This document shows, in pieces, positions 1 to 64,000 of a stretch of 64,000 nucleotides of DNA. Positions within the stretch are counted from its first letter, which is position 1. Each line of letters starts with the position of its first letter. The position numbers and the translations under genes are program-made. Source of the stretch: Naegleria gruberi (Eukaryota); the NCBI GenBank assembly GCA_000004985.1, contig GG738863.1; one strand, given 5' to 3'. A model generated the notes under the pieces. It was not told where the DNA came from, did no database searches, and saw nothing but the letters and a program-made list of their open reading frames with translations.

Positions 1-12
1 AAAGTTAGATTT

Positions 13-591
13 GTGATTAAGCAAATGTTTCATCACTCGAAGAATTTGGCCTCATTTGTTGCCATTTACAAATTGATAACATATATTTGCAGAAATTATT
101 TGAATGTGCGGAATGGATTGGATGCTCTGCTGGCAGGTTTTGTTGGTGGAAGTATTGCATTTGGTGAGAGTAAGGGAATTTCTGGAGCTGTCAATAACCA
201 GATAGTTCTATATTTATTTGCGAGAGGAATAGATGGTGGATTAAAAGCACTGGCCACCAAAGGATATATTCCTGAAATTATGGATATATCAACACCGAAT
301 GGTTTTCGATTATTTGCAGGATTTTCTCTTGCTTTGGTACTGTATTTGACCGATCATCAACCTAGAGCTCTGAAATCTGGATTCATGTCCACTATGAAAT
401 ATCTTTATCATGAAAGTAATGATGGAACAATGTCAGTTCCAATCAATTTTGCTCCTTTTGTGACGTTTATTACCATTTGTTTACTACTTGGATATTGGTT
501 CCCTCAATTCAGATTGGAAAATGTGTTACAACGAGTGGATGATGCAATGACTTGGGAGAATATTAAGGAATTCATGAGCTCGTTTTTCTAA
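13..591 (+). CDS. PXMP4: Peroxisomal membrane protein 4 (PXMP4/PMP24, Tim17 family), 5' partial
   Basis: The ORF translation aligns along its length with human PXMP4. Shared motifs include HSKNLASFVAIYK, AGFVGGSIAFGES..NNQIVLYLFARG, KGYIPE and STMKYLYHESN. The N-terminus is cut by the window edge. Confidence 0.8.
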   Translation: MIKQMFHHSKNLASFVAIYKLITYICRNYLNVRNGLDALLAGFVGGSIAFGESKGISGAVNNQIVLYLFARGIDGGLKALATKGYIPEIMDISTPNGFRLFAGFSLALVLYLTDHQPRALKSGFMSTMKYLYHESNDGTMSVPINFAPFVTFITICLLLGYWFPQFRLENVLQRVDDAMTWENIKEFMSSFF

Positions 592-696
592 TGCCCCAAA
601 ATCAGTAATAGCATCAATATTTTTCATCCTCTAAAACAGTATAATTTGTAAATAATATTTTGTAATTTATAAACAGTTAGATAATTTATTAGAGAA

Positions 697-1879
697 CTAT
701 TTGAGATTGATTAATTTTTTGAGAAGTCTTGGTGATTTAACCTTTGTGGATGATTGATTCAATTCCTCGTCAAAATCAAAGGTTGTTTCCTTTGTAGGTG
801 AAAGCATATCTTGGCCATCAATGATGGTATCAAAAACACATTCCAACAAATCTCGAGCAGCTGAGCCATTTGTAGCACTGGTCACTCTGACATCCCTCCA
901 CAATTGTGCTCGTCTGTCCTCATCTTTGGCCAAATCAATAAATTGTTTCTGAACAAATTTCATCGAATCTCTATATACATATCCACCAATTTCGTAGAAA
1001 AATCTCCATTTTCTCTTTCGAAATTCCCTCTCTTCTGATGAACAAAAAGAGTATGTACTCTGGAGGAAGGACTGATTGGTTGGATCATCATCGCTACTGC
1101 TATCACTGAAAATTGCAGAAGTATTGAGTGGATCGCCAATAGTTATCGAAATTGGTTTCTCTCTTGTTGATATTGTAGAGCTGCCAGTATTGAAAATATT
1201 ACTACCAATTGAAATGGCCTTACTTGACATTGGTGATCTTTCTGTAGATGTGGTGGTAATTGATGAGATGGATGTACAACTATTGAGTGAAGGTAGGAGA
1301 GATTTGGAAGAAGAAAGTGGACTCGTATCTTCACTCTTACCTGTTATCCCTGGCTCAAATAAATGATATCGTTCCTTATATAAGAGATCAACTTGTTCTT
1401 CATCTATGTCTTTCATCAAACTGTAACACAAAGATCTCCAAACAGTGTCACACGTTGCCACAATATACATTTCATAATTTACAGTACTCAGAACACATAA
1501 ATCATGTGCATCCAAGTAAAAGCAAATGTAAATTAAAATATCACTCGGTAACTTTTGCCAATTTTCCTGTCTAATCTTGAATTCCTCTTCCTCTGTGAGC
1601 ATGTGATGATTTTCAACAACAAATCTCGAAGGTGACATTTTAGGAATAAATGATCCAACATTTAACCCATTTTTCTTTTGTTTTTGAATACTGGCACTCC
1701 TTGCTCTTTGAAATCGTTCCATAGTTTTTGAATTTTGTGCACTTTCGAATGTACCAGGTATTCTCTTTCTCTTTTGTTGAATGGTATGTCTCCTCTTGGC
1801 ATCTCCTGCCATTTTGTGAAAGTTTTTAATTGGTTTGTGAAGACGAATGTGTTTTGGTAAATCATCAAATGCTTCACTA
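697..1879 (-). CDS. F-box domain-containing region, in-frame continuation of the Galpha ORF (possible fusion or mis-joined gene)
   Basis: This is the same continuous minus-strand ORF, with no stop codon after NKKDVFLHKIQ. It contains an F-box consensus, LPSDILIYICFYLDAHDLCVLSTVNYEMY...VWRSL. A Ser/Thr-rich linker follows, then a conserved-looking C-terminal block (RKRKWRFFYEIGGYVYRD...AQLWRDV). No Galpha G5 box (TCATDT) is found in any frame. Confidence 0.5.
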
Positions 1880-2909
1880 ATGTCAAAATATTGAATTTTG
1901 TGAAGAAAAACATCCTTCTTGTTGAACACTAGAAATATTGGTACATTCTCAAAACATGATGCATTGACAATTTCCTCAAATAAGAGCAAACTTTCCTTCA
2001 TTCTATTCGATCGATCATCTTCGTAACAAACTTGATTATATTCTGAAAGTGAGACGATGAAAATTATTCCACTTGTTGCTCCAAATAAGTGAACCCACTT
2101 TTTACGTTCATTCCTCTGGCCACCTATTATGATAAATAAATATTTAATATTAGTTCAAAGCTTATTTCAATACATATATTCTTTAAAAAAACCTACCTGT
2201 ATCAAAAACTCTAATTCTATTATTTCTATAAATGCACTCTGTTTCAACAATACCAGTTGTTTTCACATATGATGACATGACATGCTTTGTTTTTGGCATT
2301 GAATATATATGATCCATCTGTTTCACCAAGTCAGGTAAACAATTTTTGCATTCTCGTTATGAAATGTTCATCAACAATCCTCAGAATATGAATAAAATCC
2401 TCACAATCCAATCTAAGAACACTATTTGCAAATTCCTCATTCTCAATCTTGTTTAATTTCTCATCTGGAAACATACTCGAAAGTGCTCTCAGTACAAACT
2501 GTACCATTTGCACGATATTCGAAAGGATTACTTCACGATAAGATAAATATTCATCATTATCAAATCCTCCATTGAATAGTAATTTAACATTCTTGAAAAG
2601 CGTACTCTTCCTATAAGTTCCAATAAAAACAATTTCCAATATCATTATTCGAATTATATTGATCACCATTCATAAATCAAACATAGTACATCTTGTTAGA
2701 AACATGCCTAAATTTCAACAAACTACTCACCCAACACCTCCTGTCCCCAACATGATCACTCGTTGTTGTGGTAAATTTAAAACATTTGATCCGCCATTCG
2801 AATCTCCCAATCCTTTCAATAATTTAGAAGATGAAGACTTTTTAGAAAGCATGGAACGTGATGATGATTTTCTCAGCGAAGATGATGACGAAGATGTACT
2901 CTGACCCAT
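1880..2909 (-). CDS. Heterotrimeric G-protein alpha subunit (GTPase and helical domain exons); at least 3 introns
   Basis: The protein starts MGQSTSS, a Gly2/Ser6 N-myristoylation consensus. Exon 1 ends ...VIMLGTGGVG at a GTGAGT donor. Exon 2 continues KSTLFKN, completing the P-loop GTGGVGKST, followed by the helical domain. Later exons encode TTGIVETECIY (switch I), RVFDTGGQRNERKKW (switch II) and FLVFNKKDVF (NKxD). Introns of about 70-120 nt have GT..AG ends. One exon junction near 2330 is unresolved and may be a frameshift or a short intron. Confidence 0.8.
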
Positions 2910-3719
2910 TTTCTATTTCCTATCTTTCTCTTTTTACAGTAATTATTATTATTAGTAGCAATATATCGAATATCTATATCACTTATATGATATGATTCTG
3001 ATGAGGTTGATGATGATTATTAATAATAGAATTTGATGATGATAAGAGTTTCGATTTTTTGTTTTATGAGAAGGCGGTCAAGTATTCTCCGCGCTTCTTT
3101 TTTTTCTGAATTTTTTGCTTTGGTGCTTTTTCAGTGAGGAGTTTTTCAAAGGGAAGAAAAAGATAAACTAGTGCACTACTTGAATAATATATTATTGAAA
3201 TATTGTATGCTTGGTTCTTGTAAGTGATGTTGCTAGTGGTTGTGAGTAGTGCCTGATGTTGTTTTTTATTGGAAAAGGAAATGGCAATACCTTGTTGTTA
3301 TAATTGATGCCAAAAAGGATCCACTCAGTGATAATAATAATATTTATCTAAACAAGCAACTGCTGAACACTCTCAACTTGTGAATATGGTGTTGTAGATG
3401 ATGATGATAATGAAGATGTAGTTAAAGAGAGAGAAATAGTTTTTTTTTCAAAGTGTCATCTCTCATACCAGAAACATCAAGAATCTCCTCCAAGAGTTTT
3501 TGTGTTAGAAAACCAAAAGTGAAACCTTGCATTTCAGCTTGGTTACTGGCAGCTAAATGGTTCATATTTGGATGCTTACCACATGTGTAATCACTTGACA
3601 AATTTAAACATCCTCCTTTGAAATGGTGATAGCAGTAGTATCTCATCAATAATGTTATCTTAGCAGTTTTGGTAATAACTGGTTTCGTAATAATAATATC
3701 TAGTAGCTATTCATCATAA

Positions 3720-5999
3720 CTATTCCTCTTCTGAATTTCTTAACAGTAGTAAACGATCTTGGATTTCACGTTCCTTCTTGTCAATACTTCTCTCGAATAA
3801 TTGTGGACAAACTTCAACCAACCAATCTGATTCAATAGTTGTTACATCTCTCATGAATACTTTGGTTGTAAATAAAAGTTCTGTAAATATTACAAACTCT
3901 GGCGGATATTTAAAAAGGACGCTATTAGGATGGATGTAATAAATATCATTGCCTCGTACGGATTTATAGGAACCATCTGATTGTCTTTGTGCTGCATTGG
4001 AAAAGTAACCAGATATTAAACATTTTCTAATAGTATCAATAGGTGGGTCAATATTGCCGTAGCCCACATTTGAATCCATAATTGATTTGATAGGAATGGA
4101 GAATCGTTTGAGTAGTTTTTCAAATTGATGGATAAATTGTTCAACTCTTTGCATGGATTTGTAAGTAATACAATTGTCATAGCACCATTTGCTAGATTTG
4201 TTGTTTTTGAGATAGGACATGTAAATGTTAAGGTATGTCAAATGGTCACCTTCCATAACAGAGAATTTCCTTTTTACATACTCAACCCTATCTTGGAGTT
4301 GTCTGGAGGTTACAAAAACATTTCTCACACTGGTCATGGCACAAATAATGAGCATCTCTTGAGAGCAATTCATATTACCAGAGTGTAGCAGAATTTTAGA
4401 AACGAATGGGTCAGTCGGGAATTCAGCCATTTGTAAACCCAGAGGATTTGTCAATTGACATGAATCATCAAGAGCACCGAGTGCATAAAGAGTTTCCAAT
4501 GATTGGGCCATATGACTAGATGGTGGAGAAGAAAGAAAATCAAAGAATACCAAATTATCAATTCCTAATGCCTTCATCTGGAGAATGATATCTGAGAGAT
4601 TGGATTTTTGAATTTCTGGAATGGTATTTTCCTTAAGCTTTTCATAATCTTGTTCAGTATAGAGACGAAAGCATTTACCATTCATCACTCGTCCTGCTCT
4701 TCCAGCACGTTGTCGTGCTGATGATTTGCTAATTTCTGTCACTACTAGACAATCCCTGTTGGAACGATAATCATAAATTCTCTCCTTTACAAATCCACAA
4801 TCAACTACAAATCTCAGAGAAGGAATAGTAATCGATGTCTCTGCAATATTAGTTGAAATAATGACCTTTCTCTTATCCTTTACAGTATCAAATATTTTCA
4901 TTTGCTCTTCCAAGGATAATCCTGCGTAGAGAGGTAATACGAGCATGTTATCTTTTTTTGCTTCGAATAGAGAATCTTCAATAAGGGATACCAGCTCTTC
5001 AATTTCTTGTTGGCCTGTCAGAAAGACCAACACATCTCCAGATTCTATTGGTTCACTATTATGAATGTTCAAGACGCATTGTAAGCTGGAACGAACATAA
5101 TCTGAGATTGGTTTCTGAATGTAGTAAATATCGACTGGATAGGTTCTCCCTTCAATACTCATAATGTAACAACTCAGATTCAATTGGGGAACATTGAAAA
5201 ATTTGTAAAAATCCTCAGCATCGAGAGTGGCACTCGAAATTATGAGTCTTAGTTCAGGGCGCTTCTGTAGGACCTTCTTTAAAAGTCCTAACAAGATATC
5301 TGTCTTGGTACTCCTTTCATGGACTTCATCAACTATTATGACAGAATAATCGGTCAATAGAGGGTCCACCAACATTTCTCTCAATAACATTCCATCAGTC
5401 ATGTATTTAATCCTTGTAAATTCTGAATATTTTGCATCGAATTGAACACAATATCCGACCAACCCTCCAAGTTCACCATGTGCATTTTCACTTGTTAATA
5501 TTCCACTCCTAGTTGAAATTCCAAAACTATTACTTGCAGCAGAGGAAGAAGAGGAATTAGGAAATGATTCCCTCTTCTCCTCAAACACTCTCTTAGCAGC
5601 ACTAATTGCTGAAATCCTTCTCGGTTGTGTACAACAAATAGATTGTCCATTAGAGCACCATCCACTCTCATACAAATATTGAGGAATTTGTGTCGTTTTT
5701 CCACTGGCAGTCTCTGCACTCACAATCAACACATTGTAATTTTCCAACAAGTACAACATGGAATTCCTAAATTTATGAATAGGTAATTGTCTTCTCTGTT
5801 CATCCAATGATAACTTCCGATGAGGATTATAAACAAATTCCATAACCTCCTGATTTTCATTCCGATCAATAATTGAATCTCGAAACTCTTCATGTGTAGA
5901 ATTTCGGATGGCTTCTGGCGCTTGTTGTCCAGGTTTCCAAAATCCACCACTTTTACTAGGCACCGACCGAGAGGATGATGCTTCCGCTGGTTTAAGCAT
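3720..5999 (-). CDS. DHX35: DEAH-box ATP-dependent RNA helicase, DHX35-like
   Basis: This is a single 759-aa ORF. It carries motif I (AETASGKTTQIPQYL), motif II (DEVHERS), SAT (SATLD), TNIAETSITI and motif VI (QRAGRAGR), plus the HA2/OB C-terminal region. The N-terminal region (YNPHRKLSLDEQRRQLPIHKFRN) and the full-length collinearity match DHX35. Confidence 0.85.
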   Translation of the reverse strand: MLKPAEASSSRSVPSKSGGFWKPGQQAPEAIRNSTHEEFRDSIIDRNENQEVMEFVYNPHRKLSLDEQRRQLPIHKFRNSMLYLLENYNVLIVSAETASGKTTQIPQYLYESGWCSNGQSICCTQPRRISAISAAKRVFEEKRESFPNSSSSSAASNSFGISTRSGILTSENAHGELGGLVGYCVQFDAKYSEFTRIKYMTDGMLLREMLVDPLLTDYSVIIVDEVHERSTKTDILLGLLKKVLQKRPELRLIISSATLDAEDFYKFFNVPQLNLSCYIMSIEGRTYPVDIYYIQKPISDYVRSSLQCVLNIHNSEPIESGDVLVFLTGQQEIEELVSLIEDSLFEAKKDNMLVLPLYAGLSLEEQMKIFDTVKDKRKVIISTNIAETSITIPSLRFVVDCGFVKERIYDYRSNRDCLVVTEISKSSARQRAGRAGRVMNGKCFRLYTEQDYEKLKENTIPEIQKSNLSDIILQMKALGIDNLVFFDFLSSPPSSHMAQSLETLYALGALDDSCQLTNPLGLQMAEFPTDPFVSKILLHSGNMNCSQEMLIICAMTSVRNVFVTSRQLQDRVEYVKRKFSVMEGDHLTYLNIYMSYLKNNKSSKWCYDNCITYKSMQRVEQFIHQFEKLLKRFSIPIKSIMDSNVGYGNIDPPIDTIRKCLISGYFSNAAQRQSDGSYKSVRGNDIYYIHPNSVLFKYPPEFVIFTELLFTTKVFMRDVTTIESDWLVEVCPQLFERSIDKKEREIQDRLLLLRNSEEE

Positions 6000-6086
6000 T
6001 TTTTTTAATAAAATTTAAAATTTTAAATATTTAATGTATTTAATTGTTAACGGTAATAATAATTTATTGAACATGTAGAAAATCGA

Positions 6087-6767
6087 TTACTTTTTCTTTT
6101 TCACATTTTCATTCTTTGAACTACAGCTGGAATTACCTCTCTTTTTGGTTGTTGAGGAATTTTTCTTTTCATTAATTGATGAGGATTCGCTTGGATAATT
6201 GACAGTTCTAAAGGTGAGTGAAATTCTTCGATCTCCCTCCAATAGGTTAGGTTCAATTCCATGTTTAAATGATTTTCTGGAAGATCCAGTCATCAGATAT
6301 AAGGAACGAGCTGGTAATTTAACTTGATGTTTTATATCCTTTTTTGTAAAGGTAAATGTTGAATCACATTCAAGTGAAAGTCCAAAAATGATTTCCTTGT
6401 AAGTTTTACGGTGGTCAAAGTGTTGGTCCAGAGAATCATCTGGCTTGTATTCGTTCACAAATATTTCAGTAAACTTGTCATCTCCTAAATAAGATTCATA
6501 TTGAGATAGATCAATTTTTGGAACATGTGTGGCAGTTCTTTCGAGAATTGTGGTACATAAATCTTTCAAAAATTGAGGAAGTGGTGTAATTTCATCAGGA
6601 ATGATATTGTACTTCTTGTCATGTTTTGGTCCATAAATTTGAATTCTTCTCTTTTTCGATCTGTTAAGAAACCAGAGCTGTTTCTCCAAGTTTTCGACAA
6701 GACTTGAAGCTTCTTCTGGGGTGAGAATGTCCTTGATAAGATAGAGTCCTTTAACTGTTGTTTCCAT
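6087..6767 (-). CDS. AlkB-family Fe(II)/2-oxoglutarate dioxygenase
   Basis: The 226-aa ORF has a YGPKH.Y. motif, an HxD iron-binding motif (HFDH), and the AlkB-typical 2OG-binding motif RISLTFR near the C-terminus. The C-terminal tail is K-rich. Confidence 0.55.
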   Translation of the reverse strand: METTVKGLYLIKDILTPEEASSLVENLEKQLWFLNRSKKRRIQIYGPKHDKKYNIIPDEITPLPQFLKDLCTTILERTATHVPKIDLSQYESYLGDDKFTEIFVNEYKPDDSLDQHFDHRKTYKEIIFGLSLECDSTFTFTKKDIKHQVKLPARSLYLMTGSSRKSFKHGIEPNLLEGDRRISLTFRTVNYPSESSSINEKKNSSTTKKRGNSSCSSKNENVKKKK

Positions 6768-6931
6768 TTTTTGTTTGTGTTTTTCAATTCAAAAGGCGAC
6801 TAGAATTTAAGTATTTTTAGTAGAAAAGTTCATCATCACAAACAAAACACTTTGAAGTTCTAGCAAACATTAGAACTCATAGTTATTAATTTCAAAAGAA
6901 ACTTAAATGGATGAAGTTTGTTATAAACTAT

Positions 6932-9900
6932 TTATTCATAAACTTCTGCAAATTCAGTTGCACTTCTACCAAATATTTCAGGGCTATACATTTCCTCAGC
7001 TTTTACACCTGGAATAACAAATGAGCCAATAGATGTAGCTCTGGCAAGGTAGGTAAACTCATGAGTACCTTCCCATAATAATGAACTGAATGCTTCCACT
7101 CTTTCATCTCTAATATTATGATGCTCGTACCAGATTGGATTCCACCAACACCACCAACGTCTTGTTCCTCTATTATTATTGGATCCAGTTCCACTAACAC
7201 TAGCAATAGCTGGGGTTCCTTTCAATTCTGGATTGATTGGTTCGAGACCAGCTGGTAAAAAGTCAACTAGAGCAACATGATATCTACGACTAGTATTTGT
7301 CATTCTCAACTTGATACGAACCAATTCTCCTGCCTTAAATCTCCAACTATTCTTTTCCTTATCAAATGTAACATGAGAAGGATTAGTGACGTGCTCATAA
7401 CTTCTTTGAACTTCGAAACCGTAATCCAAAGCGTCAACAAGTAAATTCTTTGGAGCATAATCCATACCAATTCTATAGTATAATCTTCCTTCCCTTGNAA
7501 TGTTTGTTCTCCACAATAATCTTCTCCAAGCCATGCGTTAACAACAAAATCTGGGGTAACTCCTTCAAAGACATTAAAGTAGGTATTGAGAGCAAGGAGA
7601 ATGAAAACGTTTTCCTGAGTATTACCCCATCTTCCCTTCTTCTTGTGAGCCAACAATCCCTTAACAATTTTTGGAATGAGGTGTGATTTTGGAGAGATAT
7701 TGATGAATGCTTCCAAACAAATACCGTCGGTTCTTCTATCACTGTGCAACATGATATGCTTGGTGGCCATTACATCTCCATAACTGGTGATAAAGTTTGC
7801 TGTTTGAGCAGTTTCATTAGCATTCTTATCCAAGTGTGTCATAATTTCTGAAACTGTGCTTGTTTCTTTCTTACCACTTGCAAGATAAATAGCAGTAGCT
7901 ATCCATGCAAGATATTCCATATTTCCTTGGAGTTTCTTTTCCTTATAGAGAGTTTCAGCTAATGACTTGGCATCAGATTCACCCAACAAGGCCAAAACAT
8001 AGTAAGCATAAGCTTTGATGGATCTCAAAGATTCTGGAGAATAATCAGTACAGTATCTTTCAATAGTTTTGAGGACTGGAATGAGTTTGGACATCATTGG
8101 TGCATTCAATGTGTAACCAGCAATTTTACAACGAGCCATGGCGTGACCAACATGGCAAGTAACGTAAGGAGACACCTCATAATAGCTAGAGTAGGACCAA
8201 TAGCCAAAACCACCATTAGGGAATTGTCTTGAAGCCAATGTAGAGAAATATCCATTGATTTTAGTGTCAATAGCATCTTTGGTTGGTATCTCTGGAACTT
8301 GGAAGGCATACAAAATATCCTTGAGGGCAACAATTGACAATATTCTACTAGAAATTTGTTCACAACATTCAAATGGATAGTTATACAAATAGAGGAAAGT
8401 GTCAGTGAGTGATGACAAGGCAGTAGAAGAAGTTGTAATCTTGAGACCACCAAATTGTGGGAAAACATTTTGAGGAGCCTTTACAGGTTGGAAAACTGAA
8501 GAATCTCCATCCATTTCACCATAAGTTGCAAATGCCTCAGTAGTAGCTGGTGTGAAAACTCTAATCTCCTTTTCTACAGCATCGGCAAAATTAATGCCAG
8601 GTGTAGCAATGGAAACACCAACTTGGAATCTGGCAATACCAACACGATCTGTTGACATTGGGAATCTCAATTCGGCTCTTCCCATAGCAGGTACTTTGAC
8701 CCTCAAACCCTTCTTTGAAGAATCCAAAAGAGCCAAGTTTGTGAAGTTAATAGCAGCATTGACAACAACATCAATTGGGACTTGACTTTGTAAAACACAT
8801 GTAAATTCAGCTCTGTCACCAAAGTTAAGGAATCTTGGAAGGGATGGTCTGATTGCCAATGGAAGTTGAGCCACCATAGATGATTCATGAATTCCAAAAC
8901 ATGAATCTCCTTTGATTGCAACAGCTGTAATTCTATACTTGGTCAAATTGTCAGGAAGTTTGAATGAAACAGTTGCTTTACCATGGACATCAGTTACGCT
9001 CTTTGGACTGAAAACTGCAAGAGGATTAAAGTTAGATCTGACAGAAATTGCTGAATCTTCTGGTTGGTCTTCCTCGCCCTGGGAAGATGCATCTTTACAT
9101 TTACCACCTCTAGCACAGCATTTACGACAGCACTTACAACATTCCCTGTCACAACAGCCAGAACAAGAAGCACTAGCACAACAAAGCAGTTCTGGTTGAT
9201 CTCCTTCGAATACAACTGAATCATAACTCTTTACAAAAAGGTAGCTTCTCAATGAGTATGGATTAAGAACTGGATAATTTCTACGAGTAAATGTATTAAG
9301 AGGATTAGAAATAGAATATCCTGTCAAGGAGAGAACAGCTTCATCAACTGCCACAATGCAGACTTCAGAATTTTGAATTGGTTCACCAGTGATTGGATCC
9401 TTAACAAGTACATCAATGAAACTTTCTGCTCCTGGAGTTAAATATTCCTTCTCAGGTTTGGTCTCAACAGTTAAGGTTCTAGTGATGTTGGAAACAGAAA
9501 TTTCACATTGACCAGAAGCATATGCAGGCTGTTTTGGCAAATTAGTAAGAACGGTACCCACTGCATCAACTCTTGATTGACTTCCTGCAACTTCAACACT
9601 AACATAAATATTAGGAATGCAATTTTTGGTAATGTCAATCTCAATTTCAGTACAACCGTCTTCTGGATCAATAGTTATTGGAATATGTTTGATCACATCG
9701 TCAAGTGATACAAGTGCAACACCTTCACATTTTCCATCAAGGTTAGATTGAATAAGAAGTTTAGCCTTATCACCAACTTGATATTCAGTCTTGTCTTTAA
9801 TGATGAGAAGGGTGTCCTTAGAAATTCTCTTGCCAACCTTTTCATCTCTTGTGGAACCACCTGTAATATACAAGTTAGTTCTTGATGAATTTGTAAGCCC

Positions 9901-12900
9901 AGTTTCAGGATCAACAATTTCGACTTTGAATGAATAACTGCCACCTTTTTCAAATTTAACAGGTACTTCAACTGGTCCGTCTTTAGATGAGGTCAAAATT
10001 TGTTCAAAAACTTGCACGGTTTCATCTACAAACCTGAATCCCTTCTTTACACTAACAGATGTGGTAGCTGTCAATTTCATTTGAATACCAGAGACTAAAT
10101 TACCATCGACATCAGATGTAACAAGGGATGCAGTTACAGGAATATTAGGTTTAACAAATTGTTTGCTAAATTTGATACCACAATAATACTTGCAAGGATG
10201 GACAAGGAATGAAGTACTCGAAGAGATTGTTTGTCTGTTAATATCTTGAACAGTAGATTCTATTGAGATAGTTACTGGTACCTTGTTAGGTCTTGCAGAC
10301 TCTGTAAAAGAAATAGCAATTTGATGTTCTCCGTTACCGTCTGTGGTACCTTCAAATGTGGTACTTCCTAAAACAGAGCCAGTACTACTACCGAATCTTC
10401 TCATTCTATAAAATCCCATGTATGGATCATTACCTTCTCCAAAAGTATAGGCGTGTTGGTTAGGAGGAGTATATGATGCAGACGTTTGCTTGATGGTATA
10501 ATTGCATTTTCCACCACAAATACCTCCACCAGAGTAGTATTCAGCCTTGGTAGTGCATACAGCAGAATTTCCATTCACAATATAATTACCAGCAGGAACG
10601 GAAGATGATGATTTGAATTCTGGAGTTCTGAATTCTTGTACCTTGAAGGAATGTGAGGTTGAGAAAGCAGTGAATGTAATGATATGATCTCCCAAGTTAG
10701 CATTATCAGGAACCTTAAAAGTAAAATCAAAGGTTCCAAGTTTTGAAATTTCAATATCTCCCTCACAATATTTTTGACCTCTGGCATCATGGACTGTATA
10801 GTGTGTTGTTTGTTCAGAAGGAAGAACGACAATAGGTCCAGAGTCTTGCAATTTGAACTTTCTGACGATACCCTTGATGGAAACAGTTTCATTAGGCTTG
10901 TACAATCCTCTATCGTTGTAAATATGAGCAACGGTATCTGTACTAAATTTTGAAGTGTATAGTCCAACATCTGGAATGAAACAAGAATCATTACCATGCT
11001 TGGCAATCAATTTGGAAGTACCTGCATGAACCTTATATTTTCCAATACCAGTCTCAGCGTCAGGAGTAACATGTGCATTTACCTTGATGAATTCCACATC
11101 TTTCTTAATAATACTACCATCGCTCAATGAGTTAATCCAGAAATATAAATGAGATGAATGAGAATCATATGAACAATCAAGGGCGATCTTTGTAGATTGT
11201 ATCCATGCACAGTATGTTGGACGATAGTCCCAATTTCCTTTCCAACTAGTTTTAGTTGGCTCAACAAAAACCATCAAGTGACCCAGATTTTCATTAGGGA
11301 ATTGAAGATATTGTGAGAGGTCTACCTGTGTTTCACATGGTTCATCTTTCTCTCCACTGATTGTCAAGGTAGTGTCTAAAACCATTTTTCCTGGGAATTT
11401 GTAACTATTGTTATAGGCACTATAGTTAAGAGTTTCACCAGAATAGATTTGAGGTTCTACTTGACAAACTTTAAATTGTACAGAGTCCATATTTACAGTA
11501 ACAAAAGAATAGGTTGGTTTGGTGTTCAAGGTTGGATCGAGTACCATTACACCAGTACCAAAAGCTTGTAAACTTTGACGAGCACTTCCAACTTGAAATT
11601 CAACAACTGTATCAGGAAGAGTTTGTCCCCAAACATCTACAATACCCTTAAGGAAAAACTTATAGGTTGTTCTACCCTTTGATTTGCCTCTGATTGTCAA
11701 ATAAGTTCCACTTGGATTCAATTCCATGTTTTCCAATAATGGTGAAACAGTAACCATAGACTCTAAAAGCTTATCAACATCAATAGAATTGGAGAAGATA
11801 ATAGTGAAAGGCTCCATTGGAGTTGAACCACCAGATGAACGATCTTTTCTAAATTCAGGATAAGTGTATACATGAATTACTGAATCTTTCAATGATGGAA
11901 GAGGGCCTTCTGTACCAACAACTCCCTTATTAATTGTAATATCAAAAGAAGCTCCAATAGAAACTGGATTATTTTGGAAATCAAAAGTAAACCACAAATG
12001 TCTAGATTCAGGAGCTGAAGAAAGTTTGGAAAGATAAGAGTTATACATGGATGAATGTTTCTTTTTCAAATTATAATCTTCCATCATTTTCTTAACTTGA
12101 TCTTGAAGGAGTGAATTTGAGGATTTTCCATCGAAAATCAAACTAGCCTTACGACCTGGAGTGGAAATAAATGGTAATACAGCACTTGGGTCAATCTCTT
12201 GATCAAACTCGGCATAAAATACAGGGAATTCATTAACTGGCATTGAGTGGCTATTTGGCAAATACTCTTTAACATAAAGTCTTGGTGTTTCGAATGTAAA
12301 AGAAAAATCTGATTTCAATGTGCCCCCATTTTGTGAGCTAGTTCCTTTCTTGACAGTAACTGTATACTTTGTAGACATGTCAAATCTATAGTTGGCTTCA
12401 TAGACTAATGTTTTGGAACCCAACCACTTGAATTTACCTCCCTTTTTTGGGAGTGGTGAAACAATAACAGGAACTGTCTCACTTTCAACACTATCAATGC
12501 TGGATACAGCAACCATTGGTTGAGAGAAGGTAATTGTAATGGATGGAACAGATCTATCTAATTCTCCTTCTGGTGAATATCTCAAAATGGTCAAATCAGA
12601 ACCTGAAAGCTGGGCTTCTTCTTCCTTCAATTCTTGTGGTTTCTCCAATTTAACTTGAGGTGGAAATTCAACTTGAATAGAGTCAGCTGTCACTGGTGCC
12701 TTTAAAGATTTTTCTCTACATTTACAAATATCATTTCAATCACAAAATCCATCAATTGTAAAACTACTTACCTCATGAAGAAATCTTTTTGATCAGTGTC
12801 ATCACTCTTAATTGCTGGTAATCTATTCAATAATCTGTTAGTTTCCTCCTCTGATAACTCCTCAATGGAGCATAATTTTGCTCCCGATTCTTCTTCTGAT

Positions 12901-13049
12901 GATGATGCTGATAAATTTTCCAACAAAAGGGCTGCTCTACTATCCTCCAAAGTTGGTTCTCTCACCTGCAAATTGATTTGATCATAGGTATTAACTGATG
13001 GTACCAAGCCAGTTGGCAATGTAACTGGGCGTCTTGATAGAAGTCTCAT
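6932..13049 (-). CDS. Thioester-containing protein (alpha-2-macroglobulin/TEP/CD109 family), about 2000 aa; 1 intron plus an apparent frameshift at an ambiguous base
   Basis: Exon 1 (12768..13049) ends ...DFFMR at a GTAAGT donor. A 56-nt intron follows, then an acceptor at about 12711. The roughly 5.7-kb main exon contains MG-domain-like repeats. The thioester region reads YPFECCEQISSRIL, which keeps the CxEQ core. The alpha/alpha-toroid TED region and the C-terminal receptor-binding-type domain lie in ORF 6932..7534. That ORF is in a different frame from 7306..12693, and the frame switch coincides with the N at 7499. Confidence 0.85.
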
Positions 13050-13320
13050 GTTATTTGATGATGATCAGATTAAAGTTTTTTTAAAATAAATTGCTGGTGT
13101 TGTTTTTTCTATTTTTTTTTGATGATAACTTTTCGATTTTTGTGGCCATTTAAATGTTGTAACTGGCAGCTCATGAACTTTATTCCTTGGAACTCCTTTT
13201 GTGTTATCTTGTGTAATATTGAGTTTTTGTAATTAAATATTTTATACAGTGTAACCATTAAGAAAGGTTACCAAGGAAGAGACTACTAGGGCAAAAGGGA
13301 AGGGCAAAGGATGCAGACCT

Positions 13321-15543
13321 TTAAGATTTGGACAGGAAAGTGTTCACCAGTTGACCATTTAATTGTGAACTGGAGAGGTTTGGTTCGAATAATTGTCTTG
13401 TTGAGGGATGGAGCATCTTGAAGGTTTCTTCACTAATATGCAATTGATTCATTCTACCATTTGCCTCAATAGAATTACACAGAGAAACTCCCTCACCAAA
13501 CAAATCAAAACTTTGCTTGAACTTTCCAACAACTGCTGCTGTAATATTGGTAGAGGTGTGAATTCCAATTCGGACACCAATCTTGTTAGGATAGTTCCCT
13601 CCACCCAGAAATGCTCTCTTTTCATTGAATTTCTCAATGGATTTAATCATTTCAAAGCCACACTTAACACATTGCTCTGCATGTTTCGGTTCGTCATAGG
13701 ATGAGCTATGATAAAGACCACCAGCTAGGAAATAGCAATCTCCAATGGTTTTAATCTTTTCCAGCTTGTTGGAGGAGCATAAATCATCAAAGTTTTCGAA
13801 TATATCATGGAGCATCTTGATAACACTTGTTGGATTCATGTCACTAGTCAATTTGGTAAATCCAACAATGTCACAATAGAGCAATGTACAACATACAATA
13901 GAGTCAATAACTTTCAGACCCATTGAAAGTCTTTGTGCAATGTTTTTAGGGAAAATTCGATCCGTTATTCTGGTCAATTGTTCCTCTTTCGTTGCAACCA
14001 TTCCAGTATCTCTAATGAATCCAATAAAGTGAGATTTTTGACTTTTTGGATCAATTACTTCTGAAATTCTGGTTTCTATTGAGAGAATTCGTCCACATTT
14101 CCCTTCTGCTTTGAGGAACCTTACACTGTCAATTACTTTTTTCTGACCAGTTCTCATGTATCTCTCTAAATAGTAATCGTGCTTTCTTCTATCTGAAGAG
14201 TTGCAAAGCATTTTAATGTTTTTACCGAGAACTTCATATTTCTGATAGCCAAAAACATTCACAGCCGAATGATTAAAAACCTGAATGATTCCTTCCTGGG
14301 TAATAGCAATGATTGGAATGACTGAAAGTTCAGTAATTGAATCACAAATAGTCTTGTTTTTCATAAGTTTCTCATCTTCTTCACTTGTTTTACATTGTTG
14401 AATGTAGAGACAGTAATGAATCGTGCCAGTTTTTTTAACGGTGACAACTTTACCGTGACAAGGGAATGATTTCTTGAGTACGTTTGAATAGCATGTGAGT
14501 TTTAAATCTCTTACCAAAAGCTTTCGTCTTCTTCTCGATCGTTCCTCTTTCCTTGCAATTGAATATGGCAATCCATGAGAGGCACAATGAGTTTCTGTTA
14601 TATCCCAAGAATTCAATGAACCAGTAAATCTTTCAATTTCCATCTGAATGTCCATAATTGACTGCTCATCCACATACTTTGAAAGATTTTCGCCTAGAGC
14701 CACAAATGAATGAATTCCAAATAATTTCTCAGATTCTGGATTTAAATACTCGATTTCAAACTTCTCATTGAATATAATGATAGGAAATCCACACAACATC
14801 ATTTGATCTATGGCAGAATTCAACTCCTCAGATTCTTCCTGCATGAGTGGTGCGTCATTTTCAGTATATCCATTCATTACACTTCCATACACTTGCAAAT
14901 CACTCACCAAATCGAATGCATCATGTGTATAATCAATTGCTTGTTCAGACTCTGCTTCTGTCTCACCTTCACAATATTCTGATTCGATTGTTTGTCCAAA
15001 ATTAGCAAGACCGTTCAGTAAATTATTAGAGCTTTGCAATCCTTTGAGAAGCCTGGACGAAAGTCCCTTCTTGAATCCTGCAGCCCTTTTCAGTGTTTGC
15101 ATTCCTTGCTCTCTACTCTGAACAGAGAGAAAACTTGCTCCACTTCTAGCAGAAGATTGGGCACTTTCACAACCCATATCTGTAGAGTTTAAATCAAGAA
15201 AGAGTGAGTTTTTCAATTCACCTGGTTTAAGGCAAATGGAGGCACTTGCAACAGCCATAGTTGAGTATTGTCTTCCGAGTTGAGTAGGTGGTTTTAGGAC
15301 TTTTCTTTTAGGAAAAAGAAGTGGTTCCTCTACTCCATACGTACTTGTAGCATCTCCATTATATTCTGAAGTTTCGCATGAAGATACAGAAATTGCAGAA
15401 TCATCGTCATCATCATTAAGAGAAATTGAAAAGCCAGAAGGTTTCGTAATAATGGTTGGACGACTGTAGGAGAAAGTCTGATACTCCAAGTCACCAGAAA
15501 TTGATTCTTGCTCCTCAACAAGCATTCGTTTCTTCATGATCAA
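13321..15543 (-). CDS. Class III nucleotidyl (adenylyl/guanylyl) cyclase with N-terminal PAS-like domains
   Basis: This is a single 740-aa ORF. The C-terminal cyclase homology domain reads YCDIVGFTKLTS...KIKTIGDCYFLAGGL...VRIGIHTS..AAVVG...FGEGVSLCNSIE. Two PAS-like segments lie upstream, and the N-terminus is acidic and Ser-rich. Confidence 0.8.
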   Translation of the reverse strand: MIMKKRMLVEEQESISGDLEYQTFSYSRPTIITKPSGFSISLNDDDDDSAISVSSCETSEYNGDATSTYGVEEPLLFPKRKVLKPPTQLGRQYSTMAVASASICLKPGELKNSLFLDLNSTDMGCESAQSSARSGASFLSVQSREQGMQTLKRAAGFKKGLSSRLLKGLQSSNNLLNGLANFGQTIESEYCEGETEAESEQAIDYTHDAFDLVSDLQVYGSVMNGYTENDAPLMQEESEELNSAIDQMMLCGFPIIIFNEKFEIEYLNPESEKLFGIHSFVALGENLSKYVDEQSIMDIQMEIERFTGSLNSWDITETHCASHGLPYSIARKEERSRRRRKLLVRDLKLTCYSNVLKKSFPCHGKVVTVKKTGTIHYCLYIQQCKTSEEDEKLMKNKTICDSITELSVIPIIAITQEGIIQVFNHSAVNVFGYQKYEVLGKNIKMLCNSSDRRKHDYYLERYMRTGQKKVIDSVRFLKAEGKCGRILSIETRISEVIDPKSQKSHFIGFIRDTGMVATKEEQLTRITDRIFPKNIAQRLSMGLKVIDSIVCCTLLYCDIVGFTKLTSDMNPTSVIKMLHDIFENFDDLCSSNKLEKIKTIGDCYFLAGGLYHSSSYDEPKHAEQCVKCGFEMIKSIEKFNEKRAFLGGGNYPNKIGVRIGIHTSTNITAAVVGKFKQSFDLFGEGVSLCNSIEANGRMNQLHISEETFKMLHPSTRQLFEPNLSSSQLNGQLVNTFLSKS

Positions 15544-16031
15544 TTATTGATGTTTTGAGGTTTTTTTAATAATACCGAATGACATTATCTGAAGTTTTTA
15601 AAAGTGGTGGCATGCAGATCTTCCTCAGATAGATATTTTTGCAGAAAGAGATAAGCAGGAAATTTTAATTACCCTTTTATATTAAAGTGAGGTTTCTTTT
15701 TGACTTTTTGTATTCTTAATCATGCCAGATCGTGAGATGAAAATTTTAAGGATTTGGCAATTATTGAAAAAAGACTTGATGTTATTTGACAAGATTTCAA
15801 AGTTGGCTCAATGGTTCAGCTAATTATCAAAGATTGTTGTTTGATTTCTTGTGTTGTTTCAAAATAAAGCACTTTAAAACACAAAAAAGTTGTTTTGCCA
15901 AATTGCTTAAAATCATGTGCGAAGCCAATCTCCAGACGTGGCATAGAATAAACCTTACTACTTGTTTGAATATTGGACTTGTCTTGGTAGAATCATATTA
16001 AAACGAAAGAAGTATTTGATTATGATTAAAT

Positions 16032-17267
16032 TTATTGCATTTTGGATGAAAGTAAAATGAATTGTTGGATAGTTTGGCTAACATCACCACCATTTTGTTC
16101 AAGAATATCAACAAGGGCTCTTTCATTAGTCATGCCCATATTGCTCAAAACGTCAAGTTGGAATTGATATTTTTCTTTAAGGGCATTGAATCTTTCATCT
16201 TCAAAGTCTTCTTCATCACTATCCTCATCATCACTATCGAATTCCCTAATATCATCAATCTTGAGATCTCTAACTTGTTGAATAGTTTGATCGACAGATT
16301 GTTGTTGTTGTTGTGGAGCTTCAGCAACTGGCAATGGATGAACAACTAAATCTAACCAGAAAGTATGTCCAAATTGAATATCACCAGAACACAATTTGAA
16401 ATATCCCTTAAGTGGGCCAAGTTTTCTTGGAATAAAAGTAACAGATACGTCCACTGATTGATTTGGACTAGCAACTGGAACATTAGAAGAAACAATTTGG
16501 AAAGGAAGAGCCTTGGAATCTCTACAATGTAATTGAACATTGGATGGCCAATTGGTTGAGCCAGGGTTGACAATCTTCCAAGTTTTGGTAATTTCTTGAT
16601 TAATATAAACTGATGATCCATCAGGCAAGTTGACATCAGAGGAAAATCTGGCAACAAAAGGAGTAGGTTGTTGAGAGGTATTAAGAGCTACAAAACCCAT
16701 AGAGTCTTCCATTACTGTAGCTGTGGTTGGATGAGTAGGTTGTTGTTGGGTTGTAACAGAAGAAGGTTGAATTAGAACAGGTTGAGGAGAACTTGATTTT
16801 GGTTGAATTGGTTGAGTTGGTTGGATTGGTGATTCAGGTTGTTTCTGTGGTGAGGATGGTTTTTGTGGAGTTATTGGTTGTGGTTGAATGGTTGCTGTTG
16901 GAGGTGTGGTAATTGGGATTTCCTTCTTTACTGGTTGTGTTGGTTGTTCCTTCTTCTTTGGAATAACCTTCTCCTTCAAAGTAACTTGCATACATGGTGT
17001 AGAGAAGGACTTTTTAGCATAGTTCCATTCATCTTCACTTGTTGTAACGATCAAATCATCTTCATTGTCTTTGTATTGAACAAGGTGAGTGGTAATATCG
17101 ATATTTAATTGGAATGCTTTGGAAACTTGTTGATAAAATTCAATCAATGTACAAGATGATGGCACGGAAAATCTTCTAATTGTATCATTGAGTTTGACTT
17201 TAACGGACAGTTGTTGAAAGACTCCATAGTTATTGTACATGATTTGTTGTGGATGAAACATTTTCAA
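16032..17267 (-). CDS. NBR1-like protein (PB1 domain, NBR1/FW-type Ig-like domain, C-terminal UBA)
   Basis: The N-terminal PB1-like fold reads VKVKLNDTIRRFSVP...YKDNEDDLIVTTSEDEW. A P/Q/T-rich linker follows. An NBR1-box-like beta-sandwich is present (WPSNVQLHC...GYFKL...FGHTFWLDLVV). An acidic stretch precedes a C-terminal UBA-like helix bundle (NERALVDILEQNGGDVSQTIQQFILLSS). Confidence 0.55.
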   Translation of the reverse strand: MKMFHPQQIMYNNYGVFQQLSVKVKLNDTIRRFSVPSSCTLIEFYQQVSKAFQLNIDITTHLVQYKDNEDDLIVTTSEDEWNYAKKSFSTPCMQVTLKEKVIPKKKEQPTQPVKKEIPITTPPTATIQPQPITPQKPSSPQKQPESPIQPTQPIQPKSSSPQPVLIQPSSVTTQQQPTHPTTATVMEDSMGFVALNTSQQPTPFVARFSSDVNLPDGSSVYINQEITKTWKIVNPGSTNWPSNVQLHCRDSKALPFQIVSSNVPVASPNQSVDVSVTFIPRKLGPLKGYFKLCSGDIQFGHTFWLDLVVHPLPVAEAPQQQQQSVDQTIQQVRDLKIDDIREFDSDDEDSDEEDFEDERFNALKEKYQFQLDVLSNMGMTNERALVDILEQNGGDVSQTIQQFILLSSKMQ

Positions 17268-17727
17268 TGATGATCGGTTGTTTTTCTTCGTTTGCTGCTT
17301 TTCACGTTTGTTTGCAATATTTGTCTCTTATCGGTTCAATCAAATAATAATTAAAATTGCTTTGGATCAAAATGAAGAAACGTGATGGCAGTTTTTTTCT
17401 TGTTGTGTTCTATTTTAATCCTCATACGTGATGCTGAGAAGAATTCCTTTCGAGGTTCATTGTGTTATTGGATTTAAATTAGAAGGTTACACATTTCCCT
17501 TCTCAACGTAAATCAATTCCTTCATATTTTGAAGATAAAACATTCAAATTCTCCAATCAAATTGATTTACAAGATGGATCATCAACATTAAATATTGTTT
17601 TACCTCTAGAAAATGCTGGAAATGAAAAAAATTAAAAAATATTTCATCACCAGCTATCGCATCATTCGTTTTCAAACTCTCTAATTTATTTAAAATTAAT
17701 ATTAAATAATTAATTGATTATTAGATA

Positions 17728-18999
17728 ATGCCTCCTCGTAAGAAAGTAGAACAACAAACAAGTTCTTTTGCTTGTCTTGAAAATATTTCGGAACATGAAA
17801 TTCAACAAATTGCTGTTAAAAAGAGGAGAGGACGGCCAAAAACAAAGCCTTCTATTTATGCCGATTTTCCAATTGCTGATTGTATGGGAAGAAATTGGAT
17901 TTTGAGTAATGAAAGTGAATTGAGAAGCAAAGTAGATTCATTCCGATTAGTGTGTTATAATATGCTTTGTCAAGACTATGCAAAGAAACCATACTTTCCA
18001 CACTTGTCGGATACCACTGAAATTTTGAGTTGGATTAATAGAAAGCATAGATTATTGGATGAATTTTTAAGCTATCATGCTGATATTATTTGTTTACAAG
18101 AAGTTGATAGATATGGTGATCATTGGAGGGAAAGATTATTAAAGAATGGATATGAATCAACTTATACTCAAAGAACAGGTGGTAAACCTGATGGTTGTGC
18201 CACATTTTGGAAGAGTGAAAAGTTTGAAAGTATTAGAAATATACCAATTTTATTCAATGATGTAGCAAGACAAATTACGAAAAATAGTGAATTGGAAACT
18301 CATGAAAAGTGTGATTTGAATGGAAATGTAGTGACCAGTTCTAATTCAATTTCCAAGTTTCTGACTAATAATGTGGCTAATCTAACACTCCTCAAACATA
18401 GATCAAGTGAAAAGTTGGTTTGCGTTGTGAATTTACACTTGTTTTGGGATCCTTCATTCCCTGAAGTTAAATTATGCCAAATATTTTACACTATGAAACA
18501 GACAAAGGATTATCTCACTTCCCTATCACTTGAGGATATTCAAATATTCTTTTGTGGTGATTACAACTCAATGCCAGATAGTGAAGTTTATGAATTTTTA
18601 ACAAAAGGTCAGACCTTTATTCCAGGACACTTGATTCCATTTTATGCAGACTCTGACTTTAAAGATAGTATTTCTCTAGTTGAGTGTGAGAATGATGATG
18701 GTGAAAAAACTTTCAAACACCAAATTACCAATCCATTTGGGACTGCAACGAGTTTATACAAAGCTGTATGTGGAGATGAACCAACATTCACCAATTATAC
18801 CAAAAATTTTAAGGGATGTTTGGATTATGTGATGGCTTGTAATTATCCTACCAGTGGTGAAGAAAAGGGTATTCTTGTCAGTCGAGCATTACAAATACTC
18901 ACAGAAGAGCAAGCATCTGAGTTTGAAGCTCTTCCTTCGATCAAGAATGCCTCAGATCACATTTCCCATGCATTCGATTTTGACATTATGAAACTATAA
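17728..18999 (+). CDS. Endonuclease/exonuclease/phosphatase-family deadenylase (CCR4/nocturnin/angel-like) with N-terminal AT-hook
   Basis: The 423-aa ORF has an AT-hook (KKRRGRPKTKP). The EEP catalytic core reads YNMLCQDYA...IICLQEVDRY...GKPDGCATFWK...CVVNLHLFWDP...FCGDYNS...DYVM. Confidence 0.7.
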   Translation: MPPRKKVEQQTSSFACLENISEHEIQQIAVKKRRGRPKTKPSIYADFPIADCMGRNWILSNESELRSKVDSFRLVCYNMLCQDYAKKPYFPHLSDTTEILSWINRKHRLLDEFLSYHADIICLQEVDRYGDHWRERLLKNGYESTYTQRTGGKPDGCATFWKSEKFESIRNIPILFNDVARQITKNSELETHEKCDLNGNVVTSSNSISKFLTNNVANLTLLKHRSSEKLVCVVNLHLFWDPSFPEVKLCQIFYTMKQTKDYLTSLSLEDIQIFFCGDYNSMPDSEVYEFLTKGQTFIPGHLIPFYADSDFKDSISLVECENDDGEKTFKHQITNPFGTATSLYKAVCGDEPTFTNYTKNFKGCLDYVMACNYPTSGEEKGILVSRALQILTEEQASEFEALPSIKNASDHISHAFDFDIMKL

Positions 19000-19005
19000 A
19001 TCAAC

Positions 19006-20349
19006 TCATACCAAGACCCTCTCTTCACTAATTTGTACAGAATTCATTGAATGAACATCTGTTGCTGTATCAATATTGAGATAAATATTGGTATTAGTGT
19101 CAGAGGCACGAATGGTTCCATTATTTTCAACTCTTGAAATTTCAAATTGTGGAGGTGGTTCATTCATTGAAATTAAATGAAGTTTTTGAGTCTTTCCACC
19201 TTCAATTTCACAAGTTCCTAGAAATCGTATCGTACAAACTTCGTCCAATATTGAAGCTGTTGTTCCATCACAAATTATTCCACTCTCTAAATGATCGATA
19301 GCATAATAACAATGAGCAATAGATGAATTGATTAATTCCCCATACAATCCAAAATGTCTTCTAAAATCCGATCCAACACTAGCTCTGTAACCATAACCAC
19401 TTGCAAATCCAACACCATCGACCTCTAAATTCTCCCTATGAATTAGTTCTTTCAAACAGTGAATTACTAATGAAGGATTGGACTCTGCCATATGTCGTTC
19501 AAAGCTCAATATAAATTTTAGACTCTTTCTATCAAAGAACATATCAAGAACACAACAGTTATATTGCTCTGAAACAACTTGAATAGAATTGACAATATTA
19601 TTCTTTGTTGCNNNNNNNNNNNNNNNNNNNNNNNNNNNNNNNNNNNNNNNNNNNNNNNNNNAATTAATTATATTCATTAATTTAGCTGTAGACAGAGGAG
19701 TGTTTGTTCCGAAAGTTTGAAGAGGAGCCATTAATTGTTTCCTCTTTCTAATAGTTGCATTTACCTGCTTAATAATCCTTTTCTTTTGAATTTTTGAATT
19801 AGATTTGAACCATTTTGCATCCTTTACAGTGTCTTGCAGATCTTTCTTTTTAGCCATTAATTCCATAGTATCACTAGGAGAAGCATTTACTATTAATGAA
19901 TTTAATGGAATACATTTTGCTCCCAAAATTTTCAATTGATTCTTTTTGGAAGTAACCTTGTCAGCTTTACGTTTTAGAACTAGAACACTTCTTTGATTAT
20001 CATCATGAGCAATAATGGAATAGGTTTGATTTTTTCTACTTGCAATCAGTGTTTCGAATGGAACAGTTTCAATATGTTGTAATTCTTCCTTTCTGATTTT
20101 ATAATTTTTAACCTTTTTAATTTTGTCAATGCATAGGGCAACATATTTTCTCTTCAACCATTGAAATACTCTATTACAACAAAATCCTTGATGAATGTGT
20201 TTCTTTAATTCTTTGGATGCAAGATTTCTTCCTGTTTTATTCAATAAAAAAGCTCTGTACCAACGTTTCTTGTTGTGAGTTGTTTGACAGCAAACACAAA
20301 CAGTTCCTTTATCAATTAGTTGTGTTGATCGTGATGACAACTTACACAT
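19006..20349 (-). CDS. Hypothetical protein (ORF interrupted by a 50-N assembly gap)
   Basis: The 447-aa ORF spans the gap at 19612..19661. The N-terminus is Cys-rich (CVCCQTTHNKKRWY...CCNR). I recognise no confident family. Confidence 0.35.
   Translation of the reverse strand: MCKLSSRSTQLIDKGTVCVCCQTTHNKKRWYRAFLLNKTGRNLASKELKKHIHQGFCCNRVFQWLKRKYVALCIDKIKKVKNYKIRKEELQHIETVPFETLIASRKNQTYSIIAHDDNQRSVLVLKRKADKVTSKKNQLKILGAKCIPLNSLIVNASPSDTMELMAKKKDLQDTVKDAKWFKSNSKIQKKRIIKQVNATIRKRKQLMAPLQTFGTNTPLSTAKLMNIINXXXXXXXXXXXXXXXXXATKNNIVNSIQVVSEQYNCCVLDMFFDRKSLKFILSFERHMAESNPSLVIHCLKELIHRENLEVDGVGFASGYGYRASVGSDFRRHFGLYGELINSSIAHCYYAIDHLESGIICDGTTASILDEVCTIRFLGTCEIEGGKTQKLHLISMNEPPPQFEISRVENNGTIRASDTNTNIYLNIDTATDVHSMNSVQISEERVLV
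19612..19661. other. Assembly gap (50 N)
   Basis: A run of exactly 50 N. Confidence 0.99.
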
Positions 20350-20699
20350 TTTTTTCCCAAGTTTTTCTTTCTGACAGTTCTAGAGAAAATTAGAATAATT
20401 TGTGCAAATTTTATTTTTAGCAACCAGCTAAAAAAACTGAGCTGAAAATTCCTCATTGCTTTCTTTACCTTTTTTCTCAATAACCAGAGAGAGAACTGCG
20501 GAGAACTGCAAGATTTGGATTGTTTACATCAAATAATAGTGATAATGGTAAGATCAGTTTCTAACTCGTGTTTCTGTACGTTTCCAACAGAGTTAAAGTT
20601 AAGGTAAATTACGCTCAGAAACAGCTGGTAAATTTCCACTTTTTTCCATTATTTTTTAAAAAAAACACAAGTTTATGCTGTAGCAAAGGACATCCGATA

Positions 20700-21161
20700 C
20701 ACGAGTACCTCTAGAAAATGCTGGAAATGAAAAAATTAAAAAATATTTCATCACCAGCTATCGCATCATTTGTTTTAAACTCTCTAATTTATTTAAAATT
20801 AATATTAAATAATTAATTGATTATTAGATAATAGATAATGCCTCCTCGTAAGAAAGTAGAACAACAAACAAGTTCTTTTGCTTGTCTTGAAAATATTTCG
20901 GAACATGAAATTCAACAAATTGCTGTTAAAAAGAGGAGAGGACGACCAAAAACAAAGCCTTCTATTTATGCCGATTTTCCAATTGCTGATTGTATGGGAA
21001 GAAATTGGATTTTGAGTAATGAAAGTGAATTGAGAAGCAAAGTAGATTCATTCCGATTAGTGTGTTATAATATGCTTTGTCAAGACTATGCAAAGAAACC
21101 ATACTTTCCACACTTGTCGGATACCACTGAAATTTTGAGTTGGATTAATAGAAAGCATAGA
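20700..21161 (+). repeat. Near-identical duplicate of 17560..18045 (promoter plus first 108 codons of the EEP deadenylase gene), ending at an assembly gap
   Basis: By eye, more than 95% identical to 17560..18045, with small indels in the upstream AT-rich part. ORF 20838..21160 encodes the same MPPRKKVEQQTSSFACLEN...WINRKHR as 17728..18048, then runs into the N gap. Confidence 0.85.
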
Positions 21162-21211
21162 NNNNNNNNNNNNNNNNNNNNNNNNNNNNNNNNNNNNNNN
21201 NNNNNNNNNNN
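21162..21211. other. Assembly gap (50 N)
   Basis: A run of exactly 50 N. Confidence 0.99.
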
Positions 21212-22630
21212 GTTTTGCTTTCAATACCATACAGTACATTTCTGTTCATGAACAGGTAGAGAGCATTTGCAAAAGTGTAATGGAAGGAAACAGAGTCAAG
21301 TGGATGAGAAGAAATATCCCTCGAAAGTGATGTAACTTGAAATAAATTAGGTGATTCCTCATTAGCCCTCAAAAATTGCCTACACTTTTCAAATATATCA
21401 CCACTAATATAAACATTACCTTGTTTACACTCTTTCAACAATTCCCTAACCCTTAGTAAAACTTCCCCTCCGAAAATTCTCAACCATTGAGATCCAAAAC
21501 CTCCCAAATGATAGGAAGTACACTCACCCACATTAATAACACATTTCACCTCCAATGGTGTGTCATTTGATTTGTAAGTTTTCAAATTGGTCATGGTTTG
21601 AATTTTAATTCCACATTTTACAGCTGCAAGAATTGAATCTGTGAAAGTTCTATCCATCCTAGGTGAGTAGAATTGACAAATAATCAAATCTCCTTGAAAT
21701 TTTTCAATATCTCCACCCATTTCATATATTACAGCAATTAAACTAGTGTACACATAGTAGATATATCTTGATATTTCAGAAACGTTGCAAGTATCCTTTT
21801 CATGATAGAAGGAGTCCACAATTTTTGAAAATCCTTTCATTTCAATAAGTAATATACATGTTTCATAGGAAAATTCACTCACAGGTGAGAGTAACTTCAT
21901 CTTTTCCTCTTCCACTGGTTTGATAGATGAAGTAGAACCATTTTGCTTGTATTTCTTCCACAAATTAATTCCAGGACTTGATGATTTCTTCTTATTATTT
22001 ACCAAAGCTCCTCTTACTAGGTGATGAAGATCTACTATTAGAATCACTATTATTTACAACATTATTATTAGGGATTGGTGATGTTGGACCAGGTGGTAGT
22101 GAAGGAGAATGTGGACGGTCAGATCCCTTATTAGAAGCAGATCCAGTACTAACAGAGAGAAAACTAGAGAATTTACTCTCTGTATCGAGACCTTCATTGG
22201 AATTTGTTTTCTGAAGGTGATGTCCTAGCTTTACCTTATATTGTTTACCCTCGCCTCCATAATATATATATCGGAGGCAATATAGTAAATGTTGAGGAAG
22301 GAAGGAGGTTGACAATTCGAGATTTAATTCCTCCTGTGATTTGGCCTTGGAAGGTGATACAGATTGATAATTATTCAAGCCAATAAAGCTCACTCTAGCA
22401 TTGGGTATTCGGAAGGAGCTTGCCTTCTTCATCTCTGCTGAGGCTCTCACTTGAATATTCTCAAATTCCTCACTGGTGATGGAGGTTCTTGATAGCTTGT
22501 CCCTTCCAAATTGAAACTTGGGCGAGAATGTATTAAGGGAGTGATGGCCACCTTGTGTTGTTGTGATGGATTTGCTGAGAGAAATGTGATCACCGCCCTG
22601 CTTATGAGAAGAGCTACAGATAGCTCCCAT
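21212..22630 (-). CDS. Class III cyclase paralog (N-terminal region plus first cyclase domain), truncated by gap; possible pseudogene or partial copy
   Basis: The protein starts MGAICSS, an N-myristoylation consensus. It is collinear with the N-terminus of the downstream sAC-like gene: SFRIP, FLPQHLLYCL, ETCILLIEMKGFS, IYEMGGDIEKFQGDLIICQFYSP, AAVKCGIKIQ. A frame change between ORFs 21995..22630 and 21145..22047 indicates an intron or frameshift. The 3' part is lost in the gap. Confidence 0.6.
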
Positions 22631-22981
22631 TTTAATAAAAATTTGTTGGTAGTGATAAAAACGTTATTTCTTATGCCCATCCAATGAACAAATTAGTGCA
22701 TTATTTGTTAGACCGTTGTGATGAACTTAAAGGAAAAGGAAACAGTAAATAGTAGTACCAAGGATAGTCTTACTCAATACTCCTTCTCACAGAATTATAA
22801 ATTGTTTTCTGGTATTGGAACTGCAAAGAACAGCTCCAAGAGTGAAATACTCATGAGTTGGTACTCTTTCCCATTTCCTTCTTGCTTTCGACACTACTTG
22901 AGATGGGTAAGTGAAACAGGGTTTTAACTTAATATTATTTTCCAAATCGGTATGCATGATGAATTAATAAAGATAGTCCAA

Positions 22982-25900
22982 CTACTGCTTAATTATCTTA
23001 TATCTTTCATTCAAAGATTGGATTGATTCGTGTTGTTCAATGTAATTTTCCATAAGATAATCCATATCTGAAATAATATCTGGAAGTTTGTCTTCTACAT
23101 ATTTCAGTCCTTTCGATATTAAATAATGATAGCAGTCGTACATGTCCAGAAGAATTCTCAACTTGACACCATGCGCTGATTGAGAAGAAACAAATTGCAG
23201 TGCATCAGAGTAGGATTTTTCAACATTAGGATAGCATTCTTCGAAAGATGCCTCAAGCAATGAGCACTTGATTAGAAGAAATCTGGATTGCAATCTCAGT
23301 ATTTCTCCTAATAAATTTTCTTGATGTGATGCTAGTGCATTCTTGAAGAGTGTCTCTGTATGTTCAAGATACGGAACATCAGTACCAATTTGGATACTAT
23401 CTAGGAATTCCAAATACTTGACCCGAGACTCTAAAATTGCATAATCGAATATTAAGCTTGGAGGTGCATAAATGTGAAGAGAGTTAAAGAGAGATTCCAT
23501 GTGATCAGCTTGTTCCCTTAACCGTTGCTCTTTCTCTACAATATTAATTCCAGACGTTAACTCTCTGCAAAATTGGACATAGGCAAGATAAAACTTGGCG
23601 CTTAATACTTGGGTTGGACTTGCCACAGTTGTTGAAAATATTGAAATGATGCTCATTCCTTGATTAGCTGATCTCTCTAGCTCATCCAATTGACCACTAA
23701 TTAATAAATAGTAGCAAGCAAATGAGTAAAAGAACATGTAAGAAGGGAGGTGAAGTCTGACCCTGCTCTGTTCAGATCCCAAAGTGTAGTATTTTGATGC
23801 ACTCTCATATTTACCAACAGACCACAAAGCCCGCATCGAGTAGGTACAAGATACAAGCAAAGCATCCCTTTTTCTGAACCTATTAATGGACTGTTGATGA
23901 TACTTGTCGGGATCGCTCAAATACTGATTGATAACATCTTCAGAGAAGAGAATTACCTTATTAAAATTACCCCTGGTGTTGTGAGTCATCATGCAAGATA
24001 CAGAACCAAACATTTGCTGTGTAGTATCTCCTATTTCTGTTGATAAATTAATGAGGTTTGAACTCAATACTATTGCTTCATCTGTCTTGTTCAAGTAAAA
24101 AGCCATGAACCATCTCTCAGATTCAATAGAAAAGATCAACTCTTTCTCTGATTCTGGGCAATACAGTTTTGCTTTGGTTAATGCTTCCTCACCAGTCGGC
24201 ATCAAATTTGCGTCAAACAAATTCTCAATAAATATTCCAAATTTGAGTAGACTCTTTGCAAGTAAGATTTTAACACTCAAAAAACTGAGACCCAAAATGG
24301 AAAAAGTTGAAGAAATTCGTGTTATCCCTTCAAATCTCTTTCTGGTAATATCAATCAGGGAGAGAACTGACTCGAAAACGTTCAGCTTTGTAACATCTAA
24401 TAGGTCGGTGTACTTGACTTCTTCATTTCCTTCCTTTTCTCCTTTCCACAATGTTACAATTTTCTCCAATATCGTATTAAATGAAACACAAAGATGCTTG
24501 AAAACAGAAGCTTCCTGCTCTTGGCTCAATAGAGTGATAGCTTTTGGAATTATAACACACGCCAATGCTAAATGAAGCATTTCCTCCTTTTCTACTGATC
24601 CTAGCGAGAGGGTTTCCTCTAAAGCAATCTTATCAAAATAGTGGCCTAAATGAACGGCGATTTCCTTAATATACCACGAGGATCGTTCTCTACTTTTGTG
24701 TCTTCTACATTGTTGCTCAATTGTCTTGATAAAGTGTTTGGCAAGAGACATGTGAAATTCTCTCTTTTGCTCTTTGGGAGTAGTGGAATACACAATCTGT
24801 AGCATCATGGAAGATTTGAATTTGAACGTTCTGTCCTTACTTGATGAACAAGCAAGAAAATGTTTACCCTTTGTCTCCTCAACCACTTCTAAAAACTGAT
24901 GACTGCCAACAAGATTCTTCAAAATATCTGATAATTTTCTGTCCTTTTTCACATTTGATTCCTTTGGGAATATTGCTTCAAGAGTCTCAAAATCGAATTG
25001 GATTCCAATCGAAGATGCAACTTTCAGAACAAGTTGAGAGTCAACATCCAATCTGTCAATCTTTTGTTGAAAGAACGAAGACATTGTGGCAGGCAATTCA
25101 ATCGTATCCATAGTCGTAAATTTAAACTTGAGGCAGCCATCTTCTACATAAGTTCTTCCATTTTCTTGTAAAAAGTGAAGGGCCATTGTTAAAAACTGTT
25201 GATTTCCCTCTGTTTTTTCGACGAAAATGTCTAAAACCTTTGGATCGACTTTTGAAGCATTAAAATAAAGCTTTAAGTATTCTTCACATTCAGACTTGGT
25301 GAACTCTTTAAGGTCGATTACTAAGTCAGCCTTAGCCTTCCACTCATCAAGCTCTTTTCTCTTCTCCGCCATTTGTGGTCCATCTGGAAGCTCGTTACAG
25401 GAAAGCAACAATACACAGTTGGTAATTCCTGGCTCAAGGTCCAAAATTTTTTTCGTAACAATCCTTGAATAGGGGTCAAACTGCATTGTAAAATGGAAAT
25501 CGTCATATAGTAGAAACCAAGGTTGTGCTGAATACCCCATATACATCCAAGAAATAGAAAGCAATCTAGCGAAAAGATCAGCAGCGATGGTAATTCTCTC
25601 CTCCTGATCCAGTTTAACACTATCTTTCGACTCTTTAAACTCGGTACCTACAACTGGGTTCAATAAGTATAAATTGTCACGATCTTTTTCTTCTTTGAAA
25701 GTTTCCAACATTATTTCTTCTCTTTGTTCTCTACTAATATTGTTGTAAAGATTTTCAACATCATTATAATCTAAATCCAATCCGTTCTTCTTATAAAAAC
25801 GTTCAGTAATGCTAATCTTCAGGTTTCCTAGATAGAGATAAAATGGAGTTTCGAACTCAATAGCTGAATTATAAACACAGGCAAGTTTTGATTTCAATTC

Positions 25901-27935
25901 GCTCACTAATCTTCTCAAAAGGTCAGATTTTCCAACACCATTTTCTCCTTTCACAAAAATTATCTTGGTCTTTGTTTTCTTACCCTGTTCTATTTCTTGC
26001 TGTTTTTCATTAACATATCCACAAATACTATCAAATATTTCCTCTCTTCCAATAGGATATTTGAGAGAATTCAAATGCTCAGAGCCACTGTAACTTTTCT
26101 TACCAGATGATTCAGAATGGTCTTCTGTCATAATTTGTGAAGGAGATTTCTTAATGTTATAATACATTTGAGTTGAAGAGATTGATGAGTCTTTGACCTT
26201 CCAAATTTTTATCAAATCTGATTTTCCCTTCACCTTGATTGGCTCTAGTGGTTCTATTGGAATACCCTTCAACATTTGAGCTGTCTCCTCTTCACATAAC
26301 ACAACTCCATCATTTTTTTCTGATTCCTTCATTAAACGGGCAGCCAAATTTACCTTATCACCATAAATAGTAAACTCCTTTCTATATTCTGACCCACTGA
26401 TACAGATTATTAAGGTTAAATAAATATAAACATACACATTTCCAATAAAACACTTTCCACTGGCAATTCCCAATCCAAACTTCATTCCTAGTTGAGATAA
26501 ATTGCCTGACAGTTCAATACCTGCCTTCACTGCTCTAATGGAATCACTGATATGACTAACAGGATAACCAAAAGAAAATACAAGAATAGTACCCTTTTCA
26601 TCCGACAACATGTTTGCAATAAAACCCTCATAAGTTTCCAATACGCCTTGAACGTTTGTTAAATATGTTTGATACACTTGCATTTCATCATCTTTTGTTT
26701 CGTACTTGTTTGTATCAATAATGGACAAGAACCCCACTGTGAGAGGTTTGACTTCATTGATCCATTCACTTTGTCCTGCATCTATCTTGTTTCTAACAGG
26801 TGGGCTAATAAATTTACGAAGTATTGGAATAAAGGTTGAGTTCACTGTTAGAATGGGTAATGATAGTCCAGTAATGGGCTCCCTTTTTGATGCCAGAGCT
26901 ACATACACATCTGCCTCTTTGATTTCTAACTTTCTACAAGTGATATAATTGGAACATTTTTCAAATGCTGGCCTGGTTATCACAACTTGTCCTACCAGAC
27001 TATTACCCAAAGCGGAGGACATTTCGAGAAGAGCTTGGCCAGAAGTGATTCGAAGCCAGTAATCATTCACTCCCAAATGGTGCGTCGTTACATATCCCAA
27101 AGACACACCACAATGTATCTGAAGTGATATGTTATCATTCACCTTGAAAGATTTCAAATATTCAGTCTGCTGAATTCGCAAGGCACATTGAACAGCCGCA
27201 ATTACACACTCAGCCAAAGTTCTATCCTTACGTGGGTAATGGAATTGACAAATAATAGCCTATAGATTTCATTCAATAAAAAAGTTCTTAAGCAACTTAC
27301 ATCTCCTGCAAATCGTTCGATATCTCCTCCAAACTTTGCATGTTAATACTTTGCGCAATTATCCTACTTACATCATAAATAAAGGCAATTAATGTCGTAA
27401 AATATTGATTAATATATTTAGTAAGAAGCTCAGCTCCATTAGGTTCTTTTGAAAGGCTCTCTGTTAAATTAGTAAATCCAGAAATGTCAATCATTAAAAT
27501 ACAGGTTTCATATGTTATATTACTAAGTGGAGACATTGTTGTTGACATTTCTTCCTCCAATGCCTTTGATTTCCTATCATTTACATTACTATTATTATTG
27601 CTCTTGTAATAGAGAGACTTGAGATTATACAACAAATGTTGAGGTAAATAAGAACAAATTATTTCCGCATTAACCTCCTCCGTTGTTTTTTTTCCATTTC
27701 CAAAAGGTATTGTTTTAAATCCCATCAAATTCACTCGGGGAGGAGGAAGTTTGAAAGAGTGTGCCTTACGAACCTCCACCACTTTCGTTTCTGACTCCGA
27801 GGAAGCATAAGAATCTTTTGATACTCTCCTTTCCGAATATCTAATTGATTTATGTTGATTAAAATCTTTTGGTGATTCTTGTTGATTAGGACTAACAACA
27901 TTCTCACTGCTGTTCAAGCTGCAAGCAGATCCCAT
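22982..27935 (-). CDS. Soluble-adenylyl-cyclase-like protein: two class III cyclase domains, STAND P-loop NTPase, long alpha-helical (TPR-like) C-terminal region; about 1600 aa
   Basis: Exon 1 (27360..27935) starts MGSACS, a myristoylation consensus, and encodes the cyclase C1 domain (ETCILMIDISGFTNL). A 33-nt micro-exon (FGGDIERFAGD) sits between introns of about 38 and 41 nt. The 4.2-kb main exon 22982..27217 continues C1 (AIICQFHYPRKDR...AAVQCALRIQ). It contains a second cyclase domain (IASGKCFIGNV...EFTIYGDKVNLAARLM), a Walker A motif (FVKGENGVGKSDLLRRL), and a very long helical repeat region. Confidence 0.8.
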
Positions 27936-28585
27936 CTTGATGAAAAAAAGATGGCAAGTGGTCGGTTGTTTGTTTGGATAATTTTTTAAATTTAACTTTT
28001 CAACCAGTCATGCTGAGGAGGACAATTTTTCTTGTAGTACAAAAGGCGGCAAAATTTTTACTCGTTTCAACTATGATAATGACCCTCAGAGATTTTTGAC
28101 CAACAAAAATTCGAAGGGGAACTTTAAAACCACTCTTCTTCTAACACATTATGAAGTGATGACAGCTCTTGTGGTGATGTATTTCTCTGATCCAATCATT
28201 GAAATTGTGCGAATACAATCATTTTAATTAATAACATATTCTCCATTGCATTGAGAAGGTGTATATGTATAATATTTAATATAAAAAAATAATTCATATA
28301 TTCAATACATTAATAATTAAGAATAGTTTCCATTAGGAGCTGAATCGGCCGATAAATTTGTAATGACTTTTACGCTCAGGTAATGCAGCAGTAGTTAAAG
28401 CCTTAAAACAATGTCTCAAAACGTACACAGCCTCTAATTGTGTTCTTCCTAGCATTGATAGATCCTTCACAGTTACACCATCTCCCGAAAATGATTTAGG
28501 CCTTGCTCAAGAAAAAGAACAAAAGAAACGAAAAGAAAAGCTTCTTGCAAATGTTGTTAATTGTTCTCACTGTACAACCGCTATC

Positions 28586-29671
28586 ATGGTGGGGATAGGA
28601 ACCTTATTGGCCGCACTTGCAATGTATATTGGCTGTTCTTTCCAAAGTAACACTACGATTCAACAGAATAGATTTTCGGATGATAAGATTGTGAGACTTA
28701 ACAACACTTTTTATGAAGAGAAGAGGTTCTTCTTTACTCCCAAAATTAAGGAGACTAAATTTCTTCATGCCTACAAAGAAGCAATCGGAGAAATGAAACA
28801 ATGTCAAATTGATACAAAATTGTTGAGGTACTTTTATGGAGAGAGTGGTATTGGTAAAACAACAATGTTACATGAAGTGTTGAAAGATTCGAAACCTTTT
28901 CCATATACTCTTTTGAGGTTGGAAAGTGGAAACTCTTGGAAAGAAGTTGGAGTGAAACTAAACATTACATCCATAAATGAGCATGCTACAGAAGAACTTG
29001 TGTTTAGAACCTTAACAGAATACTTTAACTATTTGAATAGTGATGATTGTCCTTTAATTATTATTGATGGTGCTAATAGAAACCCAAAGATTACTAATAC
29101 CTTCATTGCTTTCTGGAGAGATATTAGTCATGTTAGACCTTTTGCATTGTTAATGATCTCCTCTGATGGCTTCTACCCCTCAATTTCAAGAGGTGGTGGT
29201 AGAGTGATCGGAACAGAACTCTCTCCATCCGAAACCTTTGTCAGAGAATATTTGGAAGCTAAAGGAATTGTTGATCCTTCTCTTGTTTCAGAAATTATGG
29301 AAATAACAGGTAACAAGATAGTTTACTTGAGTTCAATAAGATCACCAAGAGAACTTAATATCTTGGAACAAACTGTATATGAAAACTTTGAAGAGAACTT
29401 GATGGAATTGAAAAGATTCGATATGGCTTTCCAGTACTTTAAAAATTTAGTGAAAGTTTTGCTAGAAAATCCCCAACAAAGCATGGCCGCATTAGATGTA
29501 GTTCCTGACAAGGAAGCAGCCAAGATATTTAAATCCAACTTGTTGAGAAGGTATGGGCAGGATTACAGATTCCAAAACAAGGCGGTTGAAAGATTCTTTA
29601 AAAGAAAGTGGAAAATTAATAGTGAAGGACTATTGAAATTGAATATAACGGGAAGGACTGTGTCTGAGTAG
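28586..29671 (+). CDS. Membrane-anchored P-loop NTPase (AAA/STAND-like), hypothetical
   Basis: The 361-aa ORF has an N-terminal hydrophobic segment (GIGTLLAALAMYIGC). Walker A reads FYGESGIGKTTMLHEV, and a Walker B-like motif reads CPLIIIDGANR. Confidence 0.45.
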   Translation: MVGIGTLLAALAMYIGCSFQSNTTIQQNRFSDDKIVRLNNTFYEEKRFFFTPKIKETKFLHAYKEAIGEMKQCQIDTKLLRYFYGESGIGKTTMLHEVLKDSKPFPYTLLRLESGNSWKEVGVKLNITSINEHATEELVFRTLTEYFNYLNSDDCPLIIIDGANRNPKITNTFIAFWRDISHVRPFALLMISSDGFYPSISRGGGRVIGTELSPSETFVREYLEAKGIVDPSLVSEIMEITGNKIVYLSSIRSPRELNILEQTVYENFEENLMELKRFDMAFQYFKNLVKVLLENPQQSMAALDVVPDKEAAKIFKSNLLRRYGQDYRFQNKAVERFFKRKWKINSEGLLKLNITGRTVSE

Positions 29672-30000
29672 TGATTCAATTCGTGAGTTGCATAATACAA
29701 TGAAAACAATTAATCAAAATTCTTAGAGTTCGTGATAGCTTGTGGCGATTTCTGCTTTGAAAATGCGCGGATATAATCATACATTAATTAAAAACGAATT
29801 CATATATTCTTGTATTAAGAAGGTGAAAAATGTATAAACGTTCACTTGATATTCTATATAATAATAATAATTAATAAACAATAATTGTCCTCCTTAATGA
29901 AAATTGGCATTACCCGCCAAATGAACATCTGAAATAGAAAGGGAACTCATCACATCTCAATAATAAAAGTATTTGAAATGAACTTGAAAAATTAGAAAAA

Positions 30001-33000
30001 ATGAATCAACACTATCCAATAAGGAGAGGAAAACCATCATTTCTGTTCCTCATCTTAATATGTCTCAGCATTTTAGTTTCCATGAAGAGAGACTCGGTTG
30101 AATCGGCCGACGCTACTTGTTATGATACTGTCTCGATAAATAGCTTTGATAGCAATAGCGTTTCAGACCTTAGATGCTCTCCTTCTACGTACGCATTATC
30201 GAATAGAAGAGGTGGTTACATTCAAGGTAGCTTTAACTATGTTCCTAAAGGGAAAGTAATTCTAGGAAGCAAATTTACCATCAACCTCAAGTACATGTTC
30301 TCTTCATGTGATACTAAAATTAAGCACAACTCATCTCTCATTATTAACGATCAATATGTAATGGACATACCATTTGATGGTTCCCAATGTAATTGTTTAC
30401 AAAAAGAGTTTTCCTTGAGCCCAACGATATCCTCCTATTTGATGTTGAATCCGACCAATACTCTCAAAATTACATCAAGTATTTCAACAAGCACCGAAAT
30501 TTATATCAGTGATGTTAAAATCAAGTTTTGCTACATATCCCAGTCGACAACAATTGCCAATCTCAAACTTGAGAATTCTTTGCAAACTATTTCAATCTTG
30601 ACTCCAGAATCATACAAACAAATCAAGACAGAACCTTTTAAAGATATTCTCAGTTCTAAAACATCAAACCTTACTAGTGTTCCATATGTTATTACAAATA
30701 GTGCTGTTGATATTGTGGAAAATATAACATTGACTGTCTCACTCACTGGAAGTTTTGCCATTTCCAATTATTTAATTGTTGATGTGCAATTACAGAAAAT
30801 TGGACCAAATGGGGGAAATATTATCATCTCACCATCCATTTCCAAATCATCTTCTCTTTATTCTAAAAATCTAATTTTGAGTAGAGTTAATTTACAAAAT
30901 TCTGAAAAATTGATAGCTTCACTTGTTATAGAATCTATTAAAGAAGATTCAATTACGAGTGGAGTGAACCTTGAATTGGCTGTAAGTGCTACTAACCCAG
31001 ACACAGTGGAATTATCAGACAATACTAAAATCGGTTTACCTTTCCAATTGTTTTTGTCAAAAGCCTACCTTTCTGAAAATGAAAAATCAGCTGGTCCAAT
31101 CTACAATGCAGGACCTATTTCAGACTTGGCCTATATGGATTTCCAACCTCTTGTCACTAGTCCTTTCAATCCTGCTTGTTGGCTTCAGTTGAATATGATT
31201 ATCAATGGAAATATACCAGCATTTATAGGCAACATTCATATTTGGTCCTCCAAAAGCAAAACACAATTTACAAAGTTCTTCCAATACTCTCACTTTATTG
31301 GGTCAACTTTATTTATGGCTATTCCTTCCGATCAGTTGGATTGCAATCCAGCAACATCAACAAAATTATATATGAGAGTAGAAACAAATTTACCTTTCAG
31401 TTATAGAATGTATATTTCGAGAAAGGTTTACTCCTCAGTTAGTTCACTATCAAAATCTGTTTCAAACATTTTCACACCAAAGCTAGAAAAGGGAGAAGGT
31501 TTTGCTGTTTCAGTTGACAATCTGTATGATCCAACCCAAGATGGATTTGAGAAGGTACCACTTAATTTCCAATTACCACCTTTAAATATTGGTTCATCTA
31601 GAAGATTTAATGCTTTCCTTACTAAAAGAAGTTCAAACCCAACAATTTTTCGTAGTGTAGATGCCATTGCTGTTCCCATCAATCCATTCCCGAATGCCAT
31701 CCTAGACACTCAAAATTTACTTTACTATTTTGAAAATGATTGCATTGATTGTACTCTGAATTTGTATGTCCAATTACCTGATTCCATTAAGAATCCACCA
31801 TCATTATTGCCGAACTCAAACATTGATGAAACTCAACTTAGAAATGATTATGGTATTTATTGGAAATATGTTGATGTTTCATCTGTTTCAACTGCTTCAA
31901 AGTATGCAGTGGCAACCATCACTGTTAACAACGTCGCCTACCAATCAAAGAAAAACATCAAGCTGCTTGCAACCCAAAATAGAATTGATAGCACCTATTC
32001 TTCTTCATTGAGAACAATCGAGACAACAACAGACTATATTCAAACAACAGACTGTAGTTCCTCTAATTTGGGAAATTATAGAAGTTCAATATCAGTTCCT
32101 ACCATATCAGGTGGTATTTGGAAGTTTGGATTTTTTATTGATCCTATTGTCATGTTAAATAGTGTCAGCTTTTCAATTAGCCAGTATTCATCCGTGAGAT
32201 CTATTTCGTCCAATGCCCTTACAAATGTTGAAGCTTTGAGAGTCCCTGAATTTGTCTATTCTTTCTCGTTTGATTGTTCTTCTTGTAAACAAACTTGGGG
32301 AAAGACAAACATGCTCTCATTCACAATGCTTGCTGATACTCTCCAACTTGAAAACAGATATTATGAAATATTCTTAAAAATAGGAGATATTCCAACACCA
32401 ACCAGTCATGACATCAAATCAGGCTACATTTCAACCAAAATGGCAAGCGACACTATCCAAATATTTAAACCAAGATACATTTTCTCATTGGCAGGAACAG
32501 CTGTGGTTAACAATAATGGTGAAACAAGTTTTATATCCTCTAATAGATTAGACGATATTGGTACCAATGTCCATGTACTTATTAAGGAAGTTCCAGGTAC
32601 TCTGTTTTCAACCGAAACCTCTTGCCTAGCTAAAAATCAATCATCTTCATTCTCATATCAATATGAAACAGCAACAACTGTTAACAGTGAGTCTAGTACA
32701 ACAGTATTGAACGACTACTCTTTTTTTTCAATTGATGCTACAAAGATGATATTCAACGATACAAATATTGGAAAGAACTTGACAGTTGAAATTAGTACAA
32801 GCTCTTTTATTGGTTTGAATCCAGTGCTAATCCATCCAGTAACAGGAAAGAGAGTCACTATGAAAAGAACTCTGTTAAAATATCGTTTTTCAGGAAATTC
32901 TTACCAATTTCAAAAATATGCAGGATCCTTCTCAATCACTAGAGATGTTGTGAATCAAGTTAAAGGAGCTGCACTTACAATGGTATTGCTTCCTGATAGA

Positions 33001-34494
33001 TCTGATAAGACATATTACTCTTCTATTTCGTCCCTTTCTGTTACAACATTTGTTCAACAAGACTTTGATTCAGTCTCATACTTTAATCCACTCATTGTAT
33101 GTGTTGGTGTTATGGGAGGTTTATTCGTTATTGGAATATGTTACCTTATGATTTGTTACGCTTTCACTTTATTTGTTGATTTCCACATTTCTCTCAAAGG
33201 GAAATTAAGCGGAAGCTTTACATACAAAAGTTGGACAACCTACTTTTTTATGCCATACATTATTTCTGTATTTTCTCCACTCATATTTTATGAAGGGTTT
33301 CTTAAAAAACAATACAACATGAGAATTACCCCAAAAAGAGTTCTGTTCATTGGAGCTTTAATCATGTTGTCATTATCAATAATATTTATTATTTGTCTAA
33401 TTACACCAATGGGTCTCTATGTTAATGGTTTTATTAACAATTCAAATGAGAATATCAAGTTGCAAGAAACTAAAACTCTTGGAAATGACACACATTTAGC
33501 ATGTTGCAGATATGCCACTTCCTCACGTGCTCTTAAGCCATATATTTATCTACAGGATGATAGATATCTTAGCTGCGTGCAAGTAATACAGAATGGATAT
33601 TCGAATCTTACCCTTAATGATGTACCATATCTTGCCAGCTCAAAAACATATGAATATATTTCAAGCAGTGCTATAATTTTAGCAAAAATCAACTGTCCAA
33701 AATCAGAGATTATCATTGTCAATGACCATGTAAAAGATGCCAATGATATTGGAGTGGTTGGAATTTGTTTAGGTTTGATCTTGTTATATATGGGCTTGGC
33801 TCAAATAACAGCCCCTTTCTGTAAGAGGCTTGTGAAGAGGATAAGAAATTCTTCCTCACCTAAGAATAGTAGAAAAAACAATTACAAAGCCTCCACAACT
33901 GCTACAACCAATGCCACTATTGCTGTACCAAAGACAAGCAATACAACATCCAATAACAATTCAACAAGTTCAAGACCAGTAATTAGTTCAACAAATACTA
34001 CAAGTTCAACAGTAGCAACAACAACAGCAAATACTACATCAACAAATCAATCCAATGCTCAAACAGAGTTCCAGAGAAGAGAGGAAGAATTAGTAAGAAA
34101 TCTTCCAGTGCAACTTGAACCTCAAGCTCAACCTTACATCAATGAAATTGAATTGCCAAATATTCCAATACCAAACTTTAAGCAGCCATCTGTACCTAGT
34201 CAACCAATTGGTGATTACAGACCTTATAATCCAAATGATATGATTTTAGAAAATATTACTCCTCAAATTCAACCACCAAACTATGATTCTCCATCCACAA
34301 ATTCACAAGTATTTATTTATGACAGCAGTATTGCTCCAGCTGCTCAATCAAACTTTACAAGTTACAATCCAACAGCCAATGCCGATGACTATGTTGCCTT
34401 TTATCAGAGATCTGATAATCTACCTGCCAATAATAACAATAACAATAATAATGGAAACATTGGTATCAATTTTGACAATCCAAACAATGTGTAA
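30001..34494 (+). CDS. Large secreted/multi-pass membrane protein with Asn/Thr-rich cytoplasmic tail, unknown function
   Basis: This is a single 1497-aa ORF. It has a signal-peptide-like N-terminus (FLFLILICLSILVS) and about 1000 aa of Ser/Thr/Asn-rich ectodomain with Cys pairs. At least 4 hydrophobic helices lie around residues 1020-1260. The C-terminal tail contains poly-T/N/S and an N9 run. Confidence 0.45.
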   Translation: MNQHYPIRRGKPSFLFLILICLSILVSMKRDSVESADATCYDTVSINSFDSNSVSDLRCSPSTYALSNRRGGYIQGSFNYVPKGKVILGSKFTINLKYMFSSCDTKIKHNSSLIINDQYVMDIPFDGSQCNCLQKEFSLSPTISSYLMLNPTNTLKITSSISTSTEIYISDVKIKFCYISQSTTIANLKLENSLQTISILTPESYKQIKTEPFKDILSSKTSNLTSVPYVITNSAVDIVENITLTVSLTGSFAISNYLIVDVQLQKIGPNGGNIIISPSISKSSSLYSKNLILSRVNLQNSEKLIASLVIESIKEDSITSGVNLELAVSATNPDTVELSDNTKIGLPFQLFLSKAYLSENEKSAGPIYNAGPISDLAYMDFQPLVTSPFNPACWLQLNMIINGNIPAFIGNIHIWSSKSKTQFTKFFQYSHFIGSTLFMAIPSDQLDCNPATSTKLYMRVETNLPFSYRMYISRKVYSSVSSLSKSVSNIFTPKLEKGEGFAVSVDNLYDPTQDGFEKVPLNFQLPPLNIGSSRRFNAFLTKRSSNPTIFRSVDAIAVPINPFPNAILDTQNLLYYFENDCIDCTLNLYVQLPDSIKNPPSLLPNSNIDETQLRNDYGIYWKYVDVSSVSTASKYAVATITVNNVAYQSKKNIKLLATQNRIDSTYSSSLRTIETTTDYIQTTDCSSSNLGNYRSSISVPTISGGIWKFGFFIDPIVMLNSVSFSISQYSSVRSISSNALTNVEALRVPEFVYSFSFDCSSCKQTWGKTNMLSFTMLADTLQLENRYYEIFLKIGDIPTPTSHDIKSGYISTKMASDTIQIFKPRYIFSLAGTAVVNNNGETSFISSNRLDDIGTNVHVLIKEVPGTLFSTETSCLAKNQSSSFSYQYETATTVNSESSTTVLNDYSFFSIDATKMIFNDTNIGKNLTVEISTSSFIGLNPVLIHPVTGKRVTMKRTLLKYRFSGNSYQFQKYAGSFSITRDVVNQVKGAALTMVLLPDRSDKTYYSSISSLSVTTFVQQDFDSVSYFNPLIVCVGVMGGLFVIGICYLMICYAFTLFVDFHISLKGKLSGSFTYKSWTTYFFMPYIISVFSPLIFYEGFLKKQYNMRITPKRVLFIGALIMLSLSIIFIICLITPMGLYVNGFINNSNENIKLQETKTLGNDTHLACCRYATSSRALKPYIYLQDDRYLSCVQVIQNGYSNLTLNDVPYLASSKTYEYISSSAIILAKINCPKSEIIIVNDHVKDANDIGVVGICLGLILLYMGLAQITAPFCKRLVKRIRNSSSPKNSRKNNYKASTTATTNATIAVPKTSNTTSNNNSTSSRPVISSTNTTSSTVATTTANTTSTNQSNAQTEFQRREEELVRNLPVQLEPQAQPYINEIELPNIPIPNFKQPSVPSQPIGDYRPYNPNDMILENITPQIQPPNYDSPSTNSQVFIYDSSIAPAAQSNFTSYNPTANADDYVAFYQRSDNLPANNNNNNNNGNIGINFDNPNNV

Positions 34495-34611
34495 ATAATA
34501 AATAAAGTTTATAGGTACATGATGTGCTATTGATTGTTAATAACACATATTAAAATCATACATGATCAAAATTAAAACTCTTTACAAGCTAAAGATGTTG
34601 ATTTGGGTGAT

Positions 34612-35224
34612 TTAGATAGTCTTACGTTCAGACAAAACTCTAACAATACTACCCATTCCCGATTTTTCGAGAACCTTTTCGTGCCACTTGAAGAGAGGCT
34701 TGGAGTCATTATCTCCTGTTTCCAAACAACGATAAATATACTTCATCAAAATATCCAATTCATCAGCATCAAGAGAATCAACAATCTTTGGAATGTCAGC
34801 TTCCTTGGTATTTACCAAAACTTTAGCAACAACGTCGGCACTCTTCTTCTTTGTTTCCTTGTTCTTGGCAGCAAGAGGTGGGTTTTCCAATGACTTTTTC
34901 AAGGCATCACCATACTTTTGACTATTTGTAATTGTTGTGAGAACGATTTGTGAATTTAGATTGTTGTCCATATTGTGTAAGTTAATGGTGGTAGTGTAGA
35001 TATTATTATTATAGGAAGAAGAGTCATCATCAACACCAGTATTAATATGACGATCATTACGATGCGATGATCATTAAAAAAATAAAAACAAAACCATCAT
35101 CATTGTAAATTATTTGACCACACAATTAGAAAAGCAAAATATCTTCTACATACGAACTGACCAATGAAATAACAGCCTTTTCTCTTTCATCAATTTGCTT
35201 TAAAAATTCAGAATCTTCAGACAT
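34612..35224 (-). CDS. ARPC5: Arp2/3 complex subunit 5 (ARPC5/p16), 2 exons
   Basis: Exon 1 (about 35160..35224) encodes MSEDSEFLKQIDEREKAVISL. Exon 2 (34612..about 34960) encodes ...ALKKSLENPP...VVAKVLVNTK...LMKYIYRCLE...WHEKVLEKSGMGSIVRVLSERKTI, which is collinear with the human ARPC5 C-terminal two-thirds. Confidence 0.8.
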
Positions 35225-35400
35225 TTTTTTATAAAATTTTTTAACATCAAATCTTGAAAAATGATTGGTGAAAAACAAGAATGACCTGTCAAACTGTTTG
35301 CTTAATACATCATGGCCATCCTACTTGAAGAAAATTTTATTCATTGAATTCATAGAATGAATAAGAATAACCTAAGAAAAAGTTACTGATTGATCAATTT

Positions 35401-38199
35401 TTATTTCTTCTTTTTGAAAAAGTTGACAAGTGTAATCTTGAAATTCTTCTTATTCTTCTTGTCGTCGTTAAATTCTGGGAAACAATTCTTTTCGAATACT
35501 ATGGCATTTCTTTGTTCTGGTTCGTGCTCGTTGTAGAATCCTTCCAGATCCAATTCATCAACTGCAGCTCCTCCATCCGTTCCACCACCATTATGGTGTT
35601 GCTGATGCTGTTGTTGATACATATTGTTGTTGTTAATATTATTATTATCATTGAAACCTGTATCAAACAGTTCATTGAATTGATCGAGAGAAGCTGGCGT
35701 GTTGGTACTGTTTCTACGACCAGTTCCTCCTCCAATACTTCTTCTGACCTTTCTCTGTTTTTCAATACTTCTTCTCTTATCTGAACTGTTGGATCTTCTG
35801 CTTGTTGCACTTCCATCTGAGCCACCACTACGGTCACTGAGGGCTGCTGGGGAGGTTGGTCTAAATTCATTATTGAAAGAATCAAAGTCATCTTCATTGT
35901 TTCTATCAATTGACTTCTTTCTTCTGTTAGTTGGCCCAGCAGAGTTGCTTCTCTTTGTTCTTCTTTGAATTGAGGCAGAGTTTTGTGAACTTGGAGAATT
36001 TGGTAAACTATTGAGAGAAACATTAGGACTTTGAACACTGGTTGGAGTGGTCACTGTTGGATTTGGAGGAGTTGATACTGAAGAACCATTAGGAGTATCT
36101 CCCGAATAACTCTTATAATTATTATCATTGGAAATTTCACTTCTGAAATTGTTAAAGAAATTGGTCCATGTGTTTCTCTTGGACTTGACATGAGATTGCA
36201 TCATTGGTGAACCTCCTTTAGCTTGATTCTTTTGTGCTGCATAATTCTCATAAATAAATGTAGTATTATTTGATCCAGCATTTGGTGGCATGCCATGGTT
36301 TGCATTGTTATTAACAGAATTATTCTTATTTGGAGAAGTAATTTGATTATTGCCTGACATGGATCTGTTACTGCCTTGTTGTTGATATTGTGAAATATTA
36401 CTCGATGATTGGAGTGATAAGGCCTGAATTTGTTGAGAAATTTCATTAACATTTACAATATTATTTTGAGCCATTGTGCTCTCAACAGTTGGATTAACAA
36501 TAACAGTTCTCATTTGTTGAGATTGATTACTCATCATATTTTGAGGTTGAATAATGATATTTTGAGGTTGATTATTGAATCCTCTGTTATTGGAATTTTG
36601 ATTCATCATTTGATTATTATTGTTATTCATTACTAAACCTCCACCGACCATGTTACCGTTATTATTATTGGAATTGTTGGAATTATTCATGCCTGACTCT
36701 AGGACTGGCAAGACAACAGAGAAGAGTTTTCTCTTCTGTTCATCTGACATGGATTGAACAAGAATCTTGGCCATTTGTTGCACTTCAGATTGGTTGACTT
36801 GTTGTTGTGGATTGAATTTTTCCAACCAAGTAGAGATCAAATTCTGGTGATCAGAACTCGAGGCCAAATAACTTCCTAAAACTTGAAACAGGGTATTATC
36901 AATTTGAGAACTGGCAAATGGAGTAGTGTCAACTTGAGCATTATTGGAGAAGATATTGTTATTTCCTGCCAGAGTTTGGAAGATGATACTTCCAAGTTGT
37001 TGTTGCTGTTGTTGTTGCACTTGTTGCATGCCATTATCTGCTGGTGCCAAAACTATGAAATTAGGTTGTTGTTGTTGTGGTTGTGATTGAGAATTGGAAT
37101 TGAAGATTTGTTGAGTATTGTTATTATTGACATTTGTAGCAACACCACCAAATGATGATGTTGATGATTGTGGTTGAGAATTGAGCAATGAGAGCAATTG
37201 ATAGAGATCATTATTTTGTGTTTGTGGTTGTTGTTGTTGAATGATGGTTTGTTGATTGCCAACTGGGAAGATAATGGTAGGTGCATTGTTATTATTGGAT
37301 ACAGTATTGAATTGATTATTGTTATCATTCATAAAGTTGGAAGTTTGACCATTGGTGGCAACAATATATGGTTGACCATTGATGATGACATTATTATTCA
37401 TCATGTTATTATTCATTGAATTATTGTTGGTATTAGTACCAAGAAAATCAAAATCTTCCATGTTGGAATTGTTATTCATTTGGAGGTTGAAGGCTAAACA
37501 TGCAATAATGATTCATGTAGTAGTTTAGGATAAACACATATTAGAATAAATTACTATAAATTACTTACCATCCAAAAGTGAGGTATCAATCGTATTAAAA
37601 CTATTATTACCAGCATTAATAGTTGTTGTATTATTATTAGTATTATTACCACCAAGTAACAACATTAAACTCTCATTAGTATTATTATTTCCATCGAAAA
37701 GGGAAAAATCGTTGGAATTATTCAAATTTGAAGGATTGATAATAAAAGTTGGTTGATTTTGATTTTGATTATTATTTGGAGAGGCAGCCAATTGAATTGA
37801 ATTATTAAATTGTTGTTGCTGATTATTATTGGCAGTCGAACCATTAATAATCATAATTGGTTGTACATTATTATTATTAGATGGTAATTGATAGATAATT
37901 GGTTGTTGTTGCTGTTGTTGTTGTCTGGGACTCAATTGATTTGGATCAATTGCAATGAAATTTCCATTTCCATTGTTGTTATTGTTTGTATTCGGTGTTA
38001 GGAACATAAAGTTATTATTATTATTGCCATTATTATTCATCATGTTATTGTTAGGAACAATGGTAGCACCCATACTATTGTTATTATTCGAATTATTCGA
38101 AGTATTATTATTATTGTTTATCAACATCATTGTAAACGGTTGAGTATTTGAATTGTTATTATTATTCATACTCGTAGAATTATTTTGCTGAAACATCAT
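35401..38199 (-). CDS. Asn/Gln-rich low-complexity protein (at least 900 aa, at least 2 exons), unknown function
   Basis: Exon 1 (37561..38199) ends at a GTAAGT donor whose stop codon lies inside the intron. A roughly 80-nt intron follows. Exon 2 (35401..37481) has long poly-N and poly-Q tracts and an SR/K-rich C-terminal region (RRKKSIDR...SRRSNSSDKRRSIEKQRKVRRS). Confidence 0.45.
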
Positions 38200-39091
38200 C
38201 TTTGCCTTTTTTATATATTTGAAAAGTGCGTTGTTGTCTTCTTTTAAAAAGATATGAGAGAGAGGAGTTGTTTGTTATTCGGATGATGACAAGAGAGGAA
38301 TACAAATATTGTGTGTGATGTAATTGAGAGGGAATATTCGTCGTCGTAGTCGTATTATTCGTTGCTATAATATAAATGAATATATCTTCAAAAAGGACAA
38401 AAGGGACTTGTGTTGTTGTTGATTGGAGTAAAAAGTACTATTGATAATTTAAAAGATAGAGTTGTGTGGTTGTTGTGGTTGTTGTTGTTGTTGATGGTCA
38501 AATATCGAACCGGAATGAAGTTTATCGCGGAAGAGAGAGATCGACGTTTGGAATAATAATGATAATAATCAACACAAGTCAGTTTAAAAAACACAAACCT
38601 TTCAAAATGTCAACACCTGTGTGTGATTATTGTCAATGTGGCAGACAGTTGGCCAATCAATGAGAGATGATGAATTGCAAATGGGATAACGTGTGAGGAA
38701 GTAAAGTTACTCCAGAACAGGCTATTGGGTGGTGGTAGAATTTTTTTTAGTGAAAATGAATGACACTGGTGCGATTGGTTTCCTTCTTGGATATGTGAAA
38801 GAAAACGAAACCTGTCTTGCCTCTACCAATGCAAAAATTTTACAAAATGTTATTCAGTGATAGAGTTAGAGTTTAATTGAGCCAGTATTTCAATAGCCTC
38901 TTCAATATTCCATTGCTTTTTGTAAACATTGTTAATATTTTCTGATGAATAAACCCATTTTGGGTGAAAAAGGACCATATGCGGCAATAAGATAAGGTTG
39001 ATTCATTGTATTGAAAATTGCCATTACTGACTTTGACAACAAGTTTCGAATAAAAAGAAGCATCATTAATACAATTTATTCTACTACAACA

Positions 39092-39907
39092 CTACTTGGA
39101 AAGAGATTCAGTAAACATTTTCATCATTTGTTGCATTGCCTTTCCATGACTTGCAGTTGCACACATAATTCCATAATACTTCTTACAGTTAGGATAGAGT
39201 TTCTCATCCAATAAACCACAAGTATCACAACCCTTCAAACCAAACCCTAAACAAATATCAGCAATATCCACTTGATTATCAAACAAGTATTGAGAATTTG
39301 GATCTCTTTCAGAAAGTAACTTTTCAACATGTGGCAAATAACTTTCCCTAATAATAGCTGAAGCCTTATCAAATTCTTCCTTTTCTTCAGGTTCAAAAGT
39401 AAGAAGATGCTTATTCATAATATTGAGACCTTTCTTTTGTAAAAGTGTTTTAAAAATCTTCATGGCAGGTGAAATATCTTGTTCCAATGATGAGCTGACC
39501 CACATCATTATTTGATATCTGAGTCCAGTTCTATAAACACTTGTGGATGGTGAAAGTTTCTTCTCAGTATCAAAATTCTCCAACAAGAACATTAGAATAG
39601 CATTCGATTCAAACAAGACATGTTTAGTCTCTTCTCCCTTCAATTGATATTCAAGACATGGAACCTTATGGAATGGATGAGGATTCTTGAGAGGATTCAT
39701 ATGTTCTCCAGTTTCCAATCTGACAAATCTCACCTGAATGGCACTGTCTTGTTCAACATTGAGTGATGAGTAATCAGTCTCCTTGCTTATATCCCTAATC
39801 GGAAGATTTAATTCATTCAATAGCCACATAACCTTGATGGAACGAGTTGGGAAGGACATGATTAATCTTGCCCATTTGAATGCACTAGTTTCAATTAAAT
39901 TGCTCAT
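39092..39907 (-). CDS. Glutathione S-transferase-like protein (thioredoxin-like N-domain plus helical C-domain)
   Basis: The 271-aa ORF carries GST N-domain signatures: HKVPCLE (cis-Pro loop) and ESNAILMFL (the Ser/Asn of the G-site helix). A helical C-terminal domain follows. Confidence 0.5.
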   Translation of the reverse strand: MSNLIETSAFKWARLIMSFPTRSIKVMWLLNELNLPIRDISKETDYSSLNVEQDSAIQVRFVRLETGEHMNPLKNPHPFHKVPCLEYQLKGEETKHVLFESNAILMFLLENFDTEKKLSPSTSVYRTGLRYQIMMWVSSSLEQDISPAMKIFKTLLQKKGLNIMNKHLLTFEPEEKEEFDKASAIIRESYLPHVEKLLSERDPNSQYLFDNQVDIADICLGFGLKGCDTCGLLDEKLYPNCKKYYGIMCATASHGKAMQQMMKMFTESLSK

Positions 39908-40213
39908 TGTTATTTTGGTTGAATGGTTGTTGTTGTATTTTTTTTAGTTGTTGATTTGATATGGTTAGTAGTACCAGCAAGGTGAAATTATCTTTTACCG
40001 CAGTATTTCGCTGACTGAGGACAAAAAAATGTGGTTGCGGACTTCTTCCAAAAACTCGAAGTGAATGCTCAATGTTAATCATGAAGAGTAAATTTCAATT
40101 AATACTCCAACAGAATCATCAGAAATATGATAATTTACATTTATTCTACAATTAAAGTTCAGAATTTTTGTTTTATTATTTACATTTAAGGAATATCTAA
40201 TTGGAAGATTAAT

Positions 40214-40798
40214 TTACATAATGGTACACTTCTTTTGTTTCTTTTGCTTATTTTTCAGTGGTTTCTTATCCAGTGATTTCTTCATTAAAAATTGATTAGT
40301 TTCTCTAATGATGGACTGAAAACTCTCCTTAATGTTGAATCCTGTTTTGGCTGAAGTTTCGAAAAAGTGTGAGATACCCAACATTTCAGCCAGATTCTTT
40401 CCCTGTGTTGTTGAGATTTGTCTCTCAGATTCTAGATCGCTCTTATTTCCAATCAAAACCATTGGAATGTTATCAGTGTCTTTGGCTCTTCTTACTAATT
40501 CTACAAATTTGGTTACTTCTTCAATTGACTTTCTATCGGTTACACTGTAAACGAGAATGAAACCATCTCTTTGTCTCATATAAACGTCTCTCAGTGAATG
40601 GAACTCTTCTTGCCCTGATGTATCGAGAATATCAACAAAGAATGTTTCACCATCTACGTTTTCTTCCTTCAAGTAAGAGTCCTCAATAGTTGGATCATAG
40701 AAATTTTCATTATTGAAAATGTTTTCAATATGTCTGATGGTAATACTTGATTTACCAACACAACCACCTCCTACGAGAGCAATCTTAATTTCCGACAT
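40214..40798 (-). CDS. Ras-family small GTPase with C-terminal CAAX box
   Basis: The 194-aa single exon carries the G-box motifs: G1 GGGCVGKSS, G2 YDPTIEDSY, G3 DTSGQEE, G4 GNKSDL and G5 ETSAK. A polybasic stretch precedes the CTIM prenylation motif. Confidence 0.85.
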   Translation of the reverse strand: MSEIKIALVGGGCVGKSSITIRHIENIFNNENFYDPTIEDSYLKEENVDGETFFVDILDTSGQEEFHSLRDVYMRQRDGFILVYSVTDRKSIEEVTKFVELVRRAKDTDNIPMVLIGNKSDLESERQISTTQGKNLAEMLGISHFFETSAKTGFNIKESFQSIIRETNQFLMKKSLDKKPLKNKQKKQKKCTIM

Positions 40799-41104
40799 GA
40801 TGTTTCTTTTTGTGTGTATGGATGAAATATATAATAATATTATCTTAATATTATTAAGAGTTGTTTGTTCTTTTTCTTTGTTATGATTTTCATTGCATTA
40901 AGGAGTTTGTCTGATTATTTATAACCTTACCAAAGTGTGTGGTGAAATATGTTCTTGGTATGTTCTTGGTGTGTTCATCCTTAATATGATATTTTATTTA
41001 CTGCTGTTCTGAGTTGTTCTTGGTGTAAAAGGAACTTTAAATTTTCATTTTAAGGTTAACAGAATAAAGATGAGAAGAATTATTACATTTGACGAGTTAA
41101 TAAT

Positions 41105-42817
41105 TTATGGTTGAACAGCAATTTCAGGTAGCTGGAGAATAAAAGTGTTGTGATAACCGGAGAATACTCTTAACCGAGAGGGATTCGTTGTCTTGTCTTG
41201 CTTAAATAGAGATGGCACCTTGACTGGCACTTTAGAGGAAGGCTGCTTGCCAAGACACCCAAGTTGACCTTCTGAATTATCTCCGCAAACAAATATTGAT
41301 CCATAATTGGAGAGGAATGTTGACATGGTAGCTCCACAAACTGCAGATACTATCTTTTCTCCAACTTCCATTAGATTGCTCATGTTATCATTGAGTGAAA
41401 TCTTGTTTATACTTTCTTTTTCTCCCATTCCACATTCTCCATCACAATTACTTCCATAACAATAAACTTGATTCTCCTTCGTGACAAAAATACTGTGACC
41501 TAAACCAAATTCCATCACTGAAGTTTGGTGCTCATCTAAAAAGTATTCAATTTGAGAAAAGTGGGAAGGTTTCTGAGTAATAGTCTCTGGTTCTAACAAT
41601 GAAAACCCATACACCTTCTTATCTACCGTAACAAATACAATATCGTCCGATCCACAAAATATCTTACTGACAGGTATCCCAGAATCAAAGAACCGTATCT
41701 TGGTTGGTTCTCTCAAAATATTAGAATCATCAAAACCTATTTGACCACAAATATAAATTCTCCTCAATTTGGTTACAAATATTGTAAAGAAAGCTCCACA
41801 GAAAACAGATTCCAATACATCCCCCTTCAATTCAAGGAAGAAGAACCCCAAAGAGTTCAAATTATTTGGAGGTTTCTTTAATTCAATTTCCTTAACTTCA
41901 AATGTTTTCCCTTGAAAATAATTCTCACCGTCCTCTTCTTCAGAATCTGAAGACTCTTCAACATCATCCTCTTCCTCATCTATATAGCTACTTTTTTTTT
42001 CAAAATTGTCTCCCAATTGGCCATAATTGTTATTTCCTCCCACTAGTATTTCTTTTTGTTCTGTCAATATGACAAGATGAAAGTGTCCACAAGCCATTTC
42101 TTTCATTTTGTTATTTCCTTGACATCCCTCCCATGTTACTTCCCTGGGTATTATTAATATCTTTTCGAAACCAATCTCCAAAAAGTTATTTCCAATCATG
42201 AAAACTCTCTTCTTTTTAGTGATAAAGAATGTAGATGCATAACACAATTTGATATCCTCAATATAGTCACCCTGATCGATTAATTTAACTGAAATGTATT
42301 CAGCAGCATCACATAATCTAAATTCATGAATTAACTTTCCAGCTGGTGCATTCTTATCAGCTTCTTGATCCTCATTATCCGAATCGAGACTCAAGTCTTC
42401 ATCATCTGAATCGAGATAGACTTCCTGATCCAATTCATCTTCCGATGAAGAATCAGAATAACTATCTGAAGATGATTGTATCAAATTCTTTTTCTTTTCA
42501 AGAGTGGCCTTAGTTGATTTTGTAGTAGGTTCTCCTTGACTCTTTTTCAATAAATAGGTATTTACTTTTACTCCCAACATTTGATCAATATTTGAACCAG
42601 TGGCATAAACAGTCGAATGATGATGGTGATGATGGTGTGAGGATGATTTTGTATGTGGGGTTGGTGTTGTAGGAGTACTCCTCTCACTCAATGATAGTTG
42701 CATTGCAGCTAAACGGTTCATTTGTGCCTCAATAGCCGATGCACTCGTTGTATTACTACTGGATGCAGTGGACAATGATGACAAAAAGTTACTATTATAT
42801 CGAGACATTTTTTTCAA
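41105..42817 (-). CDS. RCC1-repeat (beta-propeller) protein with N-terminal poly-His/acidic region
   Basis: The 570-aa ORF has repeated RCC1 signatures: YCYGSNCDGECGMG, VCGDNSEGQLGCLG and GGNNNYGQLGDNF. The N-terminus contains a His7 run and a D/E/S-rich stretch. Confidence 0.7.
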   Translation of the reverse strand: MKKMSRYNSNFLSSLSTASSSNTTSASAIEAQMNRLAAMQLSLSERSTPTTPTPHTKSSSHHHHHHHSTVYATGSNIDQMLGVKVNTYLLKKSQGEPTTKSTKATLEKKKNLIQSSSDSYSDSSSEDELDQEVYLDSDDEDLSLDSDNEDQEADKNAPAGKLIHEFRLCDAAEYISVKLIDQGDYIEDIKLCYASTFFITKKKRVFMIGNNFLEIGFEKILIIPREVTWEGCQGNNKMKEMACGHFHLVILTEQKEILVGGNNNYGQLGDNFEKKSSYIDEEEDDVEESSDSEEEDGENYFQGKTFEVKEIELKKPPNNLNSLGFFFLELKGDVLESVFCGAFFTIFVTKLRRIYICGQIGFDDSNILREPTKIRFFDSGIPVSKIFCGSDDIVFVTVDKKVYGFSLLEPETITQKPSHFSQIEYFLDEHQTSVMEFGLGHSIFVTKENQVYCYGSNCDGECGMGEKESINKISLNDNMSNLMEVGEKIVSAVCGATMSTFLSNYGSIFVCGDNSEGQLGCLGKQPSSKVPVKVPSLFKQDKTTNPSRLRVFSGYHNTFILQLPEIAVQP

Positions 42818-43129
42818 TGATTTTGACCACTGGATGTTGTACGGTTGAATAAACTTGTACTCGCCTCAATAAAATTAAGGTGTTCAGTAGTTAGTTTGGA
42901 AATTTTTACGTTAATAATTGAAAATCATCAAGATAATAGATTTTATTATGAGAATCCAAAAAAATGTTCAAACCATCAATCAAGAATATTTAATAAAGTC
43001 AAGATCCGTTTTCATTAAGGAAGATGAGAAAGAATTAATTTTCAATTTATAATTTAAAAATACATAACAAAATGGGTTTTTATCATCAAAATTTCTCTAA
43101 TTCTCATAGAACTATTACTAGAAAATAAC

Positions 43130-44558
43130 TTAGTGTTTGGCTGATTCTGGTGACATGAATCTGACAGCAAAGTTGAAAACGAGCAACAAGACACCACCAC
43201 CTGGACCAAGTCTCAAAACCTTTGGAACGAATCCCTTATACAAGGCCTTAACACCTTCTTCACTGTAAATCTTGGCAAGAGCTGGCAAAGTCCAATTATA
43301 CTTGTGGACAGTTCCTGGCAATTGATTTTGAATACGAGTCTTGGCAACATCGAATGGAGTATTCAACATTGTACCAAAAGTACCAGAGAGGAAACCAGCA
43401 ACGAAATCTTGGAACATACGTTGACCTTCAGAGTTTGGCTTTGGCATGGCACTCTTAACAGCGTGAATCAAACCAAAGTAACCACCATTCCAAGTGGCAT
43501 TTCTCCACATTGTTGATTCCAAACCAGTGTACAAAGTCATGATACCTTCTTGTTTGATAATCTTGGTCAAGGCATCTGATGTATTCTTGTAGAGTCCGAG
43601 ATTTTCCTTAGCTTGCAAACGAATCTTGACAAGTTCGAACTATATATTCCGATATTAATTATTGATATTGTGTTAAATAGTGTTTTCACACATCATCAGA
43701 ATTGTTTTCAATTAGTAGTAGAGTGATTGTCGGAAGGAGAAATTGTATCATTGAAATAATCGACAAGAGAAATTATGGAAATTCACCATTAACAAGTGAT
43801 AAATAACAATTAATAATTATGTGATGATATAAAACAATACATACAGGAACGACAACGAAAGCTTCAGTAATACCAGCACAAGAACCACTCAAAACAGCAC
43901 CAGTTTGTGAGAGAACACCATCAGAACCAGTAAAGTGCTTCTTAAAGAATGCATTAGCAGTGAATTTAACAGCACGCTTTGGAGCTATATGAAATGTAAG
44001 GAGGAGAAATTAATTGAATAGACCATTCTATTAATTGATCATATAATAATATCAAATACATACCTTCCATAAGAATTGGAGGGAGGATACCACGATAAAG
44101 TCCCTTGACACCATTGGCCTTGACAATTTCAGAGACAGTACCAACAATACCTGGATTATTGGTCTTACCAGCATAAAGTTGGGCTCTAGTCTTGACGACA
44201 TCCACTATTTTAATTGTTCATTATCAATTATTATTGTATTGATAGAGATAAAAGTGTTAACAAATAATAACATTAAAATTTTAAATGATCATGGTGATCT
44301 GACAAATTTTCATTAGAGTACTTACATGGATACATGATCAAAATTTCGGTAACACCAGCAATACCACCTATTATCAATCATTATTGTTTAGAATATAAAT
44401 CGTCATCATCATTATGGAATTCAATCAATTTGATCGTCATGGTGATAGGAGCAAGAAGAAGATATACAAGGACGTATACAACAAACAACACTAAACAAAT
44501 CAGCAACAATCAACAACACTTACCGGCTGCCACGTTGACAGACATACTAACGTTGTGA
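43130..44558 (-). CDS. Mitochondrial carrier family protein, 2-oxodicarboxylate carrier (SLC25A21/ODC)-like; 5 exons
   Basis: The five exons encode MSHHNVSMSVNVAAG, GIAGVTEILIMYP, LDVVKTRAQLYAGKTNN...GILPPILMEA, PKRAVKFTANAFFKK...EAFVVVP and FELVKIRLQAKEN...FDVAKTRIQNQ... The three Px[DE]xx[KR] carrier signatures are present. All donors are GTAAGT or GTATGT. Confidence 0.8.
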
Positions 44559-45640
44559 TGGGACATTTTATTCGTATTGGTTAAGGATTCAAGTTTGCGA
44601 GCCAAATCTTCTTCAACACTCCTCGTTTGAAAATGTAAATGGCGAAAAAATCGGGCGAACGAATTTCTCAGCTTTTTGGTTTGAAGCAAAATTGAGCGAT
44701 TGTAAAATGTGTTTAGCTGAGTTGAAGTTTGGAAAATCCAAGCATTGCATTTGCTGGGTTGGAAGATATTATTTCAGGAGATGAGTTTGTGAGGAATTAA
44801 TGTTGCTGCCCAGGATAATTTTGAGGTGTTTTGAAATAATGTGATAATATCTATTGCAACTTGTTTGGATAAAAAAGCGTAATGGACTTGGAGTTTACAA
44901 AAGAAATACGCGAGAATTATTCGCTTCATGAAGATTCTCATGAATTGTAGTAATTAGGAAAGAAGTTTCACATGTTGAAGGTTTGAATGTTGATGGCATT
45001 TCATTGGTTCAATAAGATTGGTTTTCATTCAATATTTTAATTAGATGCTAAATATTCCAGCTAGATAATGTCAATCAATTAAGGAGCTGATTAACATCAT
45101 TTTTTTTAATTTTGGATAGGTTTAAAATGAAAACAACCAATTATATTGAAATTTATGGTTGTTAAAAACCATCTGGATGACCTCAAAAGATGACAATCCG
45201 ATTCATACGCTCAAACAAACCAAATAAATAAGAAGAAATTTAATAAAACCACAAGAAAAAATGAGGAGGTCAAATAAAAAATATTTTCCATGCGGTTACT
45301 ACCATGTTCATTGAATTATTTTATGATTCCGAATGATGACCAAAATGCAAAACTTTCTAACTTTCGTCCCACTGAAAGCAAACATGTAGATAAGAAAGGG
45401 CTGACTAAATATTATTCTATTATGAATAGAATTTAAATTTTTAATGCTATGGAATAGTATCCTGCTGTTTAAGGTTTTAAATCTTATCGGAATTTGAGAA
45501 ATAAGAATAATAAACAATGAATGATTACAAGAATTAATGGAGTTATCACTTTTATTAATGATAACAACAGGTTATTAAATGGAAAGTGTTACATGATGTT
45601 ATACATATAGTTATGATATGATGACAGTGTTCATCTCAAT

Positions 45641-47329
45641 TTACTTATTGAGAGATTTGACCCACAAACTGGCAATGAAACTGAGGATCATTCTTGGCTT
45701 GACTTCTAAGATATCTTCGAACAACAAGAAGACAGTAGCACCAATCTTTCTGGCAACAGAGATGGCATACTTGGCATTTTGTTCAGCATCTTCATCAGAT
45801 TCACCAGGAGTGATAAAGTCCAAATTGACAGCTGATGGTCTAACAGCAGCACACAACTTGCACAAGAAGACACCAGTACGGAGTGACTTGTCATTCAAAT
45901 CATCGATTGGCTTTTCATCAGTAACCTTAGAGTTGGCCCAAGCAACAACATCCTTTTCGTCGACTTCCTTACCACCACCCAATGCCTTCAAAGTATCCAA
46001 CAAGGATCTTCTCATCAATTGCCAAATCAAACCCAAGATAATCTTCTTGTTACCATCAGCAATATCAGTACCACCAACATTGACAGTATTGAACTTGAAT
46101 TGTTTTGCCAAATCAACACAATAGTTGGTATTTTCAATAGCTTGATAACGATTCTTTGGTGGATTGGAAACTCTCTTCCATTCAACACAACCTGGCTTGA
46201 CTTTATCGAAGACCTTCAACAAGACAACACCATCTCTCAAATCTTCTGGAATGGCATTACAATCAATATCCAATGATTGAATCCAGAACTTGAAGGCACG
46301 TTCTTCACGAGTACCTTCCATATCAAAGTTCAACAAGTCAGCATAGTCATTCAAGTTGATTGGTTCCAAAGCTGGGTAGTTATTGAACAAGTTGGCAACG
46401 AAAGCCAAGTTAAGTTTTTGATTACCATTGATGACTTCCTTTGGTCTGACGAATTTACGACAACCAATCTTGTCAGCATTTTGCAACATCTTTTCAGCTC
46501 TCTTTTCCAAATCATTTTCATTCAATGGATCCTTGGAGCATTCACCATTTGGAGCAATTTGAGTTAACAAGAGAGTATATGCAACTGAATCTTTGATATC
46601 ACCTTCCAAATTCTTAATTCTTCTATCAGAACCAGCATTCTTCAAATGATAATTGACCCAACGAACCAACAAGGCAGCAGGATCCAACTTGAGTAAATCA
46701 GCCAATGATTCACCATCTTGCAAAAGTCTGACCAATTCAGGGTGATTCTTCAAGTTAATATCAGACAATAAACCAATCTTGATAATTTGCCAAACCAAAC
46801 CCAAAACAATGTGTGGTCTACCTTCATCAATGAAACCAGCTTGAATATTGACAACTCTACAACCAATAGCTTTAGCAGAGTTAATGGCCAATTCGTGGTT
46901 TTCATTACGTTCCCATGGATTCATCTTTGGCTTCTTGTTAATGACTCTTTCGTCGACAGTACCTGGAACGGCAGTGTTAATAAGCTTGTTGATCAAAACA
47001 CCATCCTTGACAGCTTCAAACAAACCATCCTTGGCAATTGGGAGTTTATCTTTCAAATCTTGATCATCCATGAGTGTGGAATTGATATAGTCGCTGTTAT
47101 ATTGAATGGATTAATTCATTCACACATTCAATTAATAAACAACAATGCATAGAACATTAATTGAAAAGGATTCGAGAATCAAAACAATAATAACAATTAA
47201 TAAATTGATTCATCAGCATATAATACTTACGTAAAAGCTTCAGTTTCTTCTTCAGTATAACCGTGGTGACCAGTACCACCAGAAACACCAACAGAAACAA
47301 CGTTAGCAGATGAATTCAACTTGTCGCTC
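45641..47329 (-). CDS. Fimbrin/plastin (four calponin-homology domains), 2 exons, no EF-hand domain detected
   Basis: Exon 1 (about 47243..47329) encodes MSDKLNSSANVVSVGVSGGTGHHGYTEEETEAFT. Exon 2 (45641..about 47100) encodes DYINSTLMDDQDL...LFEAVKDGVLINKLIN...VDERVINKK...LVLGLVWQIIKIGL...ILGLIWQLMR, which is collinear with the CH1-CH4 region of fimbrins. Confidence 0.85.
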
Positions 47330-47679
47330 ATTTTGTGTGTGGAGGATGTGAAGAGTTTGTGTGAATTTTTTTTGATTAAAATTTTTAAGATCAAAGTCAA
47401 GTGGTTTTTACATCAATCTCTGGTTAATTTTCTGATTGACGTGTGAAATGTAATGGTACCTCGTCAATCAGAAAACAGCAAACTGTAATGACTTTACAAT
47501 TTTTTGCATTTCCGAAGAGAGGAAGTATCAATAAAAAACACTTTGACATTTTACTCTGGAAATGAAACTCTAATATTGGAAGTAAATTACAATAAAGTTT
47601 GAATGATAATGACGTGTTAATGTGCTTGTTGGGAAACATTGTTTCTCATGATATCTTTAAAAAATTCTAAATTGCATTT

Positions 47680-48909
47680 CTAATAAGTTTGTTTAATTTT
47701 TTTTTCAATCTTTTTTTTACGAATCTTTTCTCGTTCTTCTTCCTTTTTCTTTTTGGAAAATACCACTTCTCCCTTTTTAGTCAAGTTTTTCTTTTCCTCT
47801 TCATTTGCTTGTTTTTCAGATTGTGATGAAATATTGTATTGATTCATGTACATTGGCGTCTTGACAGTCACCAAGAAACAAGGTAAAATAAACTTTTCTT
47901 CCTTAATAACCAGGACATTTCCATGATTCTTCGTATTGACTGTATCAGATAAAAGAACTGCACATGCAAATAATTGATTTCCTCCTCCACAATATCCAAC
48001 ACTAATTCTAGGATCCATTACAGTAACATAAATTCCAACTCCCAATGCACTTCCATTAATAACTGATAGATTATTATTCTTTCCTGGAACGAGGAGTCCA
48101 TTTTCTATAATGCTCTCGATATTGTGTGGGGAAGTTCCATGAAAACAGAGAAAGATACGATCAGTGACTGATTTCCCTATACGTTGCTCTTCTGAAATAA
48201 TTGCTTTTGTGAAACGATTCAATAAATCATTCTTGATAATACATTTGATATCTGAAACTGGATAACTACTCTTGAATCTGTTAGTGATAATCTCATTATA
48301 ATTGGCCCAAAATGAGATTGGATGATGAAATACTTTAGAAATTGGAACTGGCTTTCTACTAACTGATGGATCTTCTTTGAGTTTCTTTTCCTTCTTGAGA
48401 CGATTCTTCTTTGATAAACCAGCTGAAATACTAATTGTTTGATTAGAAGCAGATGGAATTGGAAACTCCCTCAGATTTGGATTCAAATGTTCATCCCAAC
48501 TCCAATTCATCATATTTTCCAAATAAATTTCATTCAGGAATGGCAAATCCTCAACTCTAACCTGAACTTCTTCCTCGACATCCAAATTTTCAAGTGCAGA
48601 ATCGTCAATTTCAATTTCAATTTCCTCATCAGAGGCAAACTCATCATATTCTACATTTTCATCATCCTCATCATTATTTTCATCATTATTTTCATCATGA
48701 ACCACAACACACTGATCATTGTCATGATTATTATCGGACAATGTAACATTCATCATTTCTATTAATTCCTCTCGGGTTGTTCCCATCTCTAGTAAATCCT
48801 CTTCACTGAGACACATAATCTCCTCGAGAGTTAAATTCACATTGCCTTCCTCTTCTTCTTGATTTAAAGACAATTCTGCAACAGATTCAGCTAGCTCCTC
48901 ATCAAGCAT
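47680..48909 (-). CDS. PARP-like ADP-ribosyltransferase catalytic-domain protein with acidic N-terminus (tentative)
   Basis: The 409-aa ORF has a C-terminal region with an H-G-[ST] motif (LCFHGTSPHNIESIIENGLL), followed by GSALGVGIYVT, as in the PARP/ART H-Y-[E/I/L] fold. The N-terminal 150 aa are D/E-rich. Confidence 0.4.
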   Translation of the reverse strand: MLDEELAESVAELSLNQEEEEGNVNLTLEEIMCLSEEDLLEMGTTREELIEMMNVTLSDNNHDNDQCVVVHDENNDENNDEDDENVEYDEFASDEEIEIEIDDSALENLDVEEEVQVRVEDLPFLNEIYLENMMNWSWDEHLNPNLREFPIPSASNQTISISAGLSKKNRLKKEKKLKEDPSVSRKPVPISKVFHHPISFWANYNEIITNRFKSSYPVSDIKCIIKNDLLNRFTKAIISEEQRIGKSVTDRIFLCFHGTSPHNIESIIENGLLVPGKNNNLSVINGSALGVGIYVTVMDPRISVGYCGGGNQLFACAVLLSDTVNTKNHGNVLVIKEEKFILPCFLVTVKTPMYMNQYNISSQSEKQANEEEKKNLTKKGEVVFSKKKKEEEREKIRKKKIEKKIKQTY

Positions 48910-49116
48910 TTTTTTAAAATACTTTTTTTATTGTAAATCAATTTGAAAGTTGCATTTTCAAGTGAAATCAAAGAATTGATTGTTATTTTTAGGTTTTATT
49001 GTACAATATTACGAAGAGATTAATATTCAATTACAACAGTTTCATAAACAACCCATAAACCTTTTGATACTTGTTGTCAACCTCGATTGTTGACAAACTA
49101 ATCCAGTACAAAAAAA

Positions 49117-51805
49117 ATGACAACATCAATAACCAATGCTAACTCATTTGACAATAACCCGATCAATAGATTGCAACACTCTCTCAACAAATTATTTAAT
49201 AATTCAACAAAAATTGATGAAAAATGGTTACGGAAAATTTTGGAACTTCACGATGAAGAGGTTAGTTATATTCTCTACTCACATATAATTGAGTAATGGG
49301 GATTTGTGTTTGATGATTGGATATTTGTGATTGCTAAATAATTATTAGAAAAGTGAAGGATTAGCGAGCTCATTAACACAAGAGGAAATTAGAAAGGAAA
49401 TTGAATTAATTATTGGTCCAGAGAATGAATGGAGATTTGATTCTGAACAAGCTCAACAATTCCGTGAAAAATGTATAAAATTGAGAGAAAAATCAGTGGA
49501 AGAAATGGATATAATAGATGTCATCTCTAATCAAAAAACTATTTCTTATGATTTCAAATATGAAAGGGATCAAACTCAATATGTTCATCCCGTAGAAAAT
49601 GATACTAATATGACACAATATTTGAATTTATGGGATTTAGTTCAACCTACAAGAGTTGAAATTATTGGAATTGAAAATCTTAATATTCAACCTGAAAAAT
49701 CTCAAAGTGGAAATTCCTATTTATATATCTGTTGTGAATTATTTCATGGTGGAACTCCACTTACTAAAGGAAGATTTACCAGAATGATTCCTCTTCACAC
49801 CTCTCCTCAGTGGAATCAATTTGTTATTTTCAATGATGTTTTACTTTGTGATCTTCCAAGAGAAACAAAAATTTGCTTTACAATATTTTCAAGACAAATG
49901 AATGAAACAGACCAGTCATTGGATTCACCTAATTGTATTAGCGGTAAAGACACTCCTCTTGGGTATGTCATTATCCCAATGTTTGACTTTAAGGGGTTAT
50001 TGAAACAGGGTGAATTTCATTCTATAATGAAACCAAATGGGAGAGCAATGCCATATAGTATACCAATTGAGAATATTGGAAATGAAACATCAATTTTTAT
50101 TAATTATCGACTAGATAGCCATTCGGATTCTGTGGTCTTTCCCCAAGGAAAACCTCCAAAGAGGATGGAAGAATGCCTTGATTCATTTGAACAAAATATT
50201 AAGGAATTTTTCAAAGATTTACCACAGGAAGAACAATTGAATCAAATCATTAATCAGATAATTACTCGAGACTCTCTTCAAAATCTAACACAGGAGGAAA
50301 GATGGTTGCTATGGTCAAATAGAGAAGTACTTATTGAAATACCTAAAGCTTTACCCAAGTTTATTTTGAGCGTACCATGGAAGATGCCACACGCTGTTCA
50401 TATTGCTCATTCATTGCTTTCTATATGGAAACCAATTTCCCCACTGGATGCATTAGAATTATTGAGCTACAAATTTGCAGATTCTAAGGTCAGACAATAT
50501 GCCATTGAAAGACTTGACGAACTTGATGATGCTCAATTGAGTGATTTTTTACTTCAATTAGTTCAATCTCTAAAATATGAACCATATCATGATAGCAGTC
50601 TTTCCAGATTTTTGCTAGAGAGAAGTTTGAGATCTCCACATACTATTGGCCACTTTGTCTTTTGGCATTTGAAAGCCGATATGCATGTCCCCTCATTCAA
50701 AGAGAGATTCTGTCTGATATTGGAAGAATACTTATCGAATTCGGGCAATCACAGAAGAGAATTATTGAAACAGGTCTTTGTTTTGGATCAATTACTGGAA
50801 ATTTCCATTAAAATCAAGCAAGAAAAGTTGGAGGATTGTAAATCAACATTTGAAAAATTAATTAACAATGTCAAACTACCTAAAAAATTCAAGCTACCAA
50901 TATCACCACATATGGAAGTCACAGAAATCATTCCACACAAATGTAAATTCATGGATACTAAACACAGAGGTTTGTGGCTCTGTTTCAAGAATGCAGACAA
51001 AAGAGGAGATAATATCCATATAATCTTTAAGGCAGGTGATGACCTACGTTCGGATCAATTGATTGTGCAACTTTTACGAGTTATGGATAAATTGTGGAAG
51101 AAGGAAGGTCTAGATCTCCATTTGAAACCCTATGCTAGTATTTGTACAGGTGAATTGATTGGAATGATTGAAATTGTTAAGAATAGTGAAACAGTTGCAC
51201 ATATAGTAAAGGGCTCTGGACATGGCATAGCACGGGTTTTCAATTCAGATATAATTCATGACTGGCTCAAGATGCACAACCACAGAGAAGATGAATGGAA
51301 TGGAATTGTTGATAATTTTGTTAGGTCATGTGCAGCTTATTGTCCAGCTACCTATGTTTTGGGTGTTGGTGACAGACACAATGATAACATTATGGTGACA
51401 AGGAAGGGAGATTTGTTTCACATTGATTTCACTTACTTTTTAGGCTGCTTTAGGTATCATTTTGTGCGAGAATCTACTCCTTTCATATTCAATCCAATGC
51501 ATTCTCATGTCATGGGAGGTGAAAATAGTGAAATGTTTGAGAAATTCTGTGAATTGAGTTGTCAGTCATATGCTTGTTTATGTAAATATGGTCAAGTGAT
51601 AATAACTTTATTTATATTAATGTTGGGTGCTGATATTCCACATTTGAAAAGTATTGAAAATGTTATGTGGTTGAAGAAGAGCTTAATGTTGAATGGATCA
51701 AAGGAATATACAGACAAACATTTCCGTTCCCAGATTAAGGAAAGTATGCGGCAGTCTCGTGCACGAATTGGTGATGCAATACATATTTTTCCAATCAAAA
51801 GATGA
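49117..51805 (+). CDS. Phosphatidylinositol 3-kinase catalytic subunit (C2, helical and kinase domains), 2 exons
   Basis: Exon 1 (49117..about 49260) ends at a GTTAGT donor, with an acceptor near 49346. The C2-like region precedes a PIK helical domain (ALELLSYKFADSKVRQYAIERLDEL...LLQLVQSLKYE...HTIGHFVFWHLKADMH). The kinase domain reads IIFKAGDDLRSDQLIVQLL...GVGDRHNDNIMV...LFHIDF. The kinase C-terminal half is closest to class I p110-type kinases, but no Ras-binding or adaptor-binding domain is present. Confidence 0.85.
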
Positions 51806-52032
51806 CTATTTTAAATCCTCACAATGATCTAGATATGATGGGGGACAATCTGGCTTTCAGCTACCACAAGGGAGTTATATGGAAGTTTTGATGAAATAAA
51901 TATTGAAAAAACAGCTGCCTCTCAACAAAAACCAATACCAAACCTTGATCCTCGCATTCAGATCTATAAGTCTAACAGTTGTTTGGTCATGGTTGAATGA
52001 CAATATCATCTAACGATGCTCTTAAGAGTAGC

Positions 52033-53145
52033 TCATTTGACTATGTTAGAAGTTAATTTGTTCAATGATTCCTGAAGTAATTTGATTCCTTTCTGGGTTA
52101 GGACATTACAACTAATATCTAGCTGAGTTAAATTTGACATTTCACTAATATATTTAGCTCCTTCATCACCAATAGAGTTTGATCTGACAGACAGACAGGT
52201 TAAATTTTTCATTTCACTAATTGATTTAACTCCCTTATCACGAATATCATTCTCACTAATATTAAGGGATATTAATTGTTTCATTCCACTAATGTATTTG
52301 ACTCCTTCCTTTCCAATATCATTAAAATCTAGTAGAAGAGTTTTTAAATTTGTCATTTGACTTATTGATTTTGCTCCCTCCGGTCCAATGTCATTGACAC
52401 CAGCATCCAATTCAGTCAATTTGGTCATTTGACTAATTTCTAAGGCTAATGAATCACTAATATGATTCTTTCTGATACCAAGTTTCGTCATGTCTTTTAA
52501 TTTACAAACAGATGCCACTCCTTTTTTACCAAGTCCACACCCATTAATACTTAATGTTCTCAATTGTTGCATTGCACCAATTTTTTTGGCTCCTTTCTCT
52601 CCAATACAACAGTTATCAATATGTAGTTCAGTTAATTTGTCCAATTCTCTAATAACATTTACTCCCCTGTTTCCAATATTAATACAATCACTTATATTAA
52701 GACTATTCAATTGTTTCAATTCACCAATATACGATCTTAAATCTTCACCGAAAATAAACTTGGAGCGAATTTTCAATGACTTCAATTGATTCAGTTTTTT
52801 CATAAAGTTGCTAGACAGTTCCATTTCCATTTCTTTGTTCCAAAAACAAATTGTAAGTTTCTCAACACATTCCAAAAATTGGCACTCCATCATCTTGTAA
52901 ATTGTGGTGGCACTTAAAATATCAATTTCTAGAGAAAATCTCCAACGTTCCCTCACGACGTTAAACCATTGTTTTGAAATCAGACACAAATTATTCAAAA
53001 TAAATGATGTATTATCACCAACAAATGAAATAATTTCATAGCAAATATCATCAATGAATATTTCTTTTTCAACAATGTTATGCTCTTTAATTATTACATT
53101 AATACTCACCATGTAAAATCTTTTTGGAGGCTTGTTGATTATCAT
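52033..53145 (-). CDS. Leucine-rich repeat (RNI-like) protein with N-terminal F-box-like region
   Basis: The 370-aa ORF contains about 9 tandem 28-aa LRRs of ribonuclease-inhibitor type: L..L.I..N.IGD.GAK.IS.M..LT.L.I. The N-terminus has an F-box-like hydrophobic helix. Confidence 0.65.
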   Translation of the reverse strand: MIINKPPKRFYMVSINVIIKEHNIVEKEIFIDDICYEIISFVGDNTSFILNNLCLISKQWFNVVRERWRFSLEIDILSATTIYKMMECQFLECVEKLTICFWNKEMEMELSSNFMKKLNQLKSLKIRSKFIFGEDLRSYIGELKQLNSLNISDCINIGNRGVNVIRELDKLTELHIDNCCIGEKGAKKIGAMQQLRTLSINGCGLGKKGVASVCKLKDMTKLGIRKNHISDSLALEISQMTKLTELDAGVNDIGPEGAKSISQMTNLKTLLLDFNDIGKEGVKYISGMKQLISLNISENDIRDKGVKSISEMKNLTCLSVRSNSIGDEGAKYISEMSNLTQLDISCNVLTQKGIKLLQESLNKLTSNIVK

Positions 53146-53299
53146 CTTCCGACCATTTGATGAATTCTGTTCTTGATCGTTTTCTCATTTTTTTGTTTTA
53201 AAAATTCAATTTAATTCCGTCAAAGGCCAAATCTTTGTTCTAACAATACTTTGTAATGTTCCAAAAGAAACATTCTTAATTTTTGAAAAATCCAATTAT

Positions 53300-54590
53300 T
53301 TATTCCAAATTCTTCAATTCAACGGTACATCCAATTTTATCCTTCAAATGAATGATCATATCCTTAGTCATCTTATCCAAATTGTATTCTTCTTGCCAAT
53401 TCCACTTAGCTCTAGCATTGGAATCGTCGAATGCCTTTGGCCAAGAGTCAGCAATTGCTTGTCTGAAATCTGGCTTGTAGGTCACTTGGAATGATGGAAT
53501 ATATTTGAGAATAGCTTGATGGAGCATTGCTGGAGTCAATGAGAAACTAGTAATGTTAAATGTTCTTTGACCAGCTCTCTTCAAATCTTCATTAGTCAGA
53601 TCGAAAATGTACTTGACAGTGGCACGAATGCAATCACTCATGTACATCATTGGAAGAGGAGTATTTTCACTAACGAAACATTCATAAGTTTTACCATGGA
53701 GAGCATAGTAGAACATGAAAACAGCCCAATCAGTAGTACCACCACCCTATTTTTTACAATAAATTTTAAATAATTTCAATAATAATTAACATTACAATAT
53801 TATGTCAATATAATGATAAATATTTCAAAAATCAAATTCTACTTACAGGTTCAGACAAATAACTGATAATACCAGGATAACGCAAAGATCTAAAATCAAG
53901 ACCATGCTTATAGGCATAATATTCACCCATATGTTCAGCATAAACCTTACCAATACCATAAATAGTTGTTGGTCTTTGAATGGTGACATCAGGTGTCAAA
54001 TCGAGTGGAGTTGTTGGACCAAAAGCAGCAATTGAAGATGGAATAAATACAGAACAATTGTTTTCTTTGGAAACTTCCAAAACATTGTGAAGACCAACAG
54101 TGTTTAATTCCAAAGCTGGAATTGGATTTCTTTCAGCTGCAGCAGACAAAAATGCAGCATTGTGAATAATGTGAGTAATTTCTTCCTTTTTAACAATTTG
54201 TGAAAGTCTAGCCTTATTGTTTGCATCCACTGTAATTATTCACACAAAAATTCCATAAATGGTTCTTTTTAACACCAAGTTGACTAGAAAACTTACAAAA
54301 TACAAAAGGTTCTCCATTTTGGAGTGATTCCATTGATGGAAGAGTAACATCACTAGTTACAACAGATTCCTTTCCGAAACGATTTCTCAAAGCAGTCGAC
54401 AATTCAACACCTTTTTCACATTACAATTATTACAACAAATTCACACACATTAAAAACTCACCAATTTGTCCATTTGATCCAATCAACAATACTCTTTGAC
54501 CAAGAACATTAGTAGTCGAATAATTTCTAGCAGAAAAAGTATTAACACTCTTCAAAAGTGGTGAAATATTCTTTGAAATTCTCATTCCTA
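53300..54590 (-). CDS. TDH: L-threonine 3-dehydrogenase (NAD-dependent epimerase/dehydratase family), 4 exons
   Basis: The exons encode an N-terminal Rossmann motif (RVLLIGSNGQIG, about 54480..54590), then VELSTALRNRFGKESVVTSDV, then ...HNAAFLSAAAE...IAAFGPTTP...TIYGIGKVYAEHMGEYY...FRSLRYPGIIS, then GGGTTDWAVFMFYYAL...PMMYM.DC...AIADSWP..FDDSNAR. The sequence is collinear with mammalian TDH. Introns are about 70-115 nt. Confidence 0.85.
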
Positions 54591-54733
54591 TTTAAATCAT
54601 TGTGTTATCATTATGTTATTATCATCATTATATAATAATATTCGGAGGATGAACATTTAACCATTCCATCATCATCACAATATTTAATATTTTCACACAC
54701 AAATCAGTCAGCATCATCAATTCACACACACAA

Positions 54734-54758
54734 TATTATTATTATTATTATTATTAAT
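54734..54758. repeat. (ATT)n microsatellite
   Basis: About 8 tandem ATT units in an intergenic/5' region. Confidence 0.8.
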
Positions 54759-55058
54759 ATCATAAACAATCGACAACAAATAATCCGCAATCAATGATGA
54801 TCGAACTAGAACCAATCAATATCATCACACCAACCTACCTTCTCAGTAGTACCAATTGAAAAATTAGAGAGAGCTGTTAAAATGTTTTTTTTGTGTAAAA
54901 AGCAAATTTGAAGCTTCCTTTGGTGATGAATAGGCAATATTGTGTTGTGGTTGTGATGACTCTTTGTGGCGGAGAGAGAATGAGTCCAATTAAAAACGTT
55001 TATTGTAAACTCAAGTTCTTAAGATGTTGAACTGTAGTTGAGTAATGGTTAATTACTG

Positions 55059-56315
55059 TTAAGCAATGAAAATTGACAATGTTGAGAACAATAGTAAATA
55101 AAAGATTATTGTCGGGGAAAGATGTTGTGAGCTAGAGCCACTAATGGTCTTGCTACTCGATTTGTAAACGTATGGTGTTGAAGAAGTTGGACCCACATTC
55201 TGATAGACAGGAGTGGAATATCCTCCAGTTGCAAGTAAAATCAACTCACCTGCTGTTCCACAATGAAATGGATATGCAAGATTTGATGCATTGGCAGCTG
55301 ACCAAATTGAACTGACAGCATCTGAAACATCCAATCCACATGAAATGAGAGCGTATCCACAAGGAGTCATTTCATAATTAACATTCATTAATGTTGGTAA
55401 GTAATCTTTAGCATTGGGATATTTCCAATTCGGGTGATATTTCAGAAATGTGGAGCAGAGAGCATTTGTGGATTTGTTTAATGGAAAGTTGAAAGCAGCT
55501 GGCCACAATTGAGAAGCTGCATCTGGATATAATATAGTCCAATTTGATGGAGTAACAACATCTGAATCGCCTAAACCATAATTATAATTAAAATTGGATG
55601 TGCTCCACATGTATTGATTGACCAACTCAATCATTCCACTTGCAGCAGAGGAACAAGTATTGGCAAGTGATGTATCATTGATTACTTTAGCAAGATATTC
55701 ACAACTTTTGAATCCCGCATAGACCTCAGATTGATCCATTAAATACTTGATGTGATAATTTGGTTTAGCCCAAGTCAACCCATTTTGCATGGTTGACTGC
55801 ATGGCCTTTACACTATTTCTTACTCCTGGCATGATTTGATTGGTTGTATAGTTTTTATCGACAGCATAAACTGAAGCCACAGCCATAATAAATAATGCAG
55901 CATATGAATCAGTACTATCCATATCATTGGTAGAACTCCAAGCAAATGCTGAACTAGCTCTTGTGTAATCTGTGATATAACCAGTTGAGTTGCTCTGATG
56001 TGAAACAAACCATCGAAACCAATTCCAAGCATAGACAGATGCAGTGGTAGTTCCAGTTGTGGACATGGCTCTAGCCAAGCCAAGAATTGCAAAATTCGAA
56101 TGATATGTATTCACATCTACTTTATCTTTCCACACGGAAAGTGAACCATCAGGAGAGGTGCAGTCAATGATGAATTGTTGCAATTGTTGAATCATTTTCA
56201 TATCCAATGATGAAGAGGAGCTTGTTGTCAGGTCAATGTTGGATAAAAAACAAAGGACAAAAGCAACAAGGAAAAGAATAGAGAGACGAGATCTGGAGTG
56301 GGATGATTTTCGCAT
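55059..56315 (-). CDS. Secreted, probably GPI-anchored protein; possible (alpha/alpha)6-barrel glycoside-hydrolase-like fold (tentative)
   Basis: The 418-aa ORF has an N-terminal signal peptide (LSILFLVAFVLCFLS) and a C-terminal hydrophobic tail after a Ser-rich omega region. Internal W-rich motifs are present (AWNWFRWFVSHQ). Confidence 0.35.
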   Translation of the reverse strand: MRKSSHSRSRLSILFLVAFVLCFLSNIDLTTSSSSSLDMKMIQQLQQFIIDCTSPDGSLSVWKDKVDVNTYHSNFAILGLARAMSTTGTTTASVYAWNWFRWFVSHQSNSTGYITDYTRASSAFAWSSTNDMDSTDSYAALFIMAVASVYAVDKNYTTNQIMPGVRNSVKAMQSTMQNGLTWAKPNYHIKYLMDQSEVYAGFKSCEYLAKVINDTSLANTCSSAASGMIELVNQYMWSTSNFNYNYGLGDSDVVTPSNWTILYPDAASQLWPAAFNFPLNKSTNALCSTFLKYHPNWKYPNAKDYLPTLMNVNYEMTPCGYALISCGLDVSDAVSSIWSAANASNLAYPFHCGTAGELILLATGGYSTPVYQNVGPTSSTPYVYKSSSKTISGSSSQHLSPTIIFYLLLFSTLSIFIA

Positions 56316-56505
56316 TTTTTTCTATTTTGCGAAAGGTGACAGCAAAAAATCATTAAGGAATTAGATTAAGTCCTTTGTGTAACTCTTACCAATTGGTAAG
56401 AACAACCGAATATTACAACACAATTGATTAAATGTGTATTTGAAATTTTGTTCATTCTCTTAAACTATTTATCTATGTTAGCTCAGTGTTTGCAGTGTTT
56501 GATTA

Positions 56506-57692
56506 TTATTGAGATAAAGTTCCATCATTGTTGTTGGTATTAGTAGAATCAGAGTTTGAAACAACAGGTTGGTTGTGATGATTTGGAGGAAGTACAAAGA
56601 CAGTAATTGTAATATTTGTTCCTTCAAAACATGATTCAATAACTTGTTTCATCTCAGCCCAATCCAACTTGTTACCTCCACATCCAATTCTTGGCATTGA
56701 AATTCTTTCAATTCCATTTCTTTGAAGGAGTTTTCTGGCATGATTGAGAACTTGCTTGTAATTGTTATAGTTGGCCTTGTCAGTTTTCTTTTGTTTTGTT
56801 AAGAGGAATCTGGTTGTCAAAGAAATAGCCATGAATATTATTGTGAATTGTATAATACTTACAGAATTTCCTTTCCATGTTTGGAATCATAACATAAAAT
56901 ACATGGTTGATTGGTCAATTGGTTAAGTGTACCAATGTGTGGGAAATAATCCATACATTGCTTGGCAATACCATAATTAGTGCTCAAATCAGCACTTATT
57001 CCAATACAGATTGGATCAGTATTACTGCTATCAAACAAATCACCTTCCTTTTCAATTAATTTAAATCCAAAACCCTTGTCTTTGAGTTCTTTCACCTCAG
57101 TTTCATATCTAATCTTATCTTGTTCATATAATTGCTCATAAACCATCAATTCATCAGTTGATAGAGCATTAAATCTATTACTCAATTCGTGTTGAATCTT
57201 TTTAAAATTATCAGAAATATCTTGTTTTGTTTTACCTTGAGATAGTTGACCATTTTGAGATAATTCACTTCTCACAATAGCATAATTTCTCTTTACAAAT
57301 TGAACACGTGGAGTGAGTGGTTTCTTTGGAGTTTTAATAATATTAGCCTCTCTCACCTCTTGATCTAATAATCTTCTCTTCAATTCCTTGATTTTAGTTT
57401 GTGAATTATTTTGCAAAGTTTCCAATTTGGCCTTCATCAATTCTTCAAGTTGTTGTTTCTTTCTTTCGTATAAATTATTTTGAGTGGCTTGATATTTCTC
57501 CAATCGAGTAATATTGGATGGCTTGGCAAGTTGAGGAATAATCACTTGTGGATCCGAAGTAGTAGACGAAACAGCTGCATTAGAATTTGTGTGGGTATTA
57601 TTCGAAATTAATTGACGATGAAATGAACGAGAAATTGATGAGGATTTTTGCAAGAAATCTCTAGAAAGGAAACGAGAGGTCTTGTTGAGCAT
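56506..57692 (-). CDS. Macro-domain protein of TARG1/OARD1 type with long N-terminal coiled-coil, 2 exons
   Basis: Exon 1 (56859..57692) is basic and coiled-coil rich (KQQLEELMKAKLETLQN), followed by GDLFDSSNTDPICIGISADLSTNYGIAKQ. Exon 2 (56506..about 56830) encodes ...RISMPRIGCGGNKLDWAEMKQVIESCFEGTNITITVFVL, matching the TARG1 C-terminal block SMPRIGCGLDRLQW...ITVY. Confidence 0.65.
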
Positions 57693-57965
57693 TTTTTTTG
57701 GAAATGAAATTATTGATGGATGTCTTTTTGATTGATTTCCAATTTTGTAAACTTTTCATTGTAAAACATTTACAGTTAATTTAAAAAAAAATAGTCATGG
57801 TATTTAAAATGGTTTAAAATTTTATATTAAACAAATAAATTTCCTTTTCTATTCTTAAAATCTAATGCAATATTCCTTATTTGATATTCTTACTTTTTTA
57901 GATAGTGCTCTAAATTCAATTTGATCCATCATTCACTCTCCAATTAAAGAAAATCTTCTTTTTTA

Positions 57966-58550
57966 TTGAAAAACACAGTTCATTATTCAAATATAATAAA
58001 AATGCACAATATAAACACCGCAAACATGATGAAATCCTCAATTTCGAATAGAGAAAAGGAAGCAGCAACAGTGGAAACTATTCTCAGTAGTGGCAATAGA
58101 TGTGATACTTTAGGTCATGAATTAGGTAAAGAAAATTCAGAATTTGAAAGGAAACCTCCCTCTCCAAGGATTAATTATAAGAAATACGTCCTACCTTTCT
58201 ATCCGAATATGAATTTAGGTGGTCCCAGCAATCCTTCGACAGTTTCTAATGAATTATTTCGACAATATTCGACAGATGTTCTTAATAATCAGGATGAAAC
58301 AATTGAGGAAGCTGAGGATAAATTAGATTCGTATGAACCTGCCTCAAACTCTTCACTCTTTACAATAGTTGGAATGGAAATGCTTGAGAATGGTTTTACA
58401 TCACTGTGGCAAGATTTAAGCATTCTGGCCACACAAGTTAGAGCTGGTCATTTAACCATTGATTCGTATAGAGCTATCCTAAAGCTTTCGTTGGTTTTAA
58501 TTATTTTTCTCCTATTGTTTGTATTCATTTCGAGTGCCTTTGTTGAATAG
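57966..58550 (+). CDS. Small tail-anchored protein, unknown function
   Basis: The 194-aa ORF has one C-terminal transmembrane helix (LSLVLIIFLLLFVFISSAFV). A stop codon at 58548..58550 separates it from the downstream in-frame ORF. Confidence 0.3.
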   Translation: MKNTVHYSNIIKMHNINTANMMKSSISNREKEAATVETILSSGNRCDTLGHELGKENSEFERKPPSPRINYKKYVLPFYPNMNLGGPSNPSTVSNELFRQYSTDVLNNQDETIEEAEDKLDSYEPASNSSLFTIVGMEMLENGFTSLWQDLSILATQVRAGHLTIDSYRAILKLSLVLIIFLLLFVFISSAFVE

Positions 58551-58632
58551 TTGCACGACTCCAATAAACAACTTTCCCGCCAAAAAATACTACAATCTCA
58601 AACTCTAACTTTGAAAAAAATATCTCGACTAA

Positions 58633-61600
58633 TGAGTTGGAAATACTACGGAGTGGTTTTTCTCATGTTGATCGCGTTTTTATTCTTGATTGGTGTTTTG
58701 GGAAGTGGAAATTTGTTGTTTGTGGAAGGAAATGAAAGGATAAAGAAATTTGAAAGGATTATTTGTCCTGAATCGAAGAGTTTGGTCTATTCATTTAAAT
58801 CAATTACCTTGGTTGGTAATAAGATTCAATCAAAAAGTGTTTCTGGAAGTGGCCAATTGGAAAATGTTTTCAGTGGAAAAGTTGTCTTATCATGTCAACA
58901 GGAAATGAATCATGATTGGAGGAATATTATCGTTGTCAGCTTCTCAGAGTCGATATTTGAACAATTTCATGGAAGAGGTTTAAATAAGAGATATAGGAAA
59001 ATGATTTCTAGAGCTGATCTTACGAAAGAGTTGAATGAATTTCCAATGATAATCATTCAATCTTTTTCAGGGCATATTTTCAAATTGATATTTAATAAGA
59101 GGGAGACAGCTTACATCAAAACAATGAAAAAAGGAATATTAAGATTGTTGACAACTGACACCAAAAAAGATGCCAGGCATCAAACAGATGGATTTGGAGG
59201 GAAATATTTCCAAGAGTACAAGAAGAGTTTAATATCCAAAAAGCCAGAGTTTTTGACAGTTTATCAAGAATTTTCCAGCAAGGACTTTTACAAAATTCCT
59301 ATTTCAAAACGAAGAATCAATTACCAAGCTAAACATTTAGTTACTGTTGATATTCAACACCACTGGATACATCACGCTTCAATGTTGATCAGCCTAAGCC
59401 ATCAACAAACGAAAAACTCTAATATTTTCAAAGAATTTGAGAATATTTCAAAGAGGGAGTCTGTTCAATCCTCACTTAAATCGTCAGATAATGTTGAATC
59501 TGGACTATACTCCACAATCAAGCTTAACAAGATTGTCAACATATCGATTGCTTCATCTATAGAAAACTTTAACGATCTTATTAGATCAATGTTGAACAAT
59601 ACAAGGTCTCAGAATGACTGGATGTTCGAAAATACATTTTCATCAAAGAAATTGGACAAAAGATATTTCTCCCTGTTAAACAGGAGGAAATTTTCAACGA
59701 TTCACTTTCAAAAACTTCTTTCATTGCTCAAAGGAGATCCTTCACTCCAGCACAACACAACAAGATTGGTAGGAATTGTTTCAAACTATAAAAAGTTGGA
59801 CACTATTCAATCAGCAAGGATATTATTGAATCATCTCGTTGAAGGCTTGCACAAGCTCAACAAGCTAACCGGAGCCGAATATCTCTCAACCAAAACCTAT
59901 TTGGAAATCATTCAACAATTAGTTGCAACGACAAGAAACGAAAATATCCAAAATGATCTTATAGCTATATCATCAATAGAGCCAGTTCTTGCAAACAATT
60001 ACATCTACTCATCCATTAATATTCAAAGACCTAGCTCAAATGTTTATTCATTTATTAAACATTTAAAAAACCATGGATTGAAGTTTATATCACATAACAT
60101 TACATCTGAATCAAATTCAAATGTAAAAAGAAACGCTTACCTAGCATTTGCAGACCTTGCACATAGACTGCAAGATAAGACTCTTAAAGATACTATTGTA
60201 AGAGAAATTTTGGACAGTATAGAAAATGCAGAATCGAAAGAAGACATCGAGACCCACTTTCATGCTCTAAACAATGCCGGTGAAGCAGTAGATCCCTATC
60301 TGTTATACGCAATATGGGCTTCTGACAAGATTCCAGAATATTTCAAAATTCTATTAACAAAGAATATAAGAAAGAGGATAAAAGATGACCCAACCTTAGA
60401 TAGAATTATTCTTAAGATTTTGAGGAGTGAGGATGAAAATTTCTCTCCAAATTTAAAATCAAACTTGATTGAATCCCAGGGAGAAAGAGAGTATATATTG
60501 AATACATGGTCGTTGGTGAAACCATTAGCAAGAATTTACAAAGTTGTGAGAGATGAGGGCATCAAGAGTACAATACGAAAGTACATGTACAATGCAGGAA
60601 CTGATAATTCAGCAAAATATCTTTCAAAGATGCTAAACAAGAAACAGAGGCATAATAGGAAAATCAAAGGCAATGATTATAGAAAGTTTGGGCTCTCCAA
60701 TGAAGATTTGGATATTTTGAATCAAGTTGAAACAAGGAATGCCTTATTTATTGGCGGATTCATGAGAAGGATTCAAGACACCCTCTCGAAAGGAAAGGAA
60801 AAGATGACCCTCTTTGTAAACAAATCCCTCAAGGAAGGGATTCAAAAAGCATCTAATTGGGTTGAAACCAAAGCTGCAGGAGCTCTCTCCAAAATTACAA
60901 AACTTGTTGGAGATTTGAAATCCAAATTTGCTTCCCCAGCAACAATACGAGATGAGAAGGCTTGCATTCAAGTGAGTGAAAATATCAATGACACTGTTTG
61001 CTTCTACAATACTGACATGATTTCTTTCTTTCAAAAACAAGGAAATTTATCCAATATGAAATTCTCCAAACATTTTGAATTTGAAAAGATTGCTGGCCCA
61101 AAGGCTGTCAATCTCTATTGTGGAATGGCCATTTATAGTGGAGCCTCATTTGACTGCAATGCAGATAAGAGTTATTTTGATTTTGTTCTCATTGCAAGAG
61201 CAGCCTTTGAAGCAAGTGCTCTACAACGAAAGTTTTCACTATTAGAATTGAGTGCAGAGCTCACCAAAAGACCACATAAACCAGTTAGGGACAATATTTA
61301 TCTAAGAATTGCTCAGACAACATTTGTCAATACAGGTTTTGTTCCAGAGCAAGTGAAAAAGTTTATTTCCCTTTGTTTGAGTGAAACTAAACCAATATTT
61401 GAAAAGACGTTTCCAGTCATTGCAACGCATGAACAAATGGTAAATATAGGACCAGTACCATTGACTTTTCATATTTCACTCTCAATGCGTGTTGCAGTAG
61501 AGTTGGTTTATGGTCTGTGTGTTGAACGATTGGAAGCAGCCACGTCTTTGGAGCCATATGTATCAGTTTCATTGACTGGTGGAGCAGCTATTGGAATACC

Positions 61601-62591
61601 AGTAGCAAGAGCAGGGATGTATATTCGATCTACTCTCACATATCGACTTGTACCAAGATTGGCTTTTGAGAAGTGTAATATCTGTGCCAGCTTACAACAC
61701 AAGGTTGATAGCTTGGAATTTCAAATAGGGTTGAGTGCAAAAGTTTTAACTTTTGACAAGTATTGGAAATTCTATGGTAAAACAACAAGACCCTATATCA
61801 AAACAATCTTTGAAAAATGTATACCTCTATTTGGTTCACCTACTGTTTCCATTAAGAGCAAGGATACCACCTTTGATTTGAAGTCCAATGAGGAAACTGG
61901 AAGTAACTCTCAATCACTTTCAAATGAAGAATACTCAACTCAACAAGTTGATGTGAAAACCATCAACACAGAGGATGAAACCAATACCAAATCAAAAGAA
62001 TCAATCTCTTCATACAAACCCCTATTTGGGTCAAATCCAATGAAACTTCCAGAAATGAAGTTACCAACAGAGAGTAAGGAAAGTCTCAAACCTCCCCCAA
62101 CAGAACAGCCAGAATTGGAATGGAAATTAGAATTTCTATCTCAACAAGTGCCTCATAAAATCATACAAAGATTTGGATTGGAAAACTTGAGAAGACTTCC
62201 CTCAAATTATTTCCAATTGACTGAAGAAGAAAGAGAAAATATTCCCTATGAAGTTTACTACCTCCCAAAGAGTGACTTTTCCAATTTCATATCTAAATTC
62301 AGTCCCACAAGCATGTTAAGGAACTCGGCAATATCACCTCTCTCGTTTGAAAGATTATGGAGAAGAGAAGTATTGGAAGGGAGATTCCCAATTCAAGTGT
62401 TGAAACAAATTCCCTTAAAAGATTTGAGAAGTCTCCCAGAACCAATCATTCGTTTAAGAAAAAGGATTTTGCAAGAAATTCCTCTCCAGCTCTTCAAAGA
62501 AGGATATCAACAAATTAAAAGTTGGATATGCTCAAAGTACTACCACTTATGTAATGAGCTTGACACCTTGATAGTGATGAGAAGTGAATAA
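58633..62591 (+). CDS. Large secreted protein (about 1320 aa), unknown function; weak resemblance to lipoprotein N-terminal (vitellogenin-N) beta-barrel
   Basis: The first ATG lies within the long ORF at about 58633 (MSWKYYGVVFLMLIAFLFLIGVLG, signal/anchor). The remainder is hydrophilic with no further TM helix. The N-terminal roughly 200 aa alternate in a beta-strand-like pattern ending KKGILRLL. The middle region is helical. Confidence 0.4.
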
Positions 62592-62731
62592 AATAACCTA
62601 TTATCTTTTTGATTACAAATACCAAGAAAAGAAATAGTTATTTTAATTAAGCTCGCGACTAAATGTTTATAATTTGTACAAAAGAACTTGTGAAAGCTTA
62701 GAGCAATCTATATTTTACTACATGTCTCAAT

Positions 62732-63982
62732 TTAGAGCTTTCTCTTTTCCTTCAAAGCTTGGAGTTTCTTTTCATCTTCCAATCTCTTTTGTTCCAATTG
62801 CTTCTTTCTTGGACCTAAGAACTTGTTCTTTTCGGTAGTGGTTTGGAATTTACCCTTACCAACCTTGGAGGTAGTATCGATAAACTTCAAGACAATTTCT
62901 TCCTTCATGTCTCTGCCCCACTTGTGTTCTGGAACCAAAGTCTTTCTCAAAGTGACAACTCTTCTTGGTGGACCTTGAACGTTACCCTTGACCATAACCC
63001 AGTCGTTTTCAACAACACCATAGTTAACAAAACCACCCATTGGGTTGACATCCTTTTCAGTCAAATCGAAATCAGTCATTGCGGACTTCTTTCCTTCTTC
63101 AGTCTTGTTGGACTTTCCGATTCTGTAGATCTTCTTATTTTGGTGGACTCTGTGGAAGAAACCCTTTTGACCAGCTCTGGCAACAGAGAAGGAAACTCTA
63201 GCTGGATGCCAAGCGCCAATACAGGCAACCTTTCTCAAACCTCTGTGGGTCTTTCTTGGCAATCTTCTAACACCCCATCTGGAAACGACACCCTTAGTAC
63301 CCTTACCCTTGGAGACGGCAATAACGTCGATTGGTTCATCCTTAGCGAAGACAGAGTCAACAGAGACGAGCTTTTCGAGGTTAGCAACAGCGAACTTGAT
63401 CTTTTCATCAACAGTACCACCGTTAACTTGGATTTCAGCAACGTGAGCCTTCTTGTTGTTAGTGGCAGTAACCTTGCTTGGTTGAGTGTGAGCAACAATT
63501 CTGATAACATCAGCGTTCTTCTTGAATGATTCCAAAGCTTGAGTTCTCTTTTCTTGAGCAGCTTGTTCCAAGTAAGTCTTGGTGAGCTTAGTGAAAGCTC
63601 TCTTCTTGGATCTACACCAATCCTTATAGTAAACTCTTCTGAATTCATTGCTGATATTCTTAGCCCAGACAGTACCGATGGCCTTCAAACCAGTTGGGGT
63701 TTGCTTATAACCAACAACACCGACAACAACCATTGGTGGAGCTTCAATGATGGTGACAGCATCGAGACCTTCCTTCTTGTGCATCTTAGAACCTGGCTTG
63801 TTAACTTCACGGACAATGTGGGTCATACCAGCCTTGTAACCAAGGAAAGCAGTCAAATGAGTAGCCTTCTTTTGGTCATCCTTTGGGAAAGCCTTAACTC
63901 TACCTCTTTCTCTTCTAGCCTTCTTTCTTGGCAAGAAACCAAGAGAACCGTGTCTTGGTGCTTCAAACTTTCTGTGAGACAT
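62732..63982 (-). CDS. RPL3: 60S ribosomal protein L3 (uL3) with K/E-rich C-terminal extension
   Basis: The 416-aa single exon starts [22 protein letters not shown] and contains ...[12 protein letters not shown]... and the W-finger region. It is collinear with eukaryotic RPL3. Codon usage favours C-ending codons, typical of a highly expressed gene. Confidence 0.95.
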
Positions 63983-64000
63983 GTTGTTCTATTTTTTTTT

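What the first reader, a model, noticed from the sequence alone, without database searches (positions are those of the whole stretch)
697..2909. Galpha subunit ORF lacking the G5 box and continuing in-frame into an F-box domain
Exons encode the canonical Galpha elements: MGQSTSS myristoylation start, GVGKST P-loop, helical domain, switch I TTGIVE, switch II DTGGQRNERKKW and NKKD. The expected C-terminal about 90 aa (the TCATDT G5 box and receptor-coupling tail) are absent in all frames. Instead the ORF runs uninterrupted for another 380 aa containing a textbook F-box (LPSDILIYICFYLDAHDLCVLSTVNYEMY...VWRSL) and a conserved-looking C-terminal block. This could be a real Galpha-like/F-box chimera, which would be an unusual way to couple G-protein signalling to SCF ubiquitin ligases. 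It could also be two genes (a 3'-truncated Galpha and an F-box gene) with a missed intron or an assembly lesion.
Basis: partly seen in the sequence, partly recalled or inferred. Interest (0 to 1): 0.55.

Follow-up and report, generated by a model that had tools for sequence, protein, structure and literature searches.

The report
G-alpha protein with built-in F-box
This Naegleria gruberi gene belongs to a conserved, apparently undescribed family of G-protein alpha subunits with an F-box (ubiquitin-ligase docking motif) inserted inside an otherwise complete GTPase fold, but the copy in this assembly is broken by a frame-shifting deletion.

Summary
The window is Naegleria gruberi NEG-M. The minus-strand gene at 697-2909 encodes a G-alpha with an in-frame F-box. 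This single-gene architecture is real and conserved. It occurs in N. fowleri (same gene neighbours), Willaertia magna (one uninterrupted 563-codon ORF), Acrasis kona and at least 25 metagenomic sequence clusters.

G5 and the C-terminal helix are present: the "conserved C-terminal block" is G-alpha alpha4-beta6(G5 = TSATNG)-alpha5. The F-box lies in a ~280-residue insertion in the alphaG-alpha4 loop.
- Excising the insert raises the Pfam G-alpha score from 208.7 to 229.3 bits, with the profile covered to 333/333.
- hhalign gives 96% probability (E 2e-9), against 0.1% for the control.
- AlphaFold models of two relatives superpose on 307-308 of 310 G-alpha-i1 residues.

P-loop, Gln, NKKD and an MGxxxS start are kept. 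The catalytic Arg is Tyr.

The likely mechanism (inferred) is a membrane-anchored, slowly cycling G-alpha that docks on Skp1/SCF through its own F-box, analogous to Rab40-Cullin5.

It lacks 68 coding nucleotides plus an intron that relatives keep in the helical domain (junction 2338-2340, TGA at 2331-2333). Only a 122-aa partial model is annotated. I found no published description.

The parts
697..2909 (-). Whole coding span of the G-alpha/F-box gene: ATG at 2909, stop TAG at 697-699. The frame is broken at about 2338-2340.
2731..2909 (-). Exon 1. It holds the MGQSTSS start (MGxxxS, the N-myristoylation type), a Ser-rich low-complexity N-terminus, and the first half of the P-loop GTGGVG (2731-2747).
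   Evidence: MG starts are conserved in N. fowleri (upstream MGNHSSS) and in L002 (MGQNSSV).
2611..2730 (-). Intron 1, 120 nt, GTGAGT...TTATAG. It splits the P-loop Gly codon.
2340..2610 (-). Exon 2: the end of the P-loop (KST, 2601-2610) and the helical domain up to ...ITRMQKL.
2331..2340 (-). Lesion. This is the deletion junction (ttg|t|tta, 2338-2340), followed in the upstream frame by TGA at 2331-2333. Relatives have 48 nt of coding sequence, an intron, then 20 nt of coding sequence here (WFEEPAILRAYHYRHR / YQLPVED).
   Evidence: The missing stretch is not found elsewhere in the window. No convincing GT-AG rescue exists.
2197..2338 (-). Continuation in the shifted frame: LPDLVKQMD... and switch I SSYVKTTGIVE (YVKTTGIVE = 2243-2269) to ...VFDTG. 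Tyr replaces the catalytic Arg.
   Evidence: It is part of the annotated partial model P0344.
2124..2196 (-). Intron, 73 nt, GTAGGT...ATAATAG.
   Evidence: The same splice is used by the annotated N. gruberi partial model P0344.
697..2123 (-). Last exon: switch II, alpha3, NKKD, alphaG, the insertion with the F-box, then alpha4-beta6/G5-alpha5 and the tail.
2095..2121 (-). Switch II GQRNERKKW. The catalytic Gln is kept.
1912..1923 (-). G4 box NKKD.
1024..1854 (-). Insertion of about 277 codons in the alphaG-alpha4 loop. It has four parts: a conserved basic region (KRRHTIQQKRKR 1762-1797; RARSAS 1690-1707), the F-box, two following helices (1351-1410), and a Ser/Thr-rich spacer (1036-1350).
1420..1557 (-). 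F-box: QKLPSDILIYICFYLDAHDLCVLSTVNYEMYIVATCDTVWRSLCYS.
   Evidence: Pfam PF12937 and PF00646; FBXO4 F-box match. It is 90% identical to N. fowleri. pLDDT is 84-86 in the compact relative P0007.
964..1023 (-). Family-specific block FRKRKWRFFYEIGGYVYRDS, which returns the chain to the G-alpha fold. It aligns with the FPEYxG stretch of canonical G-alpha.
817..963 (-). G-alpha C-terminal elements: alpha4 (892-963), beta6 with G5 VRVTSATNG (865-891), alpha5 (817-864).
700..816 (-). C-terminal tail of 39 residues, partly acidic (TTFDFDEEL). It does not resemble the receptor-coupling tail of canonical G-alpha.

Best explanation
The locus is one gene of Naegleria gruberi NEG-M. It belongs to a conserved family, heterolobosean as far as its members carry names, of heterotrimeric-type G-alpha proteins.

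Anatomy (shown):
- The G-alpha fold is complete: N-terminal MGxxxS start, P-loop, helical domain, switch I and II, NKKD, and a degenerate G5 (TSAT) followed by alpha5.
- The alphaG-alpha4 surface loop carries an insertion of about 280 residues. It contains a conserved basic/Ser region, a canonical F-box and a disordered Ser/Thr-rich spacer.

How it most likely works (inferred, not shown):
- The protein is membrane-anchored by N-myristoylation and binds guanine nucleotide. The G1, G3, G4 and G5 contacts are kept.
- It hydrolyses GTP slowly, because the switch I arginine finger is Tyr in the whole Naegleria/Willaertia clade.
- It uses its own F-box to dock on Skp1-Cul1-Rbx1.
- The G-alpha domain would then act as the nucleotide-state-dependent substrate-recognition or targeting module of an SCF ubiquitin ligase. 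That would make it a cullin-1 counterpart of Rab40/Cullin-5.

This particular copy (shown):
- In this assembly the reading frame is broken. A deletion removed an intron plus 68 flanking coding nucleotides of the helical domain.
- The NEG-M allele as assembled cannot make the full-length protein. It is most likely a very recent loss-of-function allele.

Sub-confidences: architecture 0.95; SCF-adaptor mechanism about 0.5; the lesion being real in the DNA about 0.6.
For: Organism: four window ORFs are identical to N. gruberi NEG-M proteins EFC45437, 41, 42 and 45.

Domains: Pfam G-alpha at E 1e-62 and F-box-like at E 2e-8, both above their gathering scores. PDB G-alpha-o/i at E 7e-40. FBXO4 F-box at E 1.3e-3.

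The C block is the G-alpha C-terminus:
- MAFFT places VRVTSATNG...FDTII under HFTCATDT...TDVII of G-alpha-i1.
- Excising the insert raises the Pfam G-alpha score from 208.7 to 229.3 bits and extends profile coverage from 278/333 to 333/333.
- hhalign of the family C block against canonical G-alpha C-termini gives probability 96.3%, E 2e-9. The control against a helical-domain stretch gives 0.1%.
- Canonical G-alpha proteins hit the C-block part of the family HMM.

One gene, conserved:
- The N. fowleri orthologue has the same helicase / G-alpha-F-box / Tim17 neighbourhood.
- W. magna has a single 563-codon ORF spanning the helical domain to the stop.
- The HMM of the F-box-to-end region finds about 25 further clusters (50% identity) that match both halves. 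Of 30 representatives, 25 have PF00503 and 27 have PF12937.
- Identity between N. gruberi and N. fowleri is 90% for the core, 90% for the F-box, 86% for the C block and 46% for the spacer.

Lesion. The annotation holds only a 122-aa partial model.

Analogy: Rab40b binds Cullin5 through its SOCS box and targets EPLIN (PMC8129794).
Against: - Nothing here tests Skp1 binding, nucleotide binding or ubiquitin-ligase activity.
- Arg to Tyr in switch I, and degenerate DxxG or NKxD motifs in other family members, could mean some members are pseudo-GTPases rather than switches.
- The N-terminus is low-complexity and has low pLDDT, so G-beta-gamma binding is doubtful.
- In this window the frame is broken. 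A metagenomic relative (L002) also carries a separate 37-nt frame-breaking deletion. The gene may therefore be dispensable, or such contigs may be error-prone.
- Most family members come from unnamed metagenomic contigs, so the taxonomic range is not established.
Confidence: 0.6

Rival explanations
1. One reading: a G-alpha that has lost G5 and the C-terminal helix, with these replaced by an F-box and an unrelated conserved block (a C-terminal fusion).
For: On the uninterrupted protein, Pfam's G-alpha match stops near profile position 278-320. The isolated C block gives no Pfam hit on its own. The canonical TCATDT string is not present.
Confidence: 0.03
2. Two adjacent genes (a truncated G-alpha and an F-box gene), or an assembly chimera, wrongly read as one ORF.
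For: The annotated N. gruberi model stops at ...AFDD, just before the insert. Gene callers split the metagenomic contig L002 into separate ORFs.
Against: One open frame of 474 codons runs from switch II through the F-box to G5 in 34% G+C DNA. The same order is found in a single 563-codon ORF of W. magna. It is also found in N. fowleri with conserved synteny, in Acrasis kona, and in 25 family representatives. The G-alpha fold is incomplete without the part that lies beyond the F-box.
Confidence: 0.02
3. The frame break at 2338-2340 is not biologically disabling. It could be an assembly or cloning artefact, or one haplotype of a heterozygous locus. It could also be bypassed by an unusual splice, for example the 58-nt GTTGAT...AACAG interval 2375-2318. 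Under this rival, N. gruberi still makes a functional protein.
For: Downstream of the break, 474 codons remain open and 86-90% identical to N. fowleri in the functional parts, so any inactivation is very recent. A 58-nt GT...AG interval restores the frame. Introns as short as 42 nt occur in a close relative.
Against: The missing 22 residues are conserved in N. fowleri, W. magna, L002 and canonical G-alpha (the LW.D.GIQ..Y..R..FQL motif). Every frame-restoring GT-AG pair removes conserved coding sequence and has a poor donor site. The missing stretch is not elsewhere in the window. The public annotation could only build a 122-aa partial model. No independent assembly of the locus could be retrieved.
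Confidence: 0.35
4. The F-box does not recruit an SCF ligase to substrates. It might be a Skp1-only (non-SCF) interaction module, an intramolecular regulatory element, or a device that makes the G-alpha itself short-lived.
For: Some F-box proteins act outside SCF complexes (general knowledge, not tested here). A conserved basic-Ser motif (RARSAS, RRRSS) and a long disordered Ser/Thr spacer flank the F-box, which would suit phospho-regulation or turnover. G-alpha subunits are known SCF substrates in trans (yeast Gpa1, from my own knowledge).
Against: The F-box scores above Pfam's gathering thresholds and keeps the LPxD/E...L...W pattern seen in the solved FBXO4 chain. It is as conserved as the GTPase core. 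Neither observation discriminates strongly between this rival and the best explanation.
Confidence: 0.25

Closest known systems
Canonical heterotrimeric G-alpha subunits (Pfam PF00503; closest solved chains are G-alpha-o/i, e.g. 3c7k_A, 2gtp_A)
   Same: P-loop, all-helical domain, switch I TTGIVE, switch II DxGGQRxERKKW, NKxD, beta6/alpha5, and an MGxxxS start. Models of relatives superpose on 307-308 of 310 G-alpha-i1 residues.
   Different: An insertion of about 280 residues with an F-box lies between alphaG and alpha4. The arginine finger is Tyr. The P-loop is GTGGVGKST rather than GAGESGKST. G5 is TSATNG. There is no recognisable alphaN helix. The tail is long and acidic instead of the receptor-coupling C-terminus. 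This copy has a truncated, frame-shifted helical domain.
Rab40 GTPases (Rab domain plus SOCS box; substrate receptors of Cullin-5 ligases; PMC8129794, PMC9070665, PMC4812663)
   Same: One polypeptide combines a GTPase domain with a cullin-adaptor-binding box. This is the working model proposed here.
   Different: Rab40 is a small Rab GTPase. Its box is a C-terminal SOCS box that binds Elongin B/C-Cul5, not an internal F-box that binds Skp1-Cul1. The two are unrelated in origin.
RhoBTB proteins (Rho domain plus BTB domains binding Cullin-3; from my own knowledge, named in PMC4812663)
   Same: A GTPase-like domain joined to a cullin-adaptor module. The GTPase domain is atypical in its catalytic residues.
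   Different: They use BTB/Cul3, not F-box/Cul1. The modules are arranged in tandem, not as an insertion inside the GTPase fold.
G-protein signalling controlled by E3 ligases in trans: rice G-alpha D1/RGA1 with the U-box ligase TUD1 (PMC3597501); RGS2 degraded via FBXO44 (PMC12554172); yeast Gpa1 with SCF-Cdc4 and plant XLG with PUB ligases (my own knowledge)
   Same: A functional link between heterotrimeric G-protein components and ubiquitin ligases.
   Different: In those cases the ligase adaptor is a separate protein. Here the F-box is part of the G-alpha chain.
FBXO-type F-box proteins (PF12937/PF00646; e.g. the FBXO4 chain 3l2o_B)
   Same: An F-box of about 45 residues with the LP...IL..I..L...DL..L..V...W pattern.
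   Different: In typical F-box proteins the F-box is N-terminal to a separate substrate-binding domain. Here it is embedded in a loop of the presumed recognition domain.

Membership tests
Heterotrimeric G-alpha (PF00503) | Significant match to the family profile, above the curated cut-off. | tested here: met
   212.7 bits against a cut-off of 48.8, E 1e-62. With the insert excised, 229.3 bits and profile coverage to 333/333.
Heterotrimeric G-alpha (PF00503) | G1 P-loop GxxxxGK[ST]. | tested here: met
   GTGGVGKST, split by intron 1.
Heterotrimeric G-alpha (PF00503) | Intact all-helical domain between G1 and switch I. | tested here: not met
   The domain is present and aligned to G-alpha-o residues 13-93. 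In this window, however, 22 conserved residues are deleted with a frameshift and a TGA. It is intact in N. fowleri and W. magna.
Heterotrimeric G-alpha (PF00503) | Switch I arginine finger (R in RxxTxGI). | tested here: not met
   SSYVKTTGIVE has Tyr at the G-alpha-i1 Arg178 position. The same holds in N. fowleri, W. magna and L002. Acrasis-type members keep the Arg.
Heterotrimeric G-alpha (PF00503) | Switch II DxxGQ with the catalytic Gln. | tested here: met
   DTGGQRNERKKW.
Heterotrimeric G-alpha (PF00503) | G4 NKxD and G5 TCAT, followed by alpha5. | tested here: met
Heterotrimeric G-alpha (PF00503) | Binds G-beta-gamma and couples to 7TM receptors. | not testable with these tools
   The N-terminus is low-complexity with pLDDT below 50 in the orthologue. 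The tail is unlike canonical receptor-coupling ends.
F-box proteins (PF12937 / PF00646) | Significant match to the F-box profiles, above the curated cut-offs. | tested here: met
   PF12937 scores 34.3 bits (cut-off 24.3), or 38.8 bits for the isolated segment. PF00646 scores 25.0 bits (cut-off 20.5) on the isolated segment. 27 of 30 family representatives hit PF12937.
F-box proteins (PF12937 / PF00646) | Three-helix F-box with the LP / hydrophobic / W pattern seen in solved Skp1-bound F-boxes. | tested here: met
   Aligned to the FBXO4 F-box at E 1.3e-3. Helices are predicted with pLDDT 84-86 in P0007 and 58-81 in P0001.
F-box proteins (PF12937 / PF00646) | Binds Skp1 and assembles into SCF. 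| not testable with these tools
   No complex prediction or experiment was available.
GTPase-type cullin-RING substrate receptors (Rab40, RhoBTB): analogy only | Homology to Rab/SOCS-box or Rho/BTB proteins. | tested here: not met
   No SOCS-box or BTB hit was found; the GTPase is of the G-alpha type. The claim is 'works like', not 'is a member'.

The most novel reading that the evidence does not exclude
Heterolobosean amoebae have a whole family of 'G-alpha F-box proteins'. These would be nucleotide-gated substrate receptors of SCF ubiquitin ligases, in which the GTP/GDP state of a membrane-anchored G-alpha directly decides which partner (receptor, effector or G-beta-gamma) is ubiquitinated. 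This would be an independent, cullin-1-based invention of the Rab40/CRL5 and RhoBTB/CRL3 principle, built by inserting the adaptor box inside the GTPase fold. It has diversified into dozens of paralogues.
Probability: 0.35. Interest if true: 0.75.

Novelty: new variant of a known kind. Interest (0 to 1): 0.55.

Why it matters
G-alpha subunits and F-box proteins are both textbook modules, but they are only known to meet in trans, as ligases that degrade G-alpha, RGS proteins or receptors. A conserved family with the F-box built into the G-alpha fold would directly couple a nucleotide switch at the membrane to cullin-1 ubiquitination.

This gives a testable model in tractable amoebae, including the pathogen N. 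fowleri, whose copy is intact. It would also be a third, independent example of a GTPase acting as a cullin-RING substrate receptor.

There are practical consequences for annotation:
- The N. gruberi gene is recorded only as a 122-aa fragment.
- The W. magna model wrongly splices out 42 residues.
- The N. fowleri model probably starts 13 codons too late.

The frame-breaking deletion in the axenic laboratory strain NEG-M is worth knowing before anyone uses that strain to study this protein.

Tried and rejected
I modelled the N. fowleri orthologue and the distant member P0007 instead.
- The search for homologous proteins with the F-box-to-end alignment returned only 3 proteins, a limit of its word index. 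The exhaustive HMM search replaced it.
- Exact-product look-ups found nothing on record for the 434-aa ORF, the 112-aa ORF that ends at the lesion, and the helicase ORF. I therefore found no independent assembly to confirm or refute the deletion.
- I enumerated all frame-restoring GT...AG intervals. None keeps the conserved sequence or has a good donor site, so my initial 'model A' intron (2375-2318) is demoted to a rival.
- I searched the whole window for the missing 22-residue stretch and found only noise.
- The afdb50 library was not available.
- A neighbour-joining tree of the G-alpha core placed 16 of 18 F-box members in one clade, with four long Naegleria paralogues that lack a Pfam F-box nested inside it. 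Exact monophyly had 0/100 bootstrap support. A single origin is plausible but not shown. The nested paralogues have the family-type C block but no F-box.
- Five literature searches found no description of a G-alpha with an F-box. The Acrasis genome paper does not mention F-boxes. Anantharaman et al. 2011 (Gene 475:63), the most likely place for an earlier mention, is not held.
Full report
**1. What is at the coordinates.**
- The gene lies on the minus strand, with ATG at 2909 and stop at 697-699.
- Exon 1 (2909-2731) encodes MGQSTSS..., a Ser-rich stretch, and GTGGVG.
- A 120-nt GTGAGT...TTATAG intron (2730-2611) splits the P-loop. Exon 2 continues with KST and the helical domain.
- A 73-nt intron (2196-2124) separates ...VFDTG from GQRNERKKW....
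- The last exon (2123-697) is one open frame of 474 codons in 34% G+C DNA.
- Pfam gives G-alpha at E 1e-62 and F-box-like at E 2e-8, both above their curated cut-offs.
- The closest solved chains are G-alpha-o/i at E 7e-40. The F-box aligns to that of FBXO4.

**2. Organism and annotation.**
- Four complete ORFs elsewhere in the window are identical to Naegleria gruberi NEG-M proteins EFC45437, 41, 42 and 45, on a 467,654-nt scaffold.
- At this locus the public annotation has only a 122-aa 'predicted protein, partial' (P0344). It runs from MPKTKH... across the 73-nt intron to ...AFDD. It covers neither the P-loop nor the F-box nor the C-terminus.

**3. The G5 box is not missing; the F-box is an insertion.**
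- In a MAFFT alignment with relatives and G-alpha-i1, the 'conserved C-terminal block' lines up with G-alpha alpha4-beta6-alpha5. MKFVQKQFIDL... aligns with AAAYIQCQFEDL..., VRVTSATNG with THFTCATDT, and LLECVFDTII with FVFDAVTDVII. Relatives have VTCAVDS or VTCSVDS at the G5 position.
- Four tests support this:
  - (i) The N-terminal part alone scores 208.7 bits and reaches G-alpha profile position 278/333. Joining it directly to the C block gives 229.3 bits and coverage to 333/333. The C block of relative P0008 alone hits profile positions 285-330.
  - (ii) hhalign of the family's C blocks against the last 95 residues of 57 canonical G-alpha proteins gives probability 96.3%, E 2e-9, over 68 columns. 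A control against a helical-domain stretch gives 0.1%.
  - (iii) Canonical G-alpha proteins P0012 and P0285 hit the C-block half of the family HMM.
- Caveat: the alignments given to AlphaFold already placed the C block under canonical C-termini, so test (iv) is not fully independent.
- The insertion (window 1854-1024, about 277 codons) sits in the alphaG-alpha4 surface loop. It comprises a basic region, the F-box (1557-1420), two helices and a Ser/Thr-rich disordered spacer.

**4. One gene, conserved.**
- The best hit is an N. fowleri protein of 766 aa with PF00503 plus PF12937. It is 64% identical in the best BLASTP local alignment over 89% of the query.
- Its locus has the same neighbours as the window: a DEAD/DEAH helicase upstream and a convergent Tim17-family gene downstream.
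- In Willaertia magna one uninterrupted genomic ORF (L003 4365-6056, 563 codons, 26% G+C) runs from the helical domain through switch I/II, NKRD and the F-box to VRVTSAVESS and the stop. No intron prediction is involved there. This excludes the 'two genes / missed intron' reading for the family.
- Acrasis kona has a 704-aa member.
- An HMM of the F-box-to-end region, run against 1.84 billion representatives, finds 35 proteins at E below 1e-10. About 25 of them match both the F-box and the C block.
- Of 30 family representatives, 25 carry PF00503 and 27 carry PF12937. The rest are short fragments.
- Most members come from unnamed metagenomic contigs. Every named member is heterolobosean.
- Identity between N. 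gruberi and N. fowleri, by segment:

| Segment | Identity |
|---|---|
| GTPase core | 90% |
| Pre-F-box part of the insert | 77% |
| F-box and following helices | 90% |
| C block | 86% |
| Ser/Thr-rich spacer | 46% |
| N-terminus | 31% |
| Tail | 41% |

- The F-box has therefore been under the same constraint as the GTPase.

**5.
- The helical-domain exon and the switch I segment are in different frames.
- tblastn with the N. fowleri protein shows its residues 155-176 have no counterpart. The upstream frame ends at 2337 (…QKLF) and the next frame starts at 2338 (LPDL…). A TGA follows at 2331-2333.
- N. fowleri has, exactly there, 48 nt of coding sequence, a 98-nt GTAAGT...GATAG intron, and 20 more coding nucleotides.
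- A Naegleria-like metagenomic contig (L002) has the same coding sequence with a 42-nt intron at the same site. W. magna has the coding sequence without an intron.
- The missing residues belong to the conserved LW.D.GIQ..Y..R..FQL motif of G-alpha.
- The NEG-M sequence therefore carries a deletion that removed the intron plus 68 flanking coding nucleotides.
- The stretch is not elsewhere in the window. No GT...AG interval restores the frame without removing conserved sequence, and all candidates have poor donor sites.
- Everything downstream is still open and highly conserved, so the event is very recent, or it is an assembly or haplotype artefact. I could not retrieve an independent assembly.
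- L002 has its own 37-nt frame-breaking deletion right after NKK.

**6. How it most likely works.**
- Shown by sequence: the nucleotide-binding elements are kept.
  - G1 is GTGGVGKST.
  - The switch I Thr is present.
  - DTGGQ keeps the catalytic Gln.
  - NKKD is present.
  - The TSAT G5 is present.
- The switch I arginine finger is Tyr in N. gruberi, N. fowleri, L002 and W. magna.
- An MGxxxS start is conserved: MGQSTSS here, MGQNSSV in L002, and an in-frame upstream MGNHSSS in N. fowleri. Many family members also start with MG.
- Inferred from established knowledge of the two families: the protein is N-myristoylated and membrane-bound, binds guanine nucleotide, and hydrolyses it slowly. It binds Skp1 through the F-box.
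- The G-alpha domain would then serve as a nucleotide-dependent substrate-recognition or targeting module of an SCF ligase.
- The precedent is Rab40, a Rab GTPase whose SOCS box recruits Cullin-5 to ubiquitinate bound partners (PMC8129794, PMC9070665), and RhoBTB/Cullin-3.
- Alternatives: a non-SCF Skp1 role, or self-turnover. A conserved basic-Ser motif (RARSAS; RRRSS in Acrasis) and the Ser/Thr spacer suggest phospho-regulation.
- None of the biochemical steps was testable here.

**7. Comparison with what is known, and novelty.**
- It meets most sequence and fold criteria of G-alpha but fails the arginine-finger criterion. In this copy it also fails helical-domain integrity. It meets the sequence criteria of an F-box.
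- Known links between G-protein signalling and E3 ligases are in trans: TUD1 with rice G-alpha (PMC3597501), and FBXO44 with RGS2 (PMC12554172).
- Surveys of G-protein evolution note a Naegleria-specific G-alpha expansion but no F-box (PMC3971589). The Acrasis genome paper does not mention F-boxes. Five full-text searches found no description.
- Anantharaman et al. 2011 could not be read, so an earlier mention cannot be excluded.
- Databases carry the proteins only as hypothetical or 'F-box domain-containing' entries.
- I rate it a new variant of a known kind.

**8. Verdict.**
- Observation: partly confirmed.
- Interpretation: partly supported.
- The family is interesting. This particular copy is damaged.
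- Interest: 0.55.

Noticed in passing
L002 4200-4215 (JGI metagenome 3300002220 contig, Naegleria-like): This relative keeps the helical-domain stretch that the window lacks. It has its own 37-nt frame-breaking deletion in the alphaG-coding stretch right after NKK. So two of the four genomic loci of this orthologue group are broken, at different places.
   Followed up: partly
L003 4365-6056 (Willaertia magna JBEGDK010000031.1): The NCBI model P0002 splices out 42 residues (GIVE...IIFI, including switch II). These are encoded in frame in a single continuous 563-codon ORF, so this is probably a gene-model error.
   Followed up: yes
L001 about 4962-5000 (N. fowleri VFQX01000030.1): The annotated N. 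fowleri protein starts at MMMKRT. An in-frame upstream ATG gives MGNHSSSHHHSS..., which matches the MGxxxS starts of N. gruberi and L002. The annotated start is probably 13 codons too late.
   Followed up: partly
window 1690-1707 and 1762-1797 (minus strand): Conserved basic and basic-Ser motifs lie upstream of the F-box: KRRHTIQQKRKR and RARSAS. The equivalents are RRRSSV in Acrasis and KRRSSV in P0003. They resemble a basophilic-kinase site or a nuclear localisation signal. Function is unknown.
   Followed up: no
window 1855-1925 vs L001 about 6346-6506: About 48 nt encoding NKKD-alphaG are nearly identical at the DNA level between N. gruberi and N. fowleri, with one difference, although the proteins overall are about 64-74% identical. 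This could be codon bias or extra constraint.
   Followed up: no
proteins P0074, P0081, P0107 (N. fowleri / N. lovaniensis), P0077: These long G-alpha paralogues (502-611 aa) cluster inside the F-box clade and have the family-type C block, but they give no Pfam F-box hit. The F-box may be lost or degenerate. P0107 has an F-box-like stretch, LVNSILKLGEKDLQQLSK.
   Followed up: partly
family members P0003, P0005 (Acrasis), P0007, P0011, P0121-P0138: Sub-families have non-canonical GTPase motifs. Acrasis-type members have LMGSQ instead of DxxGQ, plus a long insertion in the switch I/beta2-beta3 region. Many metagenomic members have T[HK]xD or TNTD instead of NKxD.
   Followed up: no
window 13-591 (+) and 3720-5999 (-): The neighbours are a Tim17/Pmp24-family gene (convergent, cut by the window edge) and a DEAH-box helicase with HA2 and OB domains. 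The helicase / G-alpha-F-box order is conserved in N. fowleri and L002 but not in W. magna.
   Followed up: yes
window 745-790 (minus strand): An acidic-aromatic tail motif, TTFDFDEEL, is conserved in N. fowleri (TNFDFDEDL) but not in W. magna. It may be a short linear interaction motif.
   Followed up: no

Follow-up and report, generated by a model that had tools for sequence, protein, structure and literature searches.

The type I bacterial thioester alpha-2-macroglobulins (A2Ms) of Escherichia coli (YfhM, here ECAM) and Salmonella (SaA2M) are periplasmic, ~1,650 aa long and linked to pbpC, and each has a lipobox. Their structures (PDB entries 4ziq, 5a42, 4rtd, 4u48), in which they are named lipoproteins, are the best PDB matches in sequence and fold to the protein described here, a bacterial-type A2M of ~2,020 aa encoded at 6932..13049 (minus strand, as are all features below unless stated) of a 64,000-nucleotide stretch of Naegleria gruberi DNA, the window. 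The proteins have in common an array of macroglobulin (MG) domains, a bait-region domain (BRD) whose bait is disordered, a CxEQ thioester within the TED, and two motifs in bMG10/CTMG, RDDR-like and ExMY. These motifs touch the TED in native SaA2M and the cleaved bait in ECAM (PMC4498604); their Naegleria counterparts in bMG10 are RDER (7111..7100) and EEMY (6997..6986). Unlike ECAM and SaA2M, the Naegleria protein has neither leader nor lipobox, extends to ~2,020+ aa through an extra N-terminal region with a Big_5 domain, reads CCEQ rather than CLEQ at the thioester, and carries a cysteine string in its bait; its gene is eukaryotic with an intron, and sequence identity is low.

A precedent for an amoebal protein with an A2M-like region of bacterial type is Dictyostelium CPRas2, where a Ras-like (cpRAS) GTPase domain is inserted into a COG2373 (bacterial A2M-like) protein (PMC2430557). 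The GTPase domain implies a cytosolic setting, as is proposed for the Naegleria A2M, although CPRas2 is much larger and differs in its insertion and architecture. The explanation that best accounts for the locus as a whole, at a probability of roughly 0.7, is a horizontally acquired, leaderless, bacterial-type A2M that acts as a cytosol-facing thioester protease trap with a Cys-rich bait.

Gene structure, domains and relatives

The gene has two exons. Exon 1 (12772..13049, 278 nt, ATG at 13049) encodes the N-terminus from MRLLSRRPVTLPTGLVP to ...DQKDFFM(R), and is followed by a 56-nt GT..AG intron in phase 2 (12716..12771) and by exon 2 (12715 down to the TAA stop at 6934..6932; 6932..12715). 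The original prediction had placed the intron and the 5.7-kb exon correctly, but its 282-nt exon 1 is an open reading frame running on to an intronic stop, and it treated exon 2 as uninterrupted, overlooking a single N and a frameshift at position 7498. The splice join (...DFFMR|EKSLKAP...) is continuous in every homologue, bacterial ones included, and the splice sites are intact. The N. fowleri orthologue FDP41_002492 (paralogue group A) is 74% identical, begins at the same MRL start, has an intron of 130 nt (vs 56 nt) at the identical position and phase, and likewise has CCEQ and a Cys-rich bait. Neighbouring genes are eukaryotic (PAS-adenylate/guanylate cyclase, AlkB-like oxygenase, DEAH helicase). 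On the conserved intron, these neighbours and the orthologues and paralogues in Heterolobosea, the locus is identified as a genuine Naegleria nuclear gene.

Five Pfam families were matched, in the order Big_5 (bacterial Ig-like; aa 139-236, 12286..12579, E 1.2e-6), MG2 (macroglobulin; aa 689-781, 10651..10929, E 7e-13), A2M_BRD (bait-region domain; aa 1064-1223, 9325..9804, E 1.5e-17; a well-folded β domain in the AF2 model), A2M (the MG domain after the bait; aa 1327-1401, 8791..9015, E 2.6e-13) and bMG10 (C-terminal MG domain of bacterial A2Ms; aa 1859-2006, 6977..7420, E 7e-31). At E<=0.01 Pfam returned nothing beyond these five, neither the TED model PF07678 nor any A2M receptor-domain model. 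PF07678 was recorded for more distant matches in the homologue search. The best PDB sequence matches, to ECAM and SaA2M, reach E ~6e-14 over parts only, and the best fold matches to an AF2 model spanning aa 1040-1420 are 4u4j, 5a42 and 4u48. Foldseek also returned C3, C5, A2M, A2ML1, CD109 and TEP1r (E 1e-7 to 1e-10).

Domains, PDB sequence matches and fold matches thus agree with the original assignment to the thioester proteins of the A2M superfamily. Its comparison with TEP1 and CD109 was misdirected: judged by Big_5, bMG10 and the E. coli and Salmonella matches, the protein is an A2M of the bacterial lineage. Metazoan TEPs, CD109, A2M and C3 share the superfamily fold and logic (MG domains, a bait or anaphylatoxin-site loop, a CxEQ thioester); compared with metazoan TEPs, CD109 and C3, the Naegleria protein has a C-terminal bMG10, a motif other than GCGEQ and no signal peptide or GPI signal, and groups phylogenetically with bacterial proteins. 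An insect-TEP/CD109-type identity was dropped in view of the bacterial-type domains and the nearest non-eukaryotic relatives, which are acidobacterial (~37% identity over the full length).

Full-length bacterial homologues (~35-37% identity) come from sources named Acidobacteriota, Pyrinomonadaceae, Chloracidobacterium and Labilithrix. Acidobacterial and myxobacterial A2Ms of ~2,000-2,130 aa (P0012, P0016, P0024, P0066; 35-37% identity) are collinear with the Naegleria protein from end to end and share the N-terminal pre-domain, Big_5 and the bMG10 motifs; their thioester reads C[S/A/N/T]EQ. They differ in having Sec signal peptides, ~5-6 Cys in total, no bait Cys and no introns. At the two bacterial A2M loci examined, the divergent neighbour is a PspA/IM30 gene.

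Orthologues and paralogues were found in N. fowleri, N. gruberi, N. lovaniensis and Willaertia magna (FDP41_002492, FDP41_013569, FDP41_011249, C9374_010557, C9374_003975, N. gruberi P0002/P0003, W. magna ABK040_*). In databases they are called "alpha-2-macroglobulin domain-containing" or hypothetical; they exist as database entries only, and a literature search for Naegleria and Willaertia family members found no published analysis. In an NJ tree the heterolobosean sequences form a single clade. Taking the direction and number of transfers from this tree and the taxon distribution only, a bacterial A2M gene was most likely acquired horizontally by an ancestor of Heterolobosea. The lineage would then have lost its Sec signal peptide and duplicated into three Naegleria paralogue groups, the Cys-rich bait loop being acquired in Naegleria.

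Thioester, missing leader and proposed mechanism

The thioester motif lies at C1543-C-E-Q1546 (8356..8367), its first Cys aligning with ECAM Cys1187 and its Gln with Gln1190, in the context YPFECCEQ (aa 1539-1546). FECCEQ had been regarded as a variant of GCGEQ; in the bacterial lineage it is canonical, the family motif being CxEQ with x free (S, the commonest, or A, N, T, M, R or L). The second Cys of CCEQ is thus an S-to-C change at a non-reactive position, which leaves the reactive Cys and Gln in place. Among heterolobosean sequences C.EQ is invariant, and the YP[FY] context, RDER and EEMY are conserved.

That the protein lacks a signal peptide is a conclusion from hydropathy and alignment. 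The highest 10-aa Kyte-Doolittle hydropathy within the first 45 aa is 1.02, compared with >=2.0 in 101 of 109 bacterial relatives; a hydrophobic N-terminal signal segment is accordingly present in 101/109 of these and in 0/12 eukaryotic homologues. P0122, a further eukaryotic homologue read by eye, also has none, making about 13. No signal peptide was found among homologues from five amoeba species. The N-terminal ~135 aa (12589..13049, intron included) are homologous to the bacterial mature N-terminus (L.FRLSEG...LLKRLP.IK..DDQ.DF..R..LPAP); homology begins exactly there, right after the bacterial signal peptide, which has no counterpart in this Naegleria segment. That bacterial relatives mostly have a signal peptide and eukaryotic homologues none strengthens the leaderless reading, and the earlier statement that the protein has no secretory signal stands. 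Across the whole protein there is no TM-like 19-aa window (maximum hydropathy 1.53), and no GPI-like hydrophobic tail was seen.

A signal peptide on an undetected upstream exon, the case named at the outset as contrary to a leaderless protein, is not plausible from the sequence, since only 271 nt separate the gene from the next one upstream, an in-frame TGA lies 6 codons 5' of the ATG, the MRL start is shared with N. fowleri and the upstream DNA is unconserved. Compared with the DNA upstream of the N. fowleri orthologue, nothing is conserved beyond a single common block, the 16-mer AAAGGAGTTCCAAGGA (13184..13199, ~135 nt 5' of the ATG), which may be a promoter element.

With neither leader nor TM segment, the protein would be synthesised, and most probably act, on the cytosolic side; its sequence thus places it probably inside the cell. 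Against this placement, thioester proteins are not known from any cytosol rich in glutathione. By homology, it would trap proteases as a monomeric snap-trap like ECAM and SaA2M. An attacking protease would cut the disordered bait loop, whereupon the BRD/MG10/TED contacts would rearrange and expose the buried Cys1543-Gln1546 thioester, which would acylate a nucleophile on the protease. A plausible target would be a protease from an intracellular bacterium or virus, or one that has escaped from lysosomes.

The cysteine string of the bait loop

The bait loop (aa 1260-1311, 9061..9216) is predicted to be disordered (AlphaFold pLDDT <50), matches the position of the ECAM bait, and is hypervariable among homologues in length and sequence. 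It contains the cysteine string LLCCASASCSGCCDRECCKCCRKCCARGGKCKD (aa 1269-1301, 9091..9189), with 12 Cys in 33 aa, five as CC doublets. Given a background of 1.36% Cys in the rest of the protein, the binomial tail is ~1e-14 per window of residues. The cluster falls between Pfam A2M_BRD and A2M, the interval that in ECAM holds bait residues Arg923-Leu942; these flanks, the ECAM correspondence and the low pLDDT bear out its earlier placement at the bait position.

Cys-rich baits occur in five homologues (P0001, 12 Cys; P0002, 17; P0004, 10; P0006, 12; P0007, 13) from independent assemblies, so no sequencing error created the cluster and no correction would remove it. Each of the three Naegleria paralogue groups has members with such baits, and bait composition varies between paralogues; in 108/109 bacterial relatives the bait contains no Cys. 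The family can do without the string, because two paralogues (P0003, P0005) have no Cys-rich bait, and in Willaertia it is weak or absent.

In a reducing compartment the string might speculatively be either multiply S-acylated or loaded with metal or a redox centre, and so either anchor the trap on a membrane or control how the bait is reached. [quoted passage not shown] The cysteine-string domain of DNAJC5/CSP alpha is defined by 12-15 palmitoylated Cys, in about 25 residues, that are required for membrane targeting (PMC4447612). The string encoded in the window packs 12 Cys into 29-33 residues, mostly in CC doublets or runs, is flanked by Leu-Leu and Lys/Arg, and ends ...GGKCK; in a leaderless protein it would face DHHC enzymes, and across paralogues its composition is conserved and its sequence is not. 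However, the resemblance is compositional: there is no homology to CSP and no DnaJ context, the string sits inside a loop of a β-rich putative trap protein, and several strings (P0006, P0007) have flanks that are acidic, not hydrophobic or basic. An anchor would also be mechanically awkward in a loop that must be reachable by proteases and move on activation.

It is conceivable, if doubtful, that the string is instead a metallothionein-like metal-thiolate (Zn/Cu) or Fe-S/redox module, holding the bait compact until metal loss or oxidation gates activation, instead of or besides proteolysis. The CC, CxC and CxxC spacing, ~36% Cys and zero aromatics in the string encoded in the window are consistent with this, as are a Cys count that stays at 10-17 while the sequence varies, and the reducing compartment implied by a leaderless protein, where such clusters bind metal. 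A Pfam search of six bait segments (E<=10), by contrast, gave no match to metallothionein or any other family; there is no conserved His or other ligand pattern, and AF2, which cannot model metals, predicts no structure for the bait.

Export, frame integrity and the basic N-terminus

Leaderless proteins can still leave cells by unconventional export, and the A2M might reach the exterior or a lumen by a non-classical or unrecognised route or by lysis, its string forming a disulfide knot in a conventional bait. The characterised A2M/TEP proteins all act outside the cytoplasm (PMC4498604), and the heterolobosean proteins contain 19-41 Cys, compared with a median of 6 in bacterial relatives. The conserved Cys, though, stand in place of buried aliphatic residues, at A/V/I/L/S/T positions of the bacterial proteins, and show no obvious pairing, a pattern suggesting buried free thiols rather than paired disulfides. 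Vicinal CC runs are also atypical of disulfide knots. Taken with the missing TM segment and GPI-like tail, and with signal peptides that bacterial relatives have and the amoebal homologues do not, this makes an extracellular protein unlikely.

The single N at 7498 (7498..7498, no strand) marks a frame shift between two GGAAG microhomologies, at a junction that lacks ~97 nt of the N. fowleri orthologue; these encode ~30 aa of an MG domain (FKGRSKDEN...ISKxG) present in all homologues. The broken frame means that this particular N. gruberi copy could formally be a decaying pseudogene whose odd features have no current function. This is improbable, as the break falls exactly on an uncertainty flagged by the assembler, the other ~2,000 codons are stop-free and, over the full length, match N. 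fowleri at the identity given above, and the splice sites are intact; the break is probably an assembly join or defect. A Willaertia gene has a similar apparent defect: a run of A there shifts the frame by 1 nt, possibly through a sequencing error, and annotators bridged the shift with a 79-nt intron.

Least credible is a mitochondrial or other organellar presequence in the basic N-terminus (MRLLSRRPVTLPTGLVPSV): its first 22 aa hold three Arg and no acidic residue and the N. fowleri orthologue begins MRLPHRSKRP, but the segment is proline-rich and by eye not amphipathic-helical, organellar import of a 225-kDa, 13-domain β-protein is unlikely, and the basic targeting peptide first proposed is not conserved, paralogue N-termini being polar or acidic, some strongly so (MMDEIDYEEEEPYY..., MFDPMHEDEEE..., MSDLNSLQQQ...).

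Domain architecture and gene model

The alpha-2-macroglobulin (A2M) protein of the window contains five Pfam domains scoring over the gathering threshold: Big_5 (aa 139-236), MG2 (aa 689-781), A2M_BRD (aa 1064-1223), A2M (aa 1327-1401), and a full-profile bMG10 (aa 1859-2006, E 7e-31). These were the only matches in Pfam at E≤0.01, PF07678 (A2M thioester domain, TED) and the receptor-binding domain not being among them, and an NCBIfam scan of the protein matched no family. An AlphaFold2 model of aa 1040-1420 (mean pLDDT 72.6; folded parts 80-93) finds its best structural matches in 4u4j, 5a42, and 4u48, followed by eukaryotic A2M, C3, C5, CD109, and TEP1r. The Pfam domains and the modeled fold describe the macroglobulin (MG) array of the superfamily, with a bait-region domain (BRD) ahead of the A2M/MG domain. 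The original prediction of an A2M-superfamily thioester protein is therefore upheld, but its comparison with insect TEPs and CD109 is not, as the closest relatives are bacterial and the closest solved structures by sequence are E. coli YfhM (ECAM) and Salmonella A2M (SaA2M).

The metazoan TEP/CD109/A2M clade is marked by a GCGEQ motif, PF07678, a receptor-binding domain, and a signal peptide, with a GPI anchor in CD109. In contrast, the window protein has ECCEQ and lacks both a signal peptide and a C-terminal hydrophobic tail, which places it outside this clade. Type I bacterial A2Ms (ECAM and SaA2M) are defined by two features, a lipoprotein signal and a gene linked to pbpC (PBP1c) in the genome, whereas the window protein has no leader of any kind and eukaryotic neighbors, and does not belong to this group either. 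[quoted passage not shown] We put the probability that this is a bacterial-type thioester A2M encoded by a real eukaryotic gene at about 95%. The family assignment is in itself ordinary. Databases name these proteins "hypothetical" or "alpha-2-macroglobulin domain-containing", and literature searches found no paper analyzing these Naegleria A2Ms or their transfer from Acidobacteria to Naegleria.

The gene lies on the minus strand and comprises exon 1 (13049..12772, 278 nt, ATG at 13049), a GT..AG intron (12771..12716, 56 nt), and a long exon 2 (12715..6932) that ends in TAA. Two exons and a 56-nt intron had been proposed correctly, but the proposed 282-nt first exon was an open reading frame (ORF) run on into the intron. 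The splice can be trusted because homology is unbroken across the junction (...DQKDFFMR/EKSLKAP...) in all aligned relatives, bacterial ones included. The N. fowleri ortholog FDP41_002492 (locus L003) has an intron of identical position and phase, 130 nt long. As this is the single conserved intron of the paralog A gene, whereas the N. fowleri paralog C gene FDP41_011249 (L001; 6,297 nt for 2,098 aa) is intronless and Willaertia magna P0008 has none at that site, the intron arose after duplication.

A single N at window 7498, missed in the original prediction, coincides with a shift of reading frame. BLASTN places there the loss of ~97 nt of the N. fowleri gene (L003 11653-11749), flanked by two GGAAG microhomologies. 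In the alignment, the lost residues (FKGRSKDEN...IPMS...ISKxG) are found in every homolog, bacterial or eukaryotic, with the apparent exception of Willaertia P0008. The annotated 79-nt "intron" of that gene (L008, ABK040_003915, gene nt ~5550-5680) is, however, coding DNA in which an A-run carries a 1-nt frameshift; about 26 conserved residues are missing from the deposited protein as an artifact, the segment is present in genomic DNA, and the "short form" is ruled out as proof that the segment is dispensable. The other ~2,000 codons of the window gene are open, with 74% identity to the N. fowleri ortholog. Because the segment is universal among homologs and its one exception artifactual, the N looks like an assembly join or collapse, resembling the joining of overlapping contig ends by an assembler, and not like biology. 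Two 50-N gaps (19612-19661 and 21162-21211) show the window to be part of a draft scaffold, and ORFs near these gaps (19006-20349, 21145-22047) may be truncated.

Relatives and probable bacterial origin

A large protein search retrieved the N. fowleri ortholog (74% identity), two N. gruberi proteins (63% and 61%), N. fowleri paralog B and N. lovaniensis proteins (53-56%), and Willaertia magna proteins (46-49%). These are followed by bacterial proteins of ~2,000-2,130 aa that are collinear over their full length (35-37% identity), with source names including Acidobacteriota, Pyrinomonadaceae, Chloracidobacterium, and Labilithrix. In a neighbor-joining (NJ) tree built on 1,803 well-aligned columns, the heterolobosean sequences are monophyletic and contain three Naegleria paralog groups: A (window protein, P0001, P0002, P0003), B (P0004/P0122, P0005), and C (P0006, P0007). 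N. fowleri carries three copies. The distance between paralog C sequences is 0.143, against 0.256 between the window protein and P0001, indicating that N. lovaniensis is closer to N. fowleri than the window species is. A transcript of the amoebozoan Sappinia pedata (P0057) adjoins the heterolobosean clade on a long branch.

Bacterial contamination is ruled out by the intron, the Naegleria orthologs, and the neighbors in the window, which are ordinary eukaryotic genes (PAS-adenylate/guanylate cyclase, AlkB-like oxygenase, DEAH helicase, NBR1-like protein, PI3K). The simplest history would be transfer from a bacterium to a eukaryote followed by duplication, its direction read from the distribution and NJ tree only. 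It would represent a clean case of transfer followed by relocalization, in which a signal peptide was lost, an intron gained, and the number of Cys raised from about 6 to about 40.

No immediate synteny was seen with the N. fowleri ortholog locus, where the flanks are LINE-like RT/endonuclease ORFs. The PAS-domain cyclase gene of the window (13321-15543, -) is directly upstream of the A2M gene. A large ORF at 22982-27217 (-) has a weak cyclase-domain match, and more 5' exons are probable since its listed start is TTG. Three long ORFs without a Pfam match at E≤1e-4 (30001-34494, +, 1,497 aa; 58551-62591, +, 1,346 aa; 35401-37479, -, 692 aa) encode uncharacterized Naegleria proteins.

Among the closest bacterial relatives, pbpC was not found within 6 kb in the two loci examined. 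At both the acidobacterial P0016 and P0024 loci (L004-L007), the ~2,100-aa A2M gene is divergent beside a PspA/IM30 (envelope-stress) gene, with a SIS+CBS gene 0.7-2.7 kb downstream. From the absence of a pbpC or mag-operon context, proteins of this type look like a third, uncharacterized bacterial A2M lineage.

N-terminus and export signal

Signal peptides were judged by alignment and by a 10-aa Kyte-Doolittle hydropathy of ≥2.0 within the first 45 residues. The bacterial relatives open with signal peptides of the classical type, such as MRKLTSWLLFVAVYLNFIAPMAVSTNAQ, and 101 of 109 reach the threshold, as opposed to 0 of the 12 eukaryotic sequences scored alongside; P0122, inspected by eye, has no signal-like segment either. 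The window protein scores 1.02 and has neither the signal peptide nor the lipoprotein signal by which the A2M superfamily is exported. In the alignment, eukaryotic homology sets in precisely where the mature bacterial protein begins, L.FRLSEG...PLS..E...LLKRLP.IK..DDQ.DF..R..LPAP pairing with bacterial LQVREPT...LSEEETNRLLNRLPAIKSDDTDQKDFFMREKSLKAP, and the place of the signal peptide is taken by a short, polar, poorly conserved sequence.

A signal-peptide exon hidden upstream was looked for, and is very unlikely. The PAS-cyclase gene ends at 13321, leaving 271 nt of intergenic DNA; an in-frame TGA lies six codons 5' of the ATG; the upstream DNA is unconserved in N. fowleri save for one 16-mer and A-rich tracts; and the window protein and its N. 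fowleri ortholog have a common MRL start. The absence of a signal peptide, as originally predicted, is thus borne out by hydropathy, by homology from the mature start, and by the lack of a plausible leader exon. The accompanying proposal of a basic targeting peptide does not extend to the family, as paralog N-termini include MMDEIDYEEEEPYYHDDDYY and MFDPMHEDEEEY. No transmembrane-like segment was found along the whole window protein.

Because the bacterial relatives have the signal, the eukaryotic homologs have none, and homology starts at the mature end, loss of the export signal is, as judged from sequence, both derived and conserved in the eukaryotic clade. The window protein is probably not secreted by the classical route, and retention in the cytosol would be the natural inference. 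Such a location, if true, would surprise specialists. To our knowledge, every characterized A2M, TEP, and complement protein is made for the extracytoplasmic space. With three copies in N. fowleri, that rule would be challenged by a leaderless clade that is conserved among free-living and pathogenic amoebae and keeps its thioester apparatus intact; such a clade would also offer a tractable protist model for defense of the "intracellular complement" type. Unconventional export, if it occurs instead, would be of interest for Naegleria secretion biology.

The 16-mer AAAGGAGTTCCAAGGA (13184-13199, -; L003 ~5853-5868), which the window shares with N. fowleri, lies about 135 nt before the ATG; in both species it is followed within about 10 nt by the ATG of a short uORF. 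It is a candidate promoter or 5'-UTR element.

Thioester, cysteine string, and possible function

The YPFECCEQ sequence of the window protein aligns with ECAM YPYGCLEQ, and C1543-C-E-Q1546 with C1187-L-E-Q1190, of which Cys1187 and Gln1190 form the ECAM thioester (PMC4498604). The predicted reactive residues are therefore Cys1543 and Gln1546, with the second Cys at the variable x of CxEQ. All 11 heterolobosean sequences and 97/109 bacterial relatives keep the C, E, and Q; x in the bacterial relatives is S (69), A (12), N (8), T (4), M (2), R (1), or L (1), and in Heterolobosea C, S, or T. CCEQ, previously described as a variant, is indeed present but represents no departure, as x varies freely in the bacterial lineage: on this alignment it is a canonical CxEQ with an S-to-C change. 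The Y-P-aromatic context, RDER, and EEMY are conserved around the thioester apparatus, while in Sappinia the motif is lost (RFESTEGR). At about 17 positions (including aa 934/938 in HPCKYYCG, 671, 813, 1399, and 1827), Heterolobosea have a conserved Cys where the bacterial relatives have Ala, Val, Ile, Leu, Ser, or Thr, and total Cys per protein rises from a median of 6 in those relatives to 19-41 after the move into eukaryotes. The S-to-C change would fit this clade-wide trend.

A cysteine string of 33 residues, LLCCASASCSGCCDRECCKCCRKCCARGGKCKD (aa 1269-1301; 9189..9091), contains 12 Cys, whereas Cys makes up 1.36% of the rest of the protein (binomial tail about 1e-14). It is assigned to the bait, where it had originally been proposed to lie, because it falls between the A2M_BRD and A2M domains, because the interval containing it (1236-1335) corresponds to ECAM ~919-978, which includes the disordered bait Arg923-Leu942, and because aa 1260-1311 form the only low-confidence stretch of the AlphaFold2 model (pLDDT 29-49), between two confident β domains. 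The bait region varies in length and sequence among homologs, and the model is consistent with the disordered, hypervariable bait of the superfamily. Bait Cys number 12 in the window protein, 12 in P0001, 17 in P0002, 10 in P0004, 12 in P0006, and 13 in P0007, but 0 in P0003, 1 in P0005, 1-4 in Willaertia, 5 in Sappinia, and 0 in 108/109 bacterial relatives. Cys-rich baits thus recur in all three Naegleria paralog groups, and recurrence in independent genomes rules out a sequencing artifact. From these counts the string is real, Naegleria-specific, conserved in composition but not sequence, and dispensable in some paralogs. We know of no A2M described as combining a eukaryotic host, a missing leader, an intact thioester apparatus, a cysteine-string bait, and bacterial ancestry. 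The string would constitute a natural experiment in which an A2M trigger loop has been re-engineered.

The lost leader, the gain of buried-type Cys, and the CC-rich string would together indicate a reducing, cytosol-side setting, in which strings of this type would be acylated or metal-bound rather than disulfide-bonded. S-acylation of the string is a tentative reading: the string of cysteine-string protein has 12-15 Cys, is palmitoylated, and is needed for membrane targeting (PMC4447612), and the 12 Cys in 33 residues seen here match it in composition only. A metal or redox module is an equally tentative reading; six Cys-rich bait segments scanned against Pfam at E≤10 matched no family, metallothioneins included. 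An exported protein whose string forms a disulfide knot is improbable, given the missing leader.

By homology with ECAM and SaA2M, the window protein would be a monomeric snap-trap. Cleavage of the bait would free the BRD and displace the MG10-TED contact, exposing the thioester, which would then capture the attacking protease covalently (PMC4498604). We lean towards such a protease-trapping function, which in N. fowleri could matter for intracellular symbionts or pathogens, or for curbing its own abundant cysteine proteases. It is far more speculative, and on balance doubtful, that Naegleria has an intracellular complement-like thioester system derived from a horizontally acquired bacterial A2M. 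There, a multiply S-acylated or metal-loaded string in place of the ordinary protease bait would fix the leaderless trap to the cytosolic side of membranes, or keep it latent, and cleavage, de-acylation, or oxidation of the string would fire the thioester onto intruding pathogen proteins. If true, the A2M superfamily would have its first non-proteolytic bait, and the system would be the first thioester-protein defense in the cytosol. Dictyostelium CPRas2, a COG2373 protein with an inserted Ras-like GTPase domain (PMC2430557), is a precedent for a bacterial-type A2M module in a cytosolic setting.

The Sappinia sequences (P0057/P0121; transcriptome, EukProt EP01101), with their lost thioester and 5 bait Cys, are likewise leaderless, which hints at a wider, patchy spread of leaderless bacterial-type A2Ms among amoebae.

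What the first reader, a model, noticed from the sequence alone, without database searches (positions are those of the whole stretch)
13321..27935. Cluster of three class III nucleotidyl cyclase genes, including one with the soluble-adenylyl-cyclase (sAC) architecture
Three minus-strand genes encode class III cyclase homology domains. The first is a PAS-cyclase (13321..15543). The second is an N-myristoylated partial paralog (21212..22630). The third is a roughly 1600-aa protein (22982..27935) with an N-myristoylation motif, two cyclase domains, a Walker-A STAND NTPase (GENGVGKS) and about 900 aa of helical repeats. That domain order is the one known from mammalian ADCY10/sAC and Dictyostelium sGC. 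The two myristoylated genes are clear tandem paralogs, collinear over at least 250 aa. Whether each protein makes cAMP or cGMP, and whether any is bicarbonate-sensing, cannot be read from the sequence.
Basis: partly seen in the sequence, partly recalled or inferred. Interest (0 to 1): 0.7.

Follow-up and report, generated by a model that had tools for sequence, protein, structure and literature searches.

The report
Naegleria sAC-type cyclase gene cluster
This stretch of the Naegleria gruberi genome carries a PAS-domain cyclase gene and a tandem pair of genes related to mammalian soluble adenylyl cyclase; it is a real but unsurprising member of a known enzyme family, with some gene-model and assembly errors worth fixing.

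Summary
The window is Naegleria gruberi nuclear DNA.

- **Gene 3 (27935..22982, minus strand):** three 38-41 nt introns, 1611 aa. Its order is an MGxxCS acylation motif, C1, C2, a P-loop STAND NTPase and about 600 aa of TPR-like solenoid. Its best solved relative is human ADCY10 (E 1.6e-30, both domains collinear). The catalytic residues are intact. The bicarbonate pair K95/R176 is Arg/Ser, and the adenine-reading Lys334 is Asn.
- **Gene 2:** it is not intrinsically partial. Its 3' third (a degenerate C2) lies at 19611..19006. It is separated from the 5' part by two 50-N gaps and a 1.5 kb piece that looks mis-scaffolded. An intact allele encodes 710 aa, C1-C2 only. The predicted fold matches human sAC, but the catalytic residues are degenerate (D47E, K334D, T405G, R416A).
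- **Gene 1:** an already annotated 738-aa PAS-cyclase. It has the metal Asp pair and the Lys/Asp pair, but it lacks the transition-state Asn and Arg.

The public model of gene 3 omits an 11-aa micro-exon that carries the second metal Asp.

Verdict: new members of a known family in a published genome. Interest is modest. Product, regulation and lipidation remain untested.

The parts
13321..15537 (-). Gene 1: 738-aa PAS-PAS-cyclase (annotated N. gruberi 'predicted protein', P0264)
   Evidence: There is no coding sequence upstream, and the start is MKKRM. It is 100% identical over 100% of its length to P0264.
14008..14337 (-). Gene 1 PAS domain (ORF residues 403-512). A weaker PAS_4 hit lies at residues 253-307.
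   Evidence: Pfam PF00989, 65.3 bits, E 6e-18.
13396..13899 (-). Gene 1 class III cyclase domain. It has both metal Asp residues, Lys (EKIKTIGD) and Asp (FDLFG). The catalytic Asn is replaced by Ser and the catalytic Arg by Ser (GEGVSLCNSIE).
   Evidence: PF00211 scores 135 bits. The best PDB matches are tmAC C1 domains: AC9 C1 gives 91 bits and AC9 C2 gives 45 bits, and the residues were read from those alignments. The N. fowleri orthologue also lacks Asn and Arg.
21212..22630 (-). Gene 2, 5' part: MGAICS acylation motif, disordered N-terminal region, and C1 domain up to the start of the C1-C2 linker. It carries a 2-nt deletion at about 22014 relative to the intact allele. A 67-nt GT..AG intron at 22057-21991 could bypass the resulting frameshift.
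   Evidence: tblastn with gene 3 gives E 6.8e-41. C1 matches class III cyclases directly (CyaB 2.7e-6, sAC 7e-4).
19006..19611 (-). Gene 2, 3' part: degenerate C2 domain and stop codon (…EERVLV*)
   Evidence: tblastn with gene 3 aa 399-516 gives E 3.9e-5. This part is 99.4% identical to the 3' part of contig L001, which carries the intact 710-aa gene.
19612..21211 (.). Two 50-N assembly gaps (19612-19661 and 21162-21211) flanking a 1500-bp foreign piece that replaces 94 nt of gene 2
   Evidence: The N runs were found. The piece 20349..19662 (minus strand) encodes the first 229 aa of P0123, a protein from another scaffold (98% identity). The piece 20706-21161 is 97.6% identical to window 17601-18051.
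22982..27935 (-). Gene 3 (NAEGRDRAFT_66608, 'FM146'). Exons: 27935-27372, 27333-27301, 27259-26436, 26396-22982. Product 1611 aa.
   Evidence: The public 1566-aa model is 97% identical. The N. lovaniensis orthologue retains both segments that the public model omits.
27918..27935 (-). Gene 3 N-terminal MGSACS: predicted N-myristoylation (Gly2) and S-palmitoylation (Cys5) motif
   Evidence: MG[AS]xCS starts all five Naegleria family members, although their N-terminal regions are otherwise divergent.
26948..27509 (-). Gene 3 C1 domain (aa 143-303, spanning introns 1 and 2). It carries the metal-binding Asp residues equivalent to sAC D47 and D99.
27301..27333 (-). Micro-exon FGGDIERFAGD. It holds the D99-equivalent metal ligand and is absent from the public gene model.
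   Evidence: The motif is conserved in N. lovaniensis (FGGDVEKFSGD) and in human sAC (FGGDILKFAGD).
26210..26821 (-). Gene 3 C2 domain (aa 346-536, spanning intron 3). The residues equivalent to Asn412, Arg416 and Thr405 are present. The Lys334 equivalent is Asn.
24806..26065 (-). Gene 3 STAND NTPase module (aa 585-1004): Walker A GENGVGKS at 25925-25948, Walker B LLYDD, helical arm and winged helix
   Evidence: BLASTP against the AAA_16 regions of bacterial homologues gives E about 1e-20. G-x-G-K is invariant in 44 sequences. The AF2 model shows an alpha/beta NTPase. The top Foldseek hit is a STAND-TPR protein, 6mfv, E 1.8e-8.
22985..24811 (-). Gene 3 C-terminal all-alpha TPR-like solenoid (about aa 1003-1610)
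   Evidence: hhalign against the TPR regions of bacterial homologues gives probability 96%, E 2e-9. The AF2 model has about 25 helices, mostly at pLDDT 85-97. Foldseek hits include APC TPR subunits, LGN and MalT domain III.

Best explanation
The region holds a tandem pair of soluble-adenylyl-cyclase-family genes and an unrelated PAS-cyclase gene. They sit in an ordinary stretch of Naegleria gruberi chromosome.

Gene 3: a catalytically competent sAC-type cyclase
- Shown: C1 and C2 lie in one chain and are collinear with human sAC.
- Inferred by homology to sAC: the two domains fold into a pseudo-heterodimer with one active site. C1 supplies the two metal-binding Asp residues. C2 supplies the Asn and Arg that stabilise the transition state, and the Thr that contacts the base.
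- Shown as an architecture: a P-loop STAND NTPase and a TPR-like solenoid follow.
- Inferred from STAND proteins in general: this module acts as a nucleotide-dependent regulatory or oligomerisation switch.
- Inferred from a conserved MG[AS]xCS motif: the N-terminus is myristoylated and palmitoylated. The enzyme would then be membrane-tethered rather than soluble.
- Inferred from residues: the mammalian bicarbonate pair K95/R176 is Arg/Ser, so bicarbonate activation by the mammalian mechanism is unlikely.
- The product is unassigned, because Lys334 is Asn. I lean slightly to cAMP. From my own recollection, most assayed family members are adenylyl cyclases.

Gene 2: the diverged downstream tandem copy
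- It is a 710-aa C1-C2-only protein with an sAC-like predicted fold. Four catalytic positions are changed.
- It is most likely a non-catalytic or very weak pseudo-cyclase.
- In this assembly it appears broken by a mis-scaffolded 1.5 kb contig.

Gene 1: a PAS-regulated class III cyclase subunit
- It has the metal ligands and the Lys/Asp pair typical of adenylyl cyclases, but it lacks Asn and Arg.
- As a homodimer it should be weak. It may need a partner subunit that supplies these residues.
For: - Organism and annotation: gene 3 matches N. gruberi NAEGRDRAFT_66608 at 97%. Gene 1 matches an N. gruberi protein at 100%.
- sAC relationship: human ADCY10 is the top solved relative, with both domains collinear. 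Each domain passes PF00211 alone.
- Residues: searches give the table, read against the functional residue list in PMC12867704 Table 1 and PMC12250328. Gene 3 has D/D/N/R/T intact, K95 to R, R176 to S, and K334 to N.
- NTPase and TPR: homology to AAA_16-containing bacterial proteins, E about 1e-20. G-x-G-K is invariant. hhalign to the TPR regions gives 96%. The AF2 model has mean pLDDT 82, and its top fold hit is a STAND-TPR protein.
- Acylation motif: conserved in gene 3, gene 2, P0002, P0003 and P0122.
- Gene 2: the intact allele is P0121 on contig L001. The AF2 core has pLDDT 80-97, and the top 24 PDB fold hits are all human sAC. Its residues are E/D/G/A. The paralog P0122 shares the same pattern.
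- Tandem pair: N. lovaniensis also has a long form followed by a degenerate second copy.
- Gene 1.
Against: - No transcript, protein or enzymatic data were available. The splice model of gene 3 rests on homology and GT-AG boundaries only.
- The P-loop region of gene 3 does not reach any Pfam gathering threshold on its own.
- Asn at the Lys334 position is not the sAC state, so activity and product are uncertain.
- In this assembly gene 2 has a 2-nt deletion in addition to the inserted piece. It could be a true pseudogene in this strain.
- The N. lovaniensis downstream copy keeps an NTPase region and has different degenerate residues. Orthology with gene 2 is therefore unclear, and the K95/R176 retention in gene 2 is not general.
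- Lipidation is a motif-based prediction.
- The proximity of gene 1 may be coincidence (about 4-5%).
Confidence: 0.75

Rival explanations
1. Gene 3 is a guanylyl cyclase like Dictyostelium sGC, not an adenylyl cyclase. It would have the same architecture and mechanism, with cGMP as the product.
For: - The adenine-reading Lys334 of sAC is replaced by Asn in gene 3, in its N. lovaniensis orthologue and in its N. gruberi paralog.
- The paralog P0003 is named 'guanylyl cyclase' in NCBI and UniProt.
- From my own knowledge, unverified because the paper was not held: Dictyostelium sGC shares this domain order and makes cGMP.
Against: - The Glu/Cys pair of canonical guanylyl cyclases is absent. The pair here is Asn/Thr.
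- Thr405, which contacts adenine in sAC, is conserved.
- The database name is probably similarity-derived, not experimental.
- From my own knowledge: an Asn at this position is compatible with adenylyl cyclase activity in M. tuberculosis Rv1900c.
Confidence: 0.35
2. Gene 2 is a dead pseudogene in this strain. It would be disrupted by a real 1.5 kb insertion and a frameshift, rather than being an intact gene broken by assembly error.
For: - There is a 2-nt deletion at about 22014 relative to the intact allele.
- A 1.5 kb foreign segment lies between the two halves.
- No N. gruberi reference protein matching gene 2 was returned.
- The catalytic residues are already degenerate.
Against: - The foreign piece is bounded exactly by two N-gaps. 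It carries a 97.6% copy of the nearby gene's 5' end. This is the signature of a repeat-driven scaffolding error.
- The flanking halves are 97-99% identical to an uninterrupted 710-aa ORF in a related strain.
- The paralog P0122 (51-54% identical) keeps the same length and residue pattern, which indicates purifying selection on this protein type.
- The frameshift can be bypassed by a GT..AG intron of 67 nt.
Confidence: 0.25
3. The three genes form a functional cyclase island. They would be co-regulated or physically interacting. For example, the Asn/Arg-less PAS-cyclase or the pseudo-cyclase would pair with the sAC-type enzyme.
For: - Three cyclase-domain genes lie on the same strand within 15 kb.
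- Two of them lack complementary subsets of catalytic residues.
- A third cyclase this close is expected only about 4-5% of the time.
Against: - Two unrelated genes, an NBR1-like gene and an exo/endo-phosphatase-family gene, lie between gene 1 and gene 2.
- tblastn with gene 1 found no match in the 25 kb N. lovaniensis locus around the orthologue. Only one other window gene matched there.
- Eukaryotic gene order rarely encodes function.
- sAC-type enzymes are intramolecular pseudo-heterodimers and need no partner.
Confidence: 0.1

Closest known systems
Mammalian soluble adenylyl cyclase (ADCY10/sAC), full-length isoform
   Same: - It has tandem C1-C2 class III catalytic domains, then a P-loop NTPase and TPR-like helical region.
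- It is the best solved-structure match for gene 3 (E 1.6e-30, both domains collinear).
- The equivalents of metal Asp47 and Asp99, Thr405, Asn412 and Arg416 are conserved.
- The N-terminal 'LPxxLL' helix before C1 is also conserved.
   Different: - The bicarbonate-binding pair K95/R176 is Arg/Ser here.
- Lys334 is Asn, and the PPi-receptor Lys144 is His.
- The protein begins with a predicted myristoylation/palmitoylation motif, which the alignment shows no counterpart for in sAC.
- There is about 120 aa of disordered N-terminal extension.
- Activity and regulation are untested.
Non-mammalian metazoan sAC (sea urchin, salmon), regulated by pH rather than bicarbonate (PMC12867704)
   Same: One or both residues of the K95/R176 pair are replaced by neutral residues, while the catalytic residues stay intact. 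The N. gruberi, N. lovaniensis and P0003 long forms show the same pattern.
   Different: Those enzymes keep Lys334 (Table 1). Naegleria has Asn. No pH data exist for Naegleria.
Dictyostelium soluble guanylyl cyclase (sGC/SgcA)
   Same: From my own knowledge: it has the same sAC-type domain order in a protist and is partly membrane-associated. The N. gruberi paralog P0003 is named 'guanylyl cyclase' in databases.
   Different: Residue-level comparison and orthology were therefore not tested.
Bacterial CHD-CHD-AAA_16-TPR proteins (cyanobacteria, Chloroflexota, Verrucomicrobiota and others)
   Same: They are collinear over about 55-60% of gene 3, with E about 1e-60 to 1e-76. They share both cyclase domains, the NTPase and the TPR region. 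Microcoleus P0006 even shares the Asn/Thr pair.
   Different: They have no introns, no acylation motif and no N-terminal extension. Their NTPase and TPR regions pass Pfam thresholds, whereas those of Naegleria are too divergent.
Truncated sAC isoform (sACt, C1-C2 only) and CHD pseudo-cyclases (for example PDB 6yii, a class III cyclase-like ATP-binding protein)
   Same: Gene 2 and P0122 consist of C1-C2 only. The predicted fold matches the human sAC catalytic core (TM 0.72). The non-catalytic CHD protein 6yii is also among the fold hits.
   Different: sACt is a highly active splice or proteolytic product of the same gene (my own knowledge). Gene 2 is a separate gene with D47E, K334D, T405G and R416A.
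Transmembrane adenylyl cyclase C1 domains / PAS-linked class III cyclases (for gene 1)
   Same: The cyclase domain of gene 1 scores best against tmAC C1 domains. Like them, it has the two metal Asp residues but no catalytic Asn or Arg.
   Different: It also keeps the C2-type Lys and Asp. It is a single-domain soluble protein with two PAS domains, so any partner subunit is unknown.

Membership tests
sAC/ADCY10-type cyclase (tandem CHD + STAND NTPase + TPR): gene 3 | Two class III cyclase homology domains in one chain, C1 then C2, collinear with sAC | tested here: met
   phmmer against the PDB: sAC ranks first, with C1 at 50.4 bits and C2 at 57.0 bits. PF00211 gives 27.9 and 40 bits for the isolated domains.
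sAC/ADCY10-type cyclase: gene 3 | C1 metal-binding Asp pair (D47, D99), C2 Asn412 and Arg416, and Thr405 | tested here: met
   All five are conserved. The D99 equivalent lies in the micro-exon that is missing from the public model.
sAC/ADCY10-type cyclase: gene 3 | Lys334, which recognises the ATP base | tested here: not met
   It is Asn in gene 3, P0002, P0003, P0004 and P0005.
Bicarbonate-activated sAC (mammalian mechanism): gene 3 | Lys95 and Arg176 bicarbonate-binding pair | tested here: not met
   Arg and Ser in gene 3. Lys/Ala in N. lovaniensis. Lys/Gly in P0003. The residue roles come from PMC12867704 and PMC12250328.
sAC/ADCY10-type cyclase: gene 3 | P-loop STAND NTPase after C2 | tested here: met
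   Pfam alone is below cut-off (AAA_16 20.8 bits against 32.6). However, BLASTP to AAA_16-bearing homologues gives E about 1e-20. Walker A G-x-G-K is invariant. AF2 shows an alpha/beta NTPase, and the top fold hit is the STAND-TPR protein 6mfv.
sAC/ADCY10-type cyclase: gene 3 | C-terminal TPR-like helical repeats | tested here: met
   There is no Pfam TPR hit. hhalign to the TPR regions of bacterial homologues gives probability 96%, E 2e-9. The model shows an all-alpha solenoid, with TPR and MalT-III fold hits.
sAC/ADCY10-type cyclase: gene 3 | Cyclase activity and identity of the product (cAMP or cGMP) | not testable with these tools
   This needs an enzyme assay.
N-myristoylated / dually acylated proteins: genes 2 and 3 | N-terminal M-G-x-x-x-[S/T] with a nearby Cys; actual lipid attachment | tested here: inconclusive
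   The motif is present and conserved in five paralogs and orthologues. The modification itself cannot be tested in silico.
Class III cyclase homology domain: gene 2 | Match to PF00211 or to known cyclases, and a cyclase fold for both domains | tested here: met
   There is no Pfam hit. C1 matches CyaB at 2.7e-6 and sAC at 7e-4. The whole C1-C2 is collinear with gene 3 at E 1.9e-57. The AF2 model's top 24 fold hits are human sAC.
Catalytically competent class III cyclase: gene 2 | Metal Asp pair, substrate-contact residues, and Asn and Arg | tested here: not met
   D47 to E, K334 to D, T405 to G and R416 to A. The paralog P0122 has E, D, G, S, and N412 to K.
Class III cyclase with PAS sensor: gene 1 | PAS fold plus PF00211 domain | tested here: met
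   PAS 65 bits and Guanylate_cyc 135 bits.
Self-sufficient homodimeric class III cyclase: gene 1 | Each monomer supplies the metal Asp pair, the Lys/Asp pair, and the transition-state Asn and Arg | tested here: not met
   Asn is replaced by Ser and Arg by Ser. The N. fowleri orthologue has Glu and Leu at these positions.

The most novel reading that the evidence does not exclude
Naegleria's sAC-type cyclases may not be soluble. Dual acylation (myristoyl-Gly2, palmitoyl-Cys5) would tether them to the plasma or flagellar membrane. This fits the 'FM146' label of gene 3, which I recall stands for the flagellar-motility gene set.

The short C1-C2 paralogs (gene 2 and P0122) would be catalytically dead. 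They keep the sAC anion pocket (Lys95, Arg176, Lys144). They could therefore act as lipid-anchored ligand (bicarbonate or anion, or ATP) sensors or regulators rather than as enzymes.
Probability: 0.15. Interest if true: 0.55.

Novelty: new member of a known kind. Interest (0 to 1): 0.3.

Why it matters
**Evolution of sAC regulation.** sAC-family enzymes link CO2/bicarbonate or pH to cAMP and control sperm flagellar motility in animals. A recent paper shows that bicarbonate control is restricted to mammals (PMC12867704). A deeply branching amoeboflagellate gives an outgroup for how regulation and substrate choice evolved in this family. It has intact catalytic residues, no bicarbonate pair, Asn in place of Lys334, and a predicted lipid anchor.

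**Practical corrections.**
- The public N. gruberi model of this gene lacks the exon that carries a metal-binding Asp. Automated surveys would therefore score the protein as inactive.
- The neighbouring paralog is missing from the annotation, apparently because of a scaffolding artefact.

None of this changes the general picture, since Naegleria is already known to have about 80-100 cyclases.

Tried and rejected
**Look-ups and searches that returned nothing**
- The look-up of encoding contigs for P0001 and P0123 found nothing on record. The reference annotation around the genes and the source locus of the inserted piece could therefore not be read.
- The Naegleria genome paper and Roelofs et al. 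2001 on Dictyostelium sGC are not held. The meaning of 'FM146', the figure of 108 cyclases and the sGC residues rest on memory.
- Literature searches for Naegleria with sAC, and for the gene id or FM146, found nothing relevant.
- phmmer of the gene 3 C-terminal 1029 aa against PDB sequences gave no hit. Pfam gave nothing for gene 2. Profile and fold methods were needed instead.

**Readings considered and rejected**
- Bacterial contamination or recent horizontal transfer of gene 3. Against it: three spliceosomal introns, eukaryotic neighbours (G-alpha, DEAH helicase, PI3K, RPL3), and orthologues in N. lovaniensis with partial synteny.
- ORF 19006..20349 as a single fourth cyclase gene. It is a chimera of a P0123-like 5' fragment and the 3' end of gene 2, read through a run of N.

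**A splicing question**
- Simple GT..AG introns that would fix the frame of gene 2 near 22017 were examined by eye. Only the 67-nt candidate at 22057-21991 restores the frame. The related strain has no intron there.

Full report
**Source and setting**

The window is about 34% GC. It carries short spliceosomal introns and ordinary eukaryotic genes: G-alpha, a DEAH helicase, an alpha-2-macroglobulin-like protein, an NBR1-like protein, a Vps34-type PI3K and RPL3. The spliced product of the largest gene is 97% identical to Naegleria gruberi NAEGRDRAFT_66608, named 'Uncharacterized protein FM146'. Gene 1 is 100% identical to another N. gruberi protein on the same 467,654-bp scaffold. This is therefore published N. 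gruberi nuclear DNA. The genus is reported to encode at least 81 cyclases (PMC9928731) and 50-80 PAS proteins (PMC10468136).

**Gene 3 (27935..22982, minus strand)**

*Gene model*
- These introns flank an 11-codon micro-exon, FGGDIERFAGD.
- A third intron, 26435-26397, is in-frame and hidden inside the long ORF.
- The product is 1611 aa.

*Errors in the public model*
- The public 1566-aa model skips the micro-exon.
- It also removes 34 residues of the C1-C2 linker.
- Both segments are present in the N. lovaniensis orthologue, in the N. gruberi paralog P0003 and in the short paralogs. They also align to human sAC.
- The public model is therefore very probably wrong. It deletes one of the two metal-binding aspartates.

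*Cyclase domains*
- C1 scores 27.9 bits and C2 scores 40 bits against PF00211 when tested alone. The cut-off is 21.9 bits.
- Against all PDB sequences, the best hit is human ADCY10 (E 1.6e-30).
- C1 residues 143-303 match sAC 40-199. C2 residues 346-512 match sAC 265-431.

*NTPase and helical region*
- After C2 comes GENGVGKS. This region alone fails Pfam's thresholds (AAA_16 20.8 bits against 32.6).
- It aligns at E about 1e-20 to the AAA_16 regions of bacterial homologues.
- The Walker A G-x-G-K is invariant in a 44-sequence alignment.
- The C-terminal region matches the TPR region of the bacterial homologues by profile-profile comparison (probability 96%, E 2e-9).
- An AlphaFold2 model of residues 585-1611 (mean pLDDT 82) shows three parts: an alpha/beta NTPase, a helical arm with a winged helix, and about 600 aa of paired helices.
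- Its best PDB fold match is a STAND-TPR protein (6mfv, E 1.8e-8). Cdc6/ORC ATPases, TPR proteins and MalT domain III follow.
- The sAC domain order is confirmed.

**Residues of gene 3**

I used the functional residue list for human sAC in PMC12867704 (Table 1) and PMC12250328, together with a MAFFT alignment.

| sAC position | Role in sAC | Gene 3 |
|---|---|---|
| D47, D99 | metal ligands | Asp, Asp (kept) |
| T405 | contacts the base | Thr (kept) |
| N412, R416 | transition state | Asn, Arg (kept) |
| K95 / R176 | bicarbonate pair | Arg / Ser |
| K334 | reads the ATP base | Asn |
| K144 | pyrophosphate receptor | His |

- The Naegleria long forms share the loss of R176: Ala in N. lovaniensis and Gly in P0003.
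- They also share Asn at position 334.
- At position 334 other family members have Lys (some bacteria), Asn (Microcoleus) or Gln (other eukaryotes).
- In metazoan sAC, neutralising K95 or R176 abolishes bicarbonate sensitivity, and such enzymes are pH-regulated.
- By analogy, gene 3 should not be bicarbonate-activated by the mammalian mechanism.
- The product cannot be assigned.

**Acylation motif**

Gene 3, gene 2, the N. lovaniensis orthologue, P0003 and P0122 all begin MG[AS]xCS. Their N-terminal regions are otherwise divergent, and that of P0121 is predicted disordered. This is the consensus for N-myristoylation with an adjacent palmitoylatable Cys. Its conservation argues that it is functional. 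The modification itself is a prediction.

**Gene 2**

*Extent of the gene*
- tblastn with gene 3 also finds a C2-like segment at 19593..19246.
- A protein search returned P0121, an uninterrupted 710-aa protein from a 3.2 kb metagenome contig, L001.
- L001 is collinear with window 22909..21212 (97.4% identity) and 19611..18253 (99.4% identity). Only 94 nt lie between the two blocks.

*The interruption in the window*
- In the window those 94 nt are replaced by a 50-N gap, 1500 bp, and another 50-N gap.
- The 1500 bp encode the first 229 aa of P0123, an unrelated N. gruberi protein from another scaffold.
- They also contain a 97.6% copy of the 5' end of the neighbouring exo/endo-phosphatase-family gene at 17601-18051.
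- A small repeat-bearing contig placed between two gaps is most simply a scaffolding error.
- The window also has a 2-nt deletion at about 22014 relative to L001. This may be a real frameshift, a sequencing error, or bypassed by a 67-nt GT..AG intron.

*Nature of the protein*
- The intact protein is C1-C2 only.
- It gets no Pfam hit.
- It is collinear with the gene 3 catalytic region (E 1.9e-57).
- Its C1 matches bacterial cyclases and sAC directly.
- Its AlphaFold2 core (pLDDT 80-97) has human sAC as its top 24 PDB fold matches (E 1.8e-23, TM 0.72).
- Four catalytic positions are changed: D47E, K334D, T405G and R416A.
- Lys95, Arg176 and Lys144 are kept.
- The 702-aa N. gruberi paralog P0122 shows the same pattern.
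- An exhaustive search of 1.84 billion representatives found only three close relatives, all from Naegleria.

*Comparison with N. lovaniensis*
- There the long form is also followed by a second sAC-like gene with degenerate catalytic residues. That copy retains an NTPase region.
- The tandem arrangement is therefore old. The downstream copy is free of catalytic constraint.

**Gene 1**

- The annotated 738-aa protein has a strong PAS domain, a weaker upstream PAS domain and a 135-bit cyclase domain.
- Its cyclase domain resembles tmAC C1 domains most.
- It has both metal aspartates, Lys (EKIKTIGD) and Asp (FDLFG). This pair is typical of adenylyl cyclases.
- The transition-state Asn and Arg are both Ser. 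The N. fowleri orthologue has Glu and Leu there.
- A homodimer would therefore lack two catalytic residues. It is either a weak enzyme or needs a partner. This is inference.

**Is it a cluster?**

- Genes 2 and 3 are tandem duplicates.
- Gene 1 belongs to a different subfamily. Two unrelated genes separate it from gene 2.
- tblastn with gene 1 found no match in the 25 kb N. lovaniensis locus.
- With 81-108 cyclases in about 41 Mb, another cyclase within 10 kb is expected about 4-5% of the time.
- I treat the third gene as a probable coincidence.

**Comparison with known systems, and verdict**

- The long form is a member of the sAC/sGC family, which has many bacterial relatives of the same architecture.
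- It fails two sAC-specific features: the bicarbonate pair and Lys334.
- It adds a predicted lipid anchor.
- The short form resembles the sACt isoform in domain content, but it looks like a pseudo-enzyme.
- The genes lie in a published genome, and two of the three are annotated. No paper describing them was found.

This is a new member of a known kind, and its interest is modest. The useful outputs are a corrected gene 3 model, the recovery of gene 2, and the residue-level predictions.

Noticed in passing
window 19662-21161 (between N-gaps 19612-19661 and 21162-21211): A 1.5 kb contig sits inside gene 2. It carries the first 229 codons of P0123, a 1123-aa Cys-rich N. gruberi 'predicted protein' with a weak ARID hit. 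It also carries a 97.6% copy of window 17601-18051. It is probably a mis-scaffolded copy of a paralogous locus.
   Followed up: partly
window 27260-27371 and about 26840-26950 (gene 3): The public model NAEGRDRAFT_66608 (1566 aa) omits the micro-exon FGGDIERFAGD and 34 aa of the C1-C2 linker. The paralog P0003 model also lacks residues after 'FAGD' (…EKFAGDGQNKS…), so it may be mis-spliced at the same place.
   Followed up: partly
window 7306-12693 (minus strand): A 1795-aa ORF with Big_5 (bacterial Ig-like), MG2, MG4, A2M bait-region and A2M domains. This is an alpha-2-macroglobulin-like protein with a bacterial-type N-terminal domain in a protist. A single N lies at 7498.
   Followed up: no
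window 16032-17267 (minus strand): An NBR1-like protein with PB1 and NBR1 Ig-like domains, a Pro/Gln-rich linker and an acidic C-terminus. It lies between gene 1 and gene 2.
   Followed up: no
window 17728-18999 (plus strand): An Exo_endo_phos family gene that converges on gene 2, with only 6 nt between the two stop codons. Its 5' end is the duplicated segment found in the inserted contig.
   Followed up: partly
window 28586-29671 (plus strand): A 361-aa AAA_22 / ATPase_2-type P-loop protein, transcribed divergently from gene 3. It was not characterised.
   Followed up: no
window 30001-34494, 35401-37479, 58551-62591: Three large ORFs (1497, 692 and 1346 aa) with no Pfam match at E<=1e-5. ORF 35401-37479 has a syntenic counterpart upstream of the N. 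lovaniensis sAC-like gene (L002 6823-8304).
   Followed up: partly
L002 16323-20184 (N. lovaniensis): The tandem downstream sAC-like gene is split into several small called genes in the annotation (92, 188 and 1032 aa). Its cyclase residues are strongly degenerate (D47 to K, D99 to E, R416 to Q), yet it keeps a GEKGLGKT P-loop.
   Followed up: partly
window 697-2001 (minus strand): This mechanical ORF combines the C-terminal part of a G-protein alpha subunit with an F-box-like domain. It probably merges two genes or exons and needs a proper gene model.
   Followed up: no

What the first reader, a model, noticed from the sequence alone, without database searches (positions are those of the whole stretch)
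27218..27360. 33-nt micro-exon flanked by roughly 38- and 41-nt introns inside the sAC-like gene
The continuous ORF 27297..27935 terminates at a TAA that sits inside a GTAAGT motif. Two tiny introns restore collinearity with the paralog at 21212..22630. The junction reads IYD | FGGDIERFAGD | AIICQFHYP, against paralog IYEMGGDIEKFQGDLIICQFYSP. The first intron is 38 nt (GTAAGTAGG...CAAAG) and the second is 41 nt (GTAAGTTGC...CTATAG). The paralog lacks both introns. This points to intron gain or loss between recent duplicates, and to a minimum intron size near 40 nt in this genome.
Basis: seen in the sequence. Interest (0 to 1): 0.55.

Follow-up and report, generated by a model that had tools for sequence, protein, structure and literature searches.

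The report
Missed catalytic micro-exon in Naegleria cyclase
A 33-base mini-exon between two roughly 40-base introns in a Naegleria gruberi adenylyl-cyclase gene looks real and encodes an essential active-site loop that the reference gene model leaves out, so this is a useful annotation fix of an ordinary kind of feature.

Summary
The window is Naegleria gruberi nuclear DNA. The gene on the minus strand at 27935..22982 is NAEGRDRAFT_66608 ("FM146"), a cyclase related to soluble adenylyl cyclase (sAC).

- intron 1 is 27371..27334 (38 nt, GTAAGT..AG);
- the micro-exon is 27333..27301 (33 nt, FGGDIERFAGD);
- intron 2 is 27300..27260 (41 nt, GTAAGT..AG).

The 11 residues match human sAC residues 89-99 at 9 of 11 positions. 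They include the AGD loop with the metal-binding Asp99 and the Lys95 position, which is Arg here.

The reference protein model joins IYD directly to AIICQF through one 112-nt intron, so it lacks this loop.

Support for the micro-exon:
- The N. lovaniensis ortholog carries a 21-nt micro-exon in the same place. That annotation was made with RNA-seq input.
- The substitution pattern between the two species fits a coding sequence.
- A second N. gruberi-like allele has only two indels in 4.5 kb, and both fall inside the tiny introns.
- The motif occurs nowhere else in the window except in the intronless paralog.

Not supported:
- "Recent duplicates". The paralog is about 35% identical, and the tandem pair predates the split of the two species.
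- "Minimum intron near 40 nt" is plausible but not proven here.

I had no transcript data, so inclusion in mRNA is inferred. One odd point: the intron positions differ between the orthologs by +7 and -5 nt.

The parts
27372..27935 (-). Exon 1 of NAEGRDRAFT_66608 (gene A). It runs from MGSACS... to ...LIAFIYD and contains the first metal-binding Asp (ILMIDISGFT).
   Evidence: ORF. Identical to the N-terminus of P0001. Aligns to human sAC from residue 40.
27334..27371 (-). Intron 1: 38 nt, phase 0, GTAAGTAGG...TTAAC...CAAAG. The acceptor has A at position -3, which is weaker than the other acceptors seen here.
   Evidence: It cannot be aligned to the N. lovaniensis intron. Its removal is required for collinearity with the homologs.
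27301..27333 (-). Micro-exon: 33 nt encoding FGGDIERFAGD. It corresponds to human sAC 89-99, that is the C1 beta2/3 loop AGD with the metal-binding Asp99 equivalent, with Arg at the Lys95 position.
   Evidence: Residue roles are from PMC12250328 and PMC12867704. It is absent from the reference protein P0001.
27260..27300 (-). Intron 2: 41 nt, phase 0, GTAAGTTGC...CTATAG. It is 47 nt in a second allele, which has a TTAATA insertion.
26436..27259 (-). Exon 3: from AIICQFHYPRKDRT... through the rest of C1, the linker and most of C2. It includes 26906..26805, which the reference model removes as a 102-nt intron. That segment is in frame, free of stops and conserved as protein.
   Evidence: LRKFISPPVRNKID aligns to human LQKYVMESILKQID.
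26397..26435 (-). Intron 3: 39 nt, GTATGTTTATATTTATTTAACCTTAATAATCTGTATCAG, inside C2. It is annotated in the reference model. It is 40 nt in the second allele, a change that would shift the frame if this segment were coding. N. lovaniensis has no intron here.
   Evidence: and 7 (a 13-residue insertion relative to human sAC if read through).
22982..26396 (-). Exon 4: end of C2 (RKEFTIYGDKVNLAARLM), a P-loop region (GENGVGKSD) and a long helical C-terminal region, ending in the stop codon.
21688..21720 (-). The homologous motif MGGDIEKFQGD in the tandem paralog (gene B). It is encoded without any intron.

Best explanation
The functional mRNA of N. gruberi gene NAEGRDRAFT_66608 is made by removing two separate tiny U2-type GT-AG introns: 27371..27334 (38 nt) and 27300..27260 (41 nt). 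This leaves a 33-nt micro-exon (27333..27301) in the message.

The micro-exon supplies FGGDIERFAGD, the beta2/3 hairpin of the first catalytic domain (C1). This stretch carries the second metal-coordinating aspartate (human sAC Asp99 equivalent) and the basic residue at the Lys95 position. Without it the C1-C2 active site cannot bind the catalytic metals.

The reference model splices exon 1 directly to exon 3 through one 112-nt intron. I read that as an annotation error.

What is shown: the sequence anatomy, the homology, the conservation, the orthologous micro-exon, and allelic indels limited to the introns.

What is inferred: that the exon is actually included in RNA; that each roughly 40-nt intron is recognised across the intron (intron definition), probably one after the other because the exon is only 33 nt; and that the protein is an active cyclase.
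For: -: with the micro-exon included, the protein aligns to human sAC (4oya/4clf) at E=4e-25. FGGDIERFAGDAIICQF lies opposite FGGDILKFAGDALLALW with no gap.
- in 33 bacterial and eukaryotic homologs, G97, G104 and D105 are invariant, and K101, F102 and A103 are at least 90% conserved. All six lie in the 11 micro-exon residues.
- in human sAC, Asp99 and Asp47 coordinate the metals, Lys95 binds bicarbonate, and AGD 97-99 is the C1 beta2/3 loop.
- the N. lovaniensis ortholog has two introns around a 21-nt micro-exon, giving FGGDVEKFSGD. That annotation used BRAKER1 with RNA-seq.
- By my hand count of the sequences, 9 of the 33 micro-exon bases differ between species. Four are synonymous third-position changes. 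The other five give three conservative replacements (I/V, R/K, A/S). The flanking introns cannot be aligned.
- a second allele (L002, 99.5% identical over 4550 nt) differs by 17 substitutions, 12 of them synonymous and 5 not. It has only two indels, both inside tiny introns 2 and 3. The chance of that is about (80/4543)^2, or 3e-4.
- the N. gruberi paralog P0003 has a 38-nt GTAAGT..TAG intron 1 nt away from the intron 2 position, so introns of this size at this site are normal in the family.
- the donors GTAAGTAG and GTAAGTTG match the other likely introns in the window.
Against: - No transcript evidence was available. No RNA-derived protein spanning the junction appeared in the protein searches.
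- Skipping the micro-exon also keeps the reading frame (112 nt out, and 33 is divisible by 3). The frame test therefore does not separate the two models, and the public model uses the skip.
- The intron 1 acceptor is CAAAG, with A at -3. The seven other acceptors seen here have C or T at -3, so some skipping to the stronger TATAG acceptor is conceivable.
- The intron boundaries are not the same as in N. lovaniensis, so the ortholog supports the existence of a micro-exon but not these exact junctions.
Confidence: 0.85

Rival explanations
1. Regulated or leaky exon skipping. Both mRNAs are made, and the skipped form (the public model) encodes a protein that lacks the Asp99-equivalent loop. That form would be catalytically dead and possibly regulatory.
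For: Skipping stays in frame. The intron 1 acceptor (AAAG) is weaker than the intron 2 acceptor (TATAG). Exon skipping has been detected in N. gruberi RNA-seq in general (PMC6142364).
Against: Nothing here is specific to this gene. The public model also contains a demonstrably poor in-frame 102-nt intron, and the sister gene P0003 has a mis-chosen acceptor. That points to predictor error rather than transcript evidence. With introns of about 40 nt, recognition across the intron favours inclusion (inference).
Confidence: 0.12
2. The public model is right. 27371..27260 is one 112-nt intron, and the FGGDIERFAGD-coding stretch is a non-functional relic inside it.
For: The deposited NCBI/JGI protein P0001 reads ...LIAFIYDAIICQFHYP.... 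That parse is GT-AG and in frame.
Against: A relic would not keep an intact frame, 9 of 11 identities to human sAC and every invariant residue, with mostly synonymous or conservative differences from N. lovaniensis, while the adjacent intron sequence cannot be aligned. A relic would also be unlikely to be flanked by its own AG acceptor and a perfect GTAAGT donor. The resulting protein would lack an essential catalytic Asp even though the gene is under purifying selection (12 synonymous, 5 non-synonymous).
Confidence: 0.03
3. A different parse. Intron 1 is read through as coding (…IYDVSRIIAQSINMQSLEEISNDLQE…), and a 79-nt intron 27300..27222 joins it to ...TLAECVIAAV.
For: This is the only other frame-preserving GT-AG combination with long open flanks found by the survey.
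Against: It destroys the alignment to every homolog. It deletes FGGD..FAGDAIICQFHYPRKDR and inserts unrelated residues.
Confidence: 0.01

Closest known systems
The micro-exon in the Naegleria lovaniensis ortholog C9374_002896 (P0002; locus L001 6814..6834)
   Same: Same gene by identity and synteny. Same protein loop (FGGDVEKFSGD). It is also a micro-exon bounded by two GT-AG introns.
   Different: It is 21 nt rather than 33 nt. Both introns are phase 1 rather than phase 0 and sit +7 nt and -5 nt from the N. gruberi positions. The introns are 134 and 98 nt rather than 38 and 41 nt, with AG|GT exon borders.
Mammalian soluble adenylyl cyclase ADCY10 (PDB 4oya, 4clf)
   Same: Tandem C1-C2 class III catalytic domains followed by a P-loop region and a long helical C-terminal region. 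The FGGDIxxFAGDA loop with the metal-binding Asp and the C2 motif KVNLAAR are both present.
   Different: By the alignment, Arg176, the bicarbonate switch, is Ser; Lys144 is His; and Lys95 is Arg. Mammalian-style bicarbonate control is therefore not predicted. The N-terminus MGSACS looks like a dual-acylation signal, so the protein may be attached to a membrane rather than soluble (inference).
Micro-exons and minimal spliceosomal introns in other eukaryotes with short introns
   Same: A coding exon far shorter than 51 nt, flanked by introns close to the lower size limit of the species and carrying strong GTAAGT donors.
   Different: Nothing categorically different. I found no earlier description for Naegleria in the searchable literature.
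N. gruberi paralog 'guanylyl cyclase' P0003 (gene on L003)
   Same: Same full-length architecture. It has a 38-nt GTAAGT..TAG intron beside the same AGD codons, and it is also mis-annotated.
   Different: It has no intron 1, so no micro-exon. Its intron is phase 1, 1 nt downstream of gene A's intron 2.

Membership tests
U2-type GT-AG spliceosomal intron (both flanking segments) | GT at the 5' end and AG at the 3' end, with a donor matching the species consensus | tested here: met
   The donors are GTAAGTAG and GTAAGTTG. The acceptors are CAAAG and TATAG. The other likely introns in the window and in L003 start GTAAGT or GTATGT.
U2-type GT-AG spliceosomal intron (both flanking segments) | Removal restores the reading frame and collinearity with homologs, while reading through gives a stop | tested here: met
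   Unspliced RNA hits TAA at 27299..27297.
U2-type GT-AG spliceosomal intron (both flanking segments) | Evolves as non-coding sequence (free indels, no conservation) | tested here: met
   Intron 2 has a 6-nt indel and intron 3 a 1-nt indel between alleles. There are no indels in 4.4 kb of exon. The introns cannot be aligned with N. lovaniensis. Intron 1 itself shows no allelic difference, which is uninformative.
U2-type GT-AG spliceosomal intron (both flanking segments) | Excised from RNA | not testable with these tools
   No RNA reads were available. Public data exist under PRJEB23822.
Coding micro-exon (internal exon of 51 nt or less) | Short internal segment bounded by an acceptor and a donor, in frame, encoding conserved residues | tested here: met
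   33 nt, 9 of 11 identities to human sAC, containing 3 invariant and 3 nearly invariant family positions.
Coding micro-exon (internal exon of 51 nt or less) | Present as a separate exon in orthologs | tested here: met
   N. lovaniensis has a 21-nt micro-exon, though with different boundaries.
sAC-type (ADCY10-like) class III nucleotidyl cyclase | Two class III catalytic domains (C1, C2) in one chain | tested here: met
   Pfam PF00211 matches in two stretches (E=2e-11, above the cut-off). Human sAC C1 aligns to 143-303 and C2 to 346-525.
sAC-type (ADCY10-like) class III nucleotidyl cyclase | Both metal-binding aspartates in C1 (human Asp47 and Asp99) | tested here: met
   IDISGF lies in exon 1 and FAGD in the micro-exon. 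This feature is met only if the micro-exon is included. The public model P0001 fails it.
sAC-type (ADCY10-like) class III nucleotidyl cyclase | Bicarbonate-site residues Lys95 and Arg176 | tested here: not met
   By the alignment, Lys95 is Arg (conservative) and Arg176 is Ser. This feature defines mammalian regulation rather than the fold. Many non-mammalian sACs also lack it.
sAC-type (ADCY10-like) class III nucleotidyl cyclase | C-terminal P-loop NTPase (STAND/AAA_16) plus a helical or TPR-like region | tested here: inconclusive
   AAA_16, NACHT and ATPase_2 hits at 622-807 have E of 6e-4 to 2e-3, all below the Pfam cut-offs. A GxxGxGKS motif is present. The homologs found carry PF13191 and TPR domains.
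sAC-type (ADCY10-like) class III nucleotidyl cyclase | Cyclase activity | not testable with these tools
   Needs an enzyme assay.

The most novel reading that the evidence does not exclude
The catalytic-loop micro-exon marks a spot where intron positions have moved. Within one genus, homologous introns sit at four nearby but different places around the same 11 codons:
- N. gruberi gene A: positions 0 and 0 (the reference positions);
- N. lovaniensis ortholog: +7 nt and -5 nt;
- N. gruberi paralog P0003: +1 nt, and no intron 1;
- paralog B: no introns, in both species.

If these reflect true intron sliding, or repeated loss and regain at one site, this would be an unusually clean and closely spaced natural example of a process whose very existence is debated.

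A second, more practical reading: the 2010 N. gruberi annotation may systematically mishandle introns of about 38-41 nt. That would inflate its reported 203-bp mean intron length and truncate conserved domains in many genes.
Probability: 0.3. Interest if true: 0.5.

Novelty: new member of a known kind. Interest (0 to 1): 0.3.

Why it matters
The public protein for this gene, UniProt "FM146", lacks the loop that carries an essential catalytic aspartate. From memory, I believe the FM label comes from the flagellar-motility gene set of the 2010 genome paper, which I could not read here. Anyone judging from the database entry whether Naegleria has an active sAC-type cyclase would call it dead. The corrected model restores a complete catalytic core.

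The sister gene P0003 has a similar error: a 38-nt intron was extended to 68 nt, which removes AIICQFCNRK. In gene A the model also removes a conserved 34-residue stretch as a 102-nt intron. Three bad intron calls in two genes suggest that tiny introns and micro-exons are under-called across this reference annotation. That would affect the published intron statistics and domain inventories for an organism often used to reconstruct early eukaryote gene structure.

The shifted intron positions between the orthologs are a small but concrete data point for the debate over intron sliding versus intron gain.

Tried and rejected
- Origin of the introns by duplication or from a repeated element. I ran local alignments of intron against intron, within and between species, and of each intron against 430 nt of flanking coding sequence. 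None scored above shuffled controls, so there is no evidence for this.
- More species for mapping intron positions. Two scans of the JGI metagenome contigs, one with the exon 3 protein and one with a three-sequence alignment, gave no confirmed relatives. No N. fowleri ortholog appeared in the protein searches.
- Transcript-derived evidence. No protein spanning the spliced junction turned up in the 5.8-billion-protein collection. The only extra hits were genomic ORF fragments, P0121 and P0122.
- The reference loci for P0001 and P0003 are not on record. A metagenome-derived N. gruberi-like strain (L002, L003) stood in for them.
I relied on the residue-level alignment to the solved human sAC instead.
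- Alternative acceptors for intron 1 (GGAG, GCAG) and the 79-nt alternative intron all break the frame or the homology, so I rejected them.
- Literature search for Naegleria micro-exons or Naegleria sAC found nothing relevant.
- I did not define a branch-point consensus. TTAAC-like motifs occur in introns 1 and 3, but intron 2 has no clean YTRAY.
Full report
**Identity of the locus.** The window is Naegleria gruberi nuclear DNA. A translation of the minus-strand gene at 27935..22982 is 97% identical over its full length to NCBI/JGI protein NAEGRDRAFT_66608, which UniProt calls "Uncharacterized protein FM146" (1566 aa, P0001). The next best hits are a N. lovaniensis protein (P0002, C9374_002896) and a second N. 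gruberi protein named "guanylyl cyclase" (P0003). After these come more than 2000 bacterial and eukaryotic proteins that combine a class III cyclase domain with AAA_16 and TPR domains. Pfam finds the cyclase catalytic domain twice, and finds weak P-loop NTPase matches below its thresholds. Solved human soluble adenylyl cyclase (sAC, ADCY10; 4oya, 4clf) aligns at E=4e-25 over both catalytic domains, C1 and C2. "sAC-like" is therefore a fair description of the architecture.

**The observation.** On the minus strand the anatomy is as follows:
- Exon 1 ends ...ATT TAT GAT at 27372.
- A 38-nt segment follows, GTAAGTAGG...CAAAG (27371..27334).
- A 33-nt segment follows that translates to FGGDIERFAGD (27333..27301).
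- A 41-nt segment follows, GTAAGTTGC...CTATAG (27300..27260).
- Then comes GCT ATT ATT TGT CAA TTC..., which is AIICQFHYP.

The ORF 27297..27935 listed mechanically ends at a TAA that is bases 2-4 of the second GTAAGT. Removing both segments gives an uninterrupted reading frame. The tandem paralog encodes IYEMGGDIEKFQGDLIICQFYSP without interruption. Every sequence statement in the finding is accurate. Only the quoted coordinates (27218..27360) are slightly off the true span (27371..27260).

**Is it more than chance?** Two GTAAGT motifs 71 nt apart are not remarkable, since the hexamer occurs 15 times on this strand. The peptide is what matters. A six-frame scan for 11-mers with at least 7 of 11 identities to human sAC residues 89-99 (FGGDILKFAGD) finds only the micro-exon (9/11) and the paralog's motif (8/11). 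Twenty shuffles of the window gave none. In an alignment of 33 homologs from bacteria and eukaryotes, G97, G104 and D105 are invariant, and K101, F102 and A103 are at least 90% conserved. All six lie within these 11 residues.

**What the micro-exon encodes.** Counting along the alignment, the 11 residues correspond to human sAC F89-D99. The numbering is checked by K144, which lands where the literature places it. According to PMC12250328 and Table 1 of PMC12867704:
- Asp99 and Asp47 coordinate the catalytic metal ions.
- AGD 97-99 is the C1 beta2/3 loop.
- Lys95 is one of the two bicarbonate-binding residues.

In N. gruberi the Asp47 equivalent (ILMIDISGF) is in exon 1. The Asp99 equivalent and an Arg at the Lys95 position are in the micro-exon. 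The C2 motif KVNLAAR is present. Arg176, the mammalian bicarbonate switch, is Ser here, so mammalian-type bicarbonate control is not predicted.

**What the public model does.** I mapped P0001 back onto the window. The reference model uses three introns:
- 27371..27260 (112 nt), which swallows the micro-exon, so the protein reads ...LIAFIYDAIICQFHYP....
- 26906..26805 (102 nt).
- 26435..26397 (39 nt).

The 102-nt "intron" is in frame and free of stops. It encodes YVALASKREPITGLSLPILTVNSTFIPILRKFIS, which is conserved in N. lovaniensis, in P0003 and, at its C-terminal end, in human sAC. It is almost certainly a false call. The 39-nt intron is real. Reading through it inserts 13 residues into a conserved C2 strand, and a second allele carries a 1-nt indel there.

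**Comparative evidence.** The N. lovaniensis locus (L001, PYSW02000017.1) is syntenic. The P16-Arc gene and a 937-aa gene lie upstream, and an ortholog of the in-window paralog lies downstream. P0002 is closer to gene A (48.6% identity) than to P0003 (36.0%), while A and P0003 share 40.7%. That places P0002 with gene A as its ortholog.

Mapping P0002 onto L001 gives this structure:
- exon ...TAT GAA TTT GGA G;
- intron 6680..6813 (134 nt);
- micro-exon GTGATGTCGAGAAATTTTCAG (21 nt, 6814..6834);
- intron 6835..6932 (98 nt);
- exon GT GAC GCT CTC ATT TGT...

The same loop is therefore carried by a micro-exon in a second species, whose annotation was produced with BRAKER1 using RNA-seq (PMC6125883). 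By my hand count of the sequences, the two micro-exon coding sequences differ at 9 of 33 bases. Four are synonymous third-position changes. The other five give three conservative replacements (I/V, R/K, A/S). The flanking introns show no similarity above shuffled controls. This is the pattern expected of a coding exon embedded in non-coding sequence.

**Population evidence.** An ENA metagenome assembly (ERZ929261) contains a contig, L002, that is 99.47% identical to window 27774..23232. It differs by 17 substitutions and exactly two indels. One indel is a 6-nt insertion inside intron 2, which becomes 47 nt. The other is a 1-nt insertion inside intron 3. The chance of both landing in these 80 nt out of 4543 is about 3e-4. 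In the corrected coding sequence the substitutions split into 12 synonymous and 5 non-synonymous. That fits a gene under purifying selection rather than a pseudogene.

**The sister gene.** Contig L003 from the same sample carries the gene for P0003. It has no intron before the motif, and YIYSYSGDIEKFAGD is contiguous. One 38-nt intron, G|GTAAGTAGAATTCTTTTCCTTTTCTATAAGAGTTGTAG|CT (L003 3816..3853), lies 1 nt downstream of gene A's intron 2 position. Using that acceptor gives FAGDAIICQFCNRKGQNKSLKELV, which is collinear with all homologs. The public P0003 model used an acceptor 30 nt further on and lost AIICQFCNRK. In both full-length sAC-like genes of N. gruberi, the reference annotation therefore damages the C1 core at an intron of 38-41 nt.

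- "Recent duplicates" is not supported. The paralog's C1 is about 35% identical to gene A. N. lovaniensis has the same tandem pair, and its B-type copy also has no intron at the motif (GGDLERFDPEELVCQF). The intron presence/absence difference between the paralogs is real but old.
- "Minimum intron size near 40 nt" is plausible. The lengths seen are 38, 41 (47 in the other allele), 39 (40 in the other allele) and 38 nt in two genes. The other likely introns in the window are 53, 56, 75 and 100 nt. The published mean for the N. gruberi annotation is 203 bp, and the N. fowleri study set a 30-bp mapping minimum (PMC8296547). One window cannot establish a genome-wide limit. The errors found here would themselves inflate the published mean.

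**Mechanism.**
- Shown: the anatomy, the coding constraint and the non-coding behaviour of the flanks.
- Inferred: each roughly 40-nt intron is recognised as a unit across the intron, as is usual where introns are short. A 33-nt exon leaves little room for two spliceosomes at once, so removal is probably sequential. This rests on general knowledge of splicing and was not tested here.
- The intron 1 acceptor (CAAAG) has A at -3, whereas the seven other acceptors seen have C or T. Some skipping to the TATAG acceptor of intron 2 is therefore conceivable. That would yield the in-frame, catalytically incomplete isoform which the public model happens to represent. I give this about 0.12, and 0.85 to constitutive or predominant inclusion.

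**An unexplained point.** The intron positions around these 11 codons are not conserved. Relative to N. gruberi gene A, the N. lovaniensis introns lie +7 nt and -5 nt (both phase 1, at AG|GT, inside the Gly codons of FGG^D and FSG^D). The P0003 intron lies +1 nt. The B paralogs have none. No alternative parse reconciles these positions. Whether this reflects intron sliding or loss and regain cannot be decided with two species. I found no trace of a duplication origin.

**Comparison with what is known, and verdict.** Micro-exons and near-minimal GT-AG introns are well-known kinds of feature. An orthologous micro-exon is already annotated in N. lovaniensis. What is new is narrow. This particular exon is missing from the N. 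gruberi reference protein, and including it restores the catalytic aspartate loop of an sAC-type cyclase. I rate it a new member of a known kind, with interest about 0.3. Most of that value lies in the annotation correction, the hint that tiny introns are systematically mis-called in this reference genome, and the shifted intron positions.

Noticed in passing
window 26805..26906 (minus strand): The reference model NAEGRDRAFT_66608 removes this 102-nt, in-frame, stop-free segment as an intron. It encodes 34 residues conserved in N. lovaniensis and P0003, and partly in human sAC. It is probably a false intron.
   Followed up: yes
L003 3816..3883 (gene of N. gruberi P0003): The public 'guanylyl cyclase' model uses a 68-nt intron. 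A 38-nt intron ending at 3853 restores the conserved AIICQFCNRK. This is a second annotation error at a tiny intron in the same gene family.
   Followed up: yes
L001 6680..6932 compared with window 27371..27260: The two introns that flank the micro-exon lie +7 nt and -5 nt away in N. lovaniensis (phase 1 rather than phase 0). The P0003 intron lies +1 nt away. This may be intron sliding or intron turnover, and its cause is unresolved.
   Followed up: partly
window 27918..27935, 22613..22630; P0002, P0003 N-termini: All four family members begin MG[SA]xCS (MGSACS, MGAICS, MGSGCS, MGASCS). This looks like an N-myristoylation plus palmitoylation signal, so these 'soluble' cyclase homologs may be anchored to a membrane, possibly the flagellar membrane. 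This is inferred from the sequence only.
   Followed up: no
window 19006..22630 (minus strand), paralog B; L001 13030..16184: The tandem paralog is much shorter and has no clear P-loop or helical region. It has Glu at the first metal-binding Asp position (LLIEMKGFS), and in N. lovaniensis it lacks the second Asp motif (RFDPEE). It may be a degenerate, non-catalytic cyclase-like protein.
   Followed up: partly
window 19612..19661 and 21162..21211; also 7498: Two runs of exactly 50 N interrupt paralog B, and there is a single N at 7498. These are presumably assembly gaps. Paralog B's structure cannot be fully read from this window.
   Followed up: no
window 12716..12771, 37494..37568, 53747..53846, 56810..56862 (all minus strand): These are likely frame-restoring introns of 56, 75, 100 and 53 nt with GTAAGT donors and YAG acceptors. 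They came from a mechanical survey and were not checked against homologs.
   Followed up: partly
window 26397..26435 compared with L001 7765/7766: The 39-nt intron in the C2 domain of N. gruberi is absent from the N. lovaniensis ortholog. This is another intron presence/absence difference between the two species in the same gene.
   Followed up: partly
L001 8969..9143 and 9657..9742: The N. lovaniensis model P0002 has introns with unusual donors (GTTTTC, GTAGTT). One of them replaces about 66 residues that are coding in N. gruberi. These may be annotation errors in that genome too.
   Followed up: no
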